A DNA stretch of 62,183 bases, taken from Bacillota bacterium. Lineage in GTDB: Bacteria; Bacillota; Dethiobacteria; DTU022. The notes beneath the pieces were generated by a model, which saw nothing but the letters and a program-made list of their open reading frames with translations, was not told where the DNA came from and made no database searches. Location: assembly GCA_051748565.1 (NCBI GenBank), contig JBNJHN010000004.1, positions 1 through 62,183 on the forward strand. Direction: 5' to 3'. A program made the position numbers and the translations under genes. This document shows positions 1-62,183 of this stretch, piece after piece. Positions within the stretch are counted from its first letter, which is position 1; each line of letters opens with the position of its first letter.

Positions 1-1146
1 ACAGCAGTAGGTACTTTCGGCGGCACACTAAAGGATATCAGTGCTGTAGAACTGGGCGCCACTGTAATTAAGGCAGCTTTAGAAAAGGTTGGTGTAAAAC
101 CGGATCAAATTGAGGAAGTTTTGATGGGTTGTGTCCTCCAGGCCGGCCTGGGACAAAACGTAGCCAGGCAGGCGGCATTGAAAGCCGGGCTGCCGGTCGA
201 AGTTCCGGCTACAACGATCAACATGGTATGCGGTTCAGGTTTAAAAAGCATTACTATGGCGGCGACAGCTGTCGCTGCCGGCGAGGCCGATATCATAATC
301 GCCGGCGGTACTGAGAATATGAGTGCTTCGCCTTATGCCCTGCAGGGGGCTCGCTGGGGACTGCGCATGGGTGACAGCAACATAATTGATATTATGATTA
401 AGGATGGCCTATGGTGTGCCTTTGATCATAATCACATGGGTATTACTGCCGAAAATATTGCAGAACGCTTTAATATTTCAAGAGAAATGCAGGATAGATT
501 TGCCCTGAAAAGCCAGGAAAAAGCTAATGCCGCAATAGAAAGCGGCCGTTTCAAAAACGAAATAGTCCCGGTATCAGTGCCTCAGAAGAGGGGAGATCCA
601 ATTCTTTTTGAAGTTGACGAGCATCCACGGGTCACCTCCCTGGAAAAACTGGCTGAACTCCGGCCGGCGTTCAAAAAAGACGGAACTGTAACAGCAGGTA
701 ATGCTTCCGGTATTAACGACAGTGCCGCCGCGGTAATTGTTATGTCCCTGGAGAAAGCTAAGACTCTGGGTTTGGAACCAATTGTTTATATACGCAGTTA
801 TGCTTCGGCAGGAGTTAACCCGGCGATAATGGGCACAGGACCGATTCCCGCCACTAAAAAAACCCTGGCTCGGGCAGGATGGTCGGTGGATGACCTTGAT
901 TTAATTGAGGCAAATGAAGCTTTTGCAGCACAGGCTTTAAGTGTGATCAAGGAACTTTCCCTGAATGAGGATATAGTCAATGTTAACGGAGGGGCGATTG
1001 CCCTTGGCCACCCAATAGGTGCAAGCGGGGCCAGAATCTTTGTGTCCCTGCTTTATGAAATGCAAAAAAAGAACGCAAAACGCGGCCTGGCTACTCTTTG
1101 TATCGGAGGAGGTCAGGGCATAGCCTGTGCAGTTGAACAGGAATAA
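1..1146 (+). CDS. acetyl-CoA C-acetyltransferase (thiolase), 5' end outside window
   Basis: Frame 1 is open from nt 1 ([12 protein letters not shown]...) and continuous with track ORF 121..1146. Thiolase hallmarks are present: [10 protein letters not shown] (acyl-Cys), [31 protein letters not shown], and C-terminal CIGGGQGIA. Confidence 0.93.
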
Positions 1147-1167
1147 CTTAAAGGAGGTTTTACTGAA

Positions 1168-2100
1168 ATGGCAGTGGATATGAAGGGTAAGGATTTAATT
1201 TCCATCCACGATTTGAGTCGTGAAGAAGTTGATCAGATTTTGGATACCACTCATATATTGAAGATGAAACAAAAACTTGGTGAAATATACCACCCCCTAA
1301 AAGGGAAAACGCTTGGAATGATTTTTCAAAAGTCATCAACAAGAACAAGAGTATCATTTGAAGTAGGGATCTGGCAGCTTGGCGGCTATGCTCTTTTTTT
1401 GAGCGCTAACGATTTACAGCTAAACCGAGGTGAAACGATTGCCGATACAGCCAGAAACTTAAGCCGTTATCTCGACGGGATAATGATTCGCACTTATTCG
1501 CACCAGGATGTAGTTGATCTGGCAGAATACAGTACAATTCCGATCATAAACGGCCTGACTGATTTATTGCATCCCTGCCAGGTTCTCTCTGATTTGTTTT
1601 CAATAAAAGAAAAAAAACTTAACCTGGAAGGTTTAAAGCTTGCATATATTGGCGATGGCAACAATATGGCTCATTCAATAATGTTTGGTGGAGCAAAGAT
1701 GGGTATGCACGTTGTCATATGTTCTCCTTCGGGCTTCGAACCGGATCCTGAGATCACCAGGCTTTCAAGGCTGGATGCAACCAGGACGGGAGCATCGATA
1801 AACATCCTTGATAATCCTGTCGAAGCTGTCCGAACTGCAGATATCATCTATACAGATGTGTGGGCCAGTATGGGACAGGAAAGTGAACACGAGGAACGCT
1901 TAAAGAGTTTTTCCGAATACCAGGTTAACAGCACGCTAATGGAAAATGCCAAGGAGGATGTATTAGTTATGCACTGCCTGCCTGCACACAGAGGCGAAGA
2001 GATATCTGACGAAGTTATCGATGGACCACGTTCCATTGTTTTCGATCAGGCTGAAAATCGTCTGCATGTGCAGAAAGCGATTATGGCTCTGGTTATGTAA
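1168..2100 (+). CDS. argF: ornithine carbamoyltransferase (ATCase/OTCase family)
   Basis: 310 aa. It has the carbamoyl-phosphate motif SSTRTRVSFE, plus HPCQVLSD and HCLPAHRGEE. An AAAGGAGG RBS lies about 10 nt upstream of the ATG. Substrate (ornithine versus another amine) cannot be fixed by eye. Confidence 0.85.
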   Translation: MAVDMKGKDLISIHDLSREEVDQILDTTHILKMKQKLGEIYHPLKGKTLGMIFQKSSTRTRVSFEVGIWQLGGYALFLSANDLQLNRGETIADTARNLSRYLDGIMIRTYSHQDVVDLAEYSTIPIINGLTDLLHPCQVLSDLFSIKEKKLNLEGLKLAYIGDGNNMAHSIMFGGAKMGMHVVICSPSGFEPDPEITRLSRLDATRTGASINILDNPVEAVRTADIIYTDVWASMGQESEHEERLKSFSEYQVNSTLMENAKEDVLVMHCLPAHRGEEISDEVIDGPRSIVFDQAENRLHVQKAIMALVM

Positions 2101-2164
2101 AATTTAATAGAAGGCCACTGACAAACTTTCATCAGCTCAGAAGAAAGCGGGAGATTGTTTTAAA

Positions 2165-5100
2165 ATGGCAAATGAACAAGAAATTAAACCACTGATAAGC
2201 CTTGGTCTGGATATGGGTGTATTTTCGGCCAAGGGTGTCCTTATAAAAGGTGGCAAAGTTAAAAAAGTTCAATTCCCGACAGCAGGAAAGCCTGTTGAGG
2301 CAGCCCGGAAATGCATAGATAAACTGCTGGAGAATGAATCTGAAAGAATAATTAATCTCGGTATAATGGGCCAGAATGCCCGGCTTGTAGCCGAAAGCCT
2401 CGGAATTAACCCTGTTTTGGAAATTGAGGCTTTGCAGGCCGGTCTGGTGCAGCAGGATATTAAAACTGATTATGCTCTTTCCTTGGGTCATGAGAATATG
2501 CATTACCTGGAATTGGATCCTGAAAAGCAGATTACCTATTTTAGCCGCAACGGACAATGTGCTGCCGGAAGTGGATCTTTTTGGTACCAGCAGGCAACAA
2601 GGATGGGTTATAATGATCGGGAGCTTGCTTCAATCGCTGTAGAAGCAGAATCGGCGGTTCCAATATCGGGACGCTGTGCAGTTTTTGCCAAGTCCGACAT
2701 GACCCATGCCATTAATGAAGGAGCTACTCAAAGCGCAGTTTCAGCCGGGATGGCCCAAGCCCTCGTGGAAAATGTCTTTACCAGTGTCTCCCAAAACAGG
2801 ATCAAGGTACCCGGACGTCTGGTTGCAGTCGGAGGAGTAGCCAATAATCAGGCTGTCTTAAAGTACCTTAAGGAATATGCCGGGCGGAAAAAGATAACTG
2901 TTCAGGTTCCTGATAACCACGAATTTATTAACGCCATCGGAGCCGCTGTAAAAGGTACCCCTGTTGAATCTGAAAATATTCTTAACGATAAACTTGTTAC
3001 TCCGGCTTATCATCCCGAATATCCGCTGCCGTCACTTGATCCAAATCAGGTTTATTATATGAACAAAAAAATCGAACTCGGTGAATATGATCTTACACAA
3101 ATCTACCTGGGAGTAGATTGCGGTTCTGTATCTACCAAGTGTGTTTTAACAGACCGTTCCGGTCGGCAAATTGGCGGTGTTTACCTGCCGACAACCGGCC
3201 GCCCTGCCCTTCAGGTTCTCGAATTAATGAAGCAGGTAGAAAATCGCTTTGGGGAATTAATCGGTAATGCTCCGATTATTGCCTGCACAACCGGTTCAGG
3301 ACGTTTTCTATCCCAGAAGATCCTAAATGCAGATTATGCCGTTGATGAAATAACCTGCCAGGCTGAGGGTATCAAACACCTATTCCAGGATGAAGAGACT
3401 TTGTCTATTATTGAGATCGGTGGGGAAGATTCCAAGTTTATTCAGCTCCAAAACGGTATTCTTTTCGATTATAATATGAACCCGGTATGCGCTGCCGGGA
3501 CCGGTACTTTTTTGGAAAACCTGGCTGAGCTGCTTGGAATTAAGATCAAAGAAGAATTTTCTGAGATAGCATTTTCAGCCCAATATGCAGTCGATCTTGG
3601 CGATATATGCACATTGATTTCACAATCAATTCTTGCCTCAGCATCTGCCCGGGGATTACCACTTGAGGAACAGCTGGCCAGCCTCGCTTATTCTTCAGCC
3701 CAAAATTATTTAAGCAAAACAGTGGACAAAAGACCGCTTAACGGGAAGGTTATATTTGCCGGTGCAACCGCAAAAAACCATGCTCTGGCCTCCGCCCTGG
3801 CCGCTATATGCGAGAAGACTGTTTATGTGCCGCCTGAACCTGAATTAACAGGCGCCCTGGGCAGTGCTTTGATGGCCAGACAGTTTCATCAACTGGGGCG
3901 GGAAGGCGACTTTATTTTCAGAAGCCTTACCCATGTCCGCGATTTCACGAACAGTAAAAAAACGTGCCGGGCGGAATGTAAACACGAACATAACTGCATG
4001 TTAAACATAATCAGCTTTGCTGATGGGAAAAAATTTATTTATGGCGATCGCTGCGGGCGGTACTCAAACGTCGAAAAAAAGGAGGATCCTTATAAACTTC
4101 CTGATTACAGCGCCGTTCGAGCTGAATTAATGGAGCAGTCCGCAAACAAAGAAGTGGGCGACGGTCCCAGCGTTGGGATTGCGCGCAGTGGGCTCTACTT
4201 TGAATATTTTCCGCTCTGGTCGACTTTTTTTCATGAACTTGGGTGCAGAATTGTAGTTTCTGATCCGACAACTTCTGATACTCTGCAAAAAGGCAAAGTG
4301 ATGCTTGATTCCGAAATGTGTTATCCAATGAAGATAATTATTGGCCATTACCAGGAATTGAAAGAGCTTGATCCTGATTATATCTTTTTGCCTGAAGTTA
4401 TTGATATGGAAGTTCTGCCCTGGGCCGAAGAGTGGCCGCGCTCATTTGTCTGTCCACTTCTCCAGACTTTATGGGGTACTGTGGCAAACTCGATTGAGCT
4501 TGATTCTGAAAAAACACTTTATGCCAGACTTAACTACCGTTCCGGAGAAGCCGCTGTAAAAGAGCAGCTCAGGAAAGTAGCAAAAAAAGTCCTCGGGAGC
4601 AGTTTCAAGGAAAGATTGCTGGAAAGATCTCTACAGTCAGCATATCGAGCCCAGGAAAATTTCAGAAATAAAATGATCTCTGCAGCACAATCAATGTTTG
4701 AAGATCTTAAAAAGCATCCCGAACTGGCTGTGGTTGTTTTTCTAAGCCGCGGTTATACTCTATACGATGAATTTATGTCCAAAAAATCGATGCTTTATGC
4801 AAGGCAAAGCGGATTGATGGCTGTCCCACATGAGTATTTCATTTATTACCTGCAGGCCTGGTTCAAAGGAGAGATTGAGTCTCCATACCTGGATCCTTAT
4901 AAAACTGAATTCAAAGCGTACCTGCAGAAACAAGTCGCGGGACTGGAGAATATCTACCCCGCCCAGCTGCAGAGGATGCTTTCAGCTGTAATTCTGCTTA
5001 ACTTCCTGAACGACAAGACCAATGAAACAGGCTTGCCCCCGATGAACTTGATTTTTCTGGATCCCTTTAAATGTGGGCCAAATGCTATGATGCGCCATTA

Positions 5101-6508
5101 TTTAAGCGGAATGACCAGTTATCTGCGTCTAACGCTTGATGAACACACTGCCGCGGCAGGAATGATTACAAGGTTGGAAGCTTTCAGAAATACCTGCCTG
5201 TCAAACAGAGGGTATCGCAAGCCTGTTGAAAATTTTTCTAAGACACGCTCAATCAAGCAAAATAACTGGAATAAAATTCTTATTCCCAATGCGACAGACC
5301 ATGCCGATATTATTGCATCCGTTTTCAAACGTTTTGGGGTTGAAGCCGAAGTGCTTCCACGTGGTAACAGCGGTGATCTATCCCTGGCCCAGCGTTTTGT
5401 AAACGGAGAAGAGTGTCTTCCTTTTATACAAAACCTGCAGGATATTTTAAGCTATCTGCAGTCGAACGGCAATCCCGGCGACACCGGTACAGTTTTTTTC
5501 CAGGGCTGGGCCTGTGGTCCTTGCCGCTACGGTCTTTATGCTCCGATCCAGGCTCTCACCGTTGATCGGGCCGGATACGGCCAGGCTAGAATCTGTTCGA
5601 TTAAATATAGCGATATCAGCAAACGCTTCGGCTTCGGTTTTGTGATTGGACTTTTCAATGCTTTGGTGGCAATGGATATTCTTTATAAACTGCTTTACCG
5701 GGTCCGACCTTACGAACTGGAACCTGGAAGCGCAGAATCAATTTACAGTAAATACCGGCAGAAACTTTCAGCGTTGATAGAAACCTATGATTTTAAAATA
5801 TTTGACCTCTTAAACAGCAGCTACAGGAAACCATTTGAACAAATGGTAGAAGAAGCTTCAGCTGAATTTGCCCTTATCGCAATGTCTGACATCCGGAAAC
5901 CCCGTATTTTACTTAATGGAGAATTTTATGTGCGTATTGACGACCGCACCAACCAATCGGTTATCGAAAAAATTGAAAAAGCGGGCGGGGAGGTGAACCT
6001 TGCTCCGGCAACAGAGTTACTCCCCTATACGCTTTATATCGATTACCTTGAAGCAAAAGAGGCCTTTAAACTTCACCATCGACTATCCGACTATTTGAAA
6101 CAGGTTATGTACGCATTTACCCTGAAGCTGGCTCACCGCGATGAAGTCGCCCTTGAAAAAGCAGCCGGGAAGCTTCTGGAAGGTTTGGAAGAACCGCCAC
6201 CCGAGGAGATTATGGAAAGAGCATCAAGGTATGTTTCAAAACATTACGGCGGTGAACCGCCGATGACAATTGGACGGGCTGCTGCTTTAGCCGGACGGAA
6301 CAATGTAGACGGTGCCGTTTTCGTTGCGCCTTTCACCTGTATGCCCGGATCGGTTGTAGAAGCACAGCAAAGGCCGCTTCAGGAGGAACTCGGCATTCCG
6401 ATTGTTACTGTGTACTATGATGGCAAAGACAATTCCAGCCGTGATGAGCTGGTTGAAGGTCTCGTCTTCCAGGCAAAACAAAAATTAAAAGCAAAATTAC
6501 AGCAATAG
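2165..6508 (+). CDS. fused BadF/BcrA/HgdC-type double activase ATPase + 2-hydroxyacyl-CoA-dehydratase/DUF2229-like domains
   Basis: 1447 aa. It has two actin-fold activase repeats (LGLDMGVFSAKG..., LGVDCGSVSTKCVL..., each followed by AAGTG/AAGSG and GGxANN-type segments). The long C-terminal part resembles the 'CoA-substrate-specific enzyme activase-related' giants of Clostridia. Confidence 0.8.
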   Translation: MANEQEIKPLISLGLDMGVFSAKGVLIKGGKVKKVQFPTAGKPVEAARKCIDKLLENESERIINLGIMGQNARLVAESLGINPVLEIEALQAGLVQQDIKTDYALSLGHENMHYLELDPEKQITYFSRNGQCAAGSGSFWYQQATRMGYNDRELASIAVEAESAVPISGRCAVFAKSDMTHAINEGATQSAVSAGMAQALVENVFTSVSQNRIKVPGRLVAVGGVANNQAVLKYLKEYAGRKKITVQVPDNHEFINAIGAAVKGTPVESENILNDKLVTPAYHPEYPLPSLDPNQVYYMNKKIELGEYDLTQIYLGVDCGSVSTKCVLTDRSGRQIGGVYLPTTGRPALQVLELMKQVENRFGELIGNAPIIACTTGSGRFLSQKILNADYAVDEITCQAEGIKHLFQDEETLSIIEIGGEDSKFIQLQNGILFDYNMNPVCAAGTGTFLENLAELLGIKIKEEFSEIAFSAQYAVDLGDICTLISQSILASASARGLPLEEQLASLAYSSAQNYLSKTVDKRPLNGKVIFAGATAKNHALASALAAICEKTVYVPPEPELTGALGSALMARQFHQLGREGDFIFRSLTHVRDFTNSKKTCRAECKHEHNCMLNIISFADGKKFIYGDRCGRYSNVEKKEDPYKLPDYSAVRAELMEQSANKEVGDGPSVGIARSGLYFEYFPLWSTFFHELGCRIVVSDPTTSDTLQKGKVMLDSEMCYPMKIIIGHYQELKELDPDYIFLPEVIDMEVLPWAEEWPRSFVCPLLQTLWGTVANSIELDSEKTLYARLNYRSGEAAVKEQLRKVAKKVLGSSFKERLLERSLQSAYRAQENFRNKMISAAQSMFEDLKKHPELAVVVFLSRGYTLYDEFMSKKSMLYARQSGLMAVPHEYFIYYLQAWFKGEIESPYLDPYKTEFKAYLQKQVAGLENIYPAQLQRMLSAVILLNFLNDKTNETGLPPMNLIFLDPFKCGPNAMMRHYLSGMTSYLRLTLDEHTAAAGMITRLEAFRNTCLSNRGYRKPVENFSKTRSIKQNNWNKILIPNATDHADIIASVFKRFGVEAEVLPRGNSGDLSLAQRFVNGEECLPFIQNLQDILSYLQSNGNPGDTGTVFFQGWACGPCRYGLYAPIQALTVDRAGYGQARICSIKYSDISKRFGFGFVIGLFNALVAMDILYKLLYRVRPYELEPGSAESIYSKYRQKLSALIETYDFKIFDLLNSSYRKPFEQMVEEASAEFALIAMSDIRKPRILLNGEFYVRIDDRTNQSVIEKIEKAGGEVNLAPATELLPYTLYIDYLEAKEAFKLHHRLSDYLKQVMYAFTLKLAHRDEVALEKAAGKLLEGLEEPPPEEIMERASRYVSKHYGGEPPMTIGRAAALAGRNNVDGAVFVAPFTCMPGSVVEAQQRPLQEELGIPIVTVYYDGKDNSSRDELVEGLVFQAKQKLKAKLQQ

Positions 6509-6517
6509 CCGGTTTAT

Positions 6518-6868
6518 TTAATGCCGGCCAGAATAGGCAATTTTTACAACATCTGCGGCTTTTACAGTCCCGGGGCGGCTTTTACCGGTATTGATGAAGA
6601 TCAGGCCCGTTGTGGGATCAATGCGCAGTGGAACGCCTTTGCAGGTGTGGTATCCACTCTCATTCAAAACCGTAATGATCAATTGCTGCTGTTCTGCCAG
6701 GGCCTGTTCGAGTTCATACTGCAGCTGCTCCTGCTGCTGATCATCCAGATCGGGGCGACGGTGGTTTTCTGCCCACTTTTTTCTGAGGGCATAGTCGTTA
6801 AGCCCCGAACAGTGTTCAGGCAGCATCATCCTGCTGCAAAGAAATTGCTGGTTGATTTTTTTGCTCAA
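6518..6868 (-). CDS. YolD-like protein (accessory to Y-family polymerase)
   Basis: 116 aa. The MMLPEH and RPDLDDQQQEQL segments are typical of YolD-like proteins. It overlaps the upstream polymerase gene by 4 nt, as in the B. subtilis uvrX-yolD / yqjW-yqzH pairs. Confidence 0.7.
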   Translation of the reverse strand: MSKKINQQFLCSRMMLPEHCSGLNDYALRKKWAENHRRPDLDDQQQEQLQYELEQALAEQQQLIITVLNESGYHTCKGVPLRIDPTTGLIFINTGKSRPGTVKAADVVKIAYSGRH

Positions 6869-8097
6869 GAATCATGCCCTCCGATCTTTCCGGCACGTTG
6901 AAACAGCTGTGCTCCCGGCGTTAGCGAGGCAGCCCGGAAAAGGCTGGTTTTGCCGAAACGTTCCCGGACCATTTCGACTGCTGTTGCTAAAGATTCCTCC
7001 CGTTCATAACAGGCATTGAAAGATAACCGAAGCTGGCGGTAAACAGTCAGCCCGGTCAGGCTTACACCAACTGCCCGGATCGGTTTTCTATCCCAGTGTT
7101 TTCGGAACAGCTGAAGCAGAGTAGGGTAGATACCCGGTGCTGCTGCGCTTGGTTCCGGCAGTTTCTTTTGGCGGGAAAAGCCGGTTGGACAGTCAAAATC
7201 GGCCCCTTTACAGTAAAGGTGGACCGTAGATCCCAGTTTCCCCTGCCTGCGTGCCCGAGAACAAACTTCTTCGGTCATTTCCAGCAAAACCAGCTCAAGC
7301 TCGTGCTGTTTGCGGTAATCTCTGGGCAGGGTAGCCATATGGCCAACTCCTTTTTGCTCACTGACGGCAGCGGGATCAACAGAGGAGTTATCGATCCCGT
7401 GGGCGTTCAGCCAGAGAACTTCCCCGTTAACACCCCAGCGGCGCTGCAGCATTTCCCGGGGCAGCCCGGCCAGGTGACCGATGGTACGCACCCCGATACG
7501 GTGAAAATTACGCTCCATACGATGCCCGACCCCGAAAAGCGATTTTATTGGCAAATCCCAGGTGTGGAAGGCATAGTTATCGCTGTTTAACTCAAAAAAT
7601 GCGTTTCGGCTTTTTTTGGCAAAACAGTCACAGGCCATTTTCGCCTGGAGCAAATTTTCACCCATCCCGACCCGGCAGCGGATTCCGGTTTCTTCCCAGA
7701 CCCGGCTGATTAAAGTTGCCGCGGTTTCCTTCGGTGTACCAAATATTTTTTCCAGCCCGGTCAGGTCAAGAAATTGTTCATCGATTGAGTAAGGGAAAAC
7801 ACGGTCGGTGAACTGTTCAAATATCCGGGTTATGCGCATCGAGCAATCGATGTACGATTGCATCCGGGGATGGACAAAAACCACCCACGGACACATCCGT
7901 TTTGCTTCCCAGGCCGGCTGGCCGGTTTTGATGCCGAAGGCTTTCGCTTCGCGGCTGGCAGCAAGGATAATGCCGTGCCGCAGGGCCGGATCTCCGCAAA
8001 CAACGACCGGTTTGCCGCGCAGAGAGGGGTTGCGGGCTGTTTCAACACTGGCATAAAATGATTCCATATCTGCCAGGAAAATCACTTTCCTATCCAT
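6865..8097 (-). CDS. Y-family DNA polymerase (Pol IV/UmuC-like)
   Basis: 410 aa. The N-terminus FLADMESFYASVE...GKPVVVCGDP and the later SIDEQFLDLTG are the catalytic motifs of the ImpB/MucB/SamB family. Confidence 0.92.
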   Translation of the reverse strand: MDRKVIFLADMESFYASVETARNPSLRGKPVVVCGDPALRHGIILAASREAKAFGIKTGQPAWEAKRMCPWVVFVHPRMQSYIDCSMRITRIFEQFTDRVFPYSIDEQFLDLTGLEKIFGTPKETAATLISRVWEETGIRCRVGMGENLLQAKMACDCFAKKSRNAFFELNSDNYAFHTWDLPIKSLFGVGHRMERNFHRIGVRTIGHLAGLPREMLQRRWGVNGEVLWLNAHGIDNSSVDPAAVSEQKGVGHMATLPRDYRKQHELELVLLEMTEEVCSRARRQGKLGSTVHLYCKGADFDCPTGFSRQKKLPEPSAAAPGIYPTLLQLFRKHWDRKPIRAVGVSLTGLTVYRQLRLSFNACYEREESLATAVEMVRERFGKTSLFRAASLTPGAQLFQRAGKIGGHDS

Positions 8098-8119
8098 AAA
8101 ATGACGACCACCTGTTATG

Positions 8120-8133
8120 CGAACTTATGTTTG
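8120..8133 (-). promoter_or_regulatory. candidate LexA (Cheo) box in front of the polymerase operon
   Basis: CGAACTTATGTTTG compared with the Firmicute consensus CGAACATATGTTCG (GAAC-N4-GTT core intact). It sits between a minus-strand TATAAT (plus 8141-8146) and the start codon at 8097. Confidence 0.5.
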
Positions 8134-8240
8134 CATGCTTATTATACACCGTCGAAAAGGAAAATAAAAGGGGGTAATACAGAAGGATTTGTAAACTGTT
8201 CTGTAGAATGATTCCGAGCAGATAAAGGAGGAATAAGCAA

Positions 8241-9428
8241 ATGCAGAAACCGCTGTCAGGAATAAAGGTCATCGATTTGGGCCGGTTTATTGCAGGCCCC
8301 TACTGTACAATGAAACTGGGTGATATGGGAGCAGAGGTAATAAAGGTTGAAACTCCCGGCAGGGGAGACGATTCGAGGGCGCTGGGCCCTCCGTTTTTGG
8401 AAGGAGAAGCAGCCTACTACCTTTCTTTTAATCGGAACAAAAAAAGTATAACCCTTAACCTCCGGGAAGAAAAAGGTAAAGAAATATTACGTCGCCTGAT
8501 TGGCGAGGCCGATGTCTTAGTGGAAAATTTTCGTATCGGTGTAACCGAACAGATGGGTTTAACCTATGAAGATGTAAAGAAAATCAAAGAAGATATAATA
8601 TACTGTTCTATTACCGGTTACGGCCACAACAGCCCTTACCGGGAAAAACCAAGTTTTGACGTGATGATTCAGGGTGAAGCCGGATTAATGAGCGTTACCG
8701 GTTTTCCCGACGGACCTCCACAGCGGGTGGGAGTAGCCATCGCCGACATCCTGGGTGGCTTCCACGCTGTTGAAGGGATTTTGTTAGCCCTCCTGGTGCG
8801 CCATAAAACCGGAAGTGGGCAGTTTGTAGATGTTTCACTGATGGATTCGATTATCGCCATTCTAACCTACCAGGCCGGCAACTTTCTTGCAACCGGTGAT
8901 ATCCCGCAGCGTGTCGGCAACCGCCACCCGATGATTACCCCGTACGAAAGCTTTGAGACAAGCGATGGCTATGTAATATTTGCTGTCGGCAACCAGAGAC
9001 TCTGGGAAAACTTTATTCAGGTACTGGGCAGAGAAGATTTAAATGAAGATTCCCGCTTTGCCGATATGAAAGCCCGCAACCAGCATCCAGGGGAATTAAA
9101 AGAAATCCTGGAGCAGATAACCAGGGAGAAAAAAACTGACGAATGGGTGCAAATCATGGAGAATGCCGGGGTATCCTGCGGGCGTATCCGCACTATAGAC
9201 CAGGTTTTAACCGACCCGCATGTTGATGCCCGTGAAATGGTGATCGATATAGAACACCCGAAAGCCGGTATGATTAAGCTTACCGGTGTACCGGTCAAAC
9301 TATCGATGACACCCGGTGAAGTAACGGCAGCGCCGCCGACACTTGGTCAGCATACAGATCAGGTTTTGGAAGAGATTGGTTATTCCGGCAGCGATATAAG
9401 AGGTTTTCGCGAAAAGGGTGTCATATAG
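8241..9428 (+). CDS. family III CoA-transferase (CaiB/BaiF type)
   Basis: 395 aa. The N-terminus LSGIKVIDLGRFIAGPYCTMKLGDMGAEVIKVE is typical, as is the central GRGDDSR...NRNKKSITLNL. AAAGGAGG RBS. Confidence 0.9.
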   Translation: MQKPLSGIKVIDLGRFIAGPYCTMKLGDMGAEVIKVETPGRGDDSRALGPPFLEGEAAYYLSFNRNKKSITLNLREEKGKEILRRLIGEADVLVENFRIGVTEQMGLTYEDVKKIKEDIIYCSITGYGHNSPYREKPSFDVMIQGEAGLMSVTGFPDGPPQRVGVAIADILGGFHAVEGILLALLVRHKTGSGQFVDVSLMDSIIAILTYQAGNFLATGDIPQRVGNRHPMITPYESFETSDGYVIFAVGNQRLWENFIQVLGREDLNEDSRFADMKARNQHPGELKEILEQITREKKTDEWVQIMENAGVSCGRIRTIDQVLTDPHVDAREMVIDIEHPKAGMIKLTGVPVKLSMTPGEVTAAPPTLGQHTDQVLEEIGYSGSDIRGFREKGVI

Positions 9429-9480
9429 GGCATAAGATGCCTTTTGCTGTCTGAGTGTGCGTTAGGCTGAAGCCACTGAA

Positions 9481-10410
9481 ATGAAAGTGATGATAATGCC
9501 CCAACAAAGCAGCAGTGAGATCAAAGCTGACTGGTTTGCTGATGATCTTGGGCAATACAGAGATCAATACAGTTTAAATGTACTTTCCGCCCATAAACAT
9601 GTAATTAATTTTCAGGTTGACAGGTGGCCGCATTTATTAATGGTAGCCGACCCGGAATTAGAAAGAGGCCCTGCTACGATTGGCTTGGGGAAAAAAGATT
9701 TTCTTTTGGTTAGCCGTGCCGTGTATGAAATGCATAAAGGGTTCTTCAATCAGTCACAAATAATCTTTAAGATAAACAAAGGCCAAATTATTATTAACTG
9801 GCGTGATGGAAATTTAATTTCTTTCACGCCCTTTAATATTAAACCGCTTGATTATAGCAATATCCATTCGGCAGTCAAAAAGTGCCTCAGAATCCTAAGA
9901 CAGTGCGATGTCCCGTCGGCAAGTGCAGTTCTTTTGAATATAAATGGAGGAGATAATTATTTTCGACGTATTATATATAAAAACTTTCCTCCACTGGTTT
10001 ATTCCCTGATGAACGAGGATGTGAAGTTATTAATGAAATATTGCTCAAGACTTGTAGGGTTAGGGAAGGGCTTGACACCAACAGGAGATGATTTGATCCA
10101 CGGGGCATTAATTGGTTATCATTATTTAATTACCGCGAAAAATAACACATTTAAACAAACCTTGAGCTCAAGCGTTATGGCTTGCAAAACCAATCTGTTT
10201 GGGCAGCATATGATAGAAATGGGTTGTAAGGGTTTAACTTCAGAAGCAGTCCGTGATTTTATTCTGGCCATAAACAAAGATAGCGTATTTCCGACTCTAA
10301 TGAATCGAATTTTAAATATCGGAGCCAGCACCGGCTATGATCTGGCAATAGCCATTTTATTCTTTAGCCAGGTGCTTAATAACGACATTGCTGCCGATTT
10401 CGGTTTTTAG
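9481..10410 (+). CDS. ylbF: DUF2877 protein, YlbF/AllH-like
   Basis: 309 aa. It contains the GLGKGLTPTGDDLIHGALIG signature I associate with DUF2877/YlbF. Its partners FdrA and DUF1116 lie 3.6 kb downstream. Confidence 0.65.
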   Translation: MKVMIMPQQSSSEIKADWFADDLGQYRDQYSLNVLSAHKHVINFQVDRWPHLLMVADPELERGPATIGLGKKDFLLVSRAVYEMHKGFFNQSQIIFKINKGQIIINWRDGNLISFTPFNIKPLDYSNIHSAVKKCLRILRQCDVPSASAVLLNINGGDNYFRRIIYKNFPPLVYSLMNEDVKLLMKYCSRLVGLGKGLTPTGDDLIHGALIGYHYLITAKNNTFKQTLSSSVMACKTNLFGQHMIEMGCKGLTSEAVRDFILAINKDSVFPTLMNRILNIGASTGYDLAIAILFFSQVLNNDIAADFGF

Positions 10411-10640
10411 ATAGAAAAAACGAAAAATGCGGTAGAAAATTATTTATTTTTACTAAAGGAAATTTAAAAAAAACATTGAATTAATAAAAATGAAAATAAT
10501 TACTTATAAGGCTTATCAACTCATTTAAAGCGATCTGTAAATGGCCTTAATACGAAATTTTTCTGAGGAGGGGATCTATGGAGGAGTGAAACAGCTTAAT
10601 CAGGCCTTTTGATTGAAATTTTAAAGGAGGAATTCAGATT

Positions 10641-12041
10641 ATGACTGAACCACGAAAAATGGTTTACACGCTGGATGAGGTTCCAAAGCCGTTCACCAAG
10701 GCTCTTTTTCTAGGTATTCAGCATGTTTTAACCATGTTCGGTGCTACTATCTCTGTGCCGCTGATTCTATCGCCTGCATTGGGTATGACGGCAGAGCAGA
10801 CTGCTGTTCTTGTCGCTTCGGTCATGCTTGCATCCGGTGTGGCCACTTTTTTCCAGGTTAGCTATGGGACGCGCTTGCCGATCATTCAAGGTGTTTCATT
10901 CTCATTTCTAGGGCCGTTTTTTGCAATTATAGGCTTGACCGCTGCTGCCGGAGCCGAGGTATCGATGCAGTATATTGCCGGCGCAATTATTTTGGGTGCA
11001 TTTGTGGAAATGATAATCGGTTTTACAGGATTGATTGCAAAAGTGCAGCGGTTTGTCAGCCCCGTGGTTATCGGTCCGGTTATCGCATTAATCGGATTGG
11101 CGCTTTATCAGGCCGGTGCTCCAATGGCTGGAGGTAACTGGTGGTTGGCCGGAACGGTAATCATTCTTGGATTTGTATTTTCCTTGATTTTAGGGCCTAA
11201 AAAGCCTTTCTTTGCCTTATTCCCAATTCTCCTTGCGGTAATTGTAGCATACATCTTAGCTCTGCTTATGGGTGTTGTCGATTTTGAAGCGGTCAGATCT
11301 GCAGCCTGGCTTCGCCTGCCCTGGGGATCAGGTGGCTGGATTCTGCCATGGGGCTTTCCCAGATTTGACTTCGGGTTTTTCCTGATTGTATTGGCCGGTT
11401 ATTTGGCTTCGATGATTGAATCGTACGGTGATTACCACGCAATTAATGCAGCAGCAGATGGGCCTCCCCTTAAGGACACCCAGATAAGCCGTGGCATCGG
11501 TTTTGAAGGTGTTGGCTGTTTCTTTACAGGAGTTTTTGGCGGTTTTGCCAGCACCAGTTATACTGAAAATATCGGTTTGGTTGGCCTGACAAAAGTGGCC
11601 AGTCGTTATGTAGTAAAAATTGCTGTGGTTGTTTTGATTATTCTCGGTATTGTGGGTAAAGTCGGCGGTGTTATAGCAACTATTCCACTCCCGATTGTGG
11701 GCGGTTTATATTGCCTGCTTTTTGGAATGATTGCTTCAATTGGTATCAGTAACTCGGCTAAAGCCGACCTGAGCTCGATGCGGAACCAAATGATCATGGG
11801 TTTCATTCTCTTCATGGGGTTAAGCGTACCTTATTATTTCCAAGTTTCCGAAGTATCATTCCAACCTGATTGGCTATCCAATATAGTCGTATCGATTGGT
11901 TCAACCGGTATGGCTGTTGCTGCAATCTTTGGTTTGATTTTGGATAACGTTATTCCCGGGACTAAAGAAGAACGCGGTCTGCATGTTTTTGGTGAGCAGA
12001 AAGTTGATGTTAAGCCTGCGGATTTTCCACCCGAGAATTAA
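10641..12041 (+). CDS. NCS2-family nucleobase (xanthine/uracil/urate-type) permease
   Basis: 466 aa and polytopic. The N-terminus LFLGIQHVLTMFGATISVPLIL and the ESYGDY segment are typical of NCS2 permeases. AAAGGAGG RBS. Confidence 0.9.
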   Translation: MTEPRKMVYTLDEVPKPFTKALFLGIQHVLTMFGATISVPLILSPALGMTAEQTAVLVASVMLASGVATFFQVSYGTRLPIIQGVSFSFLGPFFAIIGLTAAAGAEVSMQYIAGAIILGAFVEMIIGFTGLIAKVQRFVSPVVIGPVIALIGLALYQAGAPMAGGNWWLAGTVIILGFVFSLILGPKKPFFALFPILLAVIVAYILALLMGVVDFEAVRSAAWLRLPWGSGGWILPWGFPRFDFGFFLIVLAGYLASMIESYGDYHAINAAADGPPLKDTQISRGIGFEGVGCFFTGVFGGFASTSYTENIGLVGLTKVASRYVVKIAVVVLIILGIVGKVGGVIATIPLPIVGGLYCLLFGMIASIGISNSAKADLSSMRNQMIMGFILFMGLSVPYYFQVSEVSFQPDWLSNIVVSIGSTGMAVAAIFGLILDNVIPGTKEERGLHVFGEQKVDVKPADFPPEN

Positions 12042-12073
12042 ATTAATCCAAATAAATGATTCATCTTGCATTT

Positions 12074-12101
12074 AAAGAGGTGGATATTAATCCACCTCTT
12101 T
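12074..12101. terminator. bidirectional intrinsic terminator between permease and pucR-like gene
   Basis: An 11-bp perfect stem AAAGAGGTGGA / TCCACCTCTTT with a 6-nt loop. It is flanked by A/T runs on both sides and lies between convergent genes. Confidence 0.65.
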
Positions 12102-12144
12102 AAAATTTATGGGCCGACCTAAAAAACAATAACAGATGTCTATA

Positions 12145-13833
12145 TCATGAAACATTGTTATTTCTGAAAAGTTTAAGAATATTGATTGCTATTTCAAGGT
12201 TGAGTGAGTTTTCCGGGCTCCCGAGATCTATACCGGTTAATGACTCGATCTTTTTGATACGGTAAAGAACAGTGTTGTAGTGGATATAAAGCTTAGTAGA
12301 GGTCAGCTTTAAGTTACGATTCGTTTCGTAATAGGTTTCCAGGGTTTTGAGCAAATCACCTTTTTTGTTTTGATCATAATCAAAGACCGGTTTGAGCAGT
12401 TCTTCCACGTAAAGCTCCAGATCGCTCCGCTTTTTTTCGCTGAGTATTTTATAAAAACCAAGATTGTCAAAAAAGACCACTCGGGATTGATCCGATAACT
12501 GCGATATTTTTAAAGCTTCACGTGCTTCTTCATAGCTGCGGCTAACCTTGCGGACATCTGACTGTGCTCTTCCAACACCAATATTTATCTGCATATTGGA
12601 GGTTGCCGAATCATTTAAATATTTCAAAAGAGCTGTAACAGTATCTTTAAAATCAGATGGGTGAGTATGATCCGTGCTGGTTATTAAAACAATATTGTTA
12701 CCCTTGATTCCGGCTATGAGGTTACTTATCCCATGAGATTTAAAAAAGCGATTGACGGCTTTAAGCAGATCTTCCTTCGATCGGGACCCATTCATACCCA
12801 TGGCCCGGCCAATCTCCTTGATTTCACTTGTACTGTTGTCATTGATAATAATAACGGCCGTGGGCACAGCGAGGTTAACATTAAAAACCCTGCCCCTATT
12901 TATAACCTCCTCGATATTATCGAAATCGGAAGAAAGGAGAATCTCTAAAAAGTCATTGTAATAACTTTTTTCAATTTCATAGATTGCCTTGCGCTTGATA
13001 AATTCGAGGGCGGCGATGGTGGCGGCCCTCTCAAGAGTAAGGATATCAGGTTCGTAAATAGGATTATTTATAATAGCGACCATGTGCCCGTATTCATATT
13101 TATCAGCAATTATCGGAATGCGGATCGCCTTAATCGTAAGCGGTTTTTCATTATCTGAAGCATACTCCAAAGAGTATTTAACTTCTTTGATGTTGCCAAA
13201 GCGGAGTTTTTCTTTTTTGATTACGATACTGCCTTCTGAAAAAAACAGGTCAAATTTATATTTGTCGGGGCAGTCATCATTAACTATTACGATACCCTCC
13301 CTGTCGGCAATTGCAACAGGATTGGCAATCAGTTTACCGGTTTCCTTACAAAGTTCTTCAAGAGGGCTTCCATGAAGAGCAAGATCCATTAGTATTTTAT
13401 GGGCTTGTTCCAGTTTTTGCAGGATTTTATTTTGTTTATTGAATACGACCCCCAGAATCGGAGCGATGATTTCCGAAAAAGATAGATCAAAAGGCACCTC
13501 TAAGAGGGGGATGTTATATTTGTTAGCACTGTTGATGATTATTTCAGGTATTTCATCGAGATAACGCTTGGTTTTAATGGCCAGGGCAGCGCTATTAGCC
13601 TTGTTCATACGCGGGATCAGTGTTCCCATCAGCTCCGGGTATTCCCTGAATGAATAACCGGTTGTTAGCAGGAATTCTCCATCAATCAACCAGTCCACGA
13701 TATCAGGTACTTCGATTACATTAACAAGCTTTATTATCCGGTCAAGGCCATCTTTACCTCCTACCACTTCTAATCGATTAACGACGTCAAGCGACAGGGC
13801 TTCCCTGATTGTTATTCCATACTGCTCCTGCAT
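12145..13833 (-). CDS. PucR-family purine-catabolism transcriptional regulator
   Basis: 562 aa. It has the N-terminal PucR-type sensor region. The C-terminal HTH LKLTSTKLYIHYNTVLYRIKKIESLTGIDL matches the PucR_C pattern (IH.NT..YR..KIE). Confidence 0.85.
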   Translation of the reverse strand: MQEQYGITIREALSLDVVNRLEVVGGKDGLDRIIKLVNVIEVPDIVDWLIDGEFLLTTGYSFREYPELMGTLIPRMNKANSAALAIKTKRYLDEIPEIIINSANKYNIPLLEVPFDLSFSEIIAPILGVVFNKQNKILQKLEQAHKILMDLALHGSPLEELCKETGKLIANPVAIADREGIVIVNDDCPDKYKFDLFFSEGSIVIKKEKLRFGNIKEVKYSLEYASDNEKPLTIKAIRIPIIADKYEYGHMVAIINNPIYEPDILTLERAATIAALEFIKRKAIYEIEKSYYNDFLEILLSSDFDNIEEVINRGRVFNVNLAVPTAVIIINDNSTSEIKEIGRAMGMNGSRSKEDLLKAVNRFFKSHGISNLIAGIKGNNIVLITSTDHTHPSDFKDTVTALLKYLNDSATSNMQINIGVGRAQSDVRKVSRSYEEAREALKISQLSDQSRVVFFDNLGFYKILSEKKRSDLELYVEELLKPVFDYDQNKKGDLLKTLETYYETNRNLKLTSTKLYIHYNTVLYRIKKIESLTGIDLGSPENSLNLEIAINILKLFRNNNVS

Positions 13834-14070
13834 TTTCTCACTTCCTCATATGGGTATGGTTAAGTTCGACAATATCAAAAATAGATTAGTTTTGTCAATC
13901 TCAGTTATAGTAAATATACAATAATAAAAGCCATATTTATAAATATAATCTAAAGGAAATTCATTTTATATGTTTAATTTTTAGAAATGTACATGCAAAT
14001 ATGGTTTTATCCATTATAATAGGATTAGTTGATCGAATTTCTGTACAAGTAATACGAGGAGGTAAAAGAA

Positions 14071-15618
14071 TTGTTTCTTAAAAGCCATATCTCCAAAAAT
14101 ATTTTTCGGGATTCAGTATATTTAATGCGTTTGTCAAGTACAGTCAGAGAATTTGAGGGCGTAATCGAAGCCGAGGTTATTATCGGTACCGATCATAATA
14201 AGAAATTTCTCCGTTCCGGAGGTCTTTGGACTGAAACAATCGAAAAAGAAGCTGGAGCAAACGACTTGATTATAGCAGTTAAAGCCGAAGATGAAGAAAA
14301 AGCGGACAGAGCCATTGAAAGCGCCCTTGAAGAGTTAAACAAATCAGTAGAAAGAGATAATTTACTGGGCGATTTTGTACCAAGAACCTTTGAAACTGCC
14401 TTAAAAAACCTTTCCGGAGCCAACCTGGCTCTGCTTTCAATCCCCGGTCGCTATGTAAAACGGGAAGCAGATAAGATTCTTGATGCCGGCTTGAACCTGA
14501 TGATCTTCAGTGACAATGTTCCTCTCGAGACTGAGGTTGAACTGAAAAAAAAAGCAGAAGCAAAAGGGCTGCTGGTGATGGGTCCTGATTGCGGTACTGC
14601 AATTATTAACGGAGTGCCCCTCGCTTTTGCCAATGAAGTTAAGCCTGGAAATATCGGAATTGTTGCTGCAGCCGGCACCGGCTTACAGGAGGTTTCGACT
14701 TTAATCAACAACCTTGGTGCAGGAATCAGCCAGGGAATCGGAACAGGTGGCAGGGATGTTAAAGCTGCGGTGGGCGGAATTACCATGATGCAGGGTTTAA
14801 AAGCACTGTTTAAAGATGAAAAAACTGAAGTAATAGTCATAGTCTCAAAACCCCCGGATCATGAGGTGATAGTAAAGGTGCTGGAAATAGCATCAGCCGG
14901 TGAGAAACCTGTAGTGGTAAACTTTATCGGCGGTGATCTTCAGCCGGTTTCAGATGCAGGATGCGAGACTGCCTCGACATTGAAAGAGGCCGCCCAAAAA
15001 GCGGTTAAACTTTCTCGTAAAGAATCTTTAGAAAACATTAAACCTGCGGAGACACCGGACCAGGCCTTAATTGAAAAAGAAAAGAATCTCTTTAGTAATG
15101 GCCAAAAATACCTTCGTGCCCTTTACTCAGGTGGAACCCTTGCGTATGAAACACTGGTTTTGTTACAGGAACATGAAGATAAAATATATACCAACCTTAG
15201 TTTTAAAAACTCAAAAATAATTGAGGATGTATATAAAAGCAAAGAGCATACGATCATTGATTTTGGTGAAGATGAATTCACGCAGGGACGGCTTCATCCT
15301 ATGATTGATCCCGCCCTGCGAAACAGCCGGATAATTGAAGAAGCAAAAGATCCCGAGACTGCCGTAATTATGCTTGACCTGGTCTTGGGATATAATGCCC
15401 ATCCTGATCCTGCCGGATCAGCCTTGGAAGCGATTAAAGGTGCCAGGGAAATTTCCAAGGGAGAGGGCCGCCACATTTGCTTTGTAACAACTGTTTGCGG
15501 TACAGATGAAGATATCCAAAACCGAAGTGACCAGGTTGCCAGGCTTGAAAAAGAAGGCGTCCTGGTTTTTCCCAGTAATGCCGATGCAGCCATTTTTGTT
15601 GCAAATTTGCTGTCCTGA
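14071..15618 (+). CDS. fdrA: FdrA-like acyl-CoA-synthetase-fold protein (AllF-like)
   Basis: 515 aa with a TTG start 8 nt after AGGAGG. It is collinear with E. coli FdrA as I recall it (FRDSVYLMRLS, GLLVMGPDCGTAIINGVPLAFAN, VSKPP, GRLHPMIDP). Confidence 0.85.
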   Translation: MFLKSHISKNIFRDSVYLMRLSSTVREFEGVIEAEVIIGTDHNKKFLRSGGLWTETIEKEAGANDLIIAVKAEDEEKADRAIESALEELNKSVERDNLLGDFVPRTFETALKNLSGANLALLSIPGRYVKREADKILDAGLNLMIFSDNVPLETEVELKKKAEAKGLLVMGPDCGTAIINGVPLAFANEVKPGNIGIVAAAGTGLQEVSTLINNLGAGISQGIGTGGRDVKAAVGGITMMQGLKALFKDEKTEVIVIVSKPPDHEVIVKVLEIASAGEKPVVVNFIGGDLQPVSDAGCETASTLKEAAQKAVKLSRKESLENIKPAETPDQALIEKEKNLFSNGQKYLRALYSGGTLAYETLVLLQEHEDKIYTNLSFKNSKIIEDVYKSKEHTIIDFGEDEFTQGRLHPMIDPALRNSRIIEEAKDPETAVIMLDLVLGYNAHPDPAGSALEAIKGAREISKGEGRHICFVTTVCGTDEDIQNRSDQVARLEKEGVLVFPSNADAAIFVANLLS

Positions 15619-15658
15619 ATGCAAGGTTGGTTTGATTTTAATCAAAGGGGGGAAAGCA

Positions 15659-15820
15659 ATGGAGACCCTGTTCGATAATGAACTAAAAGTTATAAATATG
15701 GGGCTTGAAGGTTTTGCCGAGACTCTCAAGGAACGAGGAACGAGCGTTTTACACGTGCGCTGGCAGCCGCCGGCGATGGGAGACGATAATCTGCTCAGTT
15801 TGCTCGATAAATTAAAATAA
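15659..15820 (+). CDS. small protein corresponding to the C-terminal tail of long FdrA proteins
   Basis: 53 aa with its own RBS (AAAGGGGGG) 7-8 nt before the ATG. LKVINMGLEGFAETLKERGTSVLHVRWQPPAMGDDNLLSLLDKL resembles the last ~50 residues of E. coli FdrA (..VINIGLRSFA..VVHYQWSP.AGGN..LARLL..L). The track ORF 15506.. is an artefactual upstream extension. Confidence 0.55.
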   Translation: METLFDNELKVINMGLEGFAETLKERGTSVLHVRWQPPAMGDDNLLSLLDKLK

Positions 15821-15841
15821 ACCCCTGGAGGTGTAATTTTC

Positions 15842-17143
15842 ATGAGTAAGATTGATCAGGCAAATCAGGAAGCAGTAAAAAAGATGATGATGTCAAGACC
15901 GGTTTGGGTCGACATCGGCAGAGCCAGGGATGTAATTCCCGGCATGAAGGATAATTTATTTTTGCATGCCGGGCCGCCAATTACCTGGGACAGGATGAGC
16001 GGCCCTTTGAAGGGAGCAATTATCGGCGGATTAATTTACGAAGGAATGGCAAAAGACGATGCTGAAGCGGAAAAAATGGCGGCATCCGGTGAAATCGAAT
16101 TCGCACCGTGTCATCATCATAACACGGTAGGGCCAATGGCCGGAGTAACTACACCTTCCCAAATGGTATTTATTATCGAAGATAAAGAATGGGGCGGTAA
16201 TACTTATTCCAATATGAATGAAGGCTACGGCAAGGTCTTGCGTTACGGTGCTTATGATGATGAAGTAATCAATCGTTTGCGCTGGCTCGATGAAGTATAT
16301 GCTTCGGTCCTAAAGGAAGCGGTTCACCTGGCTAAGGGCATCGATATGAAATCGATTATTGCCCAGGCCCTGCATATGGGCGACGACGGACATAACCGCA
16401 ACCGGGCAACTACTTCACTTTTTATAAGAACTATCGCGCCATTTGTAGTTGAAACCGAGTGGGGCAAAAGGACTGATTATGATGCTCCACGTCTCGATCT
16501 CTCCAACGTATCAGAGTATTTCAAAGAAAAGAAAGCTACTGCGGCCGCTGAAGTGCTTGCATTTATGCACAGTAATGATCTTACTTCGCTCAATGCGATT
16601 ATGGCTGCCTGCAAGAGCATGGCATTGGCCGCTCATGGAGTTGAAAATTCGACCGTGGTAACAACCATGGCCCGGAATGGAACTGATTTTGGGATCAGGG
16701 TCAGCAGTACCGGCGATAAATGGTTTACGGCTCCGGCAAACGTTCCCGACGGCCTATACTTCTCCGGTTACAAAGCATCGGATGCAAATCCTGATATCGG
16801 TGATAGTGTTATCACGGAAACTGTTGGCATTGGCGGTTTCGCCATGGCTGCCGCTCCGGCGATCGTCAACTTTATCGGCGGATCACCGGCTGATGCCTTT
16901 GATGCTACCAATGAAATGTATGAAATTACTGTTGCAGAAAATAATAATTTCAACATACCAGCCATGGATTTTAAAGGCACTCCGACCGGAATCGATGTCC
17001 GTAAAGTGGTCGAAAAAAACATTGTACCGCGAATTAATACCGGTATAGCCCACAAGAATCCTGGAATCGGCCAGGTTGGCGCCGGGATTGTAAAACCGCC
17101 GATGGAAATGTTTATTGACGCCATCAAAGAACTGGCCGGTTAA
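15842..17143 (+). CDS. ylbE: DUF1116 protein, YlbE/AllG-like
   Basis: 433 aa. LHAGPPITWDRMSGPLKGA, FAPCHHHNTVGPMAG, NEGYGKVLRYGAY and DSVITETVGIGGFAMAAAPA are collinear with E. coli YlbE. Confidence 0.85.
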   Translation: MSKIDQANQEAVKKMMMSRPVWVDIGRARDVIPGMKDNLFLHAGPPITWDRMSGPLKGAIIGGLIYEGMAKDDAEAEKMAASGEIEFAPCHHHNTVGPMAGVTTPSQMVFIIEDKEWGGNTYSNMNEGYGKVLRYGAYDDEVINRLRWLDEVYASVLKEAVHLAKGIDMKSIIAQALHMGDDGHNRNRATTSLFIRTIAPFVVETEWGKRTDYDAPRLDLSNVSEYFKEKKATAAAEVLAFMHSNDLTSLNAIMAACKSMALAAHGVENSTVVTTMARNGTDFGIRVSSTGDKWFTAPANVPDGLYFSGYKASDANPDIGDSVITETVGIGGFAMAAAPAIVNFIGGSPADAFDATNEMYEITVAENNNFNIPAMDFKGTPTGIDVRKVVEKNIVPRINTGIAHKNPGIGQVGAGIVKPPMEMFIDAIKELAG

Positions 17144-17193
17144 TCTTATAAAAATTAGTCTGATATTTATGATGCTGGAGGTGAACCAGGAAA

Positions 17194-18024
17194 ATGTTGT
17201 CATATGATTATGTTAAATGCACTGATTTAAATCAGGCATTCGAACTGCTGGAAGCAGAAGATCGTATCTACCCTCTTGCCGGCGGAACAGACCTGATGGT
17301 TGGCATCCGTGGAGGGAAATTTGCCGCCAGGATGCTGATGGATATAAAGGGATTACCTGAATTAAAAGTACTTGCGGAAAATGAAAATGGGATCACTATC
17401 GGAGCAGCAGTTACCTTGAATGAAATTATTCTATATCCTCCTGTCAGGAAAAATGCACCTATCCTGGCCGAAGGATGCCACAGTGTTGGCAGTTATTCTA
17501 TTCGCAACAGGGCCACTATAGCCGGTAATATCTGTAACGCCTCCCCGGCAGCGGATACATCCGCACCGTTATACTGCCTGGGTGCAGTAGTTAATGTTGC
17601 CAGTTCAAACGGGGTAAGATCTGTTCCGATTAACGAATTTTTCATCGGGCCGGGAAATAATGCCCTGAAAAGAGGCGAGCTCGTCCAATCGATTTTAATA
17701 CCGAAGCCTTATCCGGATGGAAAAGGAATCTACTTCAAAGCTTCCCGGACAGGATCGGTAGACCTGGCGTCTGTTGGCGTGGCAGTACAGAGGTGGGGTG
17801 ACCAGGTTAAAATTGCCATTGGAGCGGTTGCCGCCACTCCGGTCAGAGCTGCTTCTGTTGAGAAGGCAGTCAATGCAAATGGTGAGAGGGACTGGTCGAA
17901 AGCAGCCAAATTATCGTGTGACGATATCTCACCGATTACCGATATAAGATGCTCCCGGGAATACCGCTACCACGTAGTTGAAGTTCTTGTCCGCCGGGGG
18001 CTGGAAGAGATAATGGGGGTGTGA
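17194..18024 (+). CDS. Mo-hydroxylase FAD-binding subunit (XdhB/CoxM type)
   Basis: 276 aa. It has PLAGGTDLMVG and NRATIAGNICNASPAADT (FAD_binding_5 / CO-dehydrogenase flavoprotein pattern). Confidence 0.85.
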   Translation: MLSYDYVKCTDLNQAFELLEAEDRIYPLAGGTDLMVGIRGGKFAARMLMDIKGLPELKVLAENENGITIGAAVTLNEIILYPPVRKNAPILAEGCHSVGSYSIRNRATIAGNICNASPAADTSAPLYCLGAVVNVASSNGVRSVPINEFFIGPGNNALKRGELVQSILIPKPYPDGKGIYFKASRTGSVDLASVGVAVQRWGDQVKIAIGAVAATPVRAASVEKAVNANGERDWSKAAKLSCDDISPITDIRCSREYRYHVVEVLVRRGLEEIMGV

Positions 18025-18026
18025 AA

Positions 18027-18494
18027 ATGACTGGAAAAAGAACTGTAAATTTTGTCGTAAATGGCGATAAAGAGTCCAGGGAAACAGAAACTGATCAGAC
18101 TCTATTAAAGTTTATCAGGGAAGAACTGCACCTGACCGGGACAAAAAGCGGCTGTGAGATAGGGGAATGCGGTGCCTGCACAGTATTGCTGGATGGTAAA
18201 CCGGTTAATTCCTGCTTAATTTTGGCAGTTGAACTGGACGGTAAAGATTTGGTAACCATCGAAGGTCTTTCAAAAAACGGTGAAATGGACCGCATTCAGA
18301 AGGCTTTTATAGATCATGCCGCTTTTCAGTGCGGCTACTGCACACCGGGGATGATCATGGCGGCCCGGGCCCTTCTTGATCGCAACCCCAGCCCGAACGA
18401 TGATGAAATAAACGAAGCCTTAAGCGGCAATCTTTGCCGCTGTGGCGCATACCAGGAAATAAGGGAGGCCATTAAAGCCTCTTCTATACAGTAA
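18027..18494 (+). CDS. Mo-hydroxylase [2Fe-2S] small subunit
   Basis: Plant-type cluster motif GCEIGECGACTV plus second-cluster motif QCGYCTPG...LCRCGAY. ATG 18027 lies 7 nt after GGGGG; GTG 18021 is an alternative start. Confidence 0.9.
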   Translation: MTGKRTVNFVVNGDKESRETETDQTLLKFIREELHLTGTKSGCEIGECGACTVLLDGKPVNSCLILAVELDGKDLVTIEGLSKNGEMDRIQKAFIDHAAFQCGYCTPGMIMAARALLDRNPSPNDDEINEALSGNLCRCGAYQEIREAIKASSIQ

Positions 18495-18514
18495 GCGGGA
18501 AAGGAAAAAAAGAT

Positions 18515-20809
18515 ATGACTGACTTAAAATGTGTAGGAACATCGGTAGAACGTAAAGATGCTGTTGAGAAAGTCACAGGCAGAGCTGAATTTATTGAAGA
18601 TCGTTTCATAGGTCCGCTTCTATATGTCAGGATGAAAAAAAGTACTATAGCGCATGGCAGGATAAAAAAACTCGATGTGTCGAAAGCATTGGAACACCCC
18701 GGTGTTAAAGCTGTATTAACAGGAAAAGACTACCCTAACAAAATCGGTCTCTACCTTGTGGACCGGGATTTTATGGCCGTCGAAAAAGTTCGCTTCTGGG
18801 GCGAGCCGATAGCTCTGGTCGCTGCAGTTACAGAAAAAGCGGCAGCTGAAGCAGTTGAACTGATTGATGTTGAATACGAGGAACTACCCGGGGTTTTCGA
18901 TCCCTTCGAAGCCCTGAAACCTGAAGCGCCGATTATCCACGAAGATCTCGGGGAATACGAGGTCGTTCCGATTTTCTATCCAAAACCGGGGACAAATGTG
19001 GCCAACCATTTTAAACTGCGCAAGGGTGATACAGAAAAAGGTTTTGCCGAAGCTGATATTGTTATCGAAAAAGAATATATTGTTCCCCAGATGCAGCATG
19101 TTCCAATCGAAACTCACAAGGCCGCAGCCCAGTGGAGTCCTGATGGTAAGCTGACAATATGGAGCACTGCCCAATCGCCGAATGTTGTACGTCAGCTGCT
19201 TGCCAAAGCTTTTGAGATGCCTATGCATAAAATAAGAGTCATCTCAAGTTATATAGGCGGTGGATTTGGTTGTAAAGCCGGGGCTTCACTCGAAGGCCTG
19301 GTTGTGCCCCTGGCCCGGAAATTCCCGGGTTACGTTGTACGCATTGTTTTTAACCGAGAAGAGGACATGCAGGGTACCTTTACCAGGCAGGCTCTTTACG
19401 CAACCTTAAAAACCGGAGTACGCAAAGATGGCCGCATCACTGCACTTGAATATAAAATGATTTGGGATGGTGGAGCTTATACAGAGTACGGAGTGAATAT
19501 CGTTCGCGCTGCAGGCTACAGTTCTACCGGAGCATACGATATACCCAACGTAAAAACTGATTCGTACTGTGTTTACACTAATAACTCTATCGGAGGGCCG
19601 GTACGCGGGTTTGGAATGTGTGAAATGCAGTGGGGTATTGAGCGACAGATAGAGGAAATTGCTAAACAACTAAATATGGATTCTCTCGAGGTTCGATTGC
19701 TTAACGGAATGAAAGAAGGTTCTACAACTGCTGCAGGACAAATAGTACATAATGTTGGCTATGATAAATGTCTTAAAACTGTTGCTGAAAAAATAGGCTG
19801 GGGCAAAAAAGAAGGAAAATACCGGGGCAAGGGTATAGCGGGCCTGGTGAAATGCCCCGCTCAGCCAAGCAACGCTGCCTCCTCGGCAATTATCCGTATA
19901 AATGAAGACGGTACAGCCCATGTTTTGGTTGGGGCGACAGAAATGGGACAGGGCATGCTAACTGCTATTAGCCAGATTGCTTCTGAAACCATGAACATCC
20001 CTCTGGACAAAATTGACATCAGGGTTCCAGACACTGATTTTACCCCCTACGAGTGGCAAAGCGTGGGCAGCAGAATAACTTATACCTGCGGAACATCAGT
20101 CAAACGGGCCGCTGAAGATGCCCTGGGACAAATTTACCGGGTAGCGGCAGACCTTCTCGAGGTTCCTGCAGGAGATCTCACCTTTGACGGTAAGAAAATT
20201 TATTCAACAAAAGATCCCGAAATAAAGGCTACAATTCGTGAAGTAGCCGATAGTTGTAAGAAATGTACCGGGGAAGGTATTGCCGGGCCGATTATAGGGA
20301 GGGGCTCTTTTGTTCCTACCAATATGACCAATCTTGATCCGGAAACGGGTCAGGGCAACCCGGGATTATTTTACTGCTTCGGGGCCACAGCAGTTGAAGT
20401 GGAGGTAGATCCTGAAACAGGAGTAGTTAAAATCCTTCAACTGGCCAGTTCAATTGATGCCGGTAAAGCGGTCAACCCGCAGTTGTGCAAAGCCCAATTG
20501 CACGGTGGGACGATTATGGGGCTTTCGACAGCGCTTTATGAAGAAGTCCGGTTTGACAAGGGAATTATTCTAAACCGGAACTTTACAGATTACAAGATAG
20601 CAACCATAGAGAACACTCCTCATATCGACAGCTTTATCATTGAGACTCCTGAAGTTAACGGCCCCTATGGGGCACGTGGCATAGGAGAGCAACCGATGAT
20701 TGGAGTCGCCCCGGCGATTGCAAATGCTGTCAGCGACGCTCTCGGTGTTGAATTTAATACTTTCCCATTAACACCGGAAAGGGTCTGGCAGGCCCTGAAA
20801 AACAAATAG
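18515..20809 (+). CDS. xanthine-dehydrogenase-family molybdopterin-binding large subunit
   Basis: 764 aa. It has the a/b-hammerhead N-terminus (VGTSVERKDAVEKVTGRAEF), GGGFGCKAG, and C-terminal GARGIGEQPMIGVAPAIANAV. Substrate is inferred only from the purine context. Confidence 0.88.
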   Translation: MTDLKCVGTSVERKDAVEKVTGRAEFIEDRFIGPLLYVRMKKSTIAHGRIKKLDVSKALEHPGVKAVLTGKDYPNKIGLYLVDRDFMAVEKVRFWGEPIALVAAVTEKAAAEAVELIDVEYEELPGVFDPFEALKPEAPIIHEDLGEYEVVPIFYPKPGTNVANHFKLRKGDTEKGFAEADIVIEKEYIVPQMQHVPIETHKAAAQWSPDGKLTIWSTAQSPNVVRQLLAKAFEMPMHKIRVISSYIGGGFGCKAGASLEGLVVPLARKFPGYVVRIVFNREEDMQGTFTRQALYATLKTGVRKDGRITALEYKMIWDGGAYTEYGVNIVRAAGYSSTGAYDIPNVKTDSYCVYTNNSIGGPVRGFGMCEMQWGIERQIEEIAKQLNMDSLEVRLLNGMKEGSTTAAGQIVHNVGYDKCLKTVAEKIGWGKKEGKYRGKGIAGLVKCPAQPSNAASSAIIRINEDGTAHVLVGATEMGQGMLTAISQIASETMNIPLDKIDIRVPDTDFTPYEWQSVGSRITYTCGTSVKRAAEDALGQIYRVAADLLEVPAGDLTFDGKKIYSTKDPEIKATIREVADSCKKCTGEGIAGPIIGRGSFVPTNMTNLDPETGQGNPGLFYCFGATAVEVEVDPETGVVKILQLASSIDAGKAVNPQLCKAQLHGGTIMGLSTALYEEVRFDKGIILNRNFTDYKIATIENTPHIDSFIIETPEVNGPYGARGIGEQPMIGVAPAIANAVSDALGVEFNTFPLTPERVWQALKNK

Positions 20810-20836
20810 TAGTTTGATTAAATAAATACGGATTTG

Positions 20837-20860
20837 AGGGGTGCGAATTTTCGTACCCCT
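20837..20860 (+). terminator. stem-loop after the Mo subunit gene (possible terminator/attenuator)
   Basis: AGGGGTGCGA-ATTT-TCGTACCCCT forms a 10-bp stem (one G-U) with a 4-nt loop. The TGATCTTT tail is only a weak U-tract. Confidence 0.4.
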
Positions 20861-20887
20861 TGATCTTTAAAGCGAGTTGAATACTAA

Positions 20888-21694
20888 ATGATTCCAAGGA
20901 AAATTGTAATTCGCGGAGCAGGTGACCTTGCCTCCGGAATCGCTCACCGCCTGTTCAGTTCAGGTTTTGCCGTAATAATGCTGGAATTGCCAAAACCCCT
21001 GGTCGTACGCAGAACAGTTTCTTTTGCTTCGGTAGTATATGAAGGTTCCATAATTGTTGAATCAGTGCCGGCCGAACTTTGTAAGTCACCTGAAATGGTT
21101 AACGAGTATTTCTCCAGAAAAATTATTCCCGTGTTAATCGATCCTGATGCGAAGTCGTTGGCCCTGCTTAAACCTTCGATTGTTGTTGATGCCATTATGG
21201 CCAAAATTAATCGGGTTACCGGAATCGAAGATGCCGACCTGGTGATCGGCATAGGCCCCGGTTTCACTGCGGGCAGGGATGTTCATGCCGTGGTAGAGAC
21301 AAAAAGAGGCCTTGATCTCGGCCGGGTTTTCTACGAAGGGTCGGCGGCAGAAGATACTTCTGAACCGGGATTAATCAATGGCTACGGTAAAGAAAGGCTT
21401 TTAAGATCAACTTCCGGAGGTATTTTTAAACCTCTGAAAAAAATCGGAGATTTAGTGGAAGCCGGCGAAATAGTAGCCTCAGTTGGTCGGGAAGATATCA
21501 AATCGGCAATCGATGGAATGGTACGCGGCATGCTTTACCCCGGTCTGGATGTTAAGGAAGGCATGAAAGTCGGAGATATAGATCCCCGGGGAGAATCTAT
21601 CGATTATAAAAGTATTTCAGACAAAGCCAGGGCTGTTGGCGGTGGTGTGCTTGAGGCAATAATGCACCGCTATTTTGCCGGGAATGCTGATTAA
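20888..21694 (+). CDS. selenium-dependent molybdenum hydroxylase system protein, short YqeB/EF2563-like
   Basis: 268 aa. The N-terminus IVIRGAGDLASGIAHRLFSSGF (Rossmann-like XdhC_C-type start) and its position next to a Mo hydroxylase and yqeC match this family as I know it. Confidence 0.65.
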   Translation: MIPRKIVIRGAGDLASGIAHRLFSSGFAVIMLELPKPLVVRRTVSFASVVYEGSIIVESVPAELCKSPEMVNEYFSRKIIPVLIDPDAKSLALLKPSIVVDAIMAKINRVTGIEDADLVIGIGPGFTAGRDVHAVVETKRGLDLGRVFYEGSAAEDTSEPGLINGYGKERLLRSTSGGIFKPLKKIGDLVEAGEIVASVGREDIKSAIDGMVRGMLYPGLDVKEGMKVGDIDPRGESIDYKSISDKARAVGGGVLEAIMHRYFAGNAD

Positions 21695-21788
21695 AATCTC
21701 CGCCAGGACGCGCTATTTTTGAACCGAGTCTTCAAATATGATATAGTTTTTATAGAGAAAAGATCAATTCAATTTCAGGAGAATAGTT

Positions 21789-22058
21789 ATGAACACTCAA
21801 AATAACGCCTTCAATTTTGATGCAATGGAATATTGTTACTGCTATAAATGCAATAAAATCAGGGAAAGTGCAGATCTCGTCATTACCAAAAAAGGTTTGC
21901 AATGCTCTAAATGCGGCGGATATGATCTGGGAGAAGCCGGTTGGGTAGCATGCCCTTATCAGAAGATGTCAGCTGTTAAATGCCCCAGGGCTGGTAAAGG
22001 CATTGTTGATAATGGCTTTGGCCTCGAATGTACCGATCGCTGTTTCTTCCGCATATAG
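21789..22058 (+). CDS. small Cys-rich (zinc-ribbon-like) protein of unknown function
   Basis: 89 aa with 10 Cys, including CYKCN...CSKCGG (CxxC-N17-CxxC). AGGAG RBS. Confidence 0.5.
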   Translation: MNTQNNAFNFDAMEYCYCYKCNKIRESADLVITKKGLQCSKCGGYDLGEAGWVACPYQKMSAVKCPRAGKGIVDNGFGLECTDRCFFRI

Positions 22059-22084
22059 AGTATGCTGGCTGTGCTTAATAAAGG

Positions 22085-23482
22085 ATGATTCTAAGGTGTT
22101 TAATGGACCAACTAAAGCTTGAACATTCACTGGGAATAAAACTACCGGCGGTGATTTCTTTTTATGGAGCCGGAGGAAAAACTACCTTAATATCAAGACT
22201 TGCTGAAGAAATATGCTCCTCCGGCCGAAAAGTGCTCATTACTACAACCACAAAAATATTTGTACCGCAGGGCATACCTTTTTTTTCCATTGATGACACG
22301 GAGAAATCCATCCGAATCCTTAAAAGACACTTTAAGAAAAGCAACATTGCGGTTTTAGGAAGAAGAGTAAACAGGGATAACAAAATTGAAGGTATCGCTA
22401 CACAGGAAGTGCAAAAATTACGCGATTTACTTCAAATCACAGTTCTGGTAGAAGCAGACGGTGCCAAAGGGCTGCCAATCAAAGGCTTCAATTCGAACGA
22501 GCCGATTTTACCGTTTCACTCCGATTTAATTGTTGCCGTGATCGGCAGTGATGCTCTTGGTGCCAAACTCAGCTCCAATAATGTTCACCGCCCGGCAAAG
22601 GTTGTGAAAGAAACCGGGGCTGAATACGGTTCAATTATAACCGAGCACATTGTCGCTGAAGTCTTCCAGCATATGTTAAAACTCGGCCGAATCCAGGCGC
22701 CGAATTCCGGAACCGTCTGTTTATTGAATAAAGCTGACTTGCTAAAGGATGCCGGTTTAACGGCTTTAAAATTATCTGCGCTGCTTTCGGGACAGCAAAA
22801 TCCTCCGGATCAATTATTAATAACTGCGGGAAATGACATAAATCCAGGCCGGTTCACGTTTTGGCTGAAAAATGGAGAATTATGTGCCCATATTTCATGC
22901 ATTGTCCTTGCAGCGGGAGTTTCAAAACGTATGGGCTTTGATAAGCTTGCCCTACCATTCAAAAATAATACAATACTTGAAAATACCCTGGAACAAATAA
23001 AAAAATCCGGGATTAAAGATATAATTATTGTCGTCAGGCCGGGTAGCCCGTGGCTCGAAAAGCTGAAAAAAGGACCATATAAGCTGATTGAAAACCCGTT
23101 GTATAGTACCGGAATGGCTTCCTCTCTTAAGGCAGGCCTGAACGCAGTTGATTATAAGACCCAGGGAGTTTTAATTGCCCTTGCAGACCAACCGTTTGTA
23201 ACGCCGGCTATATATAAAAAACTAATTAACAATTATCGTAACAAATTAAAACTTTTCACCTGCCCGACTTATCAGGGGAAAAGGGGTAATCCAACTCTAT
23301 CAGACCGCAGAATATGGCCTGATTTGGTGAGTATTTCGGGTGATTGTGGAGGAAGGGTGCTTATCGATAAAATGGACGAAGATGAAATTGACCGGGTCGA
23401 AACGGAACGGCCCGAAGTGCTCTTTGATATTGATACTCCTGATGACTATATGAGGTTTTTTCCGGAAGGAGACGGTGAATAA
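22085..23482 (+). CDS. yqeC: YqeC-like selenium-dependent hydroxylase accessory protein fused to MocA/MobA-like nucleotidyltransferase
   Basis: The N-terminal half has VISFYGAGGKTTLISRLAEE...KVLITTTTKIF (YqeC P-loop pattern). The C-terminal half has IVLAAGVSKRMGFDKL...ALADQPF (MobA/MocA NTP-transferase). The start may be ATG 22103 (AAGGTG RBS) rather than 22085. Confidence 0.8.
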   Translation: MILRCLMDQLKLEHSLGIKLPAVISFYGAGGKTTLISRLAEEICSSGRKVLITTTTKIFVPQGIPFFSIDDTEKSIRILKRHFKKSNIAVLGRRVNRDNKIEGIATQEVQKLRDLLQITVLVEADGAKGLPIKGFNSNEPILPFHSDLIVAVIGSDALGAKLSSNNVHRPAKVVKETGAEYGSIITEHIVAEVFQHMLKLGRIQAPNSGTVCLLNKADLLKDAGLTALKLSALLSGQQNPPDQLLITAGNDINPGRFTFWLKNGELCAHISCIVLAAGVSKRMGFDKLALPFKNNTILENTLEQIKKSGIKDIIIVVRPGSPWLEKLKKGPYKLIENPLYSTGMASSLKAGLNAVDYKTQGVLIALADQPFVTPAIYKKLINNYRNKLKLFTCPTYQGKRGNPTLSDRRIWPDLVSISGDCGGRVLIDKMDEDEIDRVETERPEVLFDIDTPDDYMRFFPEGDGE

Positions 23483-23484
23483 CT

Positions 23485-24435
23485 ATGAACTTAAATGTTA
23501 ATGTAATTGGAACAGTATTTATTGACTGCAAAGGGTTTGCCCTCCAAAAATATTATCCCGATGGCAGGAATCTTGGGGATATCGAGTTTGTTCATGGCGG
23601 AGTTGGTCGAAACGTAGCTGAAAACCTGGCCAAACTCGATCTGCCTGTAACCCTGGTCTCCACAGTTGATAAAAACGCACTTGGAATTGAGGTAGTTGAA
23701 CATTTAAGACAGAGAAATGTAGACACATCCCTAATGCTAAAAACTGAAAATAATGGTATGGGTATGTGGCTGGCCCTGATTAATGAATGCGGTGATTTGG
23801 TCGGCTCTATTTCAAAAATGCCTGACTTAAACCTGCTGGAAAAGTTAATAAGTGATCAAGGAGAGGATATAATCGATAAATCCTCCCATGTGATTTTGGA
23901 ACTCGATTTAAACGAAAACATTACCCGGTATGTGGTTGACCTCTGTAATGAAATGAGCAAACCGGTTTATGGTATACCGGGAAATCTAAATATAGTAATG
24001 AAAAATCTCGATATCCTGCCCAGGCTGGAATGTTTTATCTGTAATGATTTTGAAGCAGGAAAAATTATTGATAAAGACTTAACCGGTTTAAATATAGAGT
24101 TGACTGTAGAGATTCTAAAAGAAAATTTATTTGTTGAAGGAAAAAGATCCCTTTATACAATTGTAACACTGGGCAGCCATGGTTCAATCTATCACTATGC
24201 AAATAAAAATATTGTCGAACATAAGCCTGCCATACCTACAGAAGTTATTGATACAAGCGGTGCGGGCGACGCATTCTTTTCCGGAACCGTGATGGGCCTG
24301 ATTAAAGAAATGCCTATTGAAAAGGCAGTAGATTGCGGGACAAAGATTGCTTCGTGGACTATCAGTTCCAGCGAAAGCATCTGTCTCGACCTGAAAAGCA
24401 AAGCCCGGGAAGAGGATTTTCACCTGCCAGTTTAA
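23485..24435 (+). CDS. PfkB-family sugar/nucleoside kinase
   Basis: 316 aa. It has the ribokinase-fold motifs GGVGRNVA and DTSGAGDAFFSG. Confidence 0.85.
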   Translation: MNLNVNVIGTVFIDCKGFALQKYYPDGRNLGDIEFVHGGVGRNVAENLAKLDLPVTLVSTVDKNALGIEVVEHLRQRNVDTSLMLKTENNGMGMWLALINECGDLVGSISKMPDLNLLEKLISDQGEDIIDKSSHVILELDLNENITRYVVDLCNEMSKPVYGIPGNLNIVMKNLDILPRLECFICNDFEAGKIIDKDLTGLNIELTVEILKENLFVEGKRSLYTIVTLGSHGSIYHYANKNIVEHKPAIPTEVIDTSGAGDAFFSGTVMGLIKEMPIEKAVDCGTKIASWTISSSESICLDLKSKAREEDFHLPV

Positions 24436-24574
24436 ATATGCAGGAACATTTTTTAGAACATCCCTGTCGCACCCTATTGCAGGATTACTTCAATAGTTTA
24501 AAGAATAAATTCTAAGTTGATCAAAATAATCTCATTAATTAAAAAATATGCAATTCGCTGGATGGAGGGATATC

Positions 24575-26203
24575 ATGAACGATCAATTTTCATTTGCCGT
24601 GCCTGCTAATGAGCCGGCTCTAAACTACGCCCCCGGTTCTCCGGAAAAGAAAGAACTAAAGAGAAAACTTCAGCAATTTAAAAAAGAAATTGTTGAAATT
24701 CCGCTGATCATCGGTGGTGAAGAGATTAAAACCGAAAATATGGGGGAAATCCGGGCACCTCATGATCACGGCCTGGTCCTGGCCCGCTTCTGTAAAGCCG
24801 GTAAAAAAGAAGTTGCCATGGCTATCGAAGCGGCAGCCGAAGCTAAAGTAAAGTGGCAGGAGATGTCATGGTTTAAAAGAGCGTTAATTTTCAGAGAAAC
24901 AGCCGCACGGCTTACCGGACCATGCCGCTCCACTTTAAACGCTGTGACAATGCTTGGCCAGGGTAAAAATGCTTACCAGGCCGAAATTGAAGCCGTCTGC
25001 GAACTTACAGACATGCTGCAGTTCAATACATATTTCATGGACAAAATTTACCGGGAGCAGCCTCTTTCAACACGTGAAACTATCAATAAAATGGATTACA
25101 GGCCCCTGGAAGGTTTTGTTGCAGCCATATCGCCCTTTAATTTCACCTGTATCGGAGCCAATCTTGCCACAGCTCCGGCAATGATGGGCAACGTTGTTTT
25201 ATGGAAACCTGCTTCGACAGCGGTATACTCTAATTACTATTTTATGCAGCTATTAATTGACTGCGGGCTTCCGCCGGGAGTAATAAATTTCCTGCCTGCT
25301 TCGGGAGAAGAAATTGGCGATATTATTTTCAATCACCCGGACCTGGCAGCCGTTCACTTTACCGGTTCTGCCAATACGCTTAAATACATTTGGAAAACAG
25401 TTGGCGAAAACATCGATCATTATAAATCATATCCCCGTATTATCGGAGAAGCAGGAGGAAAAGGCTTTGTAATCGCCCACAGTTCAGCCGACCCTGATGA
25501 ACTAATTACTGCCTTAATCAGGGGTGCATATGAGTACCAGGGCCAGAAATGTTCTGCAGCCAGCCGTGCCTATATCCCCGAAAGCCTCTGGCAAAAAGTC
25601 AGGGAAGATTTATTGGACAGGGTGAAAAATCTGAAAGTCGGTCCTGTTGAAGATTTCAGAAACTTTGTTAACGCGGTTATCGACCGAAATGCTTTTGATA
25701 AAATCAAAGGCTACATCGATTATGCCGCCGAATCGGAAGATGCAGAAGTGATCGCCGGAGGCAGGTGTGATGACTCAGCAGGTTACTATATTTACCCCAC
25801 GGTTATTCAGACAAATAACCCTCATTTTAAAACAATGGAGGAAGAAATTTTTGGGCCTGTTTTAACCGTATATGTTTATCCTGACAGCGATTACGTTGAA
25901 ACCCTTAAACTTTGTAACGAAACCTCACCGTACGGGCTGACCGGTTGTGTCATGGCCCGTGATCCCAAGGCGGCGGAAAGAGCAGAGGAAATTTTAATTT
26001 ACGCAGCAGGCAATTTCTATATTAATGATAAGCCCACCGCTGCTCTTATTGGGCAACAGCCATTTGGTGGTTCCCGGGCTTCAGGTACCAACGATAAAGC
26101 AGGCTCATTATTTAACATGATCCGTTGGACCAGCCCCCGGTCTATAAAATATAATTTAAACCCGCCTGTGGATTACAGGTATCCTTTTCTTGAAGAAGAA
26201 TAA
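24575..26203 (+). CDS. L-glutamate gamma-semialdehyde (1-pyrroline-5-carboxylate) dehydrogenase, ALDH superfamily
   Basis: The ALDH catalytic Glu is in GEAGGKGF and the Cys is in YQGQKCSAASRAY, a pattern typical of P5CDH. ATG 24575 follows GGATGGAGGGA. The track start 24548 has no RBS. Confidence 0.8.
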   Translation: MNDQFSFAVPANEPALNYAPGSPEKKELKRKLQQFKKEIVEIPLIIGGEEIKTENMGEIRAPHDHGLVLARFCKAGKKEVAMAIEAAAEAKVKWQEMSWFKRALIFRETAARLTGPCRSTLNAVTMLGQGKNAYQAEIEAVCELTDMLQFNTYFMDKIYREQPLSTRETINKMDYRPLEGFVAAISPFNFTCIGANLATAPAMMGNVVLWKPASTAVYSNYYFMQLLIDCGLPPGVINFLPASGEEIGDIIFNHPDLAAVHFTGSANTLKYIWKTVGENIDHYKSYPRIIGEAGGKGFVIAHSSADPDELITALIRGAYEYQGQKCSAASRAYIPESLWQKVREDLLDRVKNLKVGPVEDFRNFVNAVIDRNAFDKIKGYIDYAAESEDAEVIAGGRCDDSAGYYIYPTVIQTNNPHFKTMEEEIFGPVLTVYVYPDSDYVETLKLCNETSPYGLTGCVMARDPKAAERAEEILIYAAGNFYINDKPTAALIGQQPFGGSRASGTNDKAGSLFNMIRWTSPRSIKYNLNPPVDYRYPFLEEE

Positions 26204-26246
26204 ACATATATTTTAACATTTAACTTAGACTTACGAGGGGGATAAA

Positions 26247-29200
26247 ATGCCTGACATTCAAAAAATGCGAAAAGAACATAAGACCTTGCAAGAATTCTCT
26301 TTCAAGCCTGTTCCGCTGGAGCAGGGCTATGCCAACCGCGTACTGCGTATCGACTTGGATTTAAATAAGATTAATACTGACGTTGTTACCCGGCAGATGA
26401 AAGAACTCTGGACAGGAGGTAAGGGTTTTGACCTCTGGCTGACTCTGCAGGAAATTAACAGTAATACAAAATGGGACAGCAATAATAACACGCTCTGCTT
26501 TTCATCCGGCCCTCTCGGAGGGACGACATCCTTTCCAGGCTCGGGTAAAACAATTGTCACCACAATCTCACCACTTACCAATCTGATTATTGACAGCAAT
26601 GTGGGCGGTTACTTCGGGCCCTATCTCAAGTTTGCCGGGTTCGATGCTTTGACAATTATCGGTAAAGCAAAGGAAGATATCATTATTCTAATTGATGCCA
26701 AAGCAGGAAAAATCAGCATTGAAAGCGCTCCCCTGGAAAGCGTCGATTCCCACCTTGTAGCAGAAGAGCTGACCGAAATGTATGCAGATAACGATATTGA
26801 CAAAAAAAATATTGCCGTTGTCTCATCCGGTCAGGCTGCGGAACACTCGCGCATGGGGGTTCTTAATTTTTCTTTCTGGGATTGGCGCAGGGGAACAGCT
26901 CGCTTAAAGCAGGCCGGGAGGGGAGGGGTAGGTACCGTATTCCGCAATAAAAACTTAAAAGCGCTCGTTATAAAAAACAGGAATTTCAGCCCTTCATGGC
27001 GGGTGGAAGAAAACACGGTCGCCTCCCTGGTCACTCCTTCAAAAATATATACACAAGAAAACGTTGAAGATTTATATGAGCTCAAATCGATAATCGAAAA
27101 TTGGGGCAGTGATCCCGAATATGTTATTGAAATAATGCAGGATGTACAGGACCGTTTCAAGTATATTTCGAAAACCGCAATCGATTTGATTTGCAGCCAT
27201 ACCGGAACTCCGAAAGCAGCTATTTACCATATAGCAACCTTTTATAAATCATTCAGCCTGGAACCGAGAGGTGAAACCCTGATTCAGGTCTGCGTAGGGA
27301 CAGCCTGCCATGTCAGGGGAGCACATAATGTTCTGACTTCTTTTGAAAGGGCTTTGGGTATCAAAGATGGTGGAACAACTGCCGACAAAAAATACAGCCT
27401 GGAAGGAGTGCGCTGTCTGGGCGCCTGCAGCATCGCCCCCGTTATTAAAATTGGCGACGAAGTTATTGGGAATGTCCAGGCGAAAGATGTTGAAAAGATC
27501 CTGAAGACCTTCGCCGAAGAAACAAGGGAAGAGACCCTGAGTTCTGAAAAACCTTCCGGGAACGGCCTTGGAAAAATTAAAAAAGAAGATCTCGAAAAGA
27601 TCAAAATTGATCAGCAGGAAACAATGGCCAAATATAAAGGCGCGCTGATGGTCTGTACCGGAACAGGCTGTGTCTCGGCCAAAGGCTTAGATATTCGTGA
27701 CAAGCTGAAACAGGAGTTAAAGGCCAGAAACCTGGAAAAAGATTTCCTGGTTGTTGGCACAGGCTGCAACGGTTTTTGTGCTGTTGGTCCGATAGTGGTT
27801 GTCCAACCCCATGGAGTTTTCTACCAGAGGGTAAATGAAGATGATGTTAATGCAATCATAGACAGTCACCTGGTCAAAGGTGAAATTGTCGAACGACTGC
27901 TATACAAAGATCCGCAGTCGGAAAATGTTTTTAAACAAATGGACGAAATAGAATTTTTCTCCAAGCAGCAGTTAATCGCCCTGCGCAACAAGGGGCTTAT
28001 CGACCCGGAAAATATTGATCATTATATCGCCCGCGATGGCTACAAGGCGCTGGCTAAGACCCTGGAGATGGATTCTGACACTATCATCAAAGAAGTTATC
28101 GCTTCAGGCATTCGCGGCCGTGGTGGAGGCGGGTTCCCTGCTGGAATCAAGTGGCAGTCCTGTAAAAAAGCAATGGCGGAGAGGAGCGAAATATCCTATA
28201 TTGTCTGCAATGCCGACGAAGGAGACCCCGGGGCTTTCATGGACCGGAGCATTATAGAAACCGATCCTCACACTGTTATCGAAGGCATGCTCATTGCCGC
28301 GAAAGCACTTAAAGCCAGAGAAGGCTTCATCTATATTCGAAAGGAATATCCGCTCGCCCTGGAACGCCTCAGGAAAGCCCTGCAGCAGGCCGGGGACAGG
28401 GGACTGCTCGGCGACTCAATCCTGGGCACGGATTTCTCTTTCCATATTCATATCCACCGGGGAGCAGGAGCATTTGTCTGTGGTGAATCCTCCGCCCTGA
28501 TGGCCTCTATGTCCGGCAGGGCCGGGGAACCTCGGGCAAAATATATTCACAATGTCGAATACGGTTACCGCGATAAACCGACAGTTCTTAACAATGTAGA
28601 GACCTGGGCCAATATTCCGGTAATAATATTAAAAGGCGCCGACTGGTTCAGCTCAATCGGCACCGGCGATGTCACCGACAATCCCTGGAACGGATCAAGC
28701 GGGACAAAAGTATTTTCCCTGGTCGGCAATATTAACAACACCGGTCTTGTAGAAGTACCTATGGGAATAACCCTGCGTGATATGGTCTACAAAATCGGAG
28801 GTGGTATTCCGAACGGCAGGAAGTTTAAAGCGATTCAAACCGGCGGCCCTTCAGGCGGCTGCATTCCGGAAGATATGCTCGACATGGAAGTCGACTTCGA
28901 TTCACTTTCCCAGGCGGGCTCAATGATGGGTTCTGGCGGGATGATTGTTATGGACGATAAGACCTGCATGGTCGACGTAGCCCGCTATTTCATCAATTTC
29001 CTGATCGATGAGTCCTGCGGCAAATGTACCGCCTGCAGGGAAGGCCTCTTTGCTTTAAAAGGCATCCTGACCCGCATTACAAGGGGTGAAGGCCGGAAAG
29101 AAGGCTTGGAGCGCCTCAGAGAGCTTTCCGAAACCATAGCCAGGACTAGTCTATGCCAGCTTGGCGGTACAGCACCCAACCCGGTTTTAACCACCCTGAA

Positions 29201-29444
29201 CTATTTTCATGATGAATATGAAAAACATATAAAGGATAAAGAATGCCCCGCAGGGGTTTGCACTGAATTGATTATCTACTCGATAAACGATAATTGCACA
29301 GGTTGTGTACTCTGTGCCAAAAATTGCCCGACGGGAGCTATCAGTGGGGAGCCTAAAAAGCTCCATACCGTAAACCAGGATGACTGCATAAAGTGTGGAA
29401 TTTGCCTTGAATCCTGTAAATACAGTGCTGTGGAGGTAAAATAA
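26247..29444 (+). CDS. fusion protein: AOR-family N-terminal domain + NuoE/HydC-like + Trx-like [2Fe-2S] + NuoF/HydB-like + 2x[4Fe-4S]
   Basis: 1065 aa. Residues ~27-245 are AOR domain 1 ([48 protein letters not shown]). Next come [20 protein letters not shown], then [18 protein letters not shown], then [30 protein letters not shown] and [12 protein letters not shown]. The C-terminus has [12 protein letters not shown] and [11 protein letters not shown]. Confidence 0.88.
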   Translation: [1065 protein letters not shown]

Positions 29445-31450
29445 TGACGACAAAAACTACTCAGCAAAAAATAGAGTTGACCATAAATGGCAAAACAGCT
29501 ACCGTCCTGGAAGGCACTTATCTGCTGCAGGCGATAATGAATGCGGGATACACAGTGCCCACACTATGCCATCACAAGGACCTTATTCCTGACGGGACCT
29601 GCAGGCTATGCCTCTGTGAAATCGAAGTGAACGGCAAAAAAAAGCTGGTCACATCCTGTAACTATCCGATCCGTGAACCGGTTACCGTAGTTACTAATAC
29701 GGAAGAGATCAAGAGACACCGCAAAAACCTGGCCGAAATGTATTTAGGACGATGGCCGAACGTTGAAGTCATTCAGAATATAGCTAAAATTTGCGGTGCA
29801 TCCGATAGTGAAAAATACAGGAGCGAAATAACGGATGAAAATCCAAAAGCCTGTATTCTCTGTGGTCACTGCGTGCGGGCCTGTAGTTCGTTCATGATTC
29901 AAAACATCCTGGGGTTTGCCGGACGCGGCATCAAGCGCCATATCACAATGCCTTTTGGTGATGTCGATCCCTATTGCGTCGGCTGCACCTCATGCGCACA
30001 CGTCTGTCCAACCGGAGCAATCCAGATCACCGATGAAATGAACAACCCGGTTGATCCTGATCTGATTCGCCGTCACGGTATGAAGGTCAATGCCGAGATG
30101 GCCACTCTCGATAAACTGCAAAACCGCATGCGGGAGGTGGGAACGGCCAACATTGTTGAGGTTATGGATGCGTACGACCTGCTTCCGGTTCATAACTTTA
30201 AATTTGGCAAACATCCCGATACCCATAAAATAGATTCAAAGGTTATGAAAAATGAATATTTCACCCAGGGCGCTTCTGATGCCTGCTGGATGGGCTGCTC
30301 GATGGCCTGTGCCAAGGCTGTCGATGGTTTTAAATTGAAAACCGGACCTTATAAAGGACAAAAAGTCGTGGTTGACGGACCCGAATACGAAACAGCCGCC
30401 GGCGGATCCAACATGGGCTGCTTCGATCTTGACTTTATCGTTGAATACAACTTTTACTGTGATACCTATGGTGTAGATACCATCTCTTTCGCCACCACAA
30501 TGGCCTTTGTCATGGAAGCCTATGAAGCAGGTATCATAACCAAGGACCACACCGGTGGCAAAGAACTTAAATTTGGATCCACAGAAGAAGCGCTCGAGTG
30601 TCTGCACGAGATGGCACGGGGCAAAGGTTTTGGTGTTGATGTCGGGCAGGGAGTGCGGTGGTTAAAAGAAAAGTGGGTTAAAGAATACGGCGCCGATCCC
30701 GATTTTCTCCAGGATATCGGTATGGAAGTAAAGGGCCTTGAATTTTCGGAATACGTTTCCAAGGAATCACTCGCCCAACAGGCCGGTTATTCCATGGCCA
30801 TCAAAGGGCCCCAGCACGATGAAGCCTGGCTGATTTTTATTGATATGGTTAATAACCAGATCCCATCTTTTGAAGATAAGGCCGAAGCGCTTTACTATTT
30901 TCCGCTTTTCAGGATCTGGTTTAGCCTGCTCGGTTTGTGTAAAATCGTCTGGAACGATGTTGCGCCTGCCGACAACAGCAAATATCCGCCTCAGGAAGCA
31001 GCAAAAATACCTGAGCATGTTGAAAACTACTGGAAGTTTTTCGAAGGAATGACCGGAAAACCTATCGATGAAAAGGAAATGCTCTTACAGGCAGAGCGAG
31101 TTTTTAATTTGCAGAGAATCATGAGTTATTATCTCGGTTACGGCACCAGGAAAGATGATATTCCTCCGCTCAGGGCAATCGGGCCTGTTACCGAGGAAGA
31201 ATACCTGTCCCGCGAAGAACGCTATGACAAGCAGATGAAAGAGCTGATCGGCATCGATCCCGAAGGCAAATCAGTTAAAGAAAAGCTGGCCATTACCCGT
31301 GAATTCCGCTACAGACAGTATAATAAAGTGCTCGATGCCGCTTATAAGCGCCGTGGATGGAATGAGGAAGGTATTCCTACCATCGAGCGGCTGAAACAGA
31401 TCGGAATCGATATCCCGGAAGTTCTAGCCATGCTGGAGAATACCGGTTAA
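29444..31450 (+). CDS. fusion protein: NuoG/HydA-N-like [2Fe-2S]+[4Fe-4S] domains + AOR-family domains 2-3 (pterin/[4Fe-4S] catalytic part)
   Basis: 668 aa; the start overlaps the upstream stop (TAATG). The N-terminus has CRLCLCEI, CILCGHCVRAC and CVGCTSCAHVCPTGAI. From residue ~225 it has GTANIVEVMDAYDLLPVHNFKFG, DACWMGCSMAC, DGPEYETAAGG, YCDTYGVDTIS and LGLCKIVWND (AOR C-terminal domains). Confidence 0.88.
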   Translation: MTTKTTQQKIELTINGKTATVLEGTYLLQAIMNAGYTVPTLCHHKDLIPDGTCRLCLCEIEVNGKKKLVTSCNYPIREPVTVVTNTEEIKRHRKNLAEMYLGRWPNVEVIQNIAKICGASDSEKYRSEITDENPKACILCGHCVRACSSFMIQNILGFAGRGIKRHITMPFGDVDPYCVGCTSCAHVCPTGAIQITDEMNNPVDPDLIRRHGMKVNAEMATLDKLQNRMREVGTANIVEVMDAYDLLPVHNFKFGKHPDTHKIDSKVMKNEYFTQGASDACWMGCSMACAKAVDGFKLKTGPYKGQKVVVDGPEYETAAGGSNMGCFDLDFIVEYNFYCDTYGVDTISFATTMAFVMEAYEAGIITKDHTGGKELKFGSTEEALECLHEMARGKGFGVDVGQGVRWLKEKWVKEYGADPDFLQDIGMEVKGLEFSEYVSKESLAQQAGYSMAIKGPQHDEAWLIFIDMVNNQIPSFEDKAEALYYFPLFRIWFSLLGLCKIVWNDVAPADNSKYPPQEAAKIPEHVENYWKFFEGMTGKPIDEKEMLLQAERVFNLQRIMSYYLGYGTRKDDIPPLRAIGPVTEEEYLSREERYDKQMKELIGIDPEGKSVKEKLAITREFRYRQYNKVLDAAYKRRGWNEEGIPTIERLKQIGIDIPEVLAMLENTG

Positions 31451-31469
31451 TGCACAGGGAGATTATTAA

Positions 31470-31670
31470 ATGATCATTGTAAACAACAAAGAAAAACTGG
31501 AATGGCACGAAGGGATGACCGTCCAGGATGTGCTGGATAATATGGGCTTTGTCTATCGCCGTATAACAGTCAGTGTAAACAATCAGCTGGTGCCGAAGGA
31601 AGATTACGAGACTCATAAGGTGCCAGACAATGCTGATGTCAATGTCTTTCATCTGGCCCACGGCGGATAA
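31470..31670 (+). CDS. ThiS/MoaD-family sulfur-carrier-like protein
   Basis: 66 aa, beta-grasp sized. The C-terminus ...VFHLAHGG is followed directly by the stop codon, which is the diagnostic Gly-Gly end. Confidence 0.75.
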   Translation: MIIVNNKEKLEWHEGMTVQDVLDNMGFVYRRITVSVNNQLVPKEDYETHKVPDNADVNVFHLAHGG

Positions 31671-31710
31671 AACTGCAGAGGGACTCTTACAAATTTCACT
31701 TTACAGCCGG

Positions 31711-31729
31711 CCCCGGAAATTTTCCGGGG
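31711..31729. terminator. intrinsic terminator after the AOR/ThiS-like operon (palindromic, could act both ways)
   Basis: CCCCGGAAA-T-TTTCCGGGG is a perfect palindrome followed by TCGTGTTTATTTT. It lies between convergent genes. Confidence 0.65.
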
Positions 31730-31826
31730 TCGTGTTTATTTTCGGAAACCCGAGCCATCATGACCCGGGTTTGACCCAAAAGGTAAATTCTCAAGTGATC
31801 AAGAAAATGAAGAAGGATGCTGTCGA

Positions 31827-32057
31827 TTAAATTGACCAGGTGACGCGTGTATCACTTTTAACAGTCACAGCGATTTTACGTATGGCTAAAATGATCTTTT
31901 CCAGCTCATCCATATTTTTCGCTTCAACAAAAGCGATGATATCATCGGGTCCCGTTACAGCATGAGCCTGTTTAACTCCCTCAATAGCACGAACAGCATT
32001 AACTGTTTCAGACGGGGTTCTCCCCGCAGTACTGATAAATATATAAGCCGAGGTCAT
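31827..32057 (-). CDS. stand-alone Lrp/AsnC ligand-binding (RAM) domain protein
   Basis: 76 aa. AYIFI......V.AIEGVKQAHAVTGPDDIIAFVEAKNMDEL is the AsnC_trans_reg pattern, without an HTH domain. Confidence 0.7.
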   Translation of the reverse strand: MTSAYIFISTAGRTPSETVNAVRAIEGVKQAHAVTGPDDIIAFVEAKNMDELEKIILAIRKIAVTVKSDTRVTWSI

Positions 32058-32161
32058 ATCGATTCTTCCTTTCTATTGTTTAGTCTATCCTTTACTAAGT
32101 ATTTTAACTTTTGAAACAAATAAATGCAAACAATATTGGAATAAAAAGTTTATCCATAAAG

Positions 32162-32196
32162 AGTAACGGCAGGAGCCGGAAACCCCTGCCGTTACT
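32162..32196 (-). terminator. terminator of the tRNA operon
   Basis: A 12-bp stem AGTAACGGCAGG / CCTGCCGTTACT immediately downstream (minus strand) of tRNA-Lys. TCTTTAT follows it on the minus strand. Confidence 0.55.
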
Positions 32197-32207
32197 GTGT
32201 TTTCATG

Positions 32208-32283
32208 TGGTGAGCCATCCAGGATTCGAACCTGGGACACCCTGATTAAAAGTCAGGTGCTCTACCAACTGAGCTAATGGCCC
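32208..32283 (-). tRNA. tRNA-Lys (anticodon UUU), CCA encoded
   Basis: The reverse complement GGGCCATTAGCTCAGTTGGTAGAGCACCTGACTTTTAATCAGGGTGTCCCAGGTTCGAATCCTGGATGGCTCACCA folds as a cloverleaf. The anticodon loop is CTTTTAA. Confidence 0.95.
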
Positions 32284-32289
32284 ATAATT

Positions 32290-32375
32290 TGGTGGAGAGG
32301 ACTGGATTCGAACCAGTGAAGGCGCTGCCAGCAGATTTACAGTCTGCCCCCTTTGGCCAACTTGGGTACCTCTCC
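32290..32375 (-). tRNA. tRNA-Tyr (anticodon GUA), long variable arm, CCA encoded
   Basis: The reverse complement runs GGAGAGGTACCC...GCAGACTGTAAATCTGC + long variable arm + ACTGGTTCGAATCCAGT CCTCTCC A CCA. The anticodon loop is CTGTAAA. Confidence 0.92.
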
Positions 32376-32386
32376 ACTTCTACTAT

Positions 32387-32461
32387 TGGAGCCGACGGTG
32401 GGACTCGAACCCGCAACCTGCTGATTACAAATCAGCTGCTCTTCCGTTGAGCTACGTCGGC
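32387..32461 (-). tRNA. tRNA-Thr (anticodon UGU), CCA encoded
   Basis: The reverse complement runs GCCGACGTAGCTCAACGGAAGAGCAGCTGATTTGTAATCAGCAGGTTGCGGGTTCGAGTCCCACCGTCGGCTCCA. The anticodon loop is TTTGTAA. There is one C-A mismatch in the T stem. Confidence 0.88.
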
Positions 32462-32491
32462 CGAACAATCATAGCCTTCCAAAGCATTATT

Positions 32492-32520
32492 AGTATAGCT
32501 TATTTAACAATATACGTCAA
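32492..32520 (-). promoter_or_regulatory. sigma-A-type promoter of the tRNA-Thr/Tyr/Lys operon
   Basis: On the minus strand: TTGACG - 17 nt - TATACT, ending about 30 nt upstream of the tRNA-Thr 5' end. Confidence 0.6.
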
Positions 32521-32539
32521 CACAACCTGGGAAGGAATT

Positions 32540-32569
32540 TTGCAATTATCACAAGAAAAAGCTTATAAT
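32540..32569 (+). promoter_or_regulatory. sigma-A-type promoter of the mtnP-mtnA-mtaD-surE(-rtcB) block
   Basis: TTGCAA - 18 nt - TATAAT, divergent from the tRNA promoter. Confidence 0.55.
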
Positions 32570-32614
32570 GAAAGAAGCATGCCCAAGGGATTTTTGATCA
32601 AAGGAGGCGACCTT

Positions 32615-33409
32615 TTGTCTGAGTTAAAAGTTGCAATTATTGGCGGAACAGGAGTATACAACCAATCTCTTTTGGAAAACGAAATCGAAATTTCTGTTGA
32701 AACAAGATTTGGAAGGGTTGTAATCCGGCAGGGAGAGTATCTGGGCCGCAGGGTATTTTTCCTGGCCCGCCACGGGGGAAAACACTCAGTACCTCCTCAT
32801 ATGGTCAATTACAAGGCAAATATTGCCGCCCTGAAAAAATTGAATGTCGATGCGGTAATATCTACAGCAGCCGTAGGTACACTTCGTCGGGAAATGTCTC
32901 CCGGGAGCAGGGTGGTAATCGACCAATTCATAGATTACACAAAATGCAGATCATTAACTTTTTACGAAGGAGAAGATAGCCTGGTTGTTCATACAGATGT
33001 AACTGAACCATATTGCCCTGAAGTAAGGGCGGCTATTTTGAGAGCAGGAGTCTCACTCGATCAAAATGTGATTGACGGAGGTTGTTATGTATGCTGCGAA
33101 GGGCCCCGTTTTGAAACACCGGCTGAGATAAAAATGATCGGACAATGGGGAGGAGATCTGGTGGGAATGACTAATCTCCCCGAAGTTGTCCTTGCCCGGG
33201 AAGCAGGCCTATGTTATGCAACAATAGCATTACCAACCAACTATGCCGCAGGTATATCGACGACTGTCCTGGATCACCAGGAAGTTCTTGAAGAGATGGA
33301 TAAGGATAAGGCAAATTTGGATAAGCTTATAGCTTCATGCGTTTCCGAAATCAAACCTGAACACAGTTGTAAATGCAAAGCTTCAGGCATACATTGGCCC
33401 TGGGAATAG
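32615..33409 (+). CDS. mtnP: S-methyl-5'-thioadenosine phosphorylase
   Basis: LKVAIIGGTGVY, FLARHGGKHSVPPHMVNYKANIAALK and MTNLPEVVLAREAG match the MTAP/PNP family. TTG 32615 lies 7 nt after AAGGAGG. The track start 32447 lies inside tRNA-Thr. ATG 32579 is an alternative start. Confidence 0.85.
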   Translation: MSELKVAIIGGTGVYNQSLLENEIEISVETRFGRVVIRQGEYLGRRVFFLARHGGKHSVPPHMVNYKANIAALKKLNVDAVISTAAVGTLRREMSPGSRVVIDQFIDYTKCRSLTFYEGEDSLVVHTDVTEPYCPEVRAAILRAGVSLDQNVIDGGCYVCCEGPRFETPAEIKMIGQWGGDLVGMTNLPEVVLAREAGLCYATIALPTNYAAGISTTVLDHQEVLEEMDKDKANLDKLIASCVSEIKPEHSCKCKASGIHWPWE

Positions 33410-33419
33410 GAGATTGAAA

Positions 33420-34478
33420 ATGGCCGAAAAAGCTGATTTGCCCACTTTGTACTGGGAAGATGGCATTCTTTACCTTCTCGACCAGCGCTATTTACCGCAT
33501 AAAACCGATTACCGGGCATGCAGGACTTACGTAGAAGTCGTAGATTCTATAAAAGAGATGTCGGTTCGCGGTGCACCTGCAATTGGAATCACAGCCGCTT
33601 ATGGGATGGCCTCAGCCGCCCGGGAAGCTCTGGCAAAAGGATTTAATTCGCCGCAATTGCTTGCTTATCTCAAAGAAGCTTCTGCCGGACTGCTTCAATC
33701 GAGGCCGACAGCAGTAAATCTTTACTGGGCACTTCAGCGAATAGATGCCTGGCTGGTTGAACATAGCAATGAAAAGCCTTCTTTTATTGCCGAAGGTTTA
33801 GAGGTTGAAGCTAAACGGATTCATGCTGAAGATATCGAAAATAACCGCCGCATTGGTTTATACGGCGCAGATCTCATTCCTGATAAAGCATCGATACTGA
33901 CTCACTGTAATGCCGGCGCCCTGGCTACCGGTGGGTACGGCACCGCCCTCGGCGTTATCCGTTCTGCAGCTGAACAGCGGAAGGATATCCATGTATTTAT
34001 TGATGAAACCAGGCCTCTTCTTCAGGGAGCGAGAATAACTGCCTTTGAGCTTCTCCATAATAATATTTCTGCCACCCTGATAACCGATAATTGTGCCGGT
34101 TCGGTTATGGCTCAGGGTAAAGTAGATCTTATAATAGTCGGTGCTGACCGCATTGCCGCCAACGGTGATACAGTTAATAAAATCGGCACCTATACCCTGG
34201 CCGTTTTAGCTTCATACCATAATATCCCATTTTATGTTGCGGCCCCGCTTTCCACTATTGATCCGGCAATTTTCGACGGATATGATATAACAATAGAAGA
34301 GCGTGCCCAGAAAGAGATAACGCATATTGATAATATCCTGATTGCTCCAGATGGAACAGTTGCTTATAACCCCGCTTTTGACGTAACTCCCGCTGCACTA
34401 ATCACAGCTATTATTACTGAAAAGGGGATAGTATCCAAGCCTGACAGCGAGAAGCTTATGAAACTGTTTCAGGATTAG
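33420..34478 (+). CDS. mtnA: S-methyl-5-thioribose-1-phosphate isomerase (eIF-2B alpha/beta/delta-like family)
   Basis: VRGAPAIGITAAYG, THCNAGALATGGYGTALGVIR and VGADRIAANGDTVNKIGTY are present. Confidence 0.88.
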   Translation: MAEKADLPTLYWEDGILYLLDQRYLPHKTDYRACRTYVEVVDSIKEMSVRGAPAIGITAAYGMASAAREALAKGFNSPQLLAYLKEASAGLLQSRPTAVNLYWALQRIDAWLVEHSNEKPSFIAEGLEVEAKRIHAEDIENNRRIGLYGADLIPDKASILTHCNAGALATGGYGTALGVIRSAAEQRKDIHVFIDETRPLLQGARITAFELLHNNISATLITDNCAGSVMAQGKVDLIIVGADRIAANGDTVNKIGTYTLAVLASYHNIPFYVAAPLSTIDPAIFDGYDITIEERAQKEITHIDNILIAPDGTVAYNPAFDVTPAALITAIITEKGIVSKPDSEKLMKLFQD

Positions 34479-34515
34479 TAAAAAAGATCAATTGTATCAC
34501 TGGGAGGCAAATATT

Positions 34516-35826
34516 TTGAAGAAAATATTAATTAAAAATGCACTTATTATTGCTTTGGATGAGGAAAGGCCCGACCATTTTTATGGCGATATTCTTACAG
34601 ACGGCGATCAAATCGAAATGATTGCTGAGCAGCCTGATTTTATTGATCAAAGCCTGTCAGATCGGGTGATAGACGGAAGTAATTTGATTGTTATGCCAGG
34701 CTTCGTTAACACCCATGGACATGCAGCGATGTCACTTTTTCGCAGTTATGCAGATGATATGCCCCTAAAAGAATGGCTGGAGAAGAAAATCTGGCCGATA
34801 GAAGCTCTCTTGGAAGGCGATGATATTTACTGGGGAACCATGCTCAGCATCGCTGAGATGATAAGAGGCGGGACAACTACTTTTACTGATATGTATTTTT
34901 TTATGGATCGTGTTGCAGAGGCAGTTGCGGAAACCGGTATTAGATCAGTTCTATCGAGAGGCCTTGTTGGCTTAAACGGTGGGGAACAGGGTCTCGTTGA
35001 AAGCGAATCATTCATAAATAACTGGCATGGCGCAGAAAACGGAAGGATCACTGTTATGCTCGGGCCGCATGCTCCCTATACCTGCCCCCCCGAATATTTA
35101 AAAAAAGTAATGGATCTGGCTGAAAAAACAAAGTGCCCGATCCAGATCCATTTATCAGAAACCAGGAAGGAAGTCGAAGACTGTCTGAATGAACATGGTC
35201 TTACTCCGCCAAAGTTGCTTTCTGACCTCGGCCTGTTAGACTTTAAAGTAGTCGCAGCTCACTGCGTGCACCTAAACGATCAAGACATTGAGATCCTGTC
35301 AGAAAAGAAGGTAGGCGTGGCTCATAACCCGGGCAGTAATTTAAAGCTGGGCAGCGGTATTGCTCCGGTCAGAAAAATGCTGAGCAGTGGAGTAAAGGTC
35401 GGAATCGGAACCGATGGTGCTTCCAGCAATAATAACCTTGACATGGTTGAAGAGATGCGCCTTGCGGCACTCCTCAGCAAGGGTTATGAGATGGATCCGA
35501 CTCTCATTGATGCAAATAAAGCTCTGCAAATGGCAACATCAATGGGTGCAGAAGTCCTGAATCTATCCGGTATAGGGATCCTTAAAGAAGGTTACAAAGC
35601 TGATTTGATCGGTCTGAGGCATGACCGGCTCCATTTAACACCGATGCACGATCCGCAAGCCCACCTGGTTTATGCATCAGCTGCTGCCGATGTCCAAATG
35701 GTTATTGTTGATGGTAAATTACTCCTGGACAATGGGGAATTTACCACGCTTGATGAAGCCAAAATCAGATCAGAGGCTTCAGGAAAATCTTCCCGATTAA
35801 TTAAAGCAAGAAAGGAAAGTCAATAA
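34516..35826 (+). CDS. mtaD: 5-methylthioadenosine/S-adenosylhomocysteine deaminase (amidohydrolase)
   Basis: PGFVNTHGHAAMSLFRSYADDMPLKEWLE, QIHLSET and GTDGASSNNNLDM are present. TTG 34516 lies after GGGAGG. ATG 34492 is an alternative start. Confidence 0.85.
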   Translation: MKKILIKNALIIALDEERPDHFYGDILTDGDQIEMIAEQPDFIDQSLSDRVIDGSNLIVMPGFVNTHGHAAMSLFRSYADDMPLKEWLEKKIWPIEALLEGDDIYWGTMLSIAEMIRGGTTTFTDMYFFMDRVAEAVAETGIRSVLSRGLVGLNGGEQGLVESESFINNWHGAENGRITVMLGPHAPYTCPPEYLKKVMDLAEKTKCPIQIHLSETRKEVEDCLNEHGLTPPKLLSDLGLLDFKVVAAHCVHLNDQDIEILSEKKVGVAHNPGSNLKLGSGIAPVRKMLSSGVKVGIGTDGASSNNNLDMVEEMRLAALLSKGYEMDPTLIDANKALQMATSMGAEVLNLSGIGILKEGYKADLIGLRHDRLHLTPMHDPQAHLVYASAAADVQMVIVDGKLLLDNGEFTTLDEAKIRSEASGKSSRLIKARKESQ

Positions 35827-35831
35827 AAAAC

Positions 35832-36635
35832 ATGCACCAACCACACATACTCATAACTAATGATGATGGTATTTATGCTGAGGGCATTCAGCGGCTCAGC
35901 CAGGCAGTATTTGAAGATGAATGCAGCTACAAGCTTTCGATAATTGCCCCTGACCGGGAGCGGAGTGCTGTTGGTCACGGCATTACCATGCATAAACCCT
36001 TAAGAGTTGAGGAGGTCAGTTTTTTACACAACCCGGACCTAAGGGGCTGGTCTGTCAATGGAACCCCCTCAGATTGCGTTAAGCTTGCGCTGGAGGCTAT
36101 CCTTGATGACAAGCCTGACCTCGTTATTTCCGGAATTAACCGGGGCAGCAACCTTGGCACCGACGTGATCTACTCTGGTACCGTTTCTGCCGCAGTTGAG
36201 GGCTTACTGATGGGGATTCCTTCGATTGCGGTATCGCTTACCGGTAATGGTTCAGGTGCAGGCTTCAGATATGCGGCCGGCTTTATCTGCAGGCTTATCC
36301 CGGAATTGCTAAAAGAAGGAATTTCGTCATCGACTTTAATTAATATAAATATCCCTCATGATACTGAAAATATAAAAGGAACAAGAGTCACCAGTCTTGG
36401 CAGCAGGCGCTACCGTAACGCCTTTGAAAAAAGAGTAGACCCCCGGGGCATGCTTTATTACTGGCTGGCAGGTGAACTTGTCGAGGACGATCCGGAAGAA
36501 GAGGACAATGATACGAAAGCGGTAAGAGATGGTTATGTTTCGATAACCCCAATCCACTTTAAACTTACCAAGCATGAAGCAATGCCTGATTTAATGCGAA
36601 TCATCGAAAAAATACCCTTTAAAGAAAAGCAGTAA
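35832..36635 (+). CDS. surE: 5'/3'-nucleotidase SurE
   Basis: ILITNDDGIYAEGI and SGINRGSNLGTDVIYSGTVSAAVEG are present. Confidence 0.92.
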   Translation: MHQPHILITNDDGIYAEGIQRLSQAVFEDECSYKLSIIAPDRERSAVGHGITMHKPLRVEEVSFLHNPDLRGWSVNGTPSDCVKLALEAILDDKPDLVISGINRGSNLGTDVIYSGTVSAAVEGLLMGIPSIAVSLTGNGSGAGFRYAAGFICRLIPELLKEGISSSTLININIPHDTENIKGTRVTSLGSRRYRNAFEKRVDPRGMLYYWLAGELVEDDPEEEDNDTKAVRDGYVSITPIHFKLTKHEAMPDLMRIIEKIPFKEKQ

Positions 36636-36663
36636 ACTGAGTATTTGAGAGGAGTGGGCTCTC

Positions 36664-38094
36664 ATGACGTTAATGGAACCCGCCGGAAACAATTGCTACC
36701 GTATTACCCGCCGGGATAATATGAAAGCCGACGTCCTTGTTTATTTAAATAAAAATCTATACAGCAGCTTCACTGAAGACCAGTCGCTGCAGCAGTTGAT
36801 GGATGCGGCTTCTCTCGACGGAGTAATTAGCCCCGTCATCGGCATGCCCGATCTTCACACCGGCTTTGGACTGCCTATCGGGGGGGTCATGGCCATGGAT
36901 GCTGAAAAAGGGCTTATATCCGCAGGCGCCGTAGGTATGGATATTAACTGCGGTGTGCGCCTGCTGCGTACAAACATCAAAGCCGCGGATCTTGATACAA
37001 AAATGCTTCAAAATATTATTTCTGCTATTACCGATAAAGTACCTACCGGCATCGGCCAAAAAAGTAAGCATGCAAATTTGATTAACAAGCATTTCGAAAC
37101 CTTGGTTCACCGTGGTGTTCCTTTTCTAATCGAACTCGGCTTTGGCAGAAACGATGACTTGAGCTGCATCGAAGACAGCGGCTGCATGGAGGGTGCCGAT
37201 ATTAATGCAGTTAGCAGTAAGGCAGTAAAACGTGGCCTTCAGTTATCTACGATAGGCGGAGGAAACCACTTTATTGAGCTGGGTTTTGTCGAAACAATAT
37301 TTGACCGGGAGACGGCATCTTTAGACGGCCTCTGCGAAGGCAGCCTGACGGTACTTATCCATACCGGAAGCCGCGGCTTCGGACATCAAATCTGTACCGA
37401 TTATGTAAGTGAGATGAAGGCAGCAGCTAAAAAATATAATCTTAATTTACCATCAGCAGGTTTGGCTGCAGTTCCAATCAGATCAGAAGAAGGGGAAAAG
37501 TATTTCGGCGCCATGGCCAGTGCCGTTAATTTCGCATTTTGTAACCGGCAATGGATTACAGACGATGTTCGCAGGGCATTCCGCCAAACGCTTGGAGGAA
37601 GCGACCGTGACTTCGGCCTTGACCTGGTTTACGATGTCGCCCATAATACGGCTCGATTTGAAAATATAAACAATAAAAGAATGCTTATTCACCGAAAAGG
37701 GGCTATAAGAGCTCTTCCCCCGGGCCACAAAGATAATCCGGAAAAATACAGGGCCTCAGGACACCCGATTTTAATTCCAGGTAGTATGGGCAGTGCATCA
37801 TACGTGGTACGAGCCGAACAGGGAGTGGAAAAAATATTTAACTCGGTAAACCACGGCGCAGGAAGAGTGCTCTCGCGTTCAGCGGCAAAACGCGAAGTCT
37901 CAGTTGAACAATTAAAGAAAAGAATGGGTGATATTGTCGTTTCCGGGCATAATTTTAAAGCATATCTTGACGAAGCACCTCAGGCTTATAAGGATATCGA
38001 CCTTGTTGTTGAAACATTAGCTGAGATAGGATTCAGCCGAAAAATTGCACGACTTATGCCGCTGGCTGTAATTAAGGGTGAAGATAAGGGATAG
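36664..38094 (+). CDS. rtcB: RNA-splicing ligase RtcB
   Basis: 476 aa. MPDLHTGFGLPIGGV, GMDINCGVR, GGGNHFIE, HTGSRGFGHQ and NHGAGR are present. Confidence 0.92.
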   Translation: MTLMEPAGNNCYRITRRDNMKADVLVYLNKNLYSSFTEDQSLQQLMDAASLDGVISPVIGMPDLHTGFGLPIGGVMAMDAEKGLISAGAVGMDINCGVRLLRTNIKAADLDTKMLQNIISAITDKVPTGIGQKSKHANLINKHFETLVHRGVPFLIELGFGRNDDLSCIEDSGCMEGADINAVSSKAVKRGLQLSTIGGGNHFIELGFVETIFDRETASLDGLCEGSLTVLIHTGSRGFGHQICTDYVSEMKAAAKKYNLNLPSAGLAAVPIRSEEGEKYFGAMASAVNFAFCNRQWITDDVRRAFRQTLGGSDRDFGLDLVYDVAHNTARFENINNKRMLIHRKGAIRALPPGHKDNPEKYRASGHPILIPGSMGSASYVVRAEQGVEKIFNSVNHGAGRVLSRSAAKREVSVEQLKKRMGDIVVSGHNFKAYLDEAPQAYKDIDLVVETLAEIGFSRKIARLMPLAVIKGEDKG

Positions 38095-38174
38095 ACAATT
38101 CAAATAATAGCTTTACTGATATATGATTGAGTTTTGCTGCCTGCTTTTGCTATTAAACAGTATGGCTCTATACA

Positions 38175-38203
38175 TTGACAAGGTTAGTTAAATAGAATAG
38201 AAT
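38175..38203 (+). promoter_or_regulatory. sigma-A-type promoter of tRNA-Trp
   Basis: TTGACA - 17 nt - TAGAAT, ending 10 nt before the tRNA 5' end. Confidence 0.6.
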
Positions 38204-38213
38204 AATGACGCAA

Positions 38214-38289
38214 AGGGGAGTAGCTCAACTGGCAGAGCAGCGGTCTCCAAAACCGCAGGCTGCGGGTTCAAGTCCTGTCTCCCCTGCCA
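38214..38289 (+). tRNA. tRNA-Trp (anticodon CCA), CCA end encoded
   Basis: AGGGGAGTAGCTCAACTGGCAGAGCAGCGGTCTCCAAAACCGCAGGCTGCGGGTTCAAGTCCTGTCTCCCCTGCCA folds as a cloverleaf. The anticodon loop is CTCCAAA. Confidence 0.92.
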
Positions 38290-38300
38290 CCGTTCAAAGC

Positions 38301-38328
38301 GAGATGCTGCCAAAATAAGCAGCATCTC
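38301..38328 (+). terminator. intrinsic terminator after tRNA-Trp
   Basis: A 10-bp perfect stem GAGATGCTGC / GCAGCATCTC with an 8-nt loop, then ATTTCACTT. Confidence 0.6.
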
Positions 38329-38401
38329 ATTTCACTTCATGAAATATTTTTTGAATATCTATCCCATGCAAAAGAAAATAATTTAAATATTGCAAAAGGT
38401 A

Positions 38402-38430
38402 TTGACAAGTCAAAATAGATGATCAATAAT
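38402..38430 (+). promoter_or_regulatory. candidate promoter with no protein gene behind it for ~460 nt
   Basis: TTGACA - 17 nt - AATAAT. Confidence 0.4.
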
Positions 38431-38437
38431 GTTCTTG

Positions 38438-38726
38438 CCAGGTTCCGAGAGACTGGATAGCGAACCGGATCCGGTTCGTGGGGCAAACCGAAGTGGAGGA
38501 AGGACTTACCGGAATCCGTGTGAGGATATTCCCCAAGGCCGGATTGCTGATAAAACTGGATAAATGAAGGTTTGCAGACCGGATTTTACCAGAATAATCA
38601 GCACAGGAGATTAGTAGCAGCCAGGAGGTTGAGTGAAGACCATCCAGAGGAGATGGCGGAAACTCAGCTGCAGACAGGCTCGCGAAGAAATTCTGTCGGT
38701 TGGTTAAAAGGCCTGTTGGAACCTGG
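38438..38726 (+). other. candidate structured RNA / long leader of unknown class
   Basis: CCAGGTTCC (38438-46) is perfectly complementary to GGAACCTGG (38718-26), and TTTAATT follows. Nested helices include CGAACCGG/CCGGTTCG (38461-78), GCTGAT/ATCAGC (38546-51/38597-602) and CCATC/GATGG (38640-56). No convincing ORF or RBS is present. Confidence 0.3.
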
Positions 38727-38767
38727 TTTAATTATGTACTCATATACACCTGGATAAGTCGTTTTCG

Positions 38768-38797
38768 TTGACACCCATATTCAGTCAGTGATATACT
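38768..38797 (+). promoter_or_regulatory. extended -10 promoter of the NuoEF-fusion operon
   Basis: TTGACA - 18 nt (ending TGA) - TATACT, i.e. TGnTATACT, about 95 nt upstream of ATG 38892. Confidence 0.55.
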
Positions 38798-38891
38798 TTT
38801 TAAGAAATAAATTTCATCTGTTCACATCGAATAGACACAGATAAACGAACTTTTCAGGCAACGAACTCAAAAAATATATAAGGAAAAATAT

Positions 38892-41273
38892 ATGGAAAAC
38901 GATGTACTCGTCGAGTCAATTATCGAGCAGTACAATCATGACCCTGCCAAGCTGATTATGGTACTGCAGGATATTCAAACCAATCTTAACTATCTTCCAG
39001 CCGAAGCTATCGATCAAGTTGCAAAAAAGTTGAACCTCCCCAAATCTTATATTTATTCGGTAGCTACTTTTTTCAAATCCTTTTCTTTGCAACCCCGTGG
39101 AAAACACAAAATTAACATCTGCGAAGGCACTGCCTGTCATATCAGGGGCGCTTCCCTTTTGATGAGCAGCATTTCAGACGAGTTCAAGGTTAAACCGGGC
39201 CAAACTACTAACGATGGGCAGTTTACTTTGAATTCGGTTCATTGCGTTGGGGCCTGTGCCATGGGCCCTGTAGCCATTATAGACGGTGAGTATCACGGCA
39301 ATATGACATCGGCAAAACTGACAAAGCTAATTGGTGATCAATGTTCGTCGGAGAAGGAAGATTCCCTGGAGACGTCATCAGCTGAAGATGACAGCGTCAT
39401 CACAAAGCTGCCTTATAAAATAGGAGTGCGCTCGCTGGAGGATTATGAAATGCTCCGGGAACAAATCCGAGTGCAAAATCCACCCGATCAACCGCGTATT
39501 CTTGTCTGCACAGGAACAGGCTGCCTGGCCCGGGGCAGCATTAAGGTTGCTTCAGCACTCGAAAAAGAACTTGTCGCAGCCGGAATTGAGATGCCGGTTA
39601 AAATTGGTTTAAAAAAAATCGGCTGCCACGGGCTCTGCGAGAGAGGACCACTGGTCATATTCCACCCTTCCAAGCTCTGCTATACTCGCGTTGTCCCTGA
39701 AGATGCCGGCGCTATAGTCCGGGAAACAGTATTGGACGGTAAGGTTATCGACCGCCTTTTATACCGTGACTCGCCTGACAAGCCGTCAATCGAAAAATAC
39801 ACTGAAATTCCCTTTTACGCTTCTCAAAAAAAGGTAGCCCTGCGTCATGTCGGTCTGATTGATCCCCTTGATATGGGCGACTATATCGCCCATGGCGGTT
39901 ACAGAGCCCTGGTAAGGGTTCTAAATCACATGCATCCCGAAGAGGTTATTGCCGAGGTTGAAAGCTCACACCTGCGCGGGAGGGGAGGCGGAGGGTTTCC
40001 AACCGGCTTAAAATGGAAAAGTGCTGTCTCAGTCAATGCCGATACCCGATATGTCATTTGTAACGGTGATGAAGGTGATCCCGGAGCATTTATGGATTGC
40101 AGTATTATGGAAGGAGATCCTCATGCCGTAATTGAAGGAATGCTGATCTGCGCTTATGCCATCCAGTCTTCTTTGGGCTATATTTATGTCCGTGAAGAGT
40201 ACCCTCGTGCGCTGAAACGGATGCAGCTGGCTCTCGAGCAGGCTTACCGGTACGGATTCCTTGGCAGCAATATTTGCGGCACCGCGTTTTCTTTCGATAT
40301 TAAAATTATTCGGGGAGCCGGCGCATTCGTCTGCGGTGAATCAACCGCCCTGATGCAATCTGTAGAAGGTAAAGTAGGCGAACCCCGGGCCAAGTATATT
40401 CGCTCCGCTGAACGCGGGCTTTATGATAAGCCAACGGTTTTAAATAACGTTGAAACTTATGCCAATATACCGATTATAATTGAGAATGGAGCAGATTGGT
40501 TTGCTTCATTTGGATCTGAAAACAGCAAAGGGACCAAGGTTTTTTCCGTAGTGGGCAAGGTAAAAAATACCGGATTAGTTGAAGTGCCAATGGGCACAAC
40601 GCTGAGATCAATTATTTATGAGCTCTGCGGAGGAATACTCGACGGCAAACAGTTTAAAGCAGTCCAGACCGGAGGACCGTCTGGAGGATGCCTGCCTGCT
40701 GAAAAGCTCAATCTGCCGATTGACTTTGACAGCCTGACCAGGGAAGGCTCAATGATGGGGTCCGGCGGCATGATCGTGATGGATGAAAACACCTGTATGG
40801 TTGATGTAGCCCGTTATTTTACAGACTTCTTAACCCGGGAATCATGCGGGAAATGCGCAGCTTGCCGTTTGGGTTTGGAACAGCTGCATACAGTTTTAGA
40901 AAATATTTGCAACGGCAAGGGCCAAAGTGGTGACCTGGAAATAATCGAGAAACTGCTCAAAGTCCTGGAAAAAGGGTCCCTCTGCGGACTGGGTAAGTCG
41001 GCACCAAATCCCGTACGCAGTACTTTAAAGCACTTCAAACATGAATACCTGGCCCATATTGAAGACAAAAAATGCCCTGCAGGCGTATGCCGCAACTTAA
41101 TAAGCTACGAAATTAACGAGCAATGCACCGGATGCCGACGTTGTTTGCGACTCTGTCCTCAGGATGCAATCAGCGGAGAAAAGAAAGAGCTGCACTTTAT
41201 TGACCAAAATCTTTGCAACCGCTGCGGTATATGTAAGTCCGTATGTAACTTTGACGCAGTCGAAGTTCATTAA
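38892..41273 (+). CDS. fusion protein: NuoE/HydC-like + Trx-like [2Fe-2S] + NuoF/HydB-like (FMN/NADH) + 2x[4Fe-4S]
   Basis: 793 aa. CEGTACHIRG..CVGACAMGPV, then LVCTGTGCLARG..GCHGLCERGP, then HLRGRGGGGFPTGLKW, CNGDEGDPGAFMDC and ESCGKCAACRLG. The C-terminus has CTGCRRCLRLCP and CNRCGICKSVC. It is a paralogue of residues ~280-1065 of ORF 26247. Confidence 0.9.
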   Translation: MENDVLVESIIEQYNHDPAKLIMVLQDIQTNLNYLPAEAIDQVAKKLNLPKSYIYSVATFFKSFSLQPRGKHKINICEGTACHIRGASLLMSSISDEFKVKPGQTTNDGQFTLNSVHCVGACAMGPVAIIDGEYHGNMTSAKLTKLIGDQCSSEKEDSLETSSAEDDSVITKLPYKIGVRSLEDYEMLREQIRVQNPPDQPRILVCTGTGCLARGSIKVASALEKELVAAGIEMPVKIGLKKIGCHGLCERGPLVIFHPSKLCYTRVVPEDAGAIVRETVLDGKVIDRLLYRDSPDKPSIEKYTEIPFYASQKKVALRHVGLIDPLDMGDYIAHGGYRALVRVLNHMHPEEVIAEVESSHLRGRGGGGFPTGLKWKSAVSVNADTRYVICNGDEGDPGAFMDCSIMEGDPHAVIEGMLICAYAIQSSLGYIYVREEYPRALKRMQLALEQAYRYGFLGSNICGTAFSFDIKIIRGAGAFVCGESTALMQSVEGKVGEPRAKYIRSAERGLYDKPTVLNNVETYANIPIIIENGADWFASFGSENSKGTKVFSVVGKVKNTGLVEVPMGTTLRSIIYELCGGILDGKQFKAVQTGGPSGGCLPAEKLNLPIDFDSLTREGSMMGSGGMIVMDENTCMVDVARYFTDFLTRESCGKCAACRLGLEQLHTVLENICNGKGQSGDLEIIEKLLKVLEKGSLCGLGKSAPNPVRSTLKHFKHEYLAHIEDKKCPAGVCRNLISYEINEQCTGCRRCLRLCPQDAISGEKKELHFIDQNLCNRCGICKSVCNFDAVEVH

Positions 41274-41290
41274 TGGGAGAAAGGGTAACT

Positions 41291-44200
41291 ATGTCAAAAA
41301 TAATTAACCTGACTATAGACGGGCGAAACGTGGAAGCTGAAGATAAAACCATGCTGTTGGAAATATTGAACGATCAGGGAATTTTTGTTCCCCAGCTGTG
41401 CAGCTATCCATCGCTGACCCCAAATGGGGCCTGCAGGCTCTGTATGGTTGAAATTTCTCAAAAAGAGTGGCAGGGCAAATCGAAGATCGTTGCTTCCTGC
41501 CTGTATCCGGCCGAAGAAGGTCTATCCGTTTCGACCCGGTCAAAAGATGTCCTAACAATCCGCAGGACCATGCTCGAGCTTTATATGGCCCGCTGCCCCG
41601 ATTCAGAAGAAATCAGAAACATAGCCCGCCTGGAAGGGCTGGATGATACTCCTTTCCCGATCAAAGAAAAAGCGGACAAATGTATAATGTGCGGGTTATG
41701 CACCCGGGTTTGCCAGGACTGCGGCCCCGGAGCAATATCAACAATGAGCAGGGGAATCGACAAGCATATCGGGCCGGAACTCGCCGGGGCAGCCGAAAAC
41801 TGCACCGGCTGCCGGGCGTGCGCATATATCTGTCCGACCGATGCCATTCCTATCAGCCAGAAAGATCAAACCCTGACCATATGGGACCGCAATTTTGAAA
41901 TCCCAATCTGCGAGGTTGAAACAGAAAAGTGCCGGGGGTGCGGAATTTGCGAAGAAGTTTGCCCCTATTCGATACCGAGGGTTAATCTCTTTAAAAACAG
42001 GCCCAGTGCCGCTTATATTTCACCATCCACCTGTACGGGATGCGGAATATGTGCCGGTTCATGCCCTAGCGGCGCCATAAGCCAGGTAAAAACAGGTTTG
42101 TTAAATGATTATGAAACGGGACTGTTCAAAAAAGATTTAACGGGTAAAACGATCATTTTTAGCTGCCCGCGTTCACCATTGCCATCAGGTGACGATAATA
42201 TCATTCAGGTCAGCTGTATCGGCAGTGTCGATATTTCTTTACTTCTTTATGTTATTGCCGCCGGGGCAAAAGGAGCTGCCCTGATGTGCAGGGATAAACT
42301 TACCTGCCCTTACCGGCGGGGTGGTGAAAATGGCAAAAAGACGTTAGAGGTTGCTAAAAATCTTTTAAAGCTATGCGGTATTGGGGAGGAGAGGGTAGCT
42401 TTAATCGAGCCCGAACCGGGCCAGGACGGTCCAGCCAGAGCCTGGCAGCAGTTCGCCGAATCGGTTTCGCTCTTTCCACCGCTTCTGCAAGAATATTACT
42501 TAGCTTCTGCCGTAAAAACCTCCGGTCTGGATCTGGCCCTTGACCTGGTTGATTGGTTGAAAAACCGACCGGAATTACGGCCTTCCCTGCCCGTTGAAAT
42601 CGAAGCAGTTTTTACACAAACCTCCGAAGAAAGTCCATACTTGCTCTACCTGGACCGCCTGCCGGAACTGCACCTGATTTTTCCACTGGTCCTTGACCAG
42701 CCTGTTGTTATCGATATACTGCAGGATACATCCAGGCTGCTTAAACAGAAGAATATTCCAGTCAGATGCGTTTTTACAGAAAAAGAGCTGCAAAAAGATA
42801 AGCAGTCAAAGATAATTACCTATACGAAACCTGATCATATTACCCTGCCCCCGGCAGCCGAGGTAATTACTCTCAATAAACTGGCCGGATTGCCGGAAGC
42901 AATAGAAGAGGAAAGATTTTCTTTTTCCGTCAATACATCCGCACGCAGAGAACTTAATGAAGCTCTTAAACACAGCGGTAAAATACCGATTGTATCCACC
43001 CCGGAGCTTTACCTGCAGTATGCCCTGCTGATGCGCCCCGGTTCCTGGCAAGAGTGTTTGAAAGAAAAACCGGTTCTCGAATTCACAGCAGTTTTAAGTC
43101 CAACTGAAAAGAACAAAGATCATCATTTAAAACTGCGCCGCATTAAACAACATCCTATCCTGCCGCCTCTTAACCGCGATGAATTAACATTTACCTTTAA
43201 TAAAATTCCTATAACGGCTTTGAAAGGCGAAGTAATTACTTCCGCCTTATATGCAGCGGGCATCACAATTTTTGGTCACCATCCCAGGGACGGTGGGGCA
43301 CAGGGCATTTACTGTGTTAATGGTCAGTGCTCCCAGTGCATGGTGATCGCCGATGGAACGCCGGTGAAAGGCTGTATGACGCCTGTCACTGAGGGCATGC
43401 ATGTAGAAAGCCTGGAAGGTTATCCGGTGCTGGCCGATGATACTGTGCTTTCAGAATATACAACCAAACCTTTGGAAGTTGAAACAGAGGTGTTGGTAAT
43501 TGGCGGCGGTCCGGCCGGTATCAGTGCTGCAATCGAATTGGGCAATGTTGGTGCCGATGTTCTGATTGTTGATGACAAACAGGAACTGGGCGGTAAGCTC
43601 AGCCTGCAAACTCACAACTTTTTTGGTTCTGTTAAGGACTGCTATGCCGGCTATCGTGGGATAGATATCGGGCATATCCTGGCCGAAAACGCTCACAAAC
43701 TTCCCACGGTAAAAATATGGCTAAATTCTACGGTTGTCGGTGTTTTCAGTGATGGCAAATTTGGAGTATCCACCGGCGGAACCTTCAGGCTGGTAAAGCC
43801 CCGGCGAACCCTTTTTGCTACCGGAGCACGTGAAAAAAGCCTTGCTTTTCCCGGCTGTGATCTTCCCGGTGTATACGGAGCCGGTGCCTTTCAGACTCTC
43901 GCTAACAGGGATCTTATCCGTTGCGCTGAAAAGCTGTTCATAGTTGGAGGCGGCAATGTCGGTCTGATTGGCGCTTACCATGCCCTGCAGGCCGGCATCG
44001 ATGTGGTCGGCCTGGTTGAAGCTCTTCCGCAGTGCGGGGGTTACAAGGTTCATTTAGATAAGATTAAACGAATGGGAGTCCCGGTTATGACCTCACATAC
44101 AGTTTTGAGTATCGAAGGCGGTGAGAATGTAGAACGTGTGGTCATAGCAGCCGTGGATGATAAATTTCAGCCGGTTGCCGGTACCGAGCGTGCCTTCGAG

Positions 44201-45223
44201 GTAGATACTGTTCTAATTGCAGTTGGCCTGAGTCCGGTTGACGAACTGATGCAAAAAGCAAACCAGTACGGTCTCGATATTTATGCCGCGGGTGATGCCA
44301 AAGAAATTGCGGAAGCTTCGGCAGCAATTTTTTCCGGAAAAATAGCCGGTAGGAGAATAGCCCAGGCAATTGGCTTAGACCTGCCTGTCCCCGGCAACTG
44401 GGAAGAATTCGGTGAACTTTTAAAACATCATTCTGCCGATGCTGTTGATTTTCTGGCTGAAGACAGGGAAGACCCGGTTTATCCCCTGATCCGCTGTGTT
44501 CAGGAAATTCCCTGCAACCCCTGTATTGAAGCCTGTCCACAAAAATGCATTACCATGACTGATTCGATTCTCGATCTCCCAACATTCAATGAGCAGTGCA
44601 TCGGCTGTGGGAACTGTGTTCTGGCCTGCCCCGGCCTGGCTATAAATCTGGTACTGAACGACTACGATCCGAATCAGGAAAAGGCCCTGTTGATGCTGCC
44701 CTATGAATTTAATCTCGAAAAAATTCCTTTCGATCAGGAAGTATCCACTACCGACCTCAACGGAGAGATGGTAGGTAAGGGAAAGGTTGTAGCTTATAAA
44801 GAAAGGGAATCTCAAAACAGCAGAGTTCTCCTGCTCGTGGAAGTTCCCCTGGAAGACAAGCTTAAAGTAGCCGGTTTTAAAATCAGGGAGATCGATCCCG
44901 GCATAAAACTTGAAACTGCTGCCAGTGAAGAAGATCCGATTGTTTGCCGCTGTGAAAGAATCAGGAAAAGTGAAATTGTAAATGCAATACACAGGGGAGT
45001 ACGGGATATGAACCAGCTCAAAGCGGAGGTTAGGGCTGGACTGGGGGCCTGTAACGGTAAAACCTGCACCGAGCTAATTTTAAGAATTTTTCGTGAGGAA
45101 GGGATTCCATTTTCCGAAGTTACTATGCCCACTCACAGGCCGCTAGTTTCTGAAGTCCACCTTGGTGATTTTATCACGCTCAATAATCTATGTCCCGATC
45201 AGCGAACAGAGGAGACCGGATAA
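41291..45223 (+). CDS. mega-fusion: NuoG-N-like [2Fe-2S] + 3-4 [4Fe-4S] motifs + MvhD/FlpD-like domain + ~255-aa unknown region + HcnA/SoxA-N-like [2Fe-2S] + FAD/NAD(P) oxidoreductase + [4Fe-4S] domain + BFD-like [2Fe-2S]
   Basis: About 1310 aa. ATG 41291 lies after GGGAGAAAGGG; ATG 41273 in TAATG is an alternative start. Motifs in order: CRLCMVEI; CIMCGLCTRVC; CTGCRACAYICP; CRGCGICEEVCP; CTGCGICAGSCP; IIFSCPRS..VSCIGSVD..LMCRDKLTCPY (MvhD-like); CVNGQCSQCM; VLVIGGGPAGISAA; FIVGGGNVGL; CNPCIEACP..CIGCGNCVLACP; IVCRCERI..GLGACNGKTC. Confidence 0.85.
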   Translation: MSKIINLTIDGRNVEAEDKTMLLEILNDQGIFVPQLCSYPSLTPNGACRLCMVEISQKEWQGKSKIVASCLYPAEEGLSVSTRSKDVLTIRRTMLELYMARCPDSEEIRNIARLEGLDDTPFPIKEKADKCIMCGLCTRVCQDCGPGAISTMSRGIDKHIGPELAGAAENCTGCRACAYICPTDAIPISQKDQTLTIWDRNFEIPICEVETEKCRGCGICEEVCPYSIPRVNLFKNRPSAAYISPSTCTGCGICAGSCPSGAISQVKTGLLNDYETGLFKKDLTGKTIIFSCPRSPLPSGDDNIIQVSCIGSVDISLLLYVIAAGAKGAALMCRDKLTCPYRRGGENGKKTLEVAKNLLKLCGIGEERVALIEPEPGQDGPARAWQQFAESVSLFPPLLQEYYLASAVKTSGLDLALDLVDWLKNRPELRPSLPVEIEAVFTQTSEESPYLLYLDRLPELHLIFPLVLDQPVVIDILQDTSRLLKQKNIPVRCVFTEKELQKDKQSKIITYTKPDHITLPPAAEVITLNKLAGLPEAIEEERFSFSVNTSARRELNEALKHSGKIPIVSTPELYLQYALLMRPGSWQECLKEKPVLEFTAVLSPTEKNKDHHLKLRRIKQHPILPPLNRDELTFTFNKIPITALKGEVITSALYAAGITIFGHHPRDGGAQGIYCVNGQCSQCMVIADGTPVKGCMTPVTEGMHVESLEGYPVLADDTVLSEYTTKPLEVETEVLVIGGGPAGISAAIELGNVGADVLIVDDKQELGGKLSLQTHNFFGSVKDCYAGYRGIDIGHILAENAHKLPTVKIWLNSTVVGVFSDGKFGVSTGGTFRLVKPRRTLFATGAREKSLAFPGCDLPGVYGAGAFQTLANRDLIRCAEKLFIVGGGNVGLIGAYHALQAGIDVVGLVEALPQCGGYKVHLDKIKRMGVPVMTSHTVLSIEGGENVERVVIAAVDDKFQPVAGTERAFEVDTVLIAVGLSPVDELMQKANQYGLDIYAAGDAKEIAEASAAIFSGKIAGRRIAQAIGLDLPVPGNWEEFGELLKHHSADAVDFLAEDREDPVYPLIRCVQEIPCNPCIEACPQKCITMTDSILDLPTFNEQCIGCGNCVLACPGLAINLVLNDYDPNQEKALLMLPYEFNLEKIPFDQEVSTTDLNGEMVGKGKVVAYKERESQNSRVLLLVEVPLEDKLKVAGFKIREIDPGIKLETAASEEDPIVCRCERIRKSEIVNAIHRGVRDMNQLKAEVRAGLGACNGKTCTELILRIFREEGIPFSEVTMPTHRPLVSEVHLGDFITLNNLCPDQRTEETG

Positions 45224-46395
45224 TGCCTTCTCAAGATAATTACGATGTTATTATTATTGGCTGTGGCAGTGTTGGTAATCCAACTGCATTTCAGCTTGCC
45301 CAGGCCGGTTTAAAGGTTCTCGTAATCGACCGACGTGCTTCTGCCGGTCAGGGTGATAATAAAACAGCTATAGGAGGAGTCAGGGCTACTCACTCCGATC
45401 CCGGTAAGATTTCAACCTGCCTTGACAGTATCGAGATCTTCTCGACCTGGAAAGAAAAATACGGCTTTGATATCGGTTGGAAACCCGGAGGATATTGTTT
45501 CCCTGTTTATGATCATAATATCGAGACCACCCTAAAAAATCTGATTCCATATCAACAAGACTGCGGAATGAGAATAGATTGGGTCGGCCCGGATCGGATT
45601 AAAGAATTGATCCCGGGTATTGTCACTGAAGGACTACGCGGTGGAACTTATTCGCCCGACGACGGCCAGGTTTCCTCAATATTAGCGCCGATCGCATTCC
45701 AGCGTGAAGGAGAAAGACACGGCGTAGTATATCACTTTAACGAAAAAGTAATCGGTTACTTAAAAACAGGAGGCAGGGTAACCGGTGTGAGGACAAATAT
45801 AAATAGCTACAGTGCCGATTGGGTGGTTTTGGCAGCCGGAGCCGATGCTGCAGAACATTCTTCCCTGCTTGACATAGAAATCCCAGTTGTGCCGGATTCA
45901 CATGAAGCCGGTATTTCCGCACCCATTGAACATTTCCTGGCACCTTTGGTTGTAGATTTACGTCCCGGTCCTGAAGGCAAAACTGATAATTTTTATTTTG
46001 GCCAGAACAAAGAGGGCCAGATTATTTTCTGTTATACTCCCAAAGAACTATTTATCAGCACAGACCGGGAATCATTATCAGAATTTTTACCCATCCTGGC
46101 CGGAAGGTTGATTTCACTTATTCCCAGGCTTAAAAACCTCCTGATCCGCAGGATCTGGCGCGGCTGTTATCCAATGTCTCCTGATGGGGTGCCAATTATC
46201 GATTTTGCTCCCGGCGTTGAAGGCCTAATTTTAGCTGTCGGCATGTGCGGTCAGGGCTTGATGCTTGGGCCGGGAGTGGGTAAAAACATAACGGCAATGA
46301 TTACAACCGGCCACTCATGTCTCACTGACGAAGCCCATAGCTGTTTCCGTTATGATCGCGATCTCGAGAGAACAAAAACAGATACCCTTAAGTAA
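45223..46395 (+). CDS. DAO-family FAD-dependent amine/amino-acid dehydrogenase (SoxB/HcnC/proline-dehydrogenase-beta-like)
   Basis: 391 aa from ATG 45223, which overlaps the upstream stop in TAATG with a GAGGAG RBS. The N-terminus YDVIIIGCGSVGNPTAFQLAQAG is the dinucleotide fold. It is a paralogue of ORF 50908..52065. Confidence 0.85.
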   Translation: MPSQDNYDVIIIGCGSVGNPTAFQLAQAGLKVLVIDRRASAGQGDNKTAIGGVRATHSDPGKISTCLDSIEIFSTWKEKYGFDIGWKPGGYCFPVYDHNIETTLKNLIPYQQDCGMRIDWVGPDRIKELIPGIVTEGLRGGTYSPDDGQVSSILAPIAFQREGERHGVVYHFNEKVIGYLKTGGRVTGVRTNINSYSADWVVLAAGADAAEHSSLLDIEIPVVPDSHEAGISAPIEHFLAPLVVDLRPGPEGKTDNFYFGQNKEGQIIFCYTPKELFISTDRESLSEFLPILAGRLISLIPRLKNLLIRRIWRGCYPMSPDGVPIIDFAPGVEGLILAVGMCGQGLMLGPGVGKNITAMITTGHSCLTDEAHSCFRYDRDLERTKTDTLK

Positions 46396-46569
46396 GAGGT
46401 ATCGCCATTATACCAAGAAGGCAACACAGCGTCCGGCAAGCAGGTTATAGCGAGCGAACAATGTACGATTATAAATGCTTTGATGAGTACCTGCGGACTT
46501 TATGATGGATCGGGAGTGAGAGGAGGCATACTTTCTTTCCCTGTACCAGGGGCGACCGAAAGCGATTGA
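46396..46569 (+). pseudogene. relic of a glutaminase gene (C-terminal fragment with internal deletion)
   Basis: Translation ...GNTASGKQVIASEQCTIINALMSTCGLYDGSG-VRGGILSFPVPG... matches the conserved glutaminase block (..G..P.TG..V.S.....I.ALM.TCGMYD.SGEFA..VG.PAKSGV.GGI..V.PG). It lacks the EFA..VG.PAKSG piece, any start codon and the N-terminal ~250 aa. Confidence 0.6.
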
Positions 46570-46578
46570 TTAACAAGT

Positions 46579-47394
46579 CTAATGATCGCAGAGTTTGCCG
46601 TATATTTCAGGTTTGCGATCTGTAAGAAATGGGTAAGTTTCGCCTTCTTTAAGCAATCTATCTGAATAGCTGAGATCTACATCTCTTACAAGAAGACCCT
46701 GTTCCCTGTTCATTTCAGCTAAAATCTGCCCTTTGGGAGTCACAAATCGGCTGCGCCCTAAAAATTGATCCTCGCCAAAACCCCCGGTTTGATTTGAAGT
46801 TATTACCCACACCCCATTTTCTAAAGCTCTTGAAAGGGTACTCATATCATAAACGTAAGATCTTTCTGACTTATTCCATGCAGCCAGAACACAGATTACT
46901 TTTATTCCTTCAAGCGCCAGAATGCGGGCAGATTCCGGAAAAGCGATATCATAACAGATTAGAACCCCGAATTTATTTCCCCTATAATTAAACGATAGTG
47001 GTTCTGAAGCTGCTTTAGAATACTTAACCTCATCACTGCCCATGCGGCAAAGGTGAAGTTTACCTCCGGTTTTTTGTGTGCCATCAGGCTGAAAGAGTAT
47101 GGCTCCGTTTATTGGTTTATCACCTTTCGGCAGGGGAATACCGGCAACAATAAAAATATCAAGCTGCTCAGATAGACGGGCCAAAGTTTTCAGGGTAAGA
47201 CCATAAGCTTCAAGGGATCTATGGGTTAATTCATCACCTATGAGAAACCCGGTATTAAATAGCTCCGGAAGCAGAGCGATACCTGCTTCCTGGTCACGAC
47301 ACTTTTCGAGCAGCTTTTCTGCAGTCAGCAGATTTTCTCTCCAATTGTTAATATTACATTCCATCTGCACTGATGCAATACGCACTGTGGACAA
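46579..47394 (-). CDS. carbon-nitrogen hydrolase (nitrilase superfamily amidase)
   Basis: 271 aa. It shows the Glu-Lys-Cys triad contexts LLPELFNTGF, GKLHLCRMG and VLICYDIAFPE. Confidence 0.85.
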   Translation of the reverse strand: MSTVRIASVQMECNINNWRENLLTAEKLLEKCRDQEAGIALLPELFNTGFLIGDELTHRSLEAYGLTLKTLARLSEQLDIFIVAGIPLPKGDKPINGAILFQPDGTQKTGGKLHLCRMGSDEVKYSKAASEPLSFNYRGNKFGVLICYDIAFPESARILALEGIKVICVLAAWNKSERSYVYDMSTLSRALENGVWVITSNQTGGFGEDQFLGRSRFVTPKGQILAEMNREQGLLVRDVDLSYSDRLLKEGETYPFLTDRKPEIYGKLCDH

Positions 47395-47412
47395 TCTTTA
47401 AAAACCCCTCAT

Positions 47413-47883
47413 TCATTTAACTTCATCGTATTTACCGGACAGACTGTCGATTAAATATTTTCCGGAACCCTGCTTGCTACCGACCCAGATAATTTTATGA
47501 GCCGATACTTGCTCAATCGGGTACATATCCGGAACCAGCAAAATCAAATGCTTTCTCATCAGGAACTTCAGGAATCTTCTCCGGACCACTTTTAATGCCT
47601 GGGCATCGTTTATTAAACTCGGAACTATGGCCTGAGGAGAAACTTCCCACTGCTCGGTTTCAGGAATAGAATCCGCCCTGGCGGCAACCCCTCGGGAGAG
47701 GTCTACCGCCAGGATGTCATCTATTAACTTCGACTTTCCCAATAACCTTTTCAGCTCTGCTTCCATATGATACACCACGAAAGGATAAAAGAGAGCACCT
47801 AAGTAGTCATCATCTTTCAGGTTAAGAGTTTCCCTTGTTACCTGCGGTGCAATTACGGCAATGCTGATCAGGTTATCGTTCAT
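47413..47883 (-). CDS. hypothetical protein, no family recognised
   Basis: A 156-aa ORF tightly packed between the symporter and the C-N hydrolase genes on the same strand (gaps of 33 and 18 nt), with a GGAG-containing RBS. No motif is recognised. Confidence 0.55.
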   Translation of the reverse strand: MNDNLISIAVIAPQVTRETLNLKDDDYLGALFYPFVVYHMEAELKRLLGKSKLIDDILAVDLSRGVAARADSIPETEQWEVSPQAIVPSLINDAQALKVVRRRFLKFLMRKHLILLVPDMYPIEQVSAHKIIWVGSKQGSGKYLIDSLSGKYDEVK

Positions 47884-47916
47884 TGTTTAAATAGCTCCTT
47901 TTTCAGCTCGATTCGG

Positions 47917-49509
47917 TTATGGCATAGTCTGCGGTTTGAGGTTGCCTAACCATGCTTTAACCTGGTCCATTTCGGTCAGACCGATTGACGAAGGTTGAAT
48001 CCGGTAACTGGTGTCTCCGGCGCCGATAACTTCGTCCAAAGGTTTTTTCATAATATCCAGTTCCGCCACAGCAGTTTCAGGCGGCTTGGTAAATGAGCTG
48101 ACCAGCAGGGTAACTATAAAACTGACCGGGAAGGAGACCAGGAGCTCATAAAACCAGAAGTCGAAAACCGGTGTCATTACCTGTTTCCAGAAAATAGTGA
48201 CAACGGCACCGGTAATCATCCCGGCGATTACCCCGGCCTTGGTTGTGCCTTTCCACCATAGCGATAGGATTAATGCTGGGCCGATGGCTGCCCCCAGGCC
48301 ACTCCAGGCATAGAGCACCAACAAAAAGACCCGACCGCCTTCCTGGGCAAAAAGCAAAGCCAAAATGCCCAGAATGACTGTAAATACCCGGCTCAGCATA
48401 AGAAGCAGAGTTTCAGATGCTTCCTTGTTGAAAAACCGGTGATAGATATCCTCAACAATGCCGCCGACAGCAACCAGAAGCTGAGAATCGGCAGTCGACA
48501 TCATCAGGGCCAGGGCAGCAGCAATTGTAATCGCAGCTATGGGCAGCGGCAGCCAGAGAGCAGCCAAACTGGGCATGATATATTCCATGTCTGCAAGCTG
48601 CAAGCCAAGGGCATCAACAGCAACACGGCCGCTTAAACCGATTATTACTGCAGAGGTATAAACAACAGAAAGCAGCAACAAAGCGATAAGTGCGGCCTTT
48701 TTTATATCTTTTGCCGAGCGTATACCCATAAATCGAATCATGATATGGACGTTGCCGGGCCAGCCGAAACCGATGGCCAGGTAGGATAAGATCGTAATAA
48801 GCGCTGCTATCCCTCCCAGGCCAAAAGTCGGACTGACCAAAACAGGATCAAGGGCATATAACCCTCCCATAAGACCGGTTAAGCCAAACCTGGCCAGTCC
48901 GACAATCGCCAGCAGAGTAATACCAAATAAAGCGATCATCCCCTGGAAAAAATCTGTCCAGGAAACAGCAAAAAATCCTCCCAGAACGGTATATATAATC
49001 ATGATAACCGCTCCGAGGATCATTCCCTGCCAATAGGTAAGCGGTGTTACCGCATCGAAAAGCTTTCCGGCCGCAACAAACTGGGCAGAAACATAAGGGA
49101 CCATAAAGGCAACGATAATAATCGTCACTATGATTCTGATTGTGCCCTGGTTATCGCGATACCTGGTTTCGAAAAATCCGGGCAGGGTTAATACACCAAC
49201 CGATTCGGTGTAGATCCTTATCCGCCTTGCCAGGAAAGACCAGGAGAAGAGATCCGCCAGGTAGCATCCAGCCATATTCCACATGGCGGCAACACCAAAT
49301 GCAAAACCTTCTCCGGGAACACCGACCGACATCCAGCCGCTCATCTCGCTGGCGCGGGTGCTAAACCCGGTAACCCATGGTCCGAGGGAGCGTCCAGCCA
49401 GCAAATAACCGGCTATATCCTTAGTTTGTTTGCTAAAGTAATAACCGGTACCCATCATTAGAGCTAAGTATAATACAAGGATAATAATAATCCAGTTGCT
49501 GACATCCAT
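47917..49509 (-). CDS. sodium:solute symporter (SSS family, PutP/PanF-like)
   Basis: 530 aa with about 13 hydrophobic spans. The N-terminus ...YLLAGRSLGPWVTGFS..ASEMSGW.. is typical of the SSS family. Confidence 0.9.
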   Translation of the reverse strand: MDVSNWIIIILVLYLALMMGTGYYFSKQTKDIAGYLLAGRSLGPWVTGFSTRASEMSGWMSVGVPGEGFAFGVAAMWNMAGCYLADLFSWSFLARRIRIYTESVGVLTLPGFFETRYRDNQGTIRIIVTIIIVAFMVPYVSAQFVAAGKLFDAVTPLTYWQGMILGAVIMIIYTVLGGFFAVSWTDFFQGMIALFGITLLAIVGLARFGLTGLMGGLYALDPVLVSPTFGLGGIAALITILSYLAIGFGWPGNVHIMIRFMGIRSAKDIKKAALIALLLLSVVYTSAVIIGLSGRVAVDALGLQLADMEYIMPSLAALWLPLPIAAITIAAALALMMSTADSQLLVAVGGIVEDIYHRFFNKEASETLLLMLSRVFTVILGILALLFAQEGGRVFLLVLYAWSGLGAAIGPALILSLWWKGTTKAGVIAGMITGAVVTIFWKQVMTPVFDFWFYELLVSFPVSFIVTLLVSSFTKPPETAVAELDIMKKPLDEVIGAGDTSYRIQPSSIGLTEMDQVKAWLGNLKPQTMP

Positions 49510-49601
49510 TATTTCTCACCCCCAAAGAAAAACCAGGCCAGAGTTATGATTACCGAACCGAAAAACATGACCAGCAAAAGAGCCATTCCCTGTCCTACCA
49601 A
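49509..49601 (-). CDS. 30-aa single-span membrane peptide, probable symporter small accessory protein (not in the ORF track)
   Basis: On the minus strand: GGAGGAG - 7 nt - TTG GTA GGA CAG ... = (M)VGQGMALLLVMFFGSVIITLAWFFFGGEK. Its TAA overlaps the symporter ATG (TAATG). Confidence 0.5.
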   Translation of the reverse strand: MVGQGMALLLVMFFGSVIITLAWFFFGGEK

Positions 49602-49690
49602 ATAAATCTCCTCCTTAAAAAATGATCCATTTATTTCTCTAACTTGACTTTTGTCTAGAGGAACATAACCACCTCCTATGCCCGGAGAAA

Positions 49691-50692
49691 TTAGCGGGTC
49701 CGGTTGGGATTATTGGCAAAGCCCGCCAGGGCATACATACCGATCCAAATAGCCAGGTGCATGGAAAAAGCAGCGCCGGGTTGGTAGGGATATATTTCGA
49801 CAAAATCGAAACCGGCGGCACCACGCAGGCAGGTCTCGTATGCAACTGTAAGAATCTCATGAGAAGTCAATCCGTCAGGATCCGGCGGGCCGGCCGGGTT
49901 ATAGGCGGGATCTATAGCATCACTGCAGATCGAAATATAGAAACGTTCAGTTCCATCCGTGGCAATATCAAGAGCGTGACTCAAAGCTTCTGCAAAACCC
50001 ATATTCCTAATTTGCCGTATGTTAAGCACCTCGGCACCGATCTCTTTGGCAAAATTGTAACCGTAGCGGGAATTCCGCGGGCCGCGAATACCAAAGTGGA
50101 CGATACTATCAGTTTTTATCCCCGGAATTCTTGCAATGCGGTTTACGGGGCAGCAACGGGCACAGGGTTCTCCATCATATTCGTCCAGGTTGTCAAAATG
50201 AGAGTCAAATATAATTAGCCCGACTTTTCCGGGAGTGTGTTTGCATAACGCATCAACAATTTCCGTCGTAAATGAATGATCCCCGCCAAAGACCAGCGGA
50301 AAAAGATTGCTACCATAGACATCAAGGGCTTTTTGATGGACAGATTTCAAAGTTGCCTCAATGCTGTCCGGATGAGTTAAGGCGTCTCCGTAATCAGTGA
50401 TTTTCAGGGATTCGAGAATATCGGTATCCAATTCAGGTATGAAGCCACCATAACGGGCCGCTTCCATTCTAAGAAGCTTGGGAACCTGTTCACACCCGCT
50501 TCCCCTAATATCCCCCCAGGTTACAGGACCTTCCCAGGGAACACCAAATACTGCAGCATCATAGCGGGATAGCGCACCGACGTCTTTTGTAACCGGAACA
50601 CCCAGAAAAGAGGGGGTATCACCGTAAACTCTTGGGAAAGATCTTTCTCTTCCTGCATCATAGGGACTACGATCATTGCATCTTTCTTTCAA
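49691..50692 (-). CDS. ureohydrolase (arginase/agmatinase/guanidino-acid hydrolase family)
   Basis: 333 aa with a TTG start after TAGGAG. It has the binuclear-metal motifs FGGDHSFT, IIFDSHFD and SICSDAIDPAYNPA. Confidence 0.85.
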   Translation of the reverse strand: MKERCNDRSPYDAGRERSFPRVYGDTPSFLGVPVTKDVGALSRYDAAVFGVPWEGPVTWGDIRGSGCEQVPKLLRMEAARYGGFIPELDTDILESLKITDYGDALTHPDSIEATLKSVHQKALDVYGSNLFPLVFGGDHSFTTEIVDALCKHTPGKVGLIIFDSHFDNLDEYDGEPCARCCPVNRIARIPGIKTDSIVHFGIRGPRNSRYGYNFAKEIGAEVLNIRQIRNMGFAEALSHALDIATDGTERFYISICSDAIDPAYNPAGPPDPDGLTSHEILTVAYETCLRGAAGFDFVEIYPYQPGAAFSMHLAIWIGMYALAGFANNPNRTR

Positions 50693-50907
50693 GAATGAAC
50701 ACTCCTATCAATGTTATATTGTGATTAAAAGAATTTTACGTTTTTAAAGGAATTAAGGTCTAAACATTTGAAAAACAATAGAAACATAATTCAATAAAGT
50801 TCCTCAATATCCTTTTTTTTGACAGAGGCTTCTTGCTAATCATTTATAAATATATCTGTTGTTGGTTCGCCGGCTATATAAATTGTAATATGCCTTATTA
50901 GTTTAGG

Positions 50908-52065
50908 TTAAACACAGGCCGGTTCCGGTATTAACTCACCTTTTGCAAACCTGTCCAGAGACATGCAGCACAAATCTATAAACGGCTTTTCCCCGGACAC
51001 AATTTCGGACATTACCTGGCCTACCGCCGGAGCCAACTGGAAACCATGTCCGCTCCAGCCGGCATCCAAAAAGAAGCCTTCGAGAGCAGTCGGTCCGACT
51101 ATGCCCTGCTGATCGGGTGTAATATCATACAAACCGGCCCACTGCCTGATAATATTTGCCTCTCTTAAAATCGGGACCTGGGCGGTAATTTTCTCTGCTG
51201 CATCTTTAAGGTACTGCCAGGTCGATCTTTCGTTATAATCTTTTACCTCATGCTCTGGATCACCAACCCCCATCAGCAGGCTGCCATGAGGTGTCTGTTT
51301 GAAATATGTTCCATGCTTAAATGAAATAACCATGGTCCATAAAAACATTTCCAACGGCTCCGTAACCATTATTTGATGGCGCTCAGGGATAATCGGAATA
51401 TTCAGGCCTACCATCTCACCAAGCATCTTACTGTGTGCTCCTGCTGCAACAATAACAATGGGAGTGCTGATTCTTTCTCCGCTATCTAAAACTACACCAG
51501 TTACCCTGGAGCCTATTTTTTCGATTGCAGATACCTCGGTATTAATTCGAATCTCAACTCCCTGGCGACGGGCTGCGTTAGCGTAAGCCTGAGTAACGTG
51601 AAATGGGTTTACATGTCCGTCACGCGGGTTAAAAGAACCCCCGTGAAGATTATCGCGAACAATGCCCGGTACAATATCAGCTACCTGTGAAGGATCCAGT
51701 ATAACCGTTGTATTATCTGTATCGATTGATTTCTGACGATCCATGTTGCAGCGAAACAGGTCCAGTTCATCTTCGGAATAAGCCAGCAGCAGGTACCCTT
51801 TCTGCATAAGCTCTATGCTCTCCGGATACTCTAATTCTTCTTCGAGCACTTCCATTTTTCTTAAACTTTCCATAGAAAGGCGTATATTAATCTCTGTTCC
51901 AAACTGATGTCTTATTCCAGCCGCACAGCGTCCGGTGGCGCCACAGGCCAGGTAGCCTTTTTCCAATAGGACAATTTCTTTCCAACCTTTCTTTGCCAGG
52001 TGGTAAGCTATAGAACAACCGTGTACACCGCCTCCAATTATTACTGCATTTGCTTTACCTGTCAT
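50908..52065 (-). CDS. DAO-family FAD-dependent amine/amino-acid dehydrogenase (catalytic beta-like subunit)
   Basis: 385 aa. The N-terminus NAVIIGGGVHGCSIAYHLAKKG and the C-terminus GWSGHGFQLAPAVG are present. It is a paralogue of 45223..46395. Confidence 0.85.
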   Translation of the reverse strand: MTGKANAVIIGGGVHGCSIAYHLAKKGWKEIVLLEKGYLACGATGRCAAGIRHQFGTEINIRLSMESLRKMEVLEEELEYPESIELMQKGYLLLAYSEDELDLFRCNMDRQKSIDTDNTTVILDPSQVADIVPGIVRDNLHGGSFNPRDGHVNPFHVTQAYANAARRQGVEIRINTEVSAIEKIGSRVTGVVLDSGERISTPIVIVAAGAHSKMLGEMVGLNIPIIPERHQIMVTEPLEMFLWTMVISFKHGTYFKQTPHGSLLMGVGDPEHEVKDYNERSTWQYLKDAAEKITAQVPILREANIIRQWAGLYDITPDQQGIVGPTALEGFFLDAGWSGHGFQLAPAVGQVMSEIVSGEKPFIDLCCMSLDRFAKGELIPEPACV

Positions 52066-52333
52066 TAAAGTTTACTCCCAACATGCTTTTTAATTTAATC
52101 GGTTTCACCGGGGGCCTGAAAGTTGTCATCTTAATTTCTGTCACATTTTTACCCGTTGCTGCGGCAACTTCTTTCAAAACCAGGTCGCGGCAGGTGTTGC
52201 CCTGGCAGGGGCCCATACCACATCGTGTAAGACGTTTTATCTCATCTGGTGAACTGCAGCCTTTTTCAATTGCTTCCCTGATATCTGCAAGAGTCAGATC
52301 CTCACAGCGGCAGATAATTATATTATTTTCCAT
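52055..52333 (-). CDS. BFD-like [2Fe-2S]-binding protein
   Basis: 92 aa from ATG 52333 (MENNIIICRCEDLTLADI...RCGMGPCQGNTC). The longer track ORF (to 52501) overlaps the upstream gene and has no support. Confidence 0.75.
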   Translation of the reverse strand: MENNIIICRCEDLTLADIREAIEKGCSSPDEIKRLTRCGMGPCQGNTCRDLVLKEVAAATGKNVTEIKMTTFRPPVKPIKLKSMLGVNFNDR

Positions 52334-52829
52334 TTTCCATTTCACCTTCCCGACGTAAACTGCGTACTTCAGCCAGATAATGATGGGGTACAGCCAGCCA
52401 GACAACAGGTGTTCGATCCTGGATTTTTGTATTCTGGACCCTGATAACTTTAGCCTGACAAGCCTCATTGCCTTCTCTGTCCAAAGCAATAACCTTTTCA
52501 CCTTTTATAGGGAGGGGGGAATACTCGTAAGGAATTTTAACCAGGCCTTCTTTCTTACTGTAGGTAGCGTCAATAACAAATATTGCCAGACCCGGGCACT
52601 GACTGATACAAACACCGCAGCCGTTGCACAGTTCATGGTCAATGATTGGTGTATCATTGATATCTTTAAACTCACTGATCGCTCCCTGCTTACAGGCATA
52701 GCGGCATGGATCACAGGGAATGCTTTGGAAACACTCCACTACAGCTACCGGACCTTTCTTCAGCCTTTCCGAAGATGGAGTACCATCCTGAATCTGACTT
52801 ACACTCGGAATACCGGTTTTTTCTAGCAT
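52323..52829 (-). CDS. [4Fe-4S]-binding gamma-like subunit
   Basis: 168 aa. SIPCDPCRYACKQGAI and CNGCGVCISQCPGLAI are present. It is collinear with residues ~1065-1215 of the 1316-aa fusion. Confidence 0.75.
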   Translation of the reverse strand: MLEKTGIPSVSQIQDGTPSSERLKKGPVAVVECFQSIPCDPCRYACKQGAISEFKDINDTPIIDHELCNGCGVCISQCPGLAIFVIDATYSKKEGLVKIPYEYSPLPIKGEKVIALDREGNEACQAKVIRVQNTKIQDRTPVVWLAVPHHYLAEVRSLRREGEMENGK

Positions 52830-53917
52830 TTACATCCGCCTCCGCTGAGCCTGGATAACCCCTGTCTTATTTTACGACCGGCTTCCCCGGCTCTGAGTTC
52901 GTTTAACTCGCTAATGTATTCCTGATAAAGCTTGTTAACATTAGTGGTGTATCCCAAATCCGCAGCAGCAAAAAGACCGGCGATTTTACCTTCTACCATC
53001 GCCGAGCTGGCCTCTTCGATACCCGCAGCATCACCGGCAACATAAATTTTGGGAACGGTGGTCTGCATTTTTTCTGTGCGTTTTGGAACATAGCCCCCCA
53101 ATTCCGGTACGTATTGCTGCTTGCAGCATGCCTGCCACAGCAGTTCTGTCAATGGCGAAAGTCCTACCGCCAGGCAGATTACATCAACTTCAAAAGTCTG
53201 CTCAGAACCGGGAACCGGATTCCACTTTTCATCAACCATGTGAATAGTTGCCGATTCAACCATTTCCCTGCCGCACGCTTCTTTAATCGAATGGGAGGTT
53301 AAAATTGGTATTCCGGAACGGCGTATTTTTGAAGCATGAACCAGATAACCTCCGATGCGGGGTGCACCTTCAATCACTGCCGCAACTTCAACCCCGGCCT
53401 GTATCAATTGATAGCTTACAATAAGGCCGATATTGCCGGCACCGACCATTAAAACCCTTAAACCCGGCTTTACCCCGTAAACATTCATCAGGGTCTGAAC
53501 CGCCCCGGCACCATAAACCCCGGGAAGGTCATTACCGGGAAAAAGAAGCATTTTTTCCGCCGCCCCGGTAGCAATTATAATTCTCCGGGGATAACAGACT
53601 TCCGCCTGATCATCTTTTTCGATCAAAAGCGCCCCGTCATCATAATATCCCAGGACAGTGGTTCTTAATTTAAAATGAATCCTTCCACGACCCTCTTTGT
53701 CCAACAAACCAACCAGTTGGCCGGGTATATCAATACCTCGTACAGCTGCATACTGTTTTTTCGATCCAAAAAACATATGGGTCTGTTTTACAAGCTGTCC
53801 GCCCAATTTTTGATCCCGATCAAATAAAGTTACTTCAGCTCCCTGCCGGACAGCCGCAAGCGCCGCCGAAAGGCCGGCTGGGCCTCCACCAACCACGGCA
53901 ATATCAGTCTTTTTCAA
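52823..53917 (-). CDS. FAD/NAD(P)-binding pyridine-nucleotide-disulfide-type oxidoreductase (alpha/HcnB-like subunit)
   Basis: 364 aa. IAVVGGGPAGLSAALAA, LGGQLVKQTHMFFGS, MVGAGNIGL and VAGDAAGI are present. It is strongly similar to residues ~738-1040 of the 1316-aa fusion. Confidence 0.85.
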   Translation of the reverse strand: MKKTDIAVVGGGPAGLSAALAAVRQGAEVTLFDRDQKLGGQLVKQTHMFFGSKKQYAAVRGIDIPGQLVGLLDKEGRGRIHFKLRTTVLGYYDDGALLIEKDDQAEVCYPRRIIIATGAAEKMLLFPGNDLPGVYGAGAVQTLMNVYGVKPGLRVLMVGAGNIGLIVSYQLIQAGVEVAAVIEGAPRIGGYLVHASKIRRSGIPILTSHSIKEACGREMVESATIHMVDEKWNPVPGSEQTFEVDVICLAVGLSPLTELLWQACCKQQYVPELGGYVPKRTEKMQTTVPKIYVAGDAAGIEEASSAMVEGKIAGLFAAADLGYTTNVNKLYQEYISELNELRAGEAGRKIRQGLSRLSGGGCKC

Positions 53918-54218
53918 CTATCTCACCTTTTCCCTGCTGCCTTTCCACCACATCACCTTCTTTGACGATTGTGATGCAAATGCGAACATTGGATACTCCA
54001 TTGACCATCATCAAACAGGAAGAGCAGTTACCGATAGCACAAAAAAAGCCACGTGGTCGTTTCATTTTACCACTGTGGCTGAGAACTTTTACCCCCGCAG
54101 CATGCAGAGCAGAAGCAATTGTTTCTCCTGCGTATCCGATTAACTTTCGGCCCTCAAAATTAAACTTAACCGTCTTCCCTTTACGGAAATCAATAATCGG
54201 GTGTTCATTTATTCTCAT
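53904..54218 (-). CDS. [2Fe-2S]-binding protein (HcnA / sarcosine-oxidase-alpha-N-terminal-like)
   Basis: 104 aa. FEGRKLIGYAGETIASALHAAGV...FCAIGNCSSCLMMVNG...ICIT is present. It is collinear with residues ~636-716 of the fusion. Confidence 0.8.
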   Translation of the reverse strand: MRINEHPIIDFRKGKTVKFNFEGRKLIGYAGETIASALHAAGVKVLSHSGKMKRPRGFFCAIGNCSSCLMMVNGVSNVRICITIVKEGDVVERQQGKGEIVEKD

Positions 54219-54382
54219 CTCTTAGTTCCTTCTGCAATCTGCTTATATTATCGGTTTTAGTTTGTTGAAAATGGGATTATAATATTTTAACACTTTCAGC
54301 GATATCAGGCAAAATAATTAATATTGATTTTAGTTATTCTTTACTTTTTGCGTAGTGTTTTTATCTGAAACAAGTCGTAAAC

Positions 54383-54411
54383 TTGCATTCGTGATATTAT
54401 TCAGATAGAAT
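54383..54411 (+). promoter_or_regulatory. candidate promoter of proC-proB-proA
   Basis: TTGCAT - 17 nt - TAGAAT, about 40 nt upstream of ATG 54450. Confidence 0.45.
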
Positions 54412-54449
54412 GATTTCTAAGATCTTTACCAAAGATAGGAGAACTAATC

Positions 54450-55274
54450 ATGAAAAAGGATAAAATTGGCCTGATAGGCTGCGGTGCAATGGGTTCGGCG
54501 CTTGCAAAAGGTATGATCGAAAAGGGAGAAGTTGATCCCTCTTCAGTCTATTTGTACGATCTCAGCGAAGAAAGAAAGGAGCTGCTGGCTTCTGAATTAA
54601 GAACCAACGCAGCTAAAAGTCTATCCGAATTTATCCCAGAGTGTCGTGTTATCTTTATTGCCGTTAAACCTCAGGACGCTGAAGGGCTTTTATATTCGCT
54701 TAAGCCCATGGTTCAACCTGAGCAAATATATGTTTCGATAGCCGCCGGAATTACTATAAGCTTTATTGAAAGCTGTCTCTATGCCGGAACTAAAATTATA
54801 CGTTTAATGCCGAATACACCCTGCCTGATCGGGGAAGGGGCGATTGTAATAAGTACGGGGGAAGCAGTGACCGATGAGGAACGCGTATGGGTGGAAAAAC
54901 TGCTTGAACCTTTGGGTTTAACAATTCGTTTACCGGAATACCTGATGGACGCTGCCACCGGTATAAGCGGAACCGGTCCGGCATACGTTTACCTTTTTAT
55001 TGAAACCATGATTGATGCAGGAGTATCGGTTGGTATAAGAAGGGATGTTGCATCAAAGCTGGTTATTCAAAATGTTATTGGTGCCGCAAAAATGTTAAAT
55101 GTTAATACAAAACATCCTGCAGAGCTGCGTAATATTGTTACTTCCCCTGCCGGGACAACCAGTGCGGCTATGTATGTTCTTGAAGAATCAGGTTTTCGCA
55201 GCTGTCTGCTGAAAGCTGTTATTGAAGCTACCAGACGGGCGGAGGATTTACGACGTGGACACATTACAATATAA
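54450..55274 (+). CDS. proC: pyrroline-5-carboxylate reductase
   Basis: 274 aa. IGLIGCGAMGSALAKG, RLMPNTPCLIGEG and VTSPAGTTSAA are present. Confidence 0.92.
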   Translation: MKKDKIGLIGCGAMGSALAKGMIEKGEVDPSSVYLYDLSEERKELLASELRTNAAKSLSEFIPECRVIFIAVKPQDAEGLLYSLKPMVQPEQIYVSIAAGITISFIESCLYAGTKIIRLMPNTPCLIGEGAIVISTGEAVTDEERVWVEKLLEPLGLTIRLPEYLMDAATGISGTGPAYVYLFIETMIDAGVSVGIRRDVASKLVIQNVIGAAKMLNVNTKHPAELRNIVTSPAGTTSAAMYVLEESGFRSCLLKAVIEATRRAEDLRRGHITI

Positions 55275-56397
55275 ACCTCTTTCTAAATCATACCCGAGTC
55301 CCTGCCGTATAACAGTTAAAGTAGGAACCAGGCTGCTGACTCATCATACAGGAAAGCTAAATCTCGGCTACATGGAAAGACTGGTCCGAAAACTTTCCGA
55401 CCTTCGCAACGAAGGCCATGAAGTAATATTGGTTACTTCAGGCTCTATCGGTGCCGGAAGAGGAAAGTTAAATATTGCAAGAAAGAAAATAACTATTCCT
55501 GAGAAACAGGCCATTGCTGCTGTGGGACAGGGACTTTTACTTCAGATTTACGAAAAACTTTTTTCTGAATATGGATTGGTAGTCGGGCAAATACTGCTTA
55601 CCCGCAGCGATCTGGTAAGTAGAAGGCGCTATATAAATGCCTGCAATACCGTAATTACCCTTCTGAAGCTTGGTGTCATTCCCATTATCAACGAAAATGA
55701 CTCTGTATCCATAGAAGAAATAAAGTTTGGTGATAACGATCGTCTTTCCGCCCTGGTCGCCGGGTTGAGTGACTCCAACCTCCTGATTGTTTTAACTGAC
55801 GTAGACGGCCTCTTCAACGCCAATCCCAGTAAAAATCCCGATGCAAAGTTGATTCCGTTTGTCGATAAAATTGACAAAAAAATTAAAGATGGGGCGGAAA
55901 GTTCAAATGATGATCTGGCAACAGGGGGGATGATAACCAAGCTGCAGGCTGCTGAAATAGCTACAATGTCGGGAATACCGATGTACATAACCAATGGTTC
56001 AGACCCGGATGTTCTGTCCCGAATAATCAGTGGAGAGCATGTGGGAACATACTTTAATCCCCAGGAACATTATCTTAACAGGCGTAAACGGTGGATTGCT
56101 TACGGGCAAATCGTTAAAGGAAAAGTGAGTATAGACAGTGGAGCCTGCGATGCTCTCAGCCGTGAAGGAAAAAGCCTGCTGCCGGTTGGTGTAATAGCAG
56201 TTGAAGGCTCTTTCAGCAGCGGCGACCTTGTTGCCGTTGTCGATTTGGAAGGAAATGAACTCGGACGGGGTTTAAGTAACTTTTCTTCAGAAGAACTTGC
56301 CCTTATTCAAAAGAAACCCAGTGTTGAAATCGCCGGTATTATAAACCGCCCCTGTTCTGAAGAAGTCATTCACCGTGACAACCTGGTAATTTATTAA
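55255..56397 (+). CDS. proB: glutamate 5-kinase (with C-terminal PUA domain)
   Basis: ITVKVGTRLLT, VTSGSIGAG, PIINENDSVSIEEIKFGDNDRLSA and a PUA-like tail are present. GTG 55255 lies 8 nt after GGAGGA. The track start 55222 lies deep inside proC. Confidence 0.9.
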   Translation: MDTLQYKPLSKSYPSPCRITVKVGTRLLTHHTGKLNLGYMERLVRKLSDLRNEGHEVILVTSGSIGAGRGKLNIARKKITIPEKQAIAAVGQGLLLQIYEKLFSEYGLVVGQILLTRSDLVSRRRYINACNTVITLLKLGVIPIINENDSVSIEEIKFGDNDRLSALVAGLSDSNLLIVLTDVDGLFNANPSKNPDAKLIPFVDKIDKKIKDGAESSNDDLATGGMITKLQAAEIATMSGIPMYITNGSDPDVLSRIISGEHVGTYFNPQEHYLNRRKRWIAYGQIVKGKVSIDSGACDALSREGKSLLPVGVIAVEGSFSSGDLVAVVDLEGNELGRGLSNFSSEELALIQKKPSVEIAGIINRPCSEEVIHRDNLVIY

Positions 56398-56421
56398 CTA
56401 TTGCGTCAGGAGCTGAATTTC

Positions 56422-57675
56422 ATGCATTCAGAGGTGTTGGAAAAATGTGAGCAGGCCCGACTGGCCGCAGCTTACCTGGCCGGCTGCTCCACAACCATAA
56501 AGAACGATATTATTAACGATTTAGCTGATTCCCTATTAGAAAATACCGATACGATTATCGCAGCGAATAAAATCGATCTTGAAAATCTGAAGCAGAAGAA
56601 TAATTATACGGAAGCCTTTTATGACCGCCTGCTATTAAATGAATTACGCATTAAAAGTATGTCTGAAGGTTTGGTCGAAATTGCAAAGCTTGAAGATCCA
56701 ATCGGAGCAGTCACAAAAATGTGGAAGCGCCCAAATGGTCTGCTAATCGGCCTGCAGCGAGTTCCAATCGGTGTAATCGGAATAATTTACGAAGCCCGCC
56801 CCAATGTGACTGTCGATGCAGCCGGCCTGGCTTTGAAAGCGGGCAATGCCGTAATCTTAAGGGGCAGTTCAGAAGCGATCCATTCCAATAAAGCCCTGGT
56901 TAAAGTAATGCGGAACCGTATCGCAGCCTATGATCTGCCTAAAGGGTCATTAGCATTAATTGAAGATACAAATCGCAGTGCTGCCAATGACCTGATGAAG
57001 GCGAACGGCTATATCAATCTGCTTATCCCCCGCGGTGGAACTTCACTGATCAAGTCTGTAATAGAGAATTCCACTGTTCCGGTAGTCCAAACCGGCGAAG
57101 GTAACTGTCATATTTATGTTGATGAAAATGCAGACCTTGAAATGGCCCTGGCTGTTACAGTCAACGCCAAGGTGCAGCGTCCGGGAGTATGTAATGCTAT
57201 TGAAACACTGCTTGTCCACAGGAATATTGCATCCCGCTTTTTACCGGAAACAATTTCAACCCTTAACAGCCTGGGCGTCGAAATCAGGGGCTGTAAAGAT
57301 ACAATGACTTATTCTACCTCGGTCAAACCTGCCCGGGAAGAGGACTGGGAAACCGAGTTTCTTGATCTTATCCTGGCCATAAAAATCGTCGAAAGCTTTG
57401 ACGAAGCCATTGCGCACATTAATTATTACGGAACAGGCCACTCAGAAGCAATAATAACCAAAGATTATAGTCGTTCTCTTGAATTTATAAACCGCATTGA
57501 TGCTGCGGCGGTTTATATTAATTCTTCTACCCGTTTTACAGACGGATTTGAATTCGGTTTAGGAGCGGAAATGGGGATCAGCACCCAAAAACTGCACGTT
57601 CGCGGTCCAATGGGACTGGAAGCATTAACTACCCTGAAATATATAATTTTTGGCTGCGGCCAAATAAGGGAATAA
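56422..57675 (+). CDS. proA: gamma-glutamyl phosphate reductase
   Basis: VPIGVIGIIYEARPNVTVDAAGLALKAGNAVILRGS, PGVCNAIETLLVH and GHSEAIIT are present. ATG 56422 lies 8 nt after AGGAG. Confidence 0.92.
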   Translation: MHSEVLEKCEQARLAAAYLAGCSTTIKNDIINDLADSLLENTDTIIAANKIDLENLKQKNNYTEAFYDRLLLNELRIKSMSEGLVEIAKLEDPIGAVTKMWKRPNGLLIGLQRVPIGVIGIIYEARPNVTVDAAGLALKAGNAVILRGSSEAIHSNKALVKVMRNRIAAYDLPKGSLALIEDTNRSAANDLMKANGYINLLIPRGGTSLIKSVIENSTVPVVQTGEGNCHIYVDENADLEMALAVTVNAKVQRPGVCNAIETLLVHRNIASRFLPETISTLNSLGVEIRGCKDTMTYSTSVKPAREEDWETEFLDLILAIKIVESFDEAIAHINYYGTGHSEAIITKDYSRSLEFINRIDAAAVYINSSTRFTDGFEFGLGAEMGISTQKLHVRGPMGLEALTTLKYIIFGCGQIRE

Positions 57676-57701
57676 AATGCCGGAAGGAGTTGAATATATC
57701 C

Positions 57702-58874
57702 ATGCAGCGTTTTCAAGAAGCACTGAAACAGGATCTCCCCATGCTGGTCGACACTACTTTACGGGATGGAGAACAGACAGCGGGAGTTGTATTTTCCAAC
57801 CGTGAGAAATTGCGGATTGCCAAAATGCTGGACAATTTAGGCGTTCACCAGATCGAAGCCGGGGTTCCGGTTATGGGTGGAGACGAAAAGGAAGTAATCA
57901 AAGAAATTGTTTCCTACAACCTCAAGGCAAGTATTATGGCCTGGAACCGTGCCAATATCGAAGATATTAAGCACTCCCTTGACTGTGGTGTCGATGCTGT
58001 CGCAATCTCAATTTCCACTTCCGATATCCATATTACCCATAAACTGAAAACCTCCAGGGAATGGGTGCTCGATCACATGGTTAATGCTGTGAAGTTCGCC
58101 CGTAAGCAGAACCTTTATATTTCTGTAAATGCCGAGGATGCATCCCGCAGCGATATGAACTTTCTGATTGATTTTGCCAGGCAGGCCAGGCAGGCTGGAG
58201 CAGACAGGCTGCGTTTTTGCGATACGATTGGAGTTCTGGAACCGTTTAAGACTCACCGGATTGTTTCAGAGTTGATCGAAAAAACAGGCATGGACATCGA
58301 AATGCATACCCATAACGACTTCGGCATGGCGACAGCAAATGCCCTGGCCGGCCTGAAAGCCGGTGCTCGTTTTATCGGGGTTACTGTCAATGGATTGGGA
58401 GAAAGAGCAGGCAATGCCGCCCTTGAAGAAGTAGCCATGGCTCTGAAATACCTTTTTGATGTCAACCTGGGTGTAAACACCAAAGACTTTCGTAACCTTT
58501 GCGAGTATGTAGCCCGTGCATCCGGCCGACAATTATATCCCTCTAAACCAATTGTCGGAACCAACACATTTGCACACGAGTCAGGAATACATGCCGATGG
58601 TGTTCTTAAACACCCTTCCACATATGAGGTTTTCAGCCCTGAGGAAGTCGGATTGGAAAGGCAGATTGTGATCGGTAAACATTCCGGTTCCAGGGCTGTA
58701 AAAATGAAATTTGTTGAATATGGCATTGATCTATCTGATCAAGAGGCTGCTGGCATCCTTGAAGCTGTACGCAGCGTAACTGTAGATCTTAAAAGATCAT
58801 TGTTTGATAAAGAATTGATGTATATTTACGAGGATTACCTTTATGAAAAAAAGATAAATCCCTTAAAGAAGTAA
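57702..58874 (+). CDS. homocitrate/citramalate/2-isopropylmalate synthase-family enzyme, short NifV-like form
   Basis: About 390 aa. VDTTLRDGEQ, RFCDTIG and HTHNDFGMATANALAG are present. There is no LeuA-type C-terminal regulatory domain. Confidence 0.8.
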   Translation: MQRFQEALKQDLPMLVDTTLRDGEQTAGVVFSNREKLRIAKMLDNLGVHQIEAGVPVMGGDEKEVIKEIVSYNLKASIMAWNRANIEDIKHSLDCGVDAVAISISTSDIHITHKLKTSREWVLDHMVNAVKFARKQNLYISVNAEDASRSDMNFLIDFARQARQAGADRLRFCDTIGVLEPFKTHRIVSELIEKTGMDIEMHTHNDFGMATANALAGLKAGARFIGVTVNGLGERAGNAALEEVAMALKYLFDVNLGVNTKDFRNLCEYVARASGRQLYPSKPIVGTNTFAHESGIHADGVLKHPSTYEVFSPEEVGLERQIVIGKHSGSRAVKMKFVEYGIDLSDQEAAGILEAVRSVTVDLKRSLFDKELMYIYEDYLYEKKINPLKK

Positions 58875-58909
58875 ACTTTAATGAAAAATTATACTAAGCG
58901 GGCGTGAAT

Positions 58910-59863
58910 ATGTCAGAAAAAATATATTGCTCGGTTGATATCGGGGGCAGCAAAATTTTACTACTTCTGATCGATGATCAGGGCAATGTTTTATTTAAAG
59001 AGAAGAGAGCAACCCCCAGACCTGAAGAACCGACGGCAATAGCAGCAACCATAGAATCGATGTTAAGCGATGCCGCCTCAACGGACAATGATTATTCTTT
59101 CAGGAAACCTTCCGGGCTTGGAGTTGCCATTGCCGGTTTTGTAGATCACCGCTCCGGATTAGTTCACCAGTCTCCAAATTTGCATTGGGTCAATCCAGTC
59201 CCGCTAGGTGAAATACTTGAAGAAACCTTTAAATGCCCGGTCATGATTGAAAACGATGCAAATGCTGCCGTTGTCGGGGAAGTATGCTATGGAGCAGCCC
59301 ATGGTCACCGCAATGTAATTTATATAACAATCAGCACCGGTATAGGTGGCGGATTGTTTCTTGACGGCCGGCTCTATCGAGGCGCCACCGGATTCGCCGG
59401 TGAAATTGGACATATTAAACCTTTCGGTAAGGGCAGACCCTGTAAGTGTGGTGGATATGATTGCCTTGAAACCTGGGCTTCCGGAAATGCAATATCGCAC
59501 AGCGCTGAATTATTGTGGGATAAAAATGACTTCCCGGTTAATGAAATAGATACTGCCTGGGTTTTTCAACAATCTGAGTCAGGAAACCCAATTGCAAAAA
59601 CGATTATTGATCACGCTATAAATAATATCGGCAGGGGATTAGCCAACCTGGTCAATTTACTCAACCCTTCCTGCCTGGTTATCGGAGGCGGTGTTGCCGG
59701 TAACAGGCCTGATTTCCTGGAAGAAGTTAAATCTCGGATTGTCGCAGAATCAATCCGGCCATCTGTTAATATTACCCCTTTTCAAGTATTTGCTGCCATG
59801 CTGGAACCCGAGGCTGGAATATGGGGTATGTATGCCTTATTGACCGAACGGATGGTGCAGTAA
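58910..59863 (+). CDS. ROK-family sugar kinase (glucokinase-like)
   Basis: SVDIGGSKILL, ENDANAAVVGE and the Zn motif GHIKP...CKCGGYDCLE are present. GTG 58904 is an alternative start. Confidence 0.85.
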   Translation: MSEKIYCSVDIGGSKILLLLIDDQGNVLFKEKRATPRPEEPTAIAATIESMLSDAASTDNDYSFRKPSGLGVAIAGFVDHRSGLVHQSPNLHWVNPVPLGEILEETFKCPVMIENDANAAVVGEVCYGAAHGHRNVIYITISTGIGGGLFLDGRLYRGATGFAGEIGHIKPFGKGRPCKCGGYDCLETWASGNAISHSAELLWDKNDFPVNEIDTAWVFQQSESGNPIAKTIIDHAINNIGRGLANLVNLLNPSCLVIGGGVAGNRPDFLEEVKSRIVAESIRPSVNITPFQVFAAMLEPEAGIWGMYALLTERMVQ

Positions 59864-59867
59864 TCTT

Positions 59868-60581
59868 ATGAATGAAATTGAGCAATTTGAACCAATAGAA
59901 CCTTTAGAACCATTATACGAAATGCTGGAGCTCTTAATTGCCAGGTACGGTTCATGGGGCATAGCTGCAGCGATGTTTGCAGAGAGCGCCGGGGTACCTT
60001 TTGCTTCCGCTGTTGTCCTACTGACTGCAGGAACTCTCATTTTAAGAGGCAGTCTTAGTTTCTGGTCGGTTTTTATTGCTTCTACTATTGGGATTACTCT
60101 TGGCAGTATTTTTAGCTATATAATTGGACTTTTGGGCAGTATGGCCGGCACTGCAGTCAAATCTGGTTTTTTTCACCATCCCCGTGCTCTTGAAAATGAA
60201 GCTGCCGGGAAAAGTGATTCAAAAATAATATATTTATTTAAAAAATATGGTAACTTCTCCGTATTTATGGCCCAGTTGTGGGGGATCACCCGCACTTTTG
60301 GTTCTTTTCCAGCCGGTGCAATGCACATGAACTTATTTGTTTTCATTCTATATACTTTTCTCGGGGGAGCTCTCTTCAGCCTGATTTATGTTATGGTCAG
60401 TATTGCCCTGGTCCGTGCTATGAGCCTGGTTTATAACTTGCTTAAGTATATGGCCGATCTCTCACCATGGCTGCTCAGCATCCCTATTGTACTGACTTTT
60501 GCAGCAGCCTATTATTATTTTTTTTACCGGCACCGCAAACCACTGCCCATTAATTTTCGAAAAACCTCTGACAAAAAATAA
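59868..60581 (+). CDS. DedA-family membrane protein
   Basis: 237 aa with 4-5 hydrophobic spans. It has the N-terminal ...FAESAGVPFASAVVLLTAG pattern of the DedA/SNARE-associated family. Confidence 0.75.
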   Translation: MNEIEQFEPIEPLEPLYEMLELLIARYGSWGIAAAMFAESAGVPFASAVVLLTAGTLILRGSLSFWSVFIASTIGITLGSIFSYIIGLLGSMAGTAVKSGFFHHPRALENEAAGKSDSKIIYLFKKYGNFSVFMAQLWGITRTFGSFPAGAMHMNLFVFILYTFLGGALFSLIYVMVSIALVRAMSLVYNLLKYMADLSPWLLSIPIVLTFAAAYYYFFYRHRKPLPINFRKTSDKK

Positions 60582-60604
60582 TAATAATCGAAAGGGGTTT
60601 TATA

Positions 60605-61726
60605 ATGGCCCTTACGGAAGGGCAAATAGTATCAATCGTGCGCTGTAAGCGTTACCATCTGGATTCTGTTCGCGAAAATATCAAGCTGCTATTGGAACCA
60701 TGGGGAGGAATAGGAACATTTATCAAGCCCGGGCAAAAGGTTCTGCTGAAACCTAATCTATTAGCTGCCGCCAGGCCCGAAGAAGCAGTAACAACTCATC
60801 CGGTAATAATGAAAGTTATGACAGAACTGGTCCGGGAAGCCGGCGGTCAGGTATTTATAGGTGACAGTCCCGGAAGTGACAATGATGAATATGTTTACCG
60901 GGAAACCGGCATGCAGGCAGTTGCAGAAGAAACAGGAGCAAAACTAATCAGGTTTGACCAGTTCTACCAGAAAGATTATTATGGTATAAAAAGACGTAAG
61001 CTGGATCTGGCCACAGCTCTGGATCAAGTTGATATCGTTATTAATATGGCTAAACTTAAAACTCATTCATTAACCGGATTAAGTGGCGCAGTTAAAAATA
61101 TTTACGGTTGTATTGTTGGTTCCAAAAAAGGTAAATTGCACTTTGACTATCCCTTGCCTGCTGATTTTTCCAGGCTGCTGATTGATGTTTTTCTGGCTGT
61201 TAACCCTGTTTTTTCAATAATTGATGCCGTTATAGCCATGGAAGGTTTGGGACCCCGCAGAGGTAAACCTAAAAATGCAGGCCTTTTACTGGCATCGCCT
61301 AATGCATTTGCTCTCGACAGAGTCGCTGCTGCAGTGGTCGGCTTTAAGCCTGAATGGGTATCCACATTACAGGTGGCAAAAGAGCAATCTCTACCTGGGA
61401 CAGATATTTCGGAGGTAGTAATCAAAGGATTAACCCTGAAAGAGAGTTTTGTTAAAGATTTCGATCCGGGAGCAGCAGTCTCAGGCGGTTTAGGGCCGCT
61501 TATAGCCCGTTTCCCCCTGGCCTGGCTCAGGAAGTTCTCGGATAGAAGACGACCTTACCCGAGGATAAATGAAATGCTTTGTACCAACTGCGCCAAATGC
61601 ATAGAAGGCTGTCCTGCCCAAATAATTTGTTTCGGAGGCAGGATCCCGGACATTGAACTTAATAGCTGTATCCGCTGTTATTGCTGCCTTGAATTCTGTC
61701 CCCAGGGAGCAATTGAGCTTAAATAA
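60605..61726 (+). CDS. DUF362-domain protein with C-terminal 2x[4Fe-4S] ferredoxin domain
   Basis: 373 aa. VLLKPNLL....THP, MAKLKTHSLTGLSGAVKN and DAVIAMEGLGP are present. The C-terminus has CTNCAKCIEGCP and CIRCYCCLEFCP. Confidence 0.78.
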   Translation: MALTEGQIVSIVRCKRYHLDSVRENIKLLLEPWGGIGTFIKPGQKVLLKPNLLAAARPEEAVTTHPVIMKVMTELVREAGGQVFIGDSPGSDNDEYVYRETGMQAVAEETGAKLIRFDQFYQKDYYGIKRRKLDLATALDQVDIVINMAKLKTHSLTGLSGAVKNIYGCIVGSKKGKLHFDYPLPADFSRLLIDVFLAVNPVFSIIDAVIAMEGLGPRRGKPKNAGLLLASPNAFALDRVAAAVVGFKPEWVSTLQVAKEQSLPGTDISEVVIKGLTLKESFVKDFDPGAAVSGGLGPLIARFPLAWLRKFSDRRRPYPRINEMLCTNCAKCIEGCPAQIICFGGRIPDIELNSCIRCYCCLEFCPQGAIELK

Positions 61727-61787
61727 CTAGAATCAGTTGAAGTATCAGACTCATATTCTGAGTTGTCCAGGAAAGGATAGTTTGCAA

Positions 61788-62006
61788 ATGGGGAAAGCAA
61801 AATATAGCCTTAAAGTATACAATGAACGCTGTAAGGATTGCGGTATCTGCTTTGAATTTTGTCCTAAAAAAAACTTAAGGCCCGGTGAAGACGGAAGCCC
61901 GGTCCTGATTGATCCCGATGAATGCACCGGCTGCAAACTTTGTGAATATTTGTGCCCCGATTTTGCCATCCAGGTCAAAGAAGAACAGCAGGATGAGCAA
62001 CAGTAA
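61788..62006 (+). CDS. 2x[4Fe-4S] ferredoxin, 2-oxoacid:ferredoxin-oxidoreductase delta-subunit-like
   Basis: 72 aa from ATG 61788 (GAAAGGA RBS). CKDCGICFEFCP and CTGCKLCEYLCP are present. No OFOR alpha/beta genes follow within the window. Confidence 0.7.
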   Translation: MGKAKYSLKVYNERCKDCGICFEFCPKKNLRPGEDGSPVLIDPDECTGCKLCEYLCPDFAIQVKEEQQDEQQ

Positions 62007-62183
62007 ATATTCAAATCTTCATTTGATTTAACTGCCCGATTTTTCCTTTTTCCCCCTTTGAAAAATGCAAACTGATAAGTGAATAATCTGCTTAACGAAA
62101 TGAGGTATACCAGTGTATAAAGCTGTGGGTTGGGAGCAATTCACCATAAATAACAGGCAGGGCTTACGGCTGTCTGCAATGTT

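Follow-up and report, generated by a model that had tools for sequence, protein, structure and literature searches.

In the BfuABC/HydABC family (FeFe- and NiFe-HydABC, NfnABC and WorABCSL), a third-substrate module feeds the BfuA subunit, and the third substrates are H2, formate, NADPH, aldehyde, CO or pyruvate. In the published mechanism, the third substrate acts as a mid-potential donor (PMC11829005). Bifurcating NuoF homologues are told apart from non-bifurcating ones by extra clusters, and none of the Bfu members listed has an amine/imine partner (PMC9304861). The heteromeric L-proline dehydrogenases form a second family (PMC4575208). The archaeal dye-linked enzymes are PDH1, an alpha4beta4 complex (Pyrococcus horikoshii PH1363/PH1364, PDB 1Y56), and PDH2, an alpha-beta-gamma-delta complex (Thermococcus profundus). 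Their alpha subunit has an NADH-linked activity, and their physiological acceptor is unknown.

Here, we analyzed a 62,183-nucleotide stretch of a Bacillota contig (JBNJHN010000004.1; hereafter the window), in which three consecutive genes, g1, g2, and g3, resemble parts of both families. The encoded proteins would represent an archaeal PDH/HcnABC/opine-dehydrogenase-type enzyme whose electron-transfer subunits are joined covalently to an entire Bfu (HydABC-type) core for NAD(H) and ferredoxin. Our preferred hypothesis, to which we give an even chance of being correct, is that the soluble g1–g2–g3 complex is an L-proline:delta-1-pyrroline-5-carboxylate (P5C) oxidoreductase of the Bfu family that couples to both NAD(H) and ferredoxin; this activity is inferred, without biochemical data. 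The first-pass annotation had stated that no such enzyme was known, and a literature search likewise found no paper on any Bfu or bifurcating enzyme whose third substrate is an amine/imine couple. If the hypothesis is true, strict anaerobes could gain or spend energy on proline. The features of the locus are as follows.

38437..38728, + strand: structured RNA of about 290 nt, directly upstream of the operon promoter; its functional membership in the operon is open
38768..38797, + strand: promoter of g1-g2-g3, TTGACA-18-TATACT with a TG extended -10, found by consensus scan
38892..41273, + strand: g1, BfuC-BfuB fusion, 793 aa (Pfam, NCBIfam, structure matches)
38892-39341, + strand: g1 NuoE-like [2Fe-2S] domain, residues 1-150, followed by a flexible linker
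39489-39761, + strand: g1 thioredoxin-like [2Fe-2S] domain, residues 200-290
39870-41060, + strand: g1 NuoF FMN/NADH core with [4Fe-4S], residues 327-723
41100-41270, + strand: g1 2x[4Fe-4S] ferredoxin domain, residues 737-793
41291..41917, + strand: g2 BfuA-like N-terminal domain, residues 7-215 (WorA 9mqx_A match, E 4.5e-37)
41909..42424, + strand: g2 2x[4Fe-4S] (C220-230, C254-264) and MvhD-like [2Fe-2S] (C298, C315, C339, C345), residues 213-384
42425..43120, + strand: g2 alpha/beta domain of unassigned family, without cofactor-binding Cys, residues 385-616
43139..45184, + strand: g2 C-half, residues 623-1304, in which counterparts of the non-catalytic subunits of heteromeric amine dehydrogenases are fused (Pfam, collinearity)
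45223..46395, + strand: g3, DAO-family FAD catalytic (beta) subunit, 390 aa (Pfam DAO, 7.6e-54)
54450..57675, + strand: proC-proB-proA, encoding P5C reductase, glutamate 5-kinase, and glutamate-5-semialdehyde dehydrogenase (NCBIfam)

Operon layout and domain composition

The open reading frames span 38892-41273 (g1, 793 aa), 41273-45223 (g2, 1316 aa), and 45190/45223-46395 (g3). Coupling through TAATG had been proposed at both junctions. The overlap at 45223 is real, but the one at 41273 probably does not hold: g2 is likely to start at Met7 (ATG at 41291), as judged from an upstream GGGAGAAAGGG ribosome-binding site, a database call of 1310 aa, and the consensus start MSxKI of the homologues, so that g1 and g2 would be spaced by 17 nt without a TAATG overlap. 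The extended -10 promoter recognized at the outset is more than a chance consensus match, since about 25 related loci hold a perfect TTGACA-18-TGnTATAAT at the equivalent position.

The domain identities and cofactor motifs of the three proteins are direct observations, as are the conservation of the fusion and its P5C-centered surroundings (see below), and all parts of the first-pass interpretation accessible to sequence analysis were borne out. In g1, Pfam and NCBIfam recovered every domain that the first-pass annotation had placed on this single chain (NuoE, Trx-[2Fe-2S], NuoF, and 2x[4Fe-4S]), in the order 2Fe-2S_thioredx twice (E 7e-57), Complex1_51K (3.5e-44), SLBB, NADH_4Fe-4S (4.6e-29), and two Fer4. 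The best solved match of residues 200-789 was WorB of the bifurcating WorABCSL enzyme (9mqx_B, E 2.4e-222), and residues 200-790 next matched other bifurcating B subunits (NiFe-HydB 7t2r_B; HydB 7q4v_B, 8a6t_B, and 7p5h_B; NfnB 9n5u_B). End-to-end alignment with WorB, HydB, and NfnB covers the N-terminal [2Fe-2S] and the C-terminal 2x[4Fe-4S], and none of 25 homologues deviates in the Cys/His ligands of C1, the Trx-like [2Fe-2S], B1, the H/H/C/C site, or either C-terminal [4Fe-4S], which supports the initial assignment of the NuoEF module to the bifurcating type.

These clusters bear on a rival explanation that we consider improbable, namely that there is no energy coupling, the NuoEF module being only an entry or exit for NAD(H), the extra clusters wires, and the complex a plain NADH:P5C or proline:NAD+ oxidoreductase. 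Non-bifurcating enzymes that contain NuoEF do exist (PMC9304861), and a nucleotide could also bind at the second invariant GxGxxG of the alpha-like domain in g2. However, the Trx-like [2Fe-2S], the H/H/C/C site, and the C-terminal 2x[4Fe-4S] ferredoxin-docking domain that g1 keeps invariant are missing from non-bifurcating homologues; moreover, proline oxidation by NAD+ alone is strongly endergonic, and P5C reduction by NADH only would duplicate ProC.

The N-terminal domain of g2 matches Fer2/Fer2_4 and Fer4 in Pfam and holds ligands for a [2Fe-2S] (C43/54/57/76) and two [4Fe-4S] (C137-147, C177-187), with these Cys invariant in 29 sequences. The His-ligated A3 motif is absent from this domain, with PF10588 unmatched in the Pfam search; BfuA of type 2 Bfu enzymes likewise has no A3 cluster. 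Residues 213-384, also with invariant Cys, match positions 572-746 of NCBIfam HdrA2, its C-terminal end. The MvhD/FlpD-like domain suggested for this region is supported by Pfam FlpD at 309-384 (4.3e-11) and by an AF2 model (pLDDT 85.6) that Foldseek matched to the MvhD chains 5odh_D, 8rvu_F, and 7bkb_F with probability 1.0 and TM 0.64-0.70. The segment of about 255 aa that could not be assigned initially remains so: residues 385-635 are a gap between Pfam domains, and residues 385-616, the least conserved part of the protein, have no Pfam match and, despite an AF2 pLDDT of 85.8, no convincing fold match in the PDB (best E 0.2). In hhalign, this domain matched the HdrD-like protein of split loci (see below) with a probability of only 22%.

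In the C-half of g2, Pfam identified Fer2_4 (636-714), Pyr_redox_2 (739-997), Fer4 (1079-1124), and Fer2_BFD (1223-1275). The corresponding motifs are the gamma/HcnA-like [2Fe-2S] ligands C681-X4-C686-X2-C689-X11-C701, GGGPAG (743-748) and a second GGGNVG (892-897) in the alpha-like FAD domain, a 2x[4Fe-4S] (C1075-1088 and C1109-1119), and the BFD-type [2Fe-2S] ligands C1225, C1227, C1260, and C1265. All are invariant in 29 fusions and 37 stand-alone C-half proteins and agree with those set out for the heteromeric flavin dehydrogenase family (PMC4575208). Structure matches were to SoxA and the PH1363 alpha subunit (residues 698-872 with 1y56_A). BLASTP bore out the reported collinearity with four small ORFs at 52055-54218, which align in the same order: HcnA-like with 623-716 (35% identity), Pyr_redox with 737-1046 (43%), Fer4 with 1072-1192 (33%), and A3/BFD with 1219-1304 (33%).

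Both HMM and fold evidence uphold g3 as the DAO-type catalytic flavoprotein. Its best solved relative is the P. horikoshii L-proline dehydrogenase beta subunit (1y56_B, E 1.4e-42, about 30% identity), with runner-up structures at 1e-17, 25 orders of magnitude behind. The DAO protein of the unfused set in the window, which shares only 26% identity with g3, fits 1y56_B better (2e-64); this and the low identity of g3 to 1y56_B weaken the case for proline as its substrate. A g3-type DAO gene comes after the C-half gene in 62 of 72 related loci.

Conservation and neighborhood of the triad

A search for the same genes elsewhere revealed that the fused architecture is a conserved family (about 93 clusters at 90% identity), with the g1-g2-g3 triad kept in 28 loci from MAGs and on 13 metagenome contigs; soda-lake Syntrophomonadaceae account for most of these. 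We also observed that the triad always lies within a P5C-centered locus, made up of HypD, ornithine aminotransferase, P5C dehydrogenase, a small RNA, g1-g3, proC, and sometimes proBA. Upstream of the triad are ornithine aminotransferase in 12 of 20 fusion loci (707 bits vs. a cutoff of 656), the hydroxyproline dehydratase HypD in 9 of 20 (1347 vs. 1100), and, directly adjoining, P5C dehydrogenase in three (770 vs. 648). proC directly follows g3 in half of the fusion loci with enough sequence (12/24), and also in L099 and L104. In the window, an inserted minus-strand block (46579-54218) parts g3 from proC-proB-proA, the genes conserved 3' of it, whose NCBIfam scores are 269, 450, and 589 bits (cutoffs 197, 186, and 289).

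The small RNA upstream of g1 is new and structured, with a conserved promoter of its own (TTGACA-17-AATAAT at 38402-38430), a fold z-score of -6.06, and no Rfam match at E<=1. Copies are present in 18 genome sources and on 28 metagenome contigs; in every case, ornithine aminotransferase or P5C dehydrogenase lies on one side and g1 or proC on the other. The consensus structure of the RNA has compensatory changes in 45 of 77 pairs, with 92.8% of cells paired. In metagenome contigs, g1-g3 form a cassette between this RNA and proC(-proBA); where they are missing, the RNA is followed by proCBA.

Other phyla contain split and partial versions, some beside a tungsten aldehyde oxidoreductase or proC. 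In four loci (L043, L044, L047, and L050), NuoF, NuoE, BfuA, C-half, and DAO are separate genes in one string, and split relatives also encode a GltD-like flavoprotein with a fused MvhD, together with an HdrD-like CCG protein. In distant phyla, the C-half and DAO genes are paired with proC (L075, L079) or with a tungsten aldehyde:ferredoxin oxidoreductase, which could oxidize glutamate semialdehyde, the open form of P5C.

This context narrows the 'proline/sarcosine/opine-type' substrate of the first-pass annotation to proline/P5C. It remains possible, though unlikely, that g3 acts on another amine (D-proline, hydroxyproline, sarcosine/N-methyl amino acids, pipecolate, or an opine) and that the proline genes are neighbors by descent. 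The substrate specificity of the family cannot be read from similarity; an opine dehydrogenase subfamily near archaeal L-ProDH is inactive on proline (PMC4575208), and g3 is a divergent member. In addition, a P6C dehydrogenase near the triad in L028 hints at pipecolate in some members, the aldehyde oxidoreductase neighbors would also suit formaldehyde from sarcosine, and a single family-level lineage supplies most of the supporting loci, so that some of the synteny may reflect common descent and not selection. Against this stand the five P5C-making or -using genes around the triad (HypD, OAT, P5CDH, proC, and proBA), the recurrence of the proC association in Proteobacteria, where ProC identity is only 35-37%, and the lack of any betaine, sarcosine, or opine gene conserved adjoining the triad.

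Proposed reaction and energetics

Proline/P5C as substrate, NAD(H)–ferredoxin coupling, stoichiometry, and physiological direction are all inferences. Electrons would be exchanged with P5C/proline at the g3 FAD and would pass, possibly through an interface flavin, to the g2 C-half (BFD [2Fe-2S], 2x[4Fe-4S], alpha-like FAD, and gamma-like [2Fe-2S]), then through the MvhD [2Fe-2S] and 2x[4Fe-4S] and the BfuA clusters of g2 to the B1–FMN–C1 site of g1, where NAD(H) is predicted to bind. From this site, a low-potential branch may lead via C1 and the C-terminal 2x[4Fe-4S] to ferredoxin.

The most likely run would be 2 NADH + P5C + 2 Fd(ox) -> 2 NAD+ + proline + 2 Fd(red), because the proline/P5C couple, near -120 mV, lies well above NAD; P5C could come from hydroxyproline, ornithine, or glutamate. 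In reverse, reduced ferredoxin could drive proline oxidation to NADH. However, further points count against the proline/P5C reading. Such a couple is at odds with the published Bfu scheme: with a mid-potential donor as third substrate, that scheme cannot run forwards with a couple above NAD, and NADH bifurcation to an imine and ferredoxin therefore needs a canonical flavin-bifurcation mode in the core, which is unshown for any Bfu enzyme. Furthermore, with proC adjoining, a second P5C reductase would seem superfluous.

The same complex and substrate could instead run the standard Bfu stoichiometry in reverse (NADH + 2 Fd(red) + 2 P5C -> NAD+ + 2 Fd(ox) + 2 proline), as a dissipative electron sink that conserves no energy, a role also proposed for the high-potential Rub-Bfu and Nuo-Bfu. 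No other mode fits the published scheme, where NAD and ferredoxin share the electrons of the A branch (PMC9304861, PMC11829005), and the promoter, with its perfect consensus, points to a high flux. We nevertheless regard it as quite unlikely: roughly 200-350 mV per electron pair would be wasted although a simple ProC is encoded next door, and there is no obvious selective reason for keeping 13-14 clusters and three flavins invariant.

Comparison with known systems

The Bfu family has the same cofactor ligand sets as the proteins described here. In WorABCSL of Acetomicrobium mobile (Bfu type 2, PDB 9MQX), WorB corresponds to g1 residues 200-790 and WorA to g2 residues 11-215 (E 4.5e-37). The locus differs from this family in that BfuC and BfuB form a single polypeptide, BfuA carries MvhD and an entire amine-dehydrogenase electron-transfer module as fused extensions, and the presumed third substrate, an amine/imine couple, has a potential far above that of NAD.

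PDH1 and PDH2 resemble g2/g3 in their DAO-type beta, Pyr_redox_2-type alpha, and small Fe-S subunits. However, identity is only about 30%, the subunits are here joined in one 1316-aa chain on a Bfu core, and the archaeal enzymes have no NuoEF link. The bacterial alpha4beta4gamma4 flavin dehydrogenases (LhpBEF for D-hydroxyproline, OdhABC/Oox/Nox for opines, and the HCN synthase HcnABC) share the three-module plan of g2–g3, as well as the gamma-type C-X4-C-X2-C-X11-C and the two ADP-binding motifs of g2. Unlike g1–g3, they are aerobic and respiratory-chain-linked and lack the 2x[4Fe-4S] insert, MvhD, and all Bfu parts; the spacing of the second [2Fe-2S] motif is 15-20 residues in these enzymes and 32 in g2.

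In MvhADG–HdrABC/HdrA2 and FlxABCD-type complexes, the C-terminal ferredoxin and MvhD part of HdrA2 resembles g2 213-384, whereas the flavin domain of g2 is SoxA/HcnB-like rather than HdrA-like, and the fusion form has no HdrB/C and implies no heterodisulfide chemistry. Finally, Etf enzymes (Bcd-EtfAB, CarCDE, and lactate dehydrogenase-EtfAB) split NADH between a high-potential organic acceptor and ferredoxin, or perform the reverse. Their analogy to g1–g3 is functional only, since the protein families are unrelated and the bifurcating flavin is the Etf FAD in one case and would be at the NuoF-type FMN site in the other.

Gene structure and the NAD(H)/ferredoxin core

The three open reading frames described in the first-pass annotation are present, and the domains expected in them (NuoF, FlpD/MvhD, DAO, Pyr_redox_2, and Fer2_BFD) were all found with Pfam and NCBIfam models. 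The genes, together called the triad, are:

38892-41273 (+), g1, 793 aa: two thioredoxin-like [2Fe-2S] domains, NuoF FMN domain, SLBB, NuoF [4Fe-4S] domain, C-terminal 2x[4Fe-4S]
41273-45223 (+), g2, 1316 aa as listed: N-terminal [2Fe-2S] and [4Fe-4S] of NuoG/HydA-N type, 2x[4Fe-4S], FlpD/MvhD (residues 309-384), a stretch silent in Pfam and NCBIfam (385-635), then Fer2_4, Pyr_redox_2, Fer4, and Fer2_BFD
45223-46395 (+), g3, 390 aa: DAO-type flavoprotein

The TAATG overlap reported at the g2/g3 junction is real; the one reported at the g1/g2 junction probably is not. There, g2 most likely starts at Met7 (ATG 41291), which leaves a 17-nt gap; this start is backed by a strong ribosome-binding site, a 1310-aa database gene call, and the consensus of homologues. 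The promoter-like site at 38768-38797 (+) is conserved, with a perfect TTGACA-18-TGnTATAAT at the equivalent place in about 25 related loci. By motif count, the three proteins would carry some 6-7 [2Fe-2S] clusters, nine [4Fe-4S] clusters, one FMN, and two FAD, with a possible interface flavin in addition.

The core of the BfuABC/HydABC-type electron-bifurcating (Bfu) family is recognizable in g1. A BfuB subunit is defined by a NuoF-like FMN/NAD(H) domain with the B1 [4Fe-4S] cluster, and g1 matches Complex1_51K, SLBB, and NADH_4Fe-4S (476 bits against nuoF_fam). BfuC, a NuoE-like protein with the C1 [2Fe-2S] cluster, corresponds to residues 8-148 of g1, a NuoE/HoxE-like domain fused at the N-terminus (E 5e-47 against the HoxE/NuoE models). 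In addition, g1 contains all of the BfuB-specific additions, namely the Trx-like [2Fe-2S], the B2 site, and the C-terminal 2x[4Fe-4S], which are missing from non-bifurcating NuoF homologues (Schut et al., PMC9304861). The following g1 ligands were invariant across the 25 homologues in which conservation was assessed:

C77/82/118/122: C1 cluster (NuoE-type)
C206/211/245/249: Trx-like cluster
C652/655/658/698: B1 cluster
H714/H722/C728/C733: B2/Zn-type site (Zn or 2Fe-2S)
C745-755 and C775-785: two C-terminal CxxCxxCxxxC sets

From residue 200 to 790, g1 can be aligned over the full length with B subunits of enzymes whose bifurcation is proven by structure and biochemistry. Among solved proteins, its best match is WorB of the A. 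mobile WorABCSL complex (9mqx_B, E 2.4e-222), a bifurcating tungsten aldehyde oxidoreductase (PMC12318220), followed by NiFe-HydB, three FeFe-HydB, and NfnB; with Complex I NuoF, the alignment is limited to the core. In Bfu enzymes, B1-FMN-C1 is the minimal bifurcating site, from which C1 shuttles low-potential electrons to B3/B4 and ferredoxin (Li et al., PMC11829005). About 50 low-complexity residues tether the C1 domain of g1 to the BfuB part, and we infer that such a linker would still permit C1 movement.

The g2 fusion and the dehydrogenase module

The third Bfu component, BfuA, is a [2Fe-2S] and [4Fe-4S] junction that feeds the core. It is found at residues 11-215 of g2, which match WorA (9mqx_A, 4.5e-37) and have invariant ligands. 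Given this WorA match and the absence of a His-ligated A3 motif, the Bfu part resembles type 2. Residues 213-384 are similar to the C-terminal ferredoxin and MvhD end of HdrA2 (NCBIfam), and when residues 280-640 were modelled with AF2 (pLDDT 85.6), fold comparison recovered MvhD chains at probability 1.0. The possibility that g2 is an HdrA homologue was rejected: g2 lacks the FAD domain of thioredoxin-reductase type, with its dedicated clusters, that defines HdrA, HdrA/HdrA2 models and 5odc_A cover only residues 208-377 (ferredoxin and MvhD), and the flavin domain of g2 matches SoxA, the PH1363 alpha subunit, and TrxR, not HdrA.

Residues 385-616 (nt 42425-43120) are the least conserved region of the fusion. 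AF2 predicts a confident alpha/beta fold (pLDDT 86) without cluster ligands; no Pfam family matches it, and a dedicated AF2 model has no fold neighbour in the PDB (best E 0.2). Descent of this unassigned domain from the HdrD-like CCG protein encoded at the same position in split loci, with loss of the Cys, was considered but is unproven (weak profile similarity, hhalign probability 22%, E 1e-3; BLASTP not significant). A search of 1.8 billion representative proteins found that the N-half of g2, middle domain included, also occurs as stand-alone proteins of 620-680 aa (P0121, P0122).

The C-half of g2 (residues 623-1304) is, as first annotated, collinear with four small ORFs at 52055-54218, at 33-43% identity (BLASTP). 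Its motifs were compared over 29 fusions and 37 stand-alone C-half proteins. The gamma-type motif C-X4-C-X2-C-X11-12-C is met by C681-X4-C686-X2-C689-X11-C701, and the ADP-binding motif of alpha subunits by a GGGPAG FAD motif at 743-748, both invariant in fusions and stand-alone proteins; a second GGGNVG and eight Cys for 2x[4Fe-4S] are also invariant. The BFD-type motif C1225-X-C1227-X32-C1260-X4-C1265 matches Fer2_BFD (Pfam) and has invariant Cys, although its X32 spacing exceeds the X15-20 of the published alpha-type [2Fe-2S] motif (C-X-C-X15-20-C-X4-C), which, like the gamma motif, was defined for L-proline, D-hydroxyproline, and opine dehydrogenases and for HCN synthase (PMC4575208).

The beta subunit of these enzymes, a DAO-family protein whose N-terminus has an ADP-binding motif, corresponds to g3, which covers positions 1-352 of the 353 in Pfam DAO. 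Its closest solved relative is the beta subunit of Pyrococcus horikoshii L-proline dehydrogenase (1y56_B, 1.4e-42), with the next matches at 1e-17. An amine other than proline or P5C (delta-1-pyrroline-5-carboxylate) remains a possible substrate, and the strongest caution is that specificity in this family cannot be predicted: an opine dehydrogenase clade near archaeal L-ProDH is inactive on proline (PMC4575208). Moreover, the DAO of an unfused gene set in the window is nearer to 1y56_B (2e-64) than g3 is; this DAO has only 26% identity to g3 (BLASTP). The parts, their cofactor motifs, and their covalent or operonic linkage are thus observed, and the substrate is inferred from gene context only.

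Distribution, neighbourhood, and an upstream RNA

A search for the same architecture showed that the fusion is a conserved family: clustering at 90% identity gives about 93 groups, which are 51-89% identical to g2. Full-length fusions were located at 28 loci in GTDB species genomes, nearly all of them Syntrophomonadaceae/Bacillota MAGs and many from soda-lake sediments; the 89% relative, from a Kulunda soda-lake sediment sample, keeps the upstream synteny. At all 28 loci, g1, g2, and g3 are adjacent and in the same order. Upstream of the triad are found ornithine-oxo-acid transaminase (OAT; 12 of 20 loci, equivalog score above cutoff) and trans-4-hydroxy-L-proline dehydratase HypD with its activase (9 of 20; 1347 bits, cutoff 1100), while proC lies downstream in half of 24 loci and P5C dehydrogenase (P5CDH) directly 5' in three.

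A further 28 metagenome contigs, located via a conserved RNA, display the general plan [HypD]-OAT-[P5CDH]-small RNA-{g1-g2-g3}-proC-{proB-proA}-nifV-like synthase-ROK kinase. On contigs without g1-g3, proC-proB-proA directly follow the RNA, which indicates that the triad is a cassette in a locus whose every enzyme makes or uses P5C. This P5C-centred neighbourhood is an observation; chance synteny by descent remains an alternative to a functional tie. The window differs from the plan in that an 8-kb minus-strand block separates g3 from proC; proBA follows proC. Just 5' of proC is a conserved promoter-like motif, TTGCAT-17-TAGAAT (54383-54411 (+)), shared with the proC-type loci L087, L088, L093, L096, L097, L106, and L107; it is part of a longer conserved stretch that may hold an operator. 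The nifV/homocitrate-synthase-type gene at 57690-58874 (+) (524 bits, cutoff 463) is 84-88% identical among relatives and always follows proC or proA; a role as a Re-citrate synthase that supplies glutamate synthesis is possible.

The C-half and a g3-like DAO (50-60% identity) are also widespread as a pair of genes in Myxococcota, Krumholzibacteriota, Desulfobacterota, Planctomycetota, and others. In Desulfobacterota and Gammaproteobacteria, the pair has a GntR/FCD regulator on one side and a tungsten aldehyde:ferredoxin oxidoreductase (AOR) on the other; at L075 and L079, it adjoins a true proC. An AOR gene lies directly 5' of g1 at L016 and L030. Such placement of AOR beside the dehydrogenase fits, by inference, glutamate-5-semialdehyde, the open form of P5C, as the AOR substrate. 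Among 28 loci that have the C-half only, 10 carry an OadA/PycB-like gene directly 5' of it, for which we have no explanation. In four loci from uncultured lineages, the modules are encoded in one gene string:

L043 3157-14106, L044 2799-15116, L047, and L050: unfused seven-gene version, with NuoF, NuoE, 250-aa BfuA, GltD-like flavoprotein fused to 2x[4Fe-4S] and MvhD, HdrD-like CCG protein, C-half, and DAO

This string, which also contains a gene for an OadA/PycB-like biotin protein, is an unfused, more elaborate form of the same machine and independently supports joint action of the modules. With its additional NfnB/GltD-like flavin and CCG protein, the machine may be more complex and could have two sites of bifurcation.

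The conserved RNA lies upstream of the operon:

38437-38728 (+): structured RNA, about 290 nt long, flanked by the tRNA-Trp terminator and the g1 promoter
38402-38728 (+): the same RNA with its own conserved promoter, TTGACA-17-AATAAT

Its fold z-score is -6.06, and the consensus structure from 38 distinct sequences comprises 16 helices with 77 pairs. Paired cells make up 92.8% of the total, vs. 26-50% with partners slid, and compensatory changes affect 45 of the 77 pairs, vs. 17-30 when slid; none of 500 shuffles reached these values. The RNA always lies between OAT or P5CDH and g1 or proC(-proBA) in soda-lake Bacillota (window, L001, L004-L006, L011, L013, L014, L017-L021, L023, L024, L027, L068, L081, and L082-L109). 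A known riboswitch or T-box was rejected, as no Rfam match appears at gathering score or E<=1. A 5' leader co-regulating g1-g3 and proC is disfavoured, since the RNA has its own promoter, a hairpin and U-runs follow it in some loci, and g1 and proC each have a separate conserved promoter. An independent small RNA gene is therefore more likely, and cis-regulation has not been shown. It is a candidate for a new RNA family tied to the ornithine/proline locus.

Other clusters in the window were also recorded:

46579-54218 (-): block inserted between g3 and proC, which sets the window apart from all relatives; contains an unfused five-gene PDH2/opine-dehydrogenase-like set (DAO at 50908-52065, A3/BFD, Fer4, Pyr_redox_2, HcnA-like), an unassigned 156-aa ORF, and a nitrilase/amidase-family gene
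49691-50692 (-): agmatinase-like ureohydrolase, same block
47917-49509 (-): PutP-like Na+/proline symporter, same block
22085-23482: YqeC/MobA-like cofactor genes, upstream of the Wor-Bfu pair
24548-31450 (+): P5C dehydrogenase (TIGR01236, 744 bits, cutoff 614), followed by a tungsten aldehyde oxidoreductase split over two Bfu fusion proteins
26247-29444 (+): first Wor-Bfu fusion, 1065 aa, AFOR_N, NuoE, Trx-[2Fe-2S], NuoF, 2x[4Fe-4S]
29444-31450 (+): second Wor-Bfu fusion, 668 aa, BfuA-like Fer2_4/Fer4, AFOR_C
2165-21694: purine/N-compound fermentation cluster with a 1447-aa double BcrAD/BadFG activase-like protein, family III CoA-transferase, AllH-/AllG-like oxamate carbamoyltransferase subunits, FdrA-like CoA-ligase protein, xanthine/uracil permease, PucR regulator, and three-subunit xanthine-dehydrogenase-type molybdoenzyme

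An opine or guanidino-amine is a possible substrate of the unfused DAO set. The split AFOR/Bfu pair (26247-31450) is an unusual Wor-Bfu architecture and may oxidise glutamate semialdehyde.

Proposed reaction and comparison with known bifurcating enzymes

We put forward tentatively, judging the balance to lie somewhat against it, the hypothesis that the triad encodes the first bifurcating enzyme acting on an amine/imine couple, with electrons from NADH divided by a NuoF-type (Bfu) core between P5C and ferredoxin. That NAD(H), ferredoxin, and a third substrate would turn over in a tightly coupled way is inferred, an FMN at the alpha/beta interface is likewise putative, and a plain NADH-linked enzyme also remains possible. 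Proline or P5C would react at the g3 FAD, and electrons would pass through the C-half clusters and FAD, then MvhD, then the BfuA clusters, to B1-FMN-C1, where NAD(H) would bind and from where a low-potential branch would lead to ferredoxin.

The P5C/proline couple lies near -120 mV; a literature search found no published value. At this potential, the couple lies above NAD, which leaves two stoichiometries. In the first, (A), NADH is the bifurcating donor: 2 NADH + P5C + 2 Fd(ox) = 2 NAD+ + Pro + 2 Fd(red). Because the mean acceptor potential would be near that of NADH, this reaction would be reversible and, run backwards, would amount to ferredoxin-driven proline oxidation. In the second, (B), the published Bfu scheme is reversed, and NADH and reduced ferredoxin are both oxidised to reduce P5C, in a confurcating sink. 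This would be strongly exergonic and non-conserving, as has been proposed for Rub-Bfu and Nuo-Bfu (PMC9304861), and (B) remains possible. We favour (A), since a reductase that merely dissipates energy would duplicate ProC and (B) leaves the invariance of all these cofactors unexplained; (A) has never been shown for any Bfu enzyme.

As for direction, soda-lake Syntrophomonadaceae are considered to use proline as a compatible solute (PMC6295475). This, the cassette position upstream of proC(BA), and the perfect consensus promoter lean toward P5C reduction. The P5CDH, GntR, and AOR neighbours in other loci are compatible with proline catabolism, and the enzyme may serve both directions.

If the hypothesis is correct, making proline from hydroxyproline, ornithine, or glutamate would return energy as reduced ferredoxin, and this would include proline produced in bulk as an osmolyte under hypersaline soda-lake conditions; in reverse, strict anaerobes could oxidise proline without a respiratory chain. 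The triad is a concrete candidate answer to a question that has so far been poorly answered, how fermenting or syntrophic bacteria without high-potential acceptors oxidise proline or, alternatively, avoid wasting the drop of about 200 mV in P5C reduction. Since the third substrate lies above NAD, the system offers a natural test of whether the Bfu flavobicluster can use NADH as the source for bifurcation, a point relevant to the disputed Bfu mechanism; a positive outcome would show that the core can run in the canonical mode, with NADH as bifurcating donor. The single-chain fusions (BfuC-B; BfuA-MvhD-gamma-alpha) also make it an attractive cryo-EM target.

The third substrates of Bfu enzymes listed by Schut et al. 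(PMC9304861) are H2O2, menaquinone, NADP, F420, H2, formate, pyruvate, CO, aldehydes, and benzoyl-CoA, and no amine is mentioned in the text of that paper or in a supplementary file. Literature searches likewise found no description of Bfu with proline, bifurcation with P5C, sarcosine oxidase with NuoF and MvhD, or HypD with NuoF. If the hypothesis holds, the short list of bifurcation-coupled ferredoxin reactions would be extended to amine/imine chemistry, and to proline metabolism especially. Each of the two modules is already known, as is the way Bfu enzymes are assembled from modules; the proposed class of third substrate and the fusion architecture are new.
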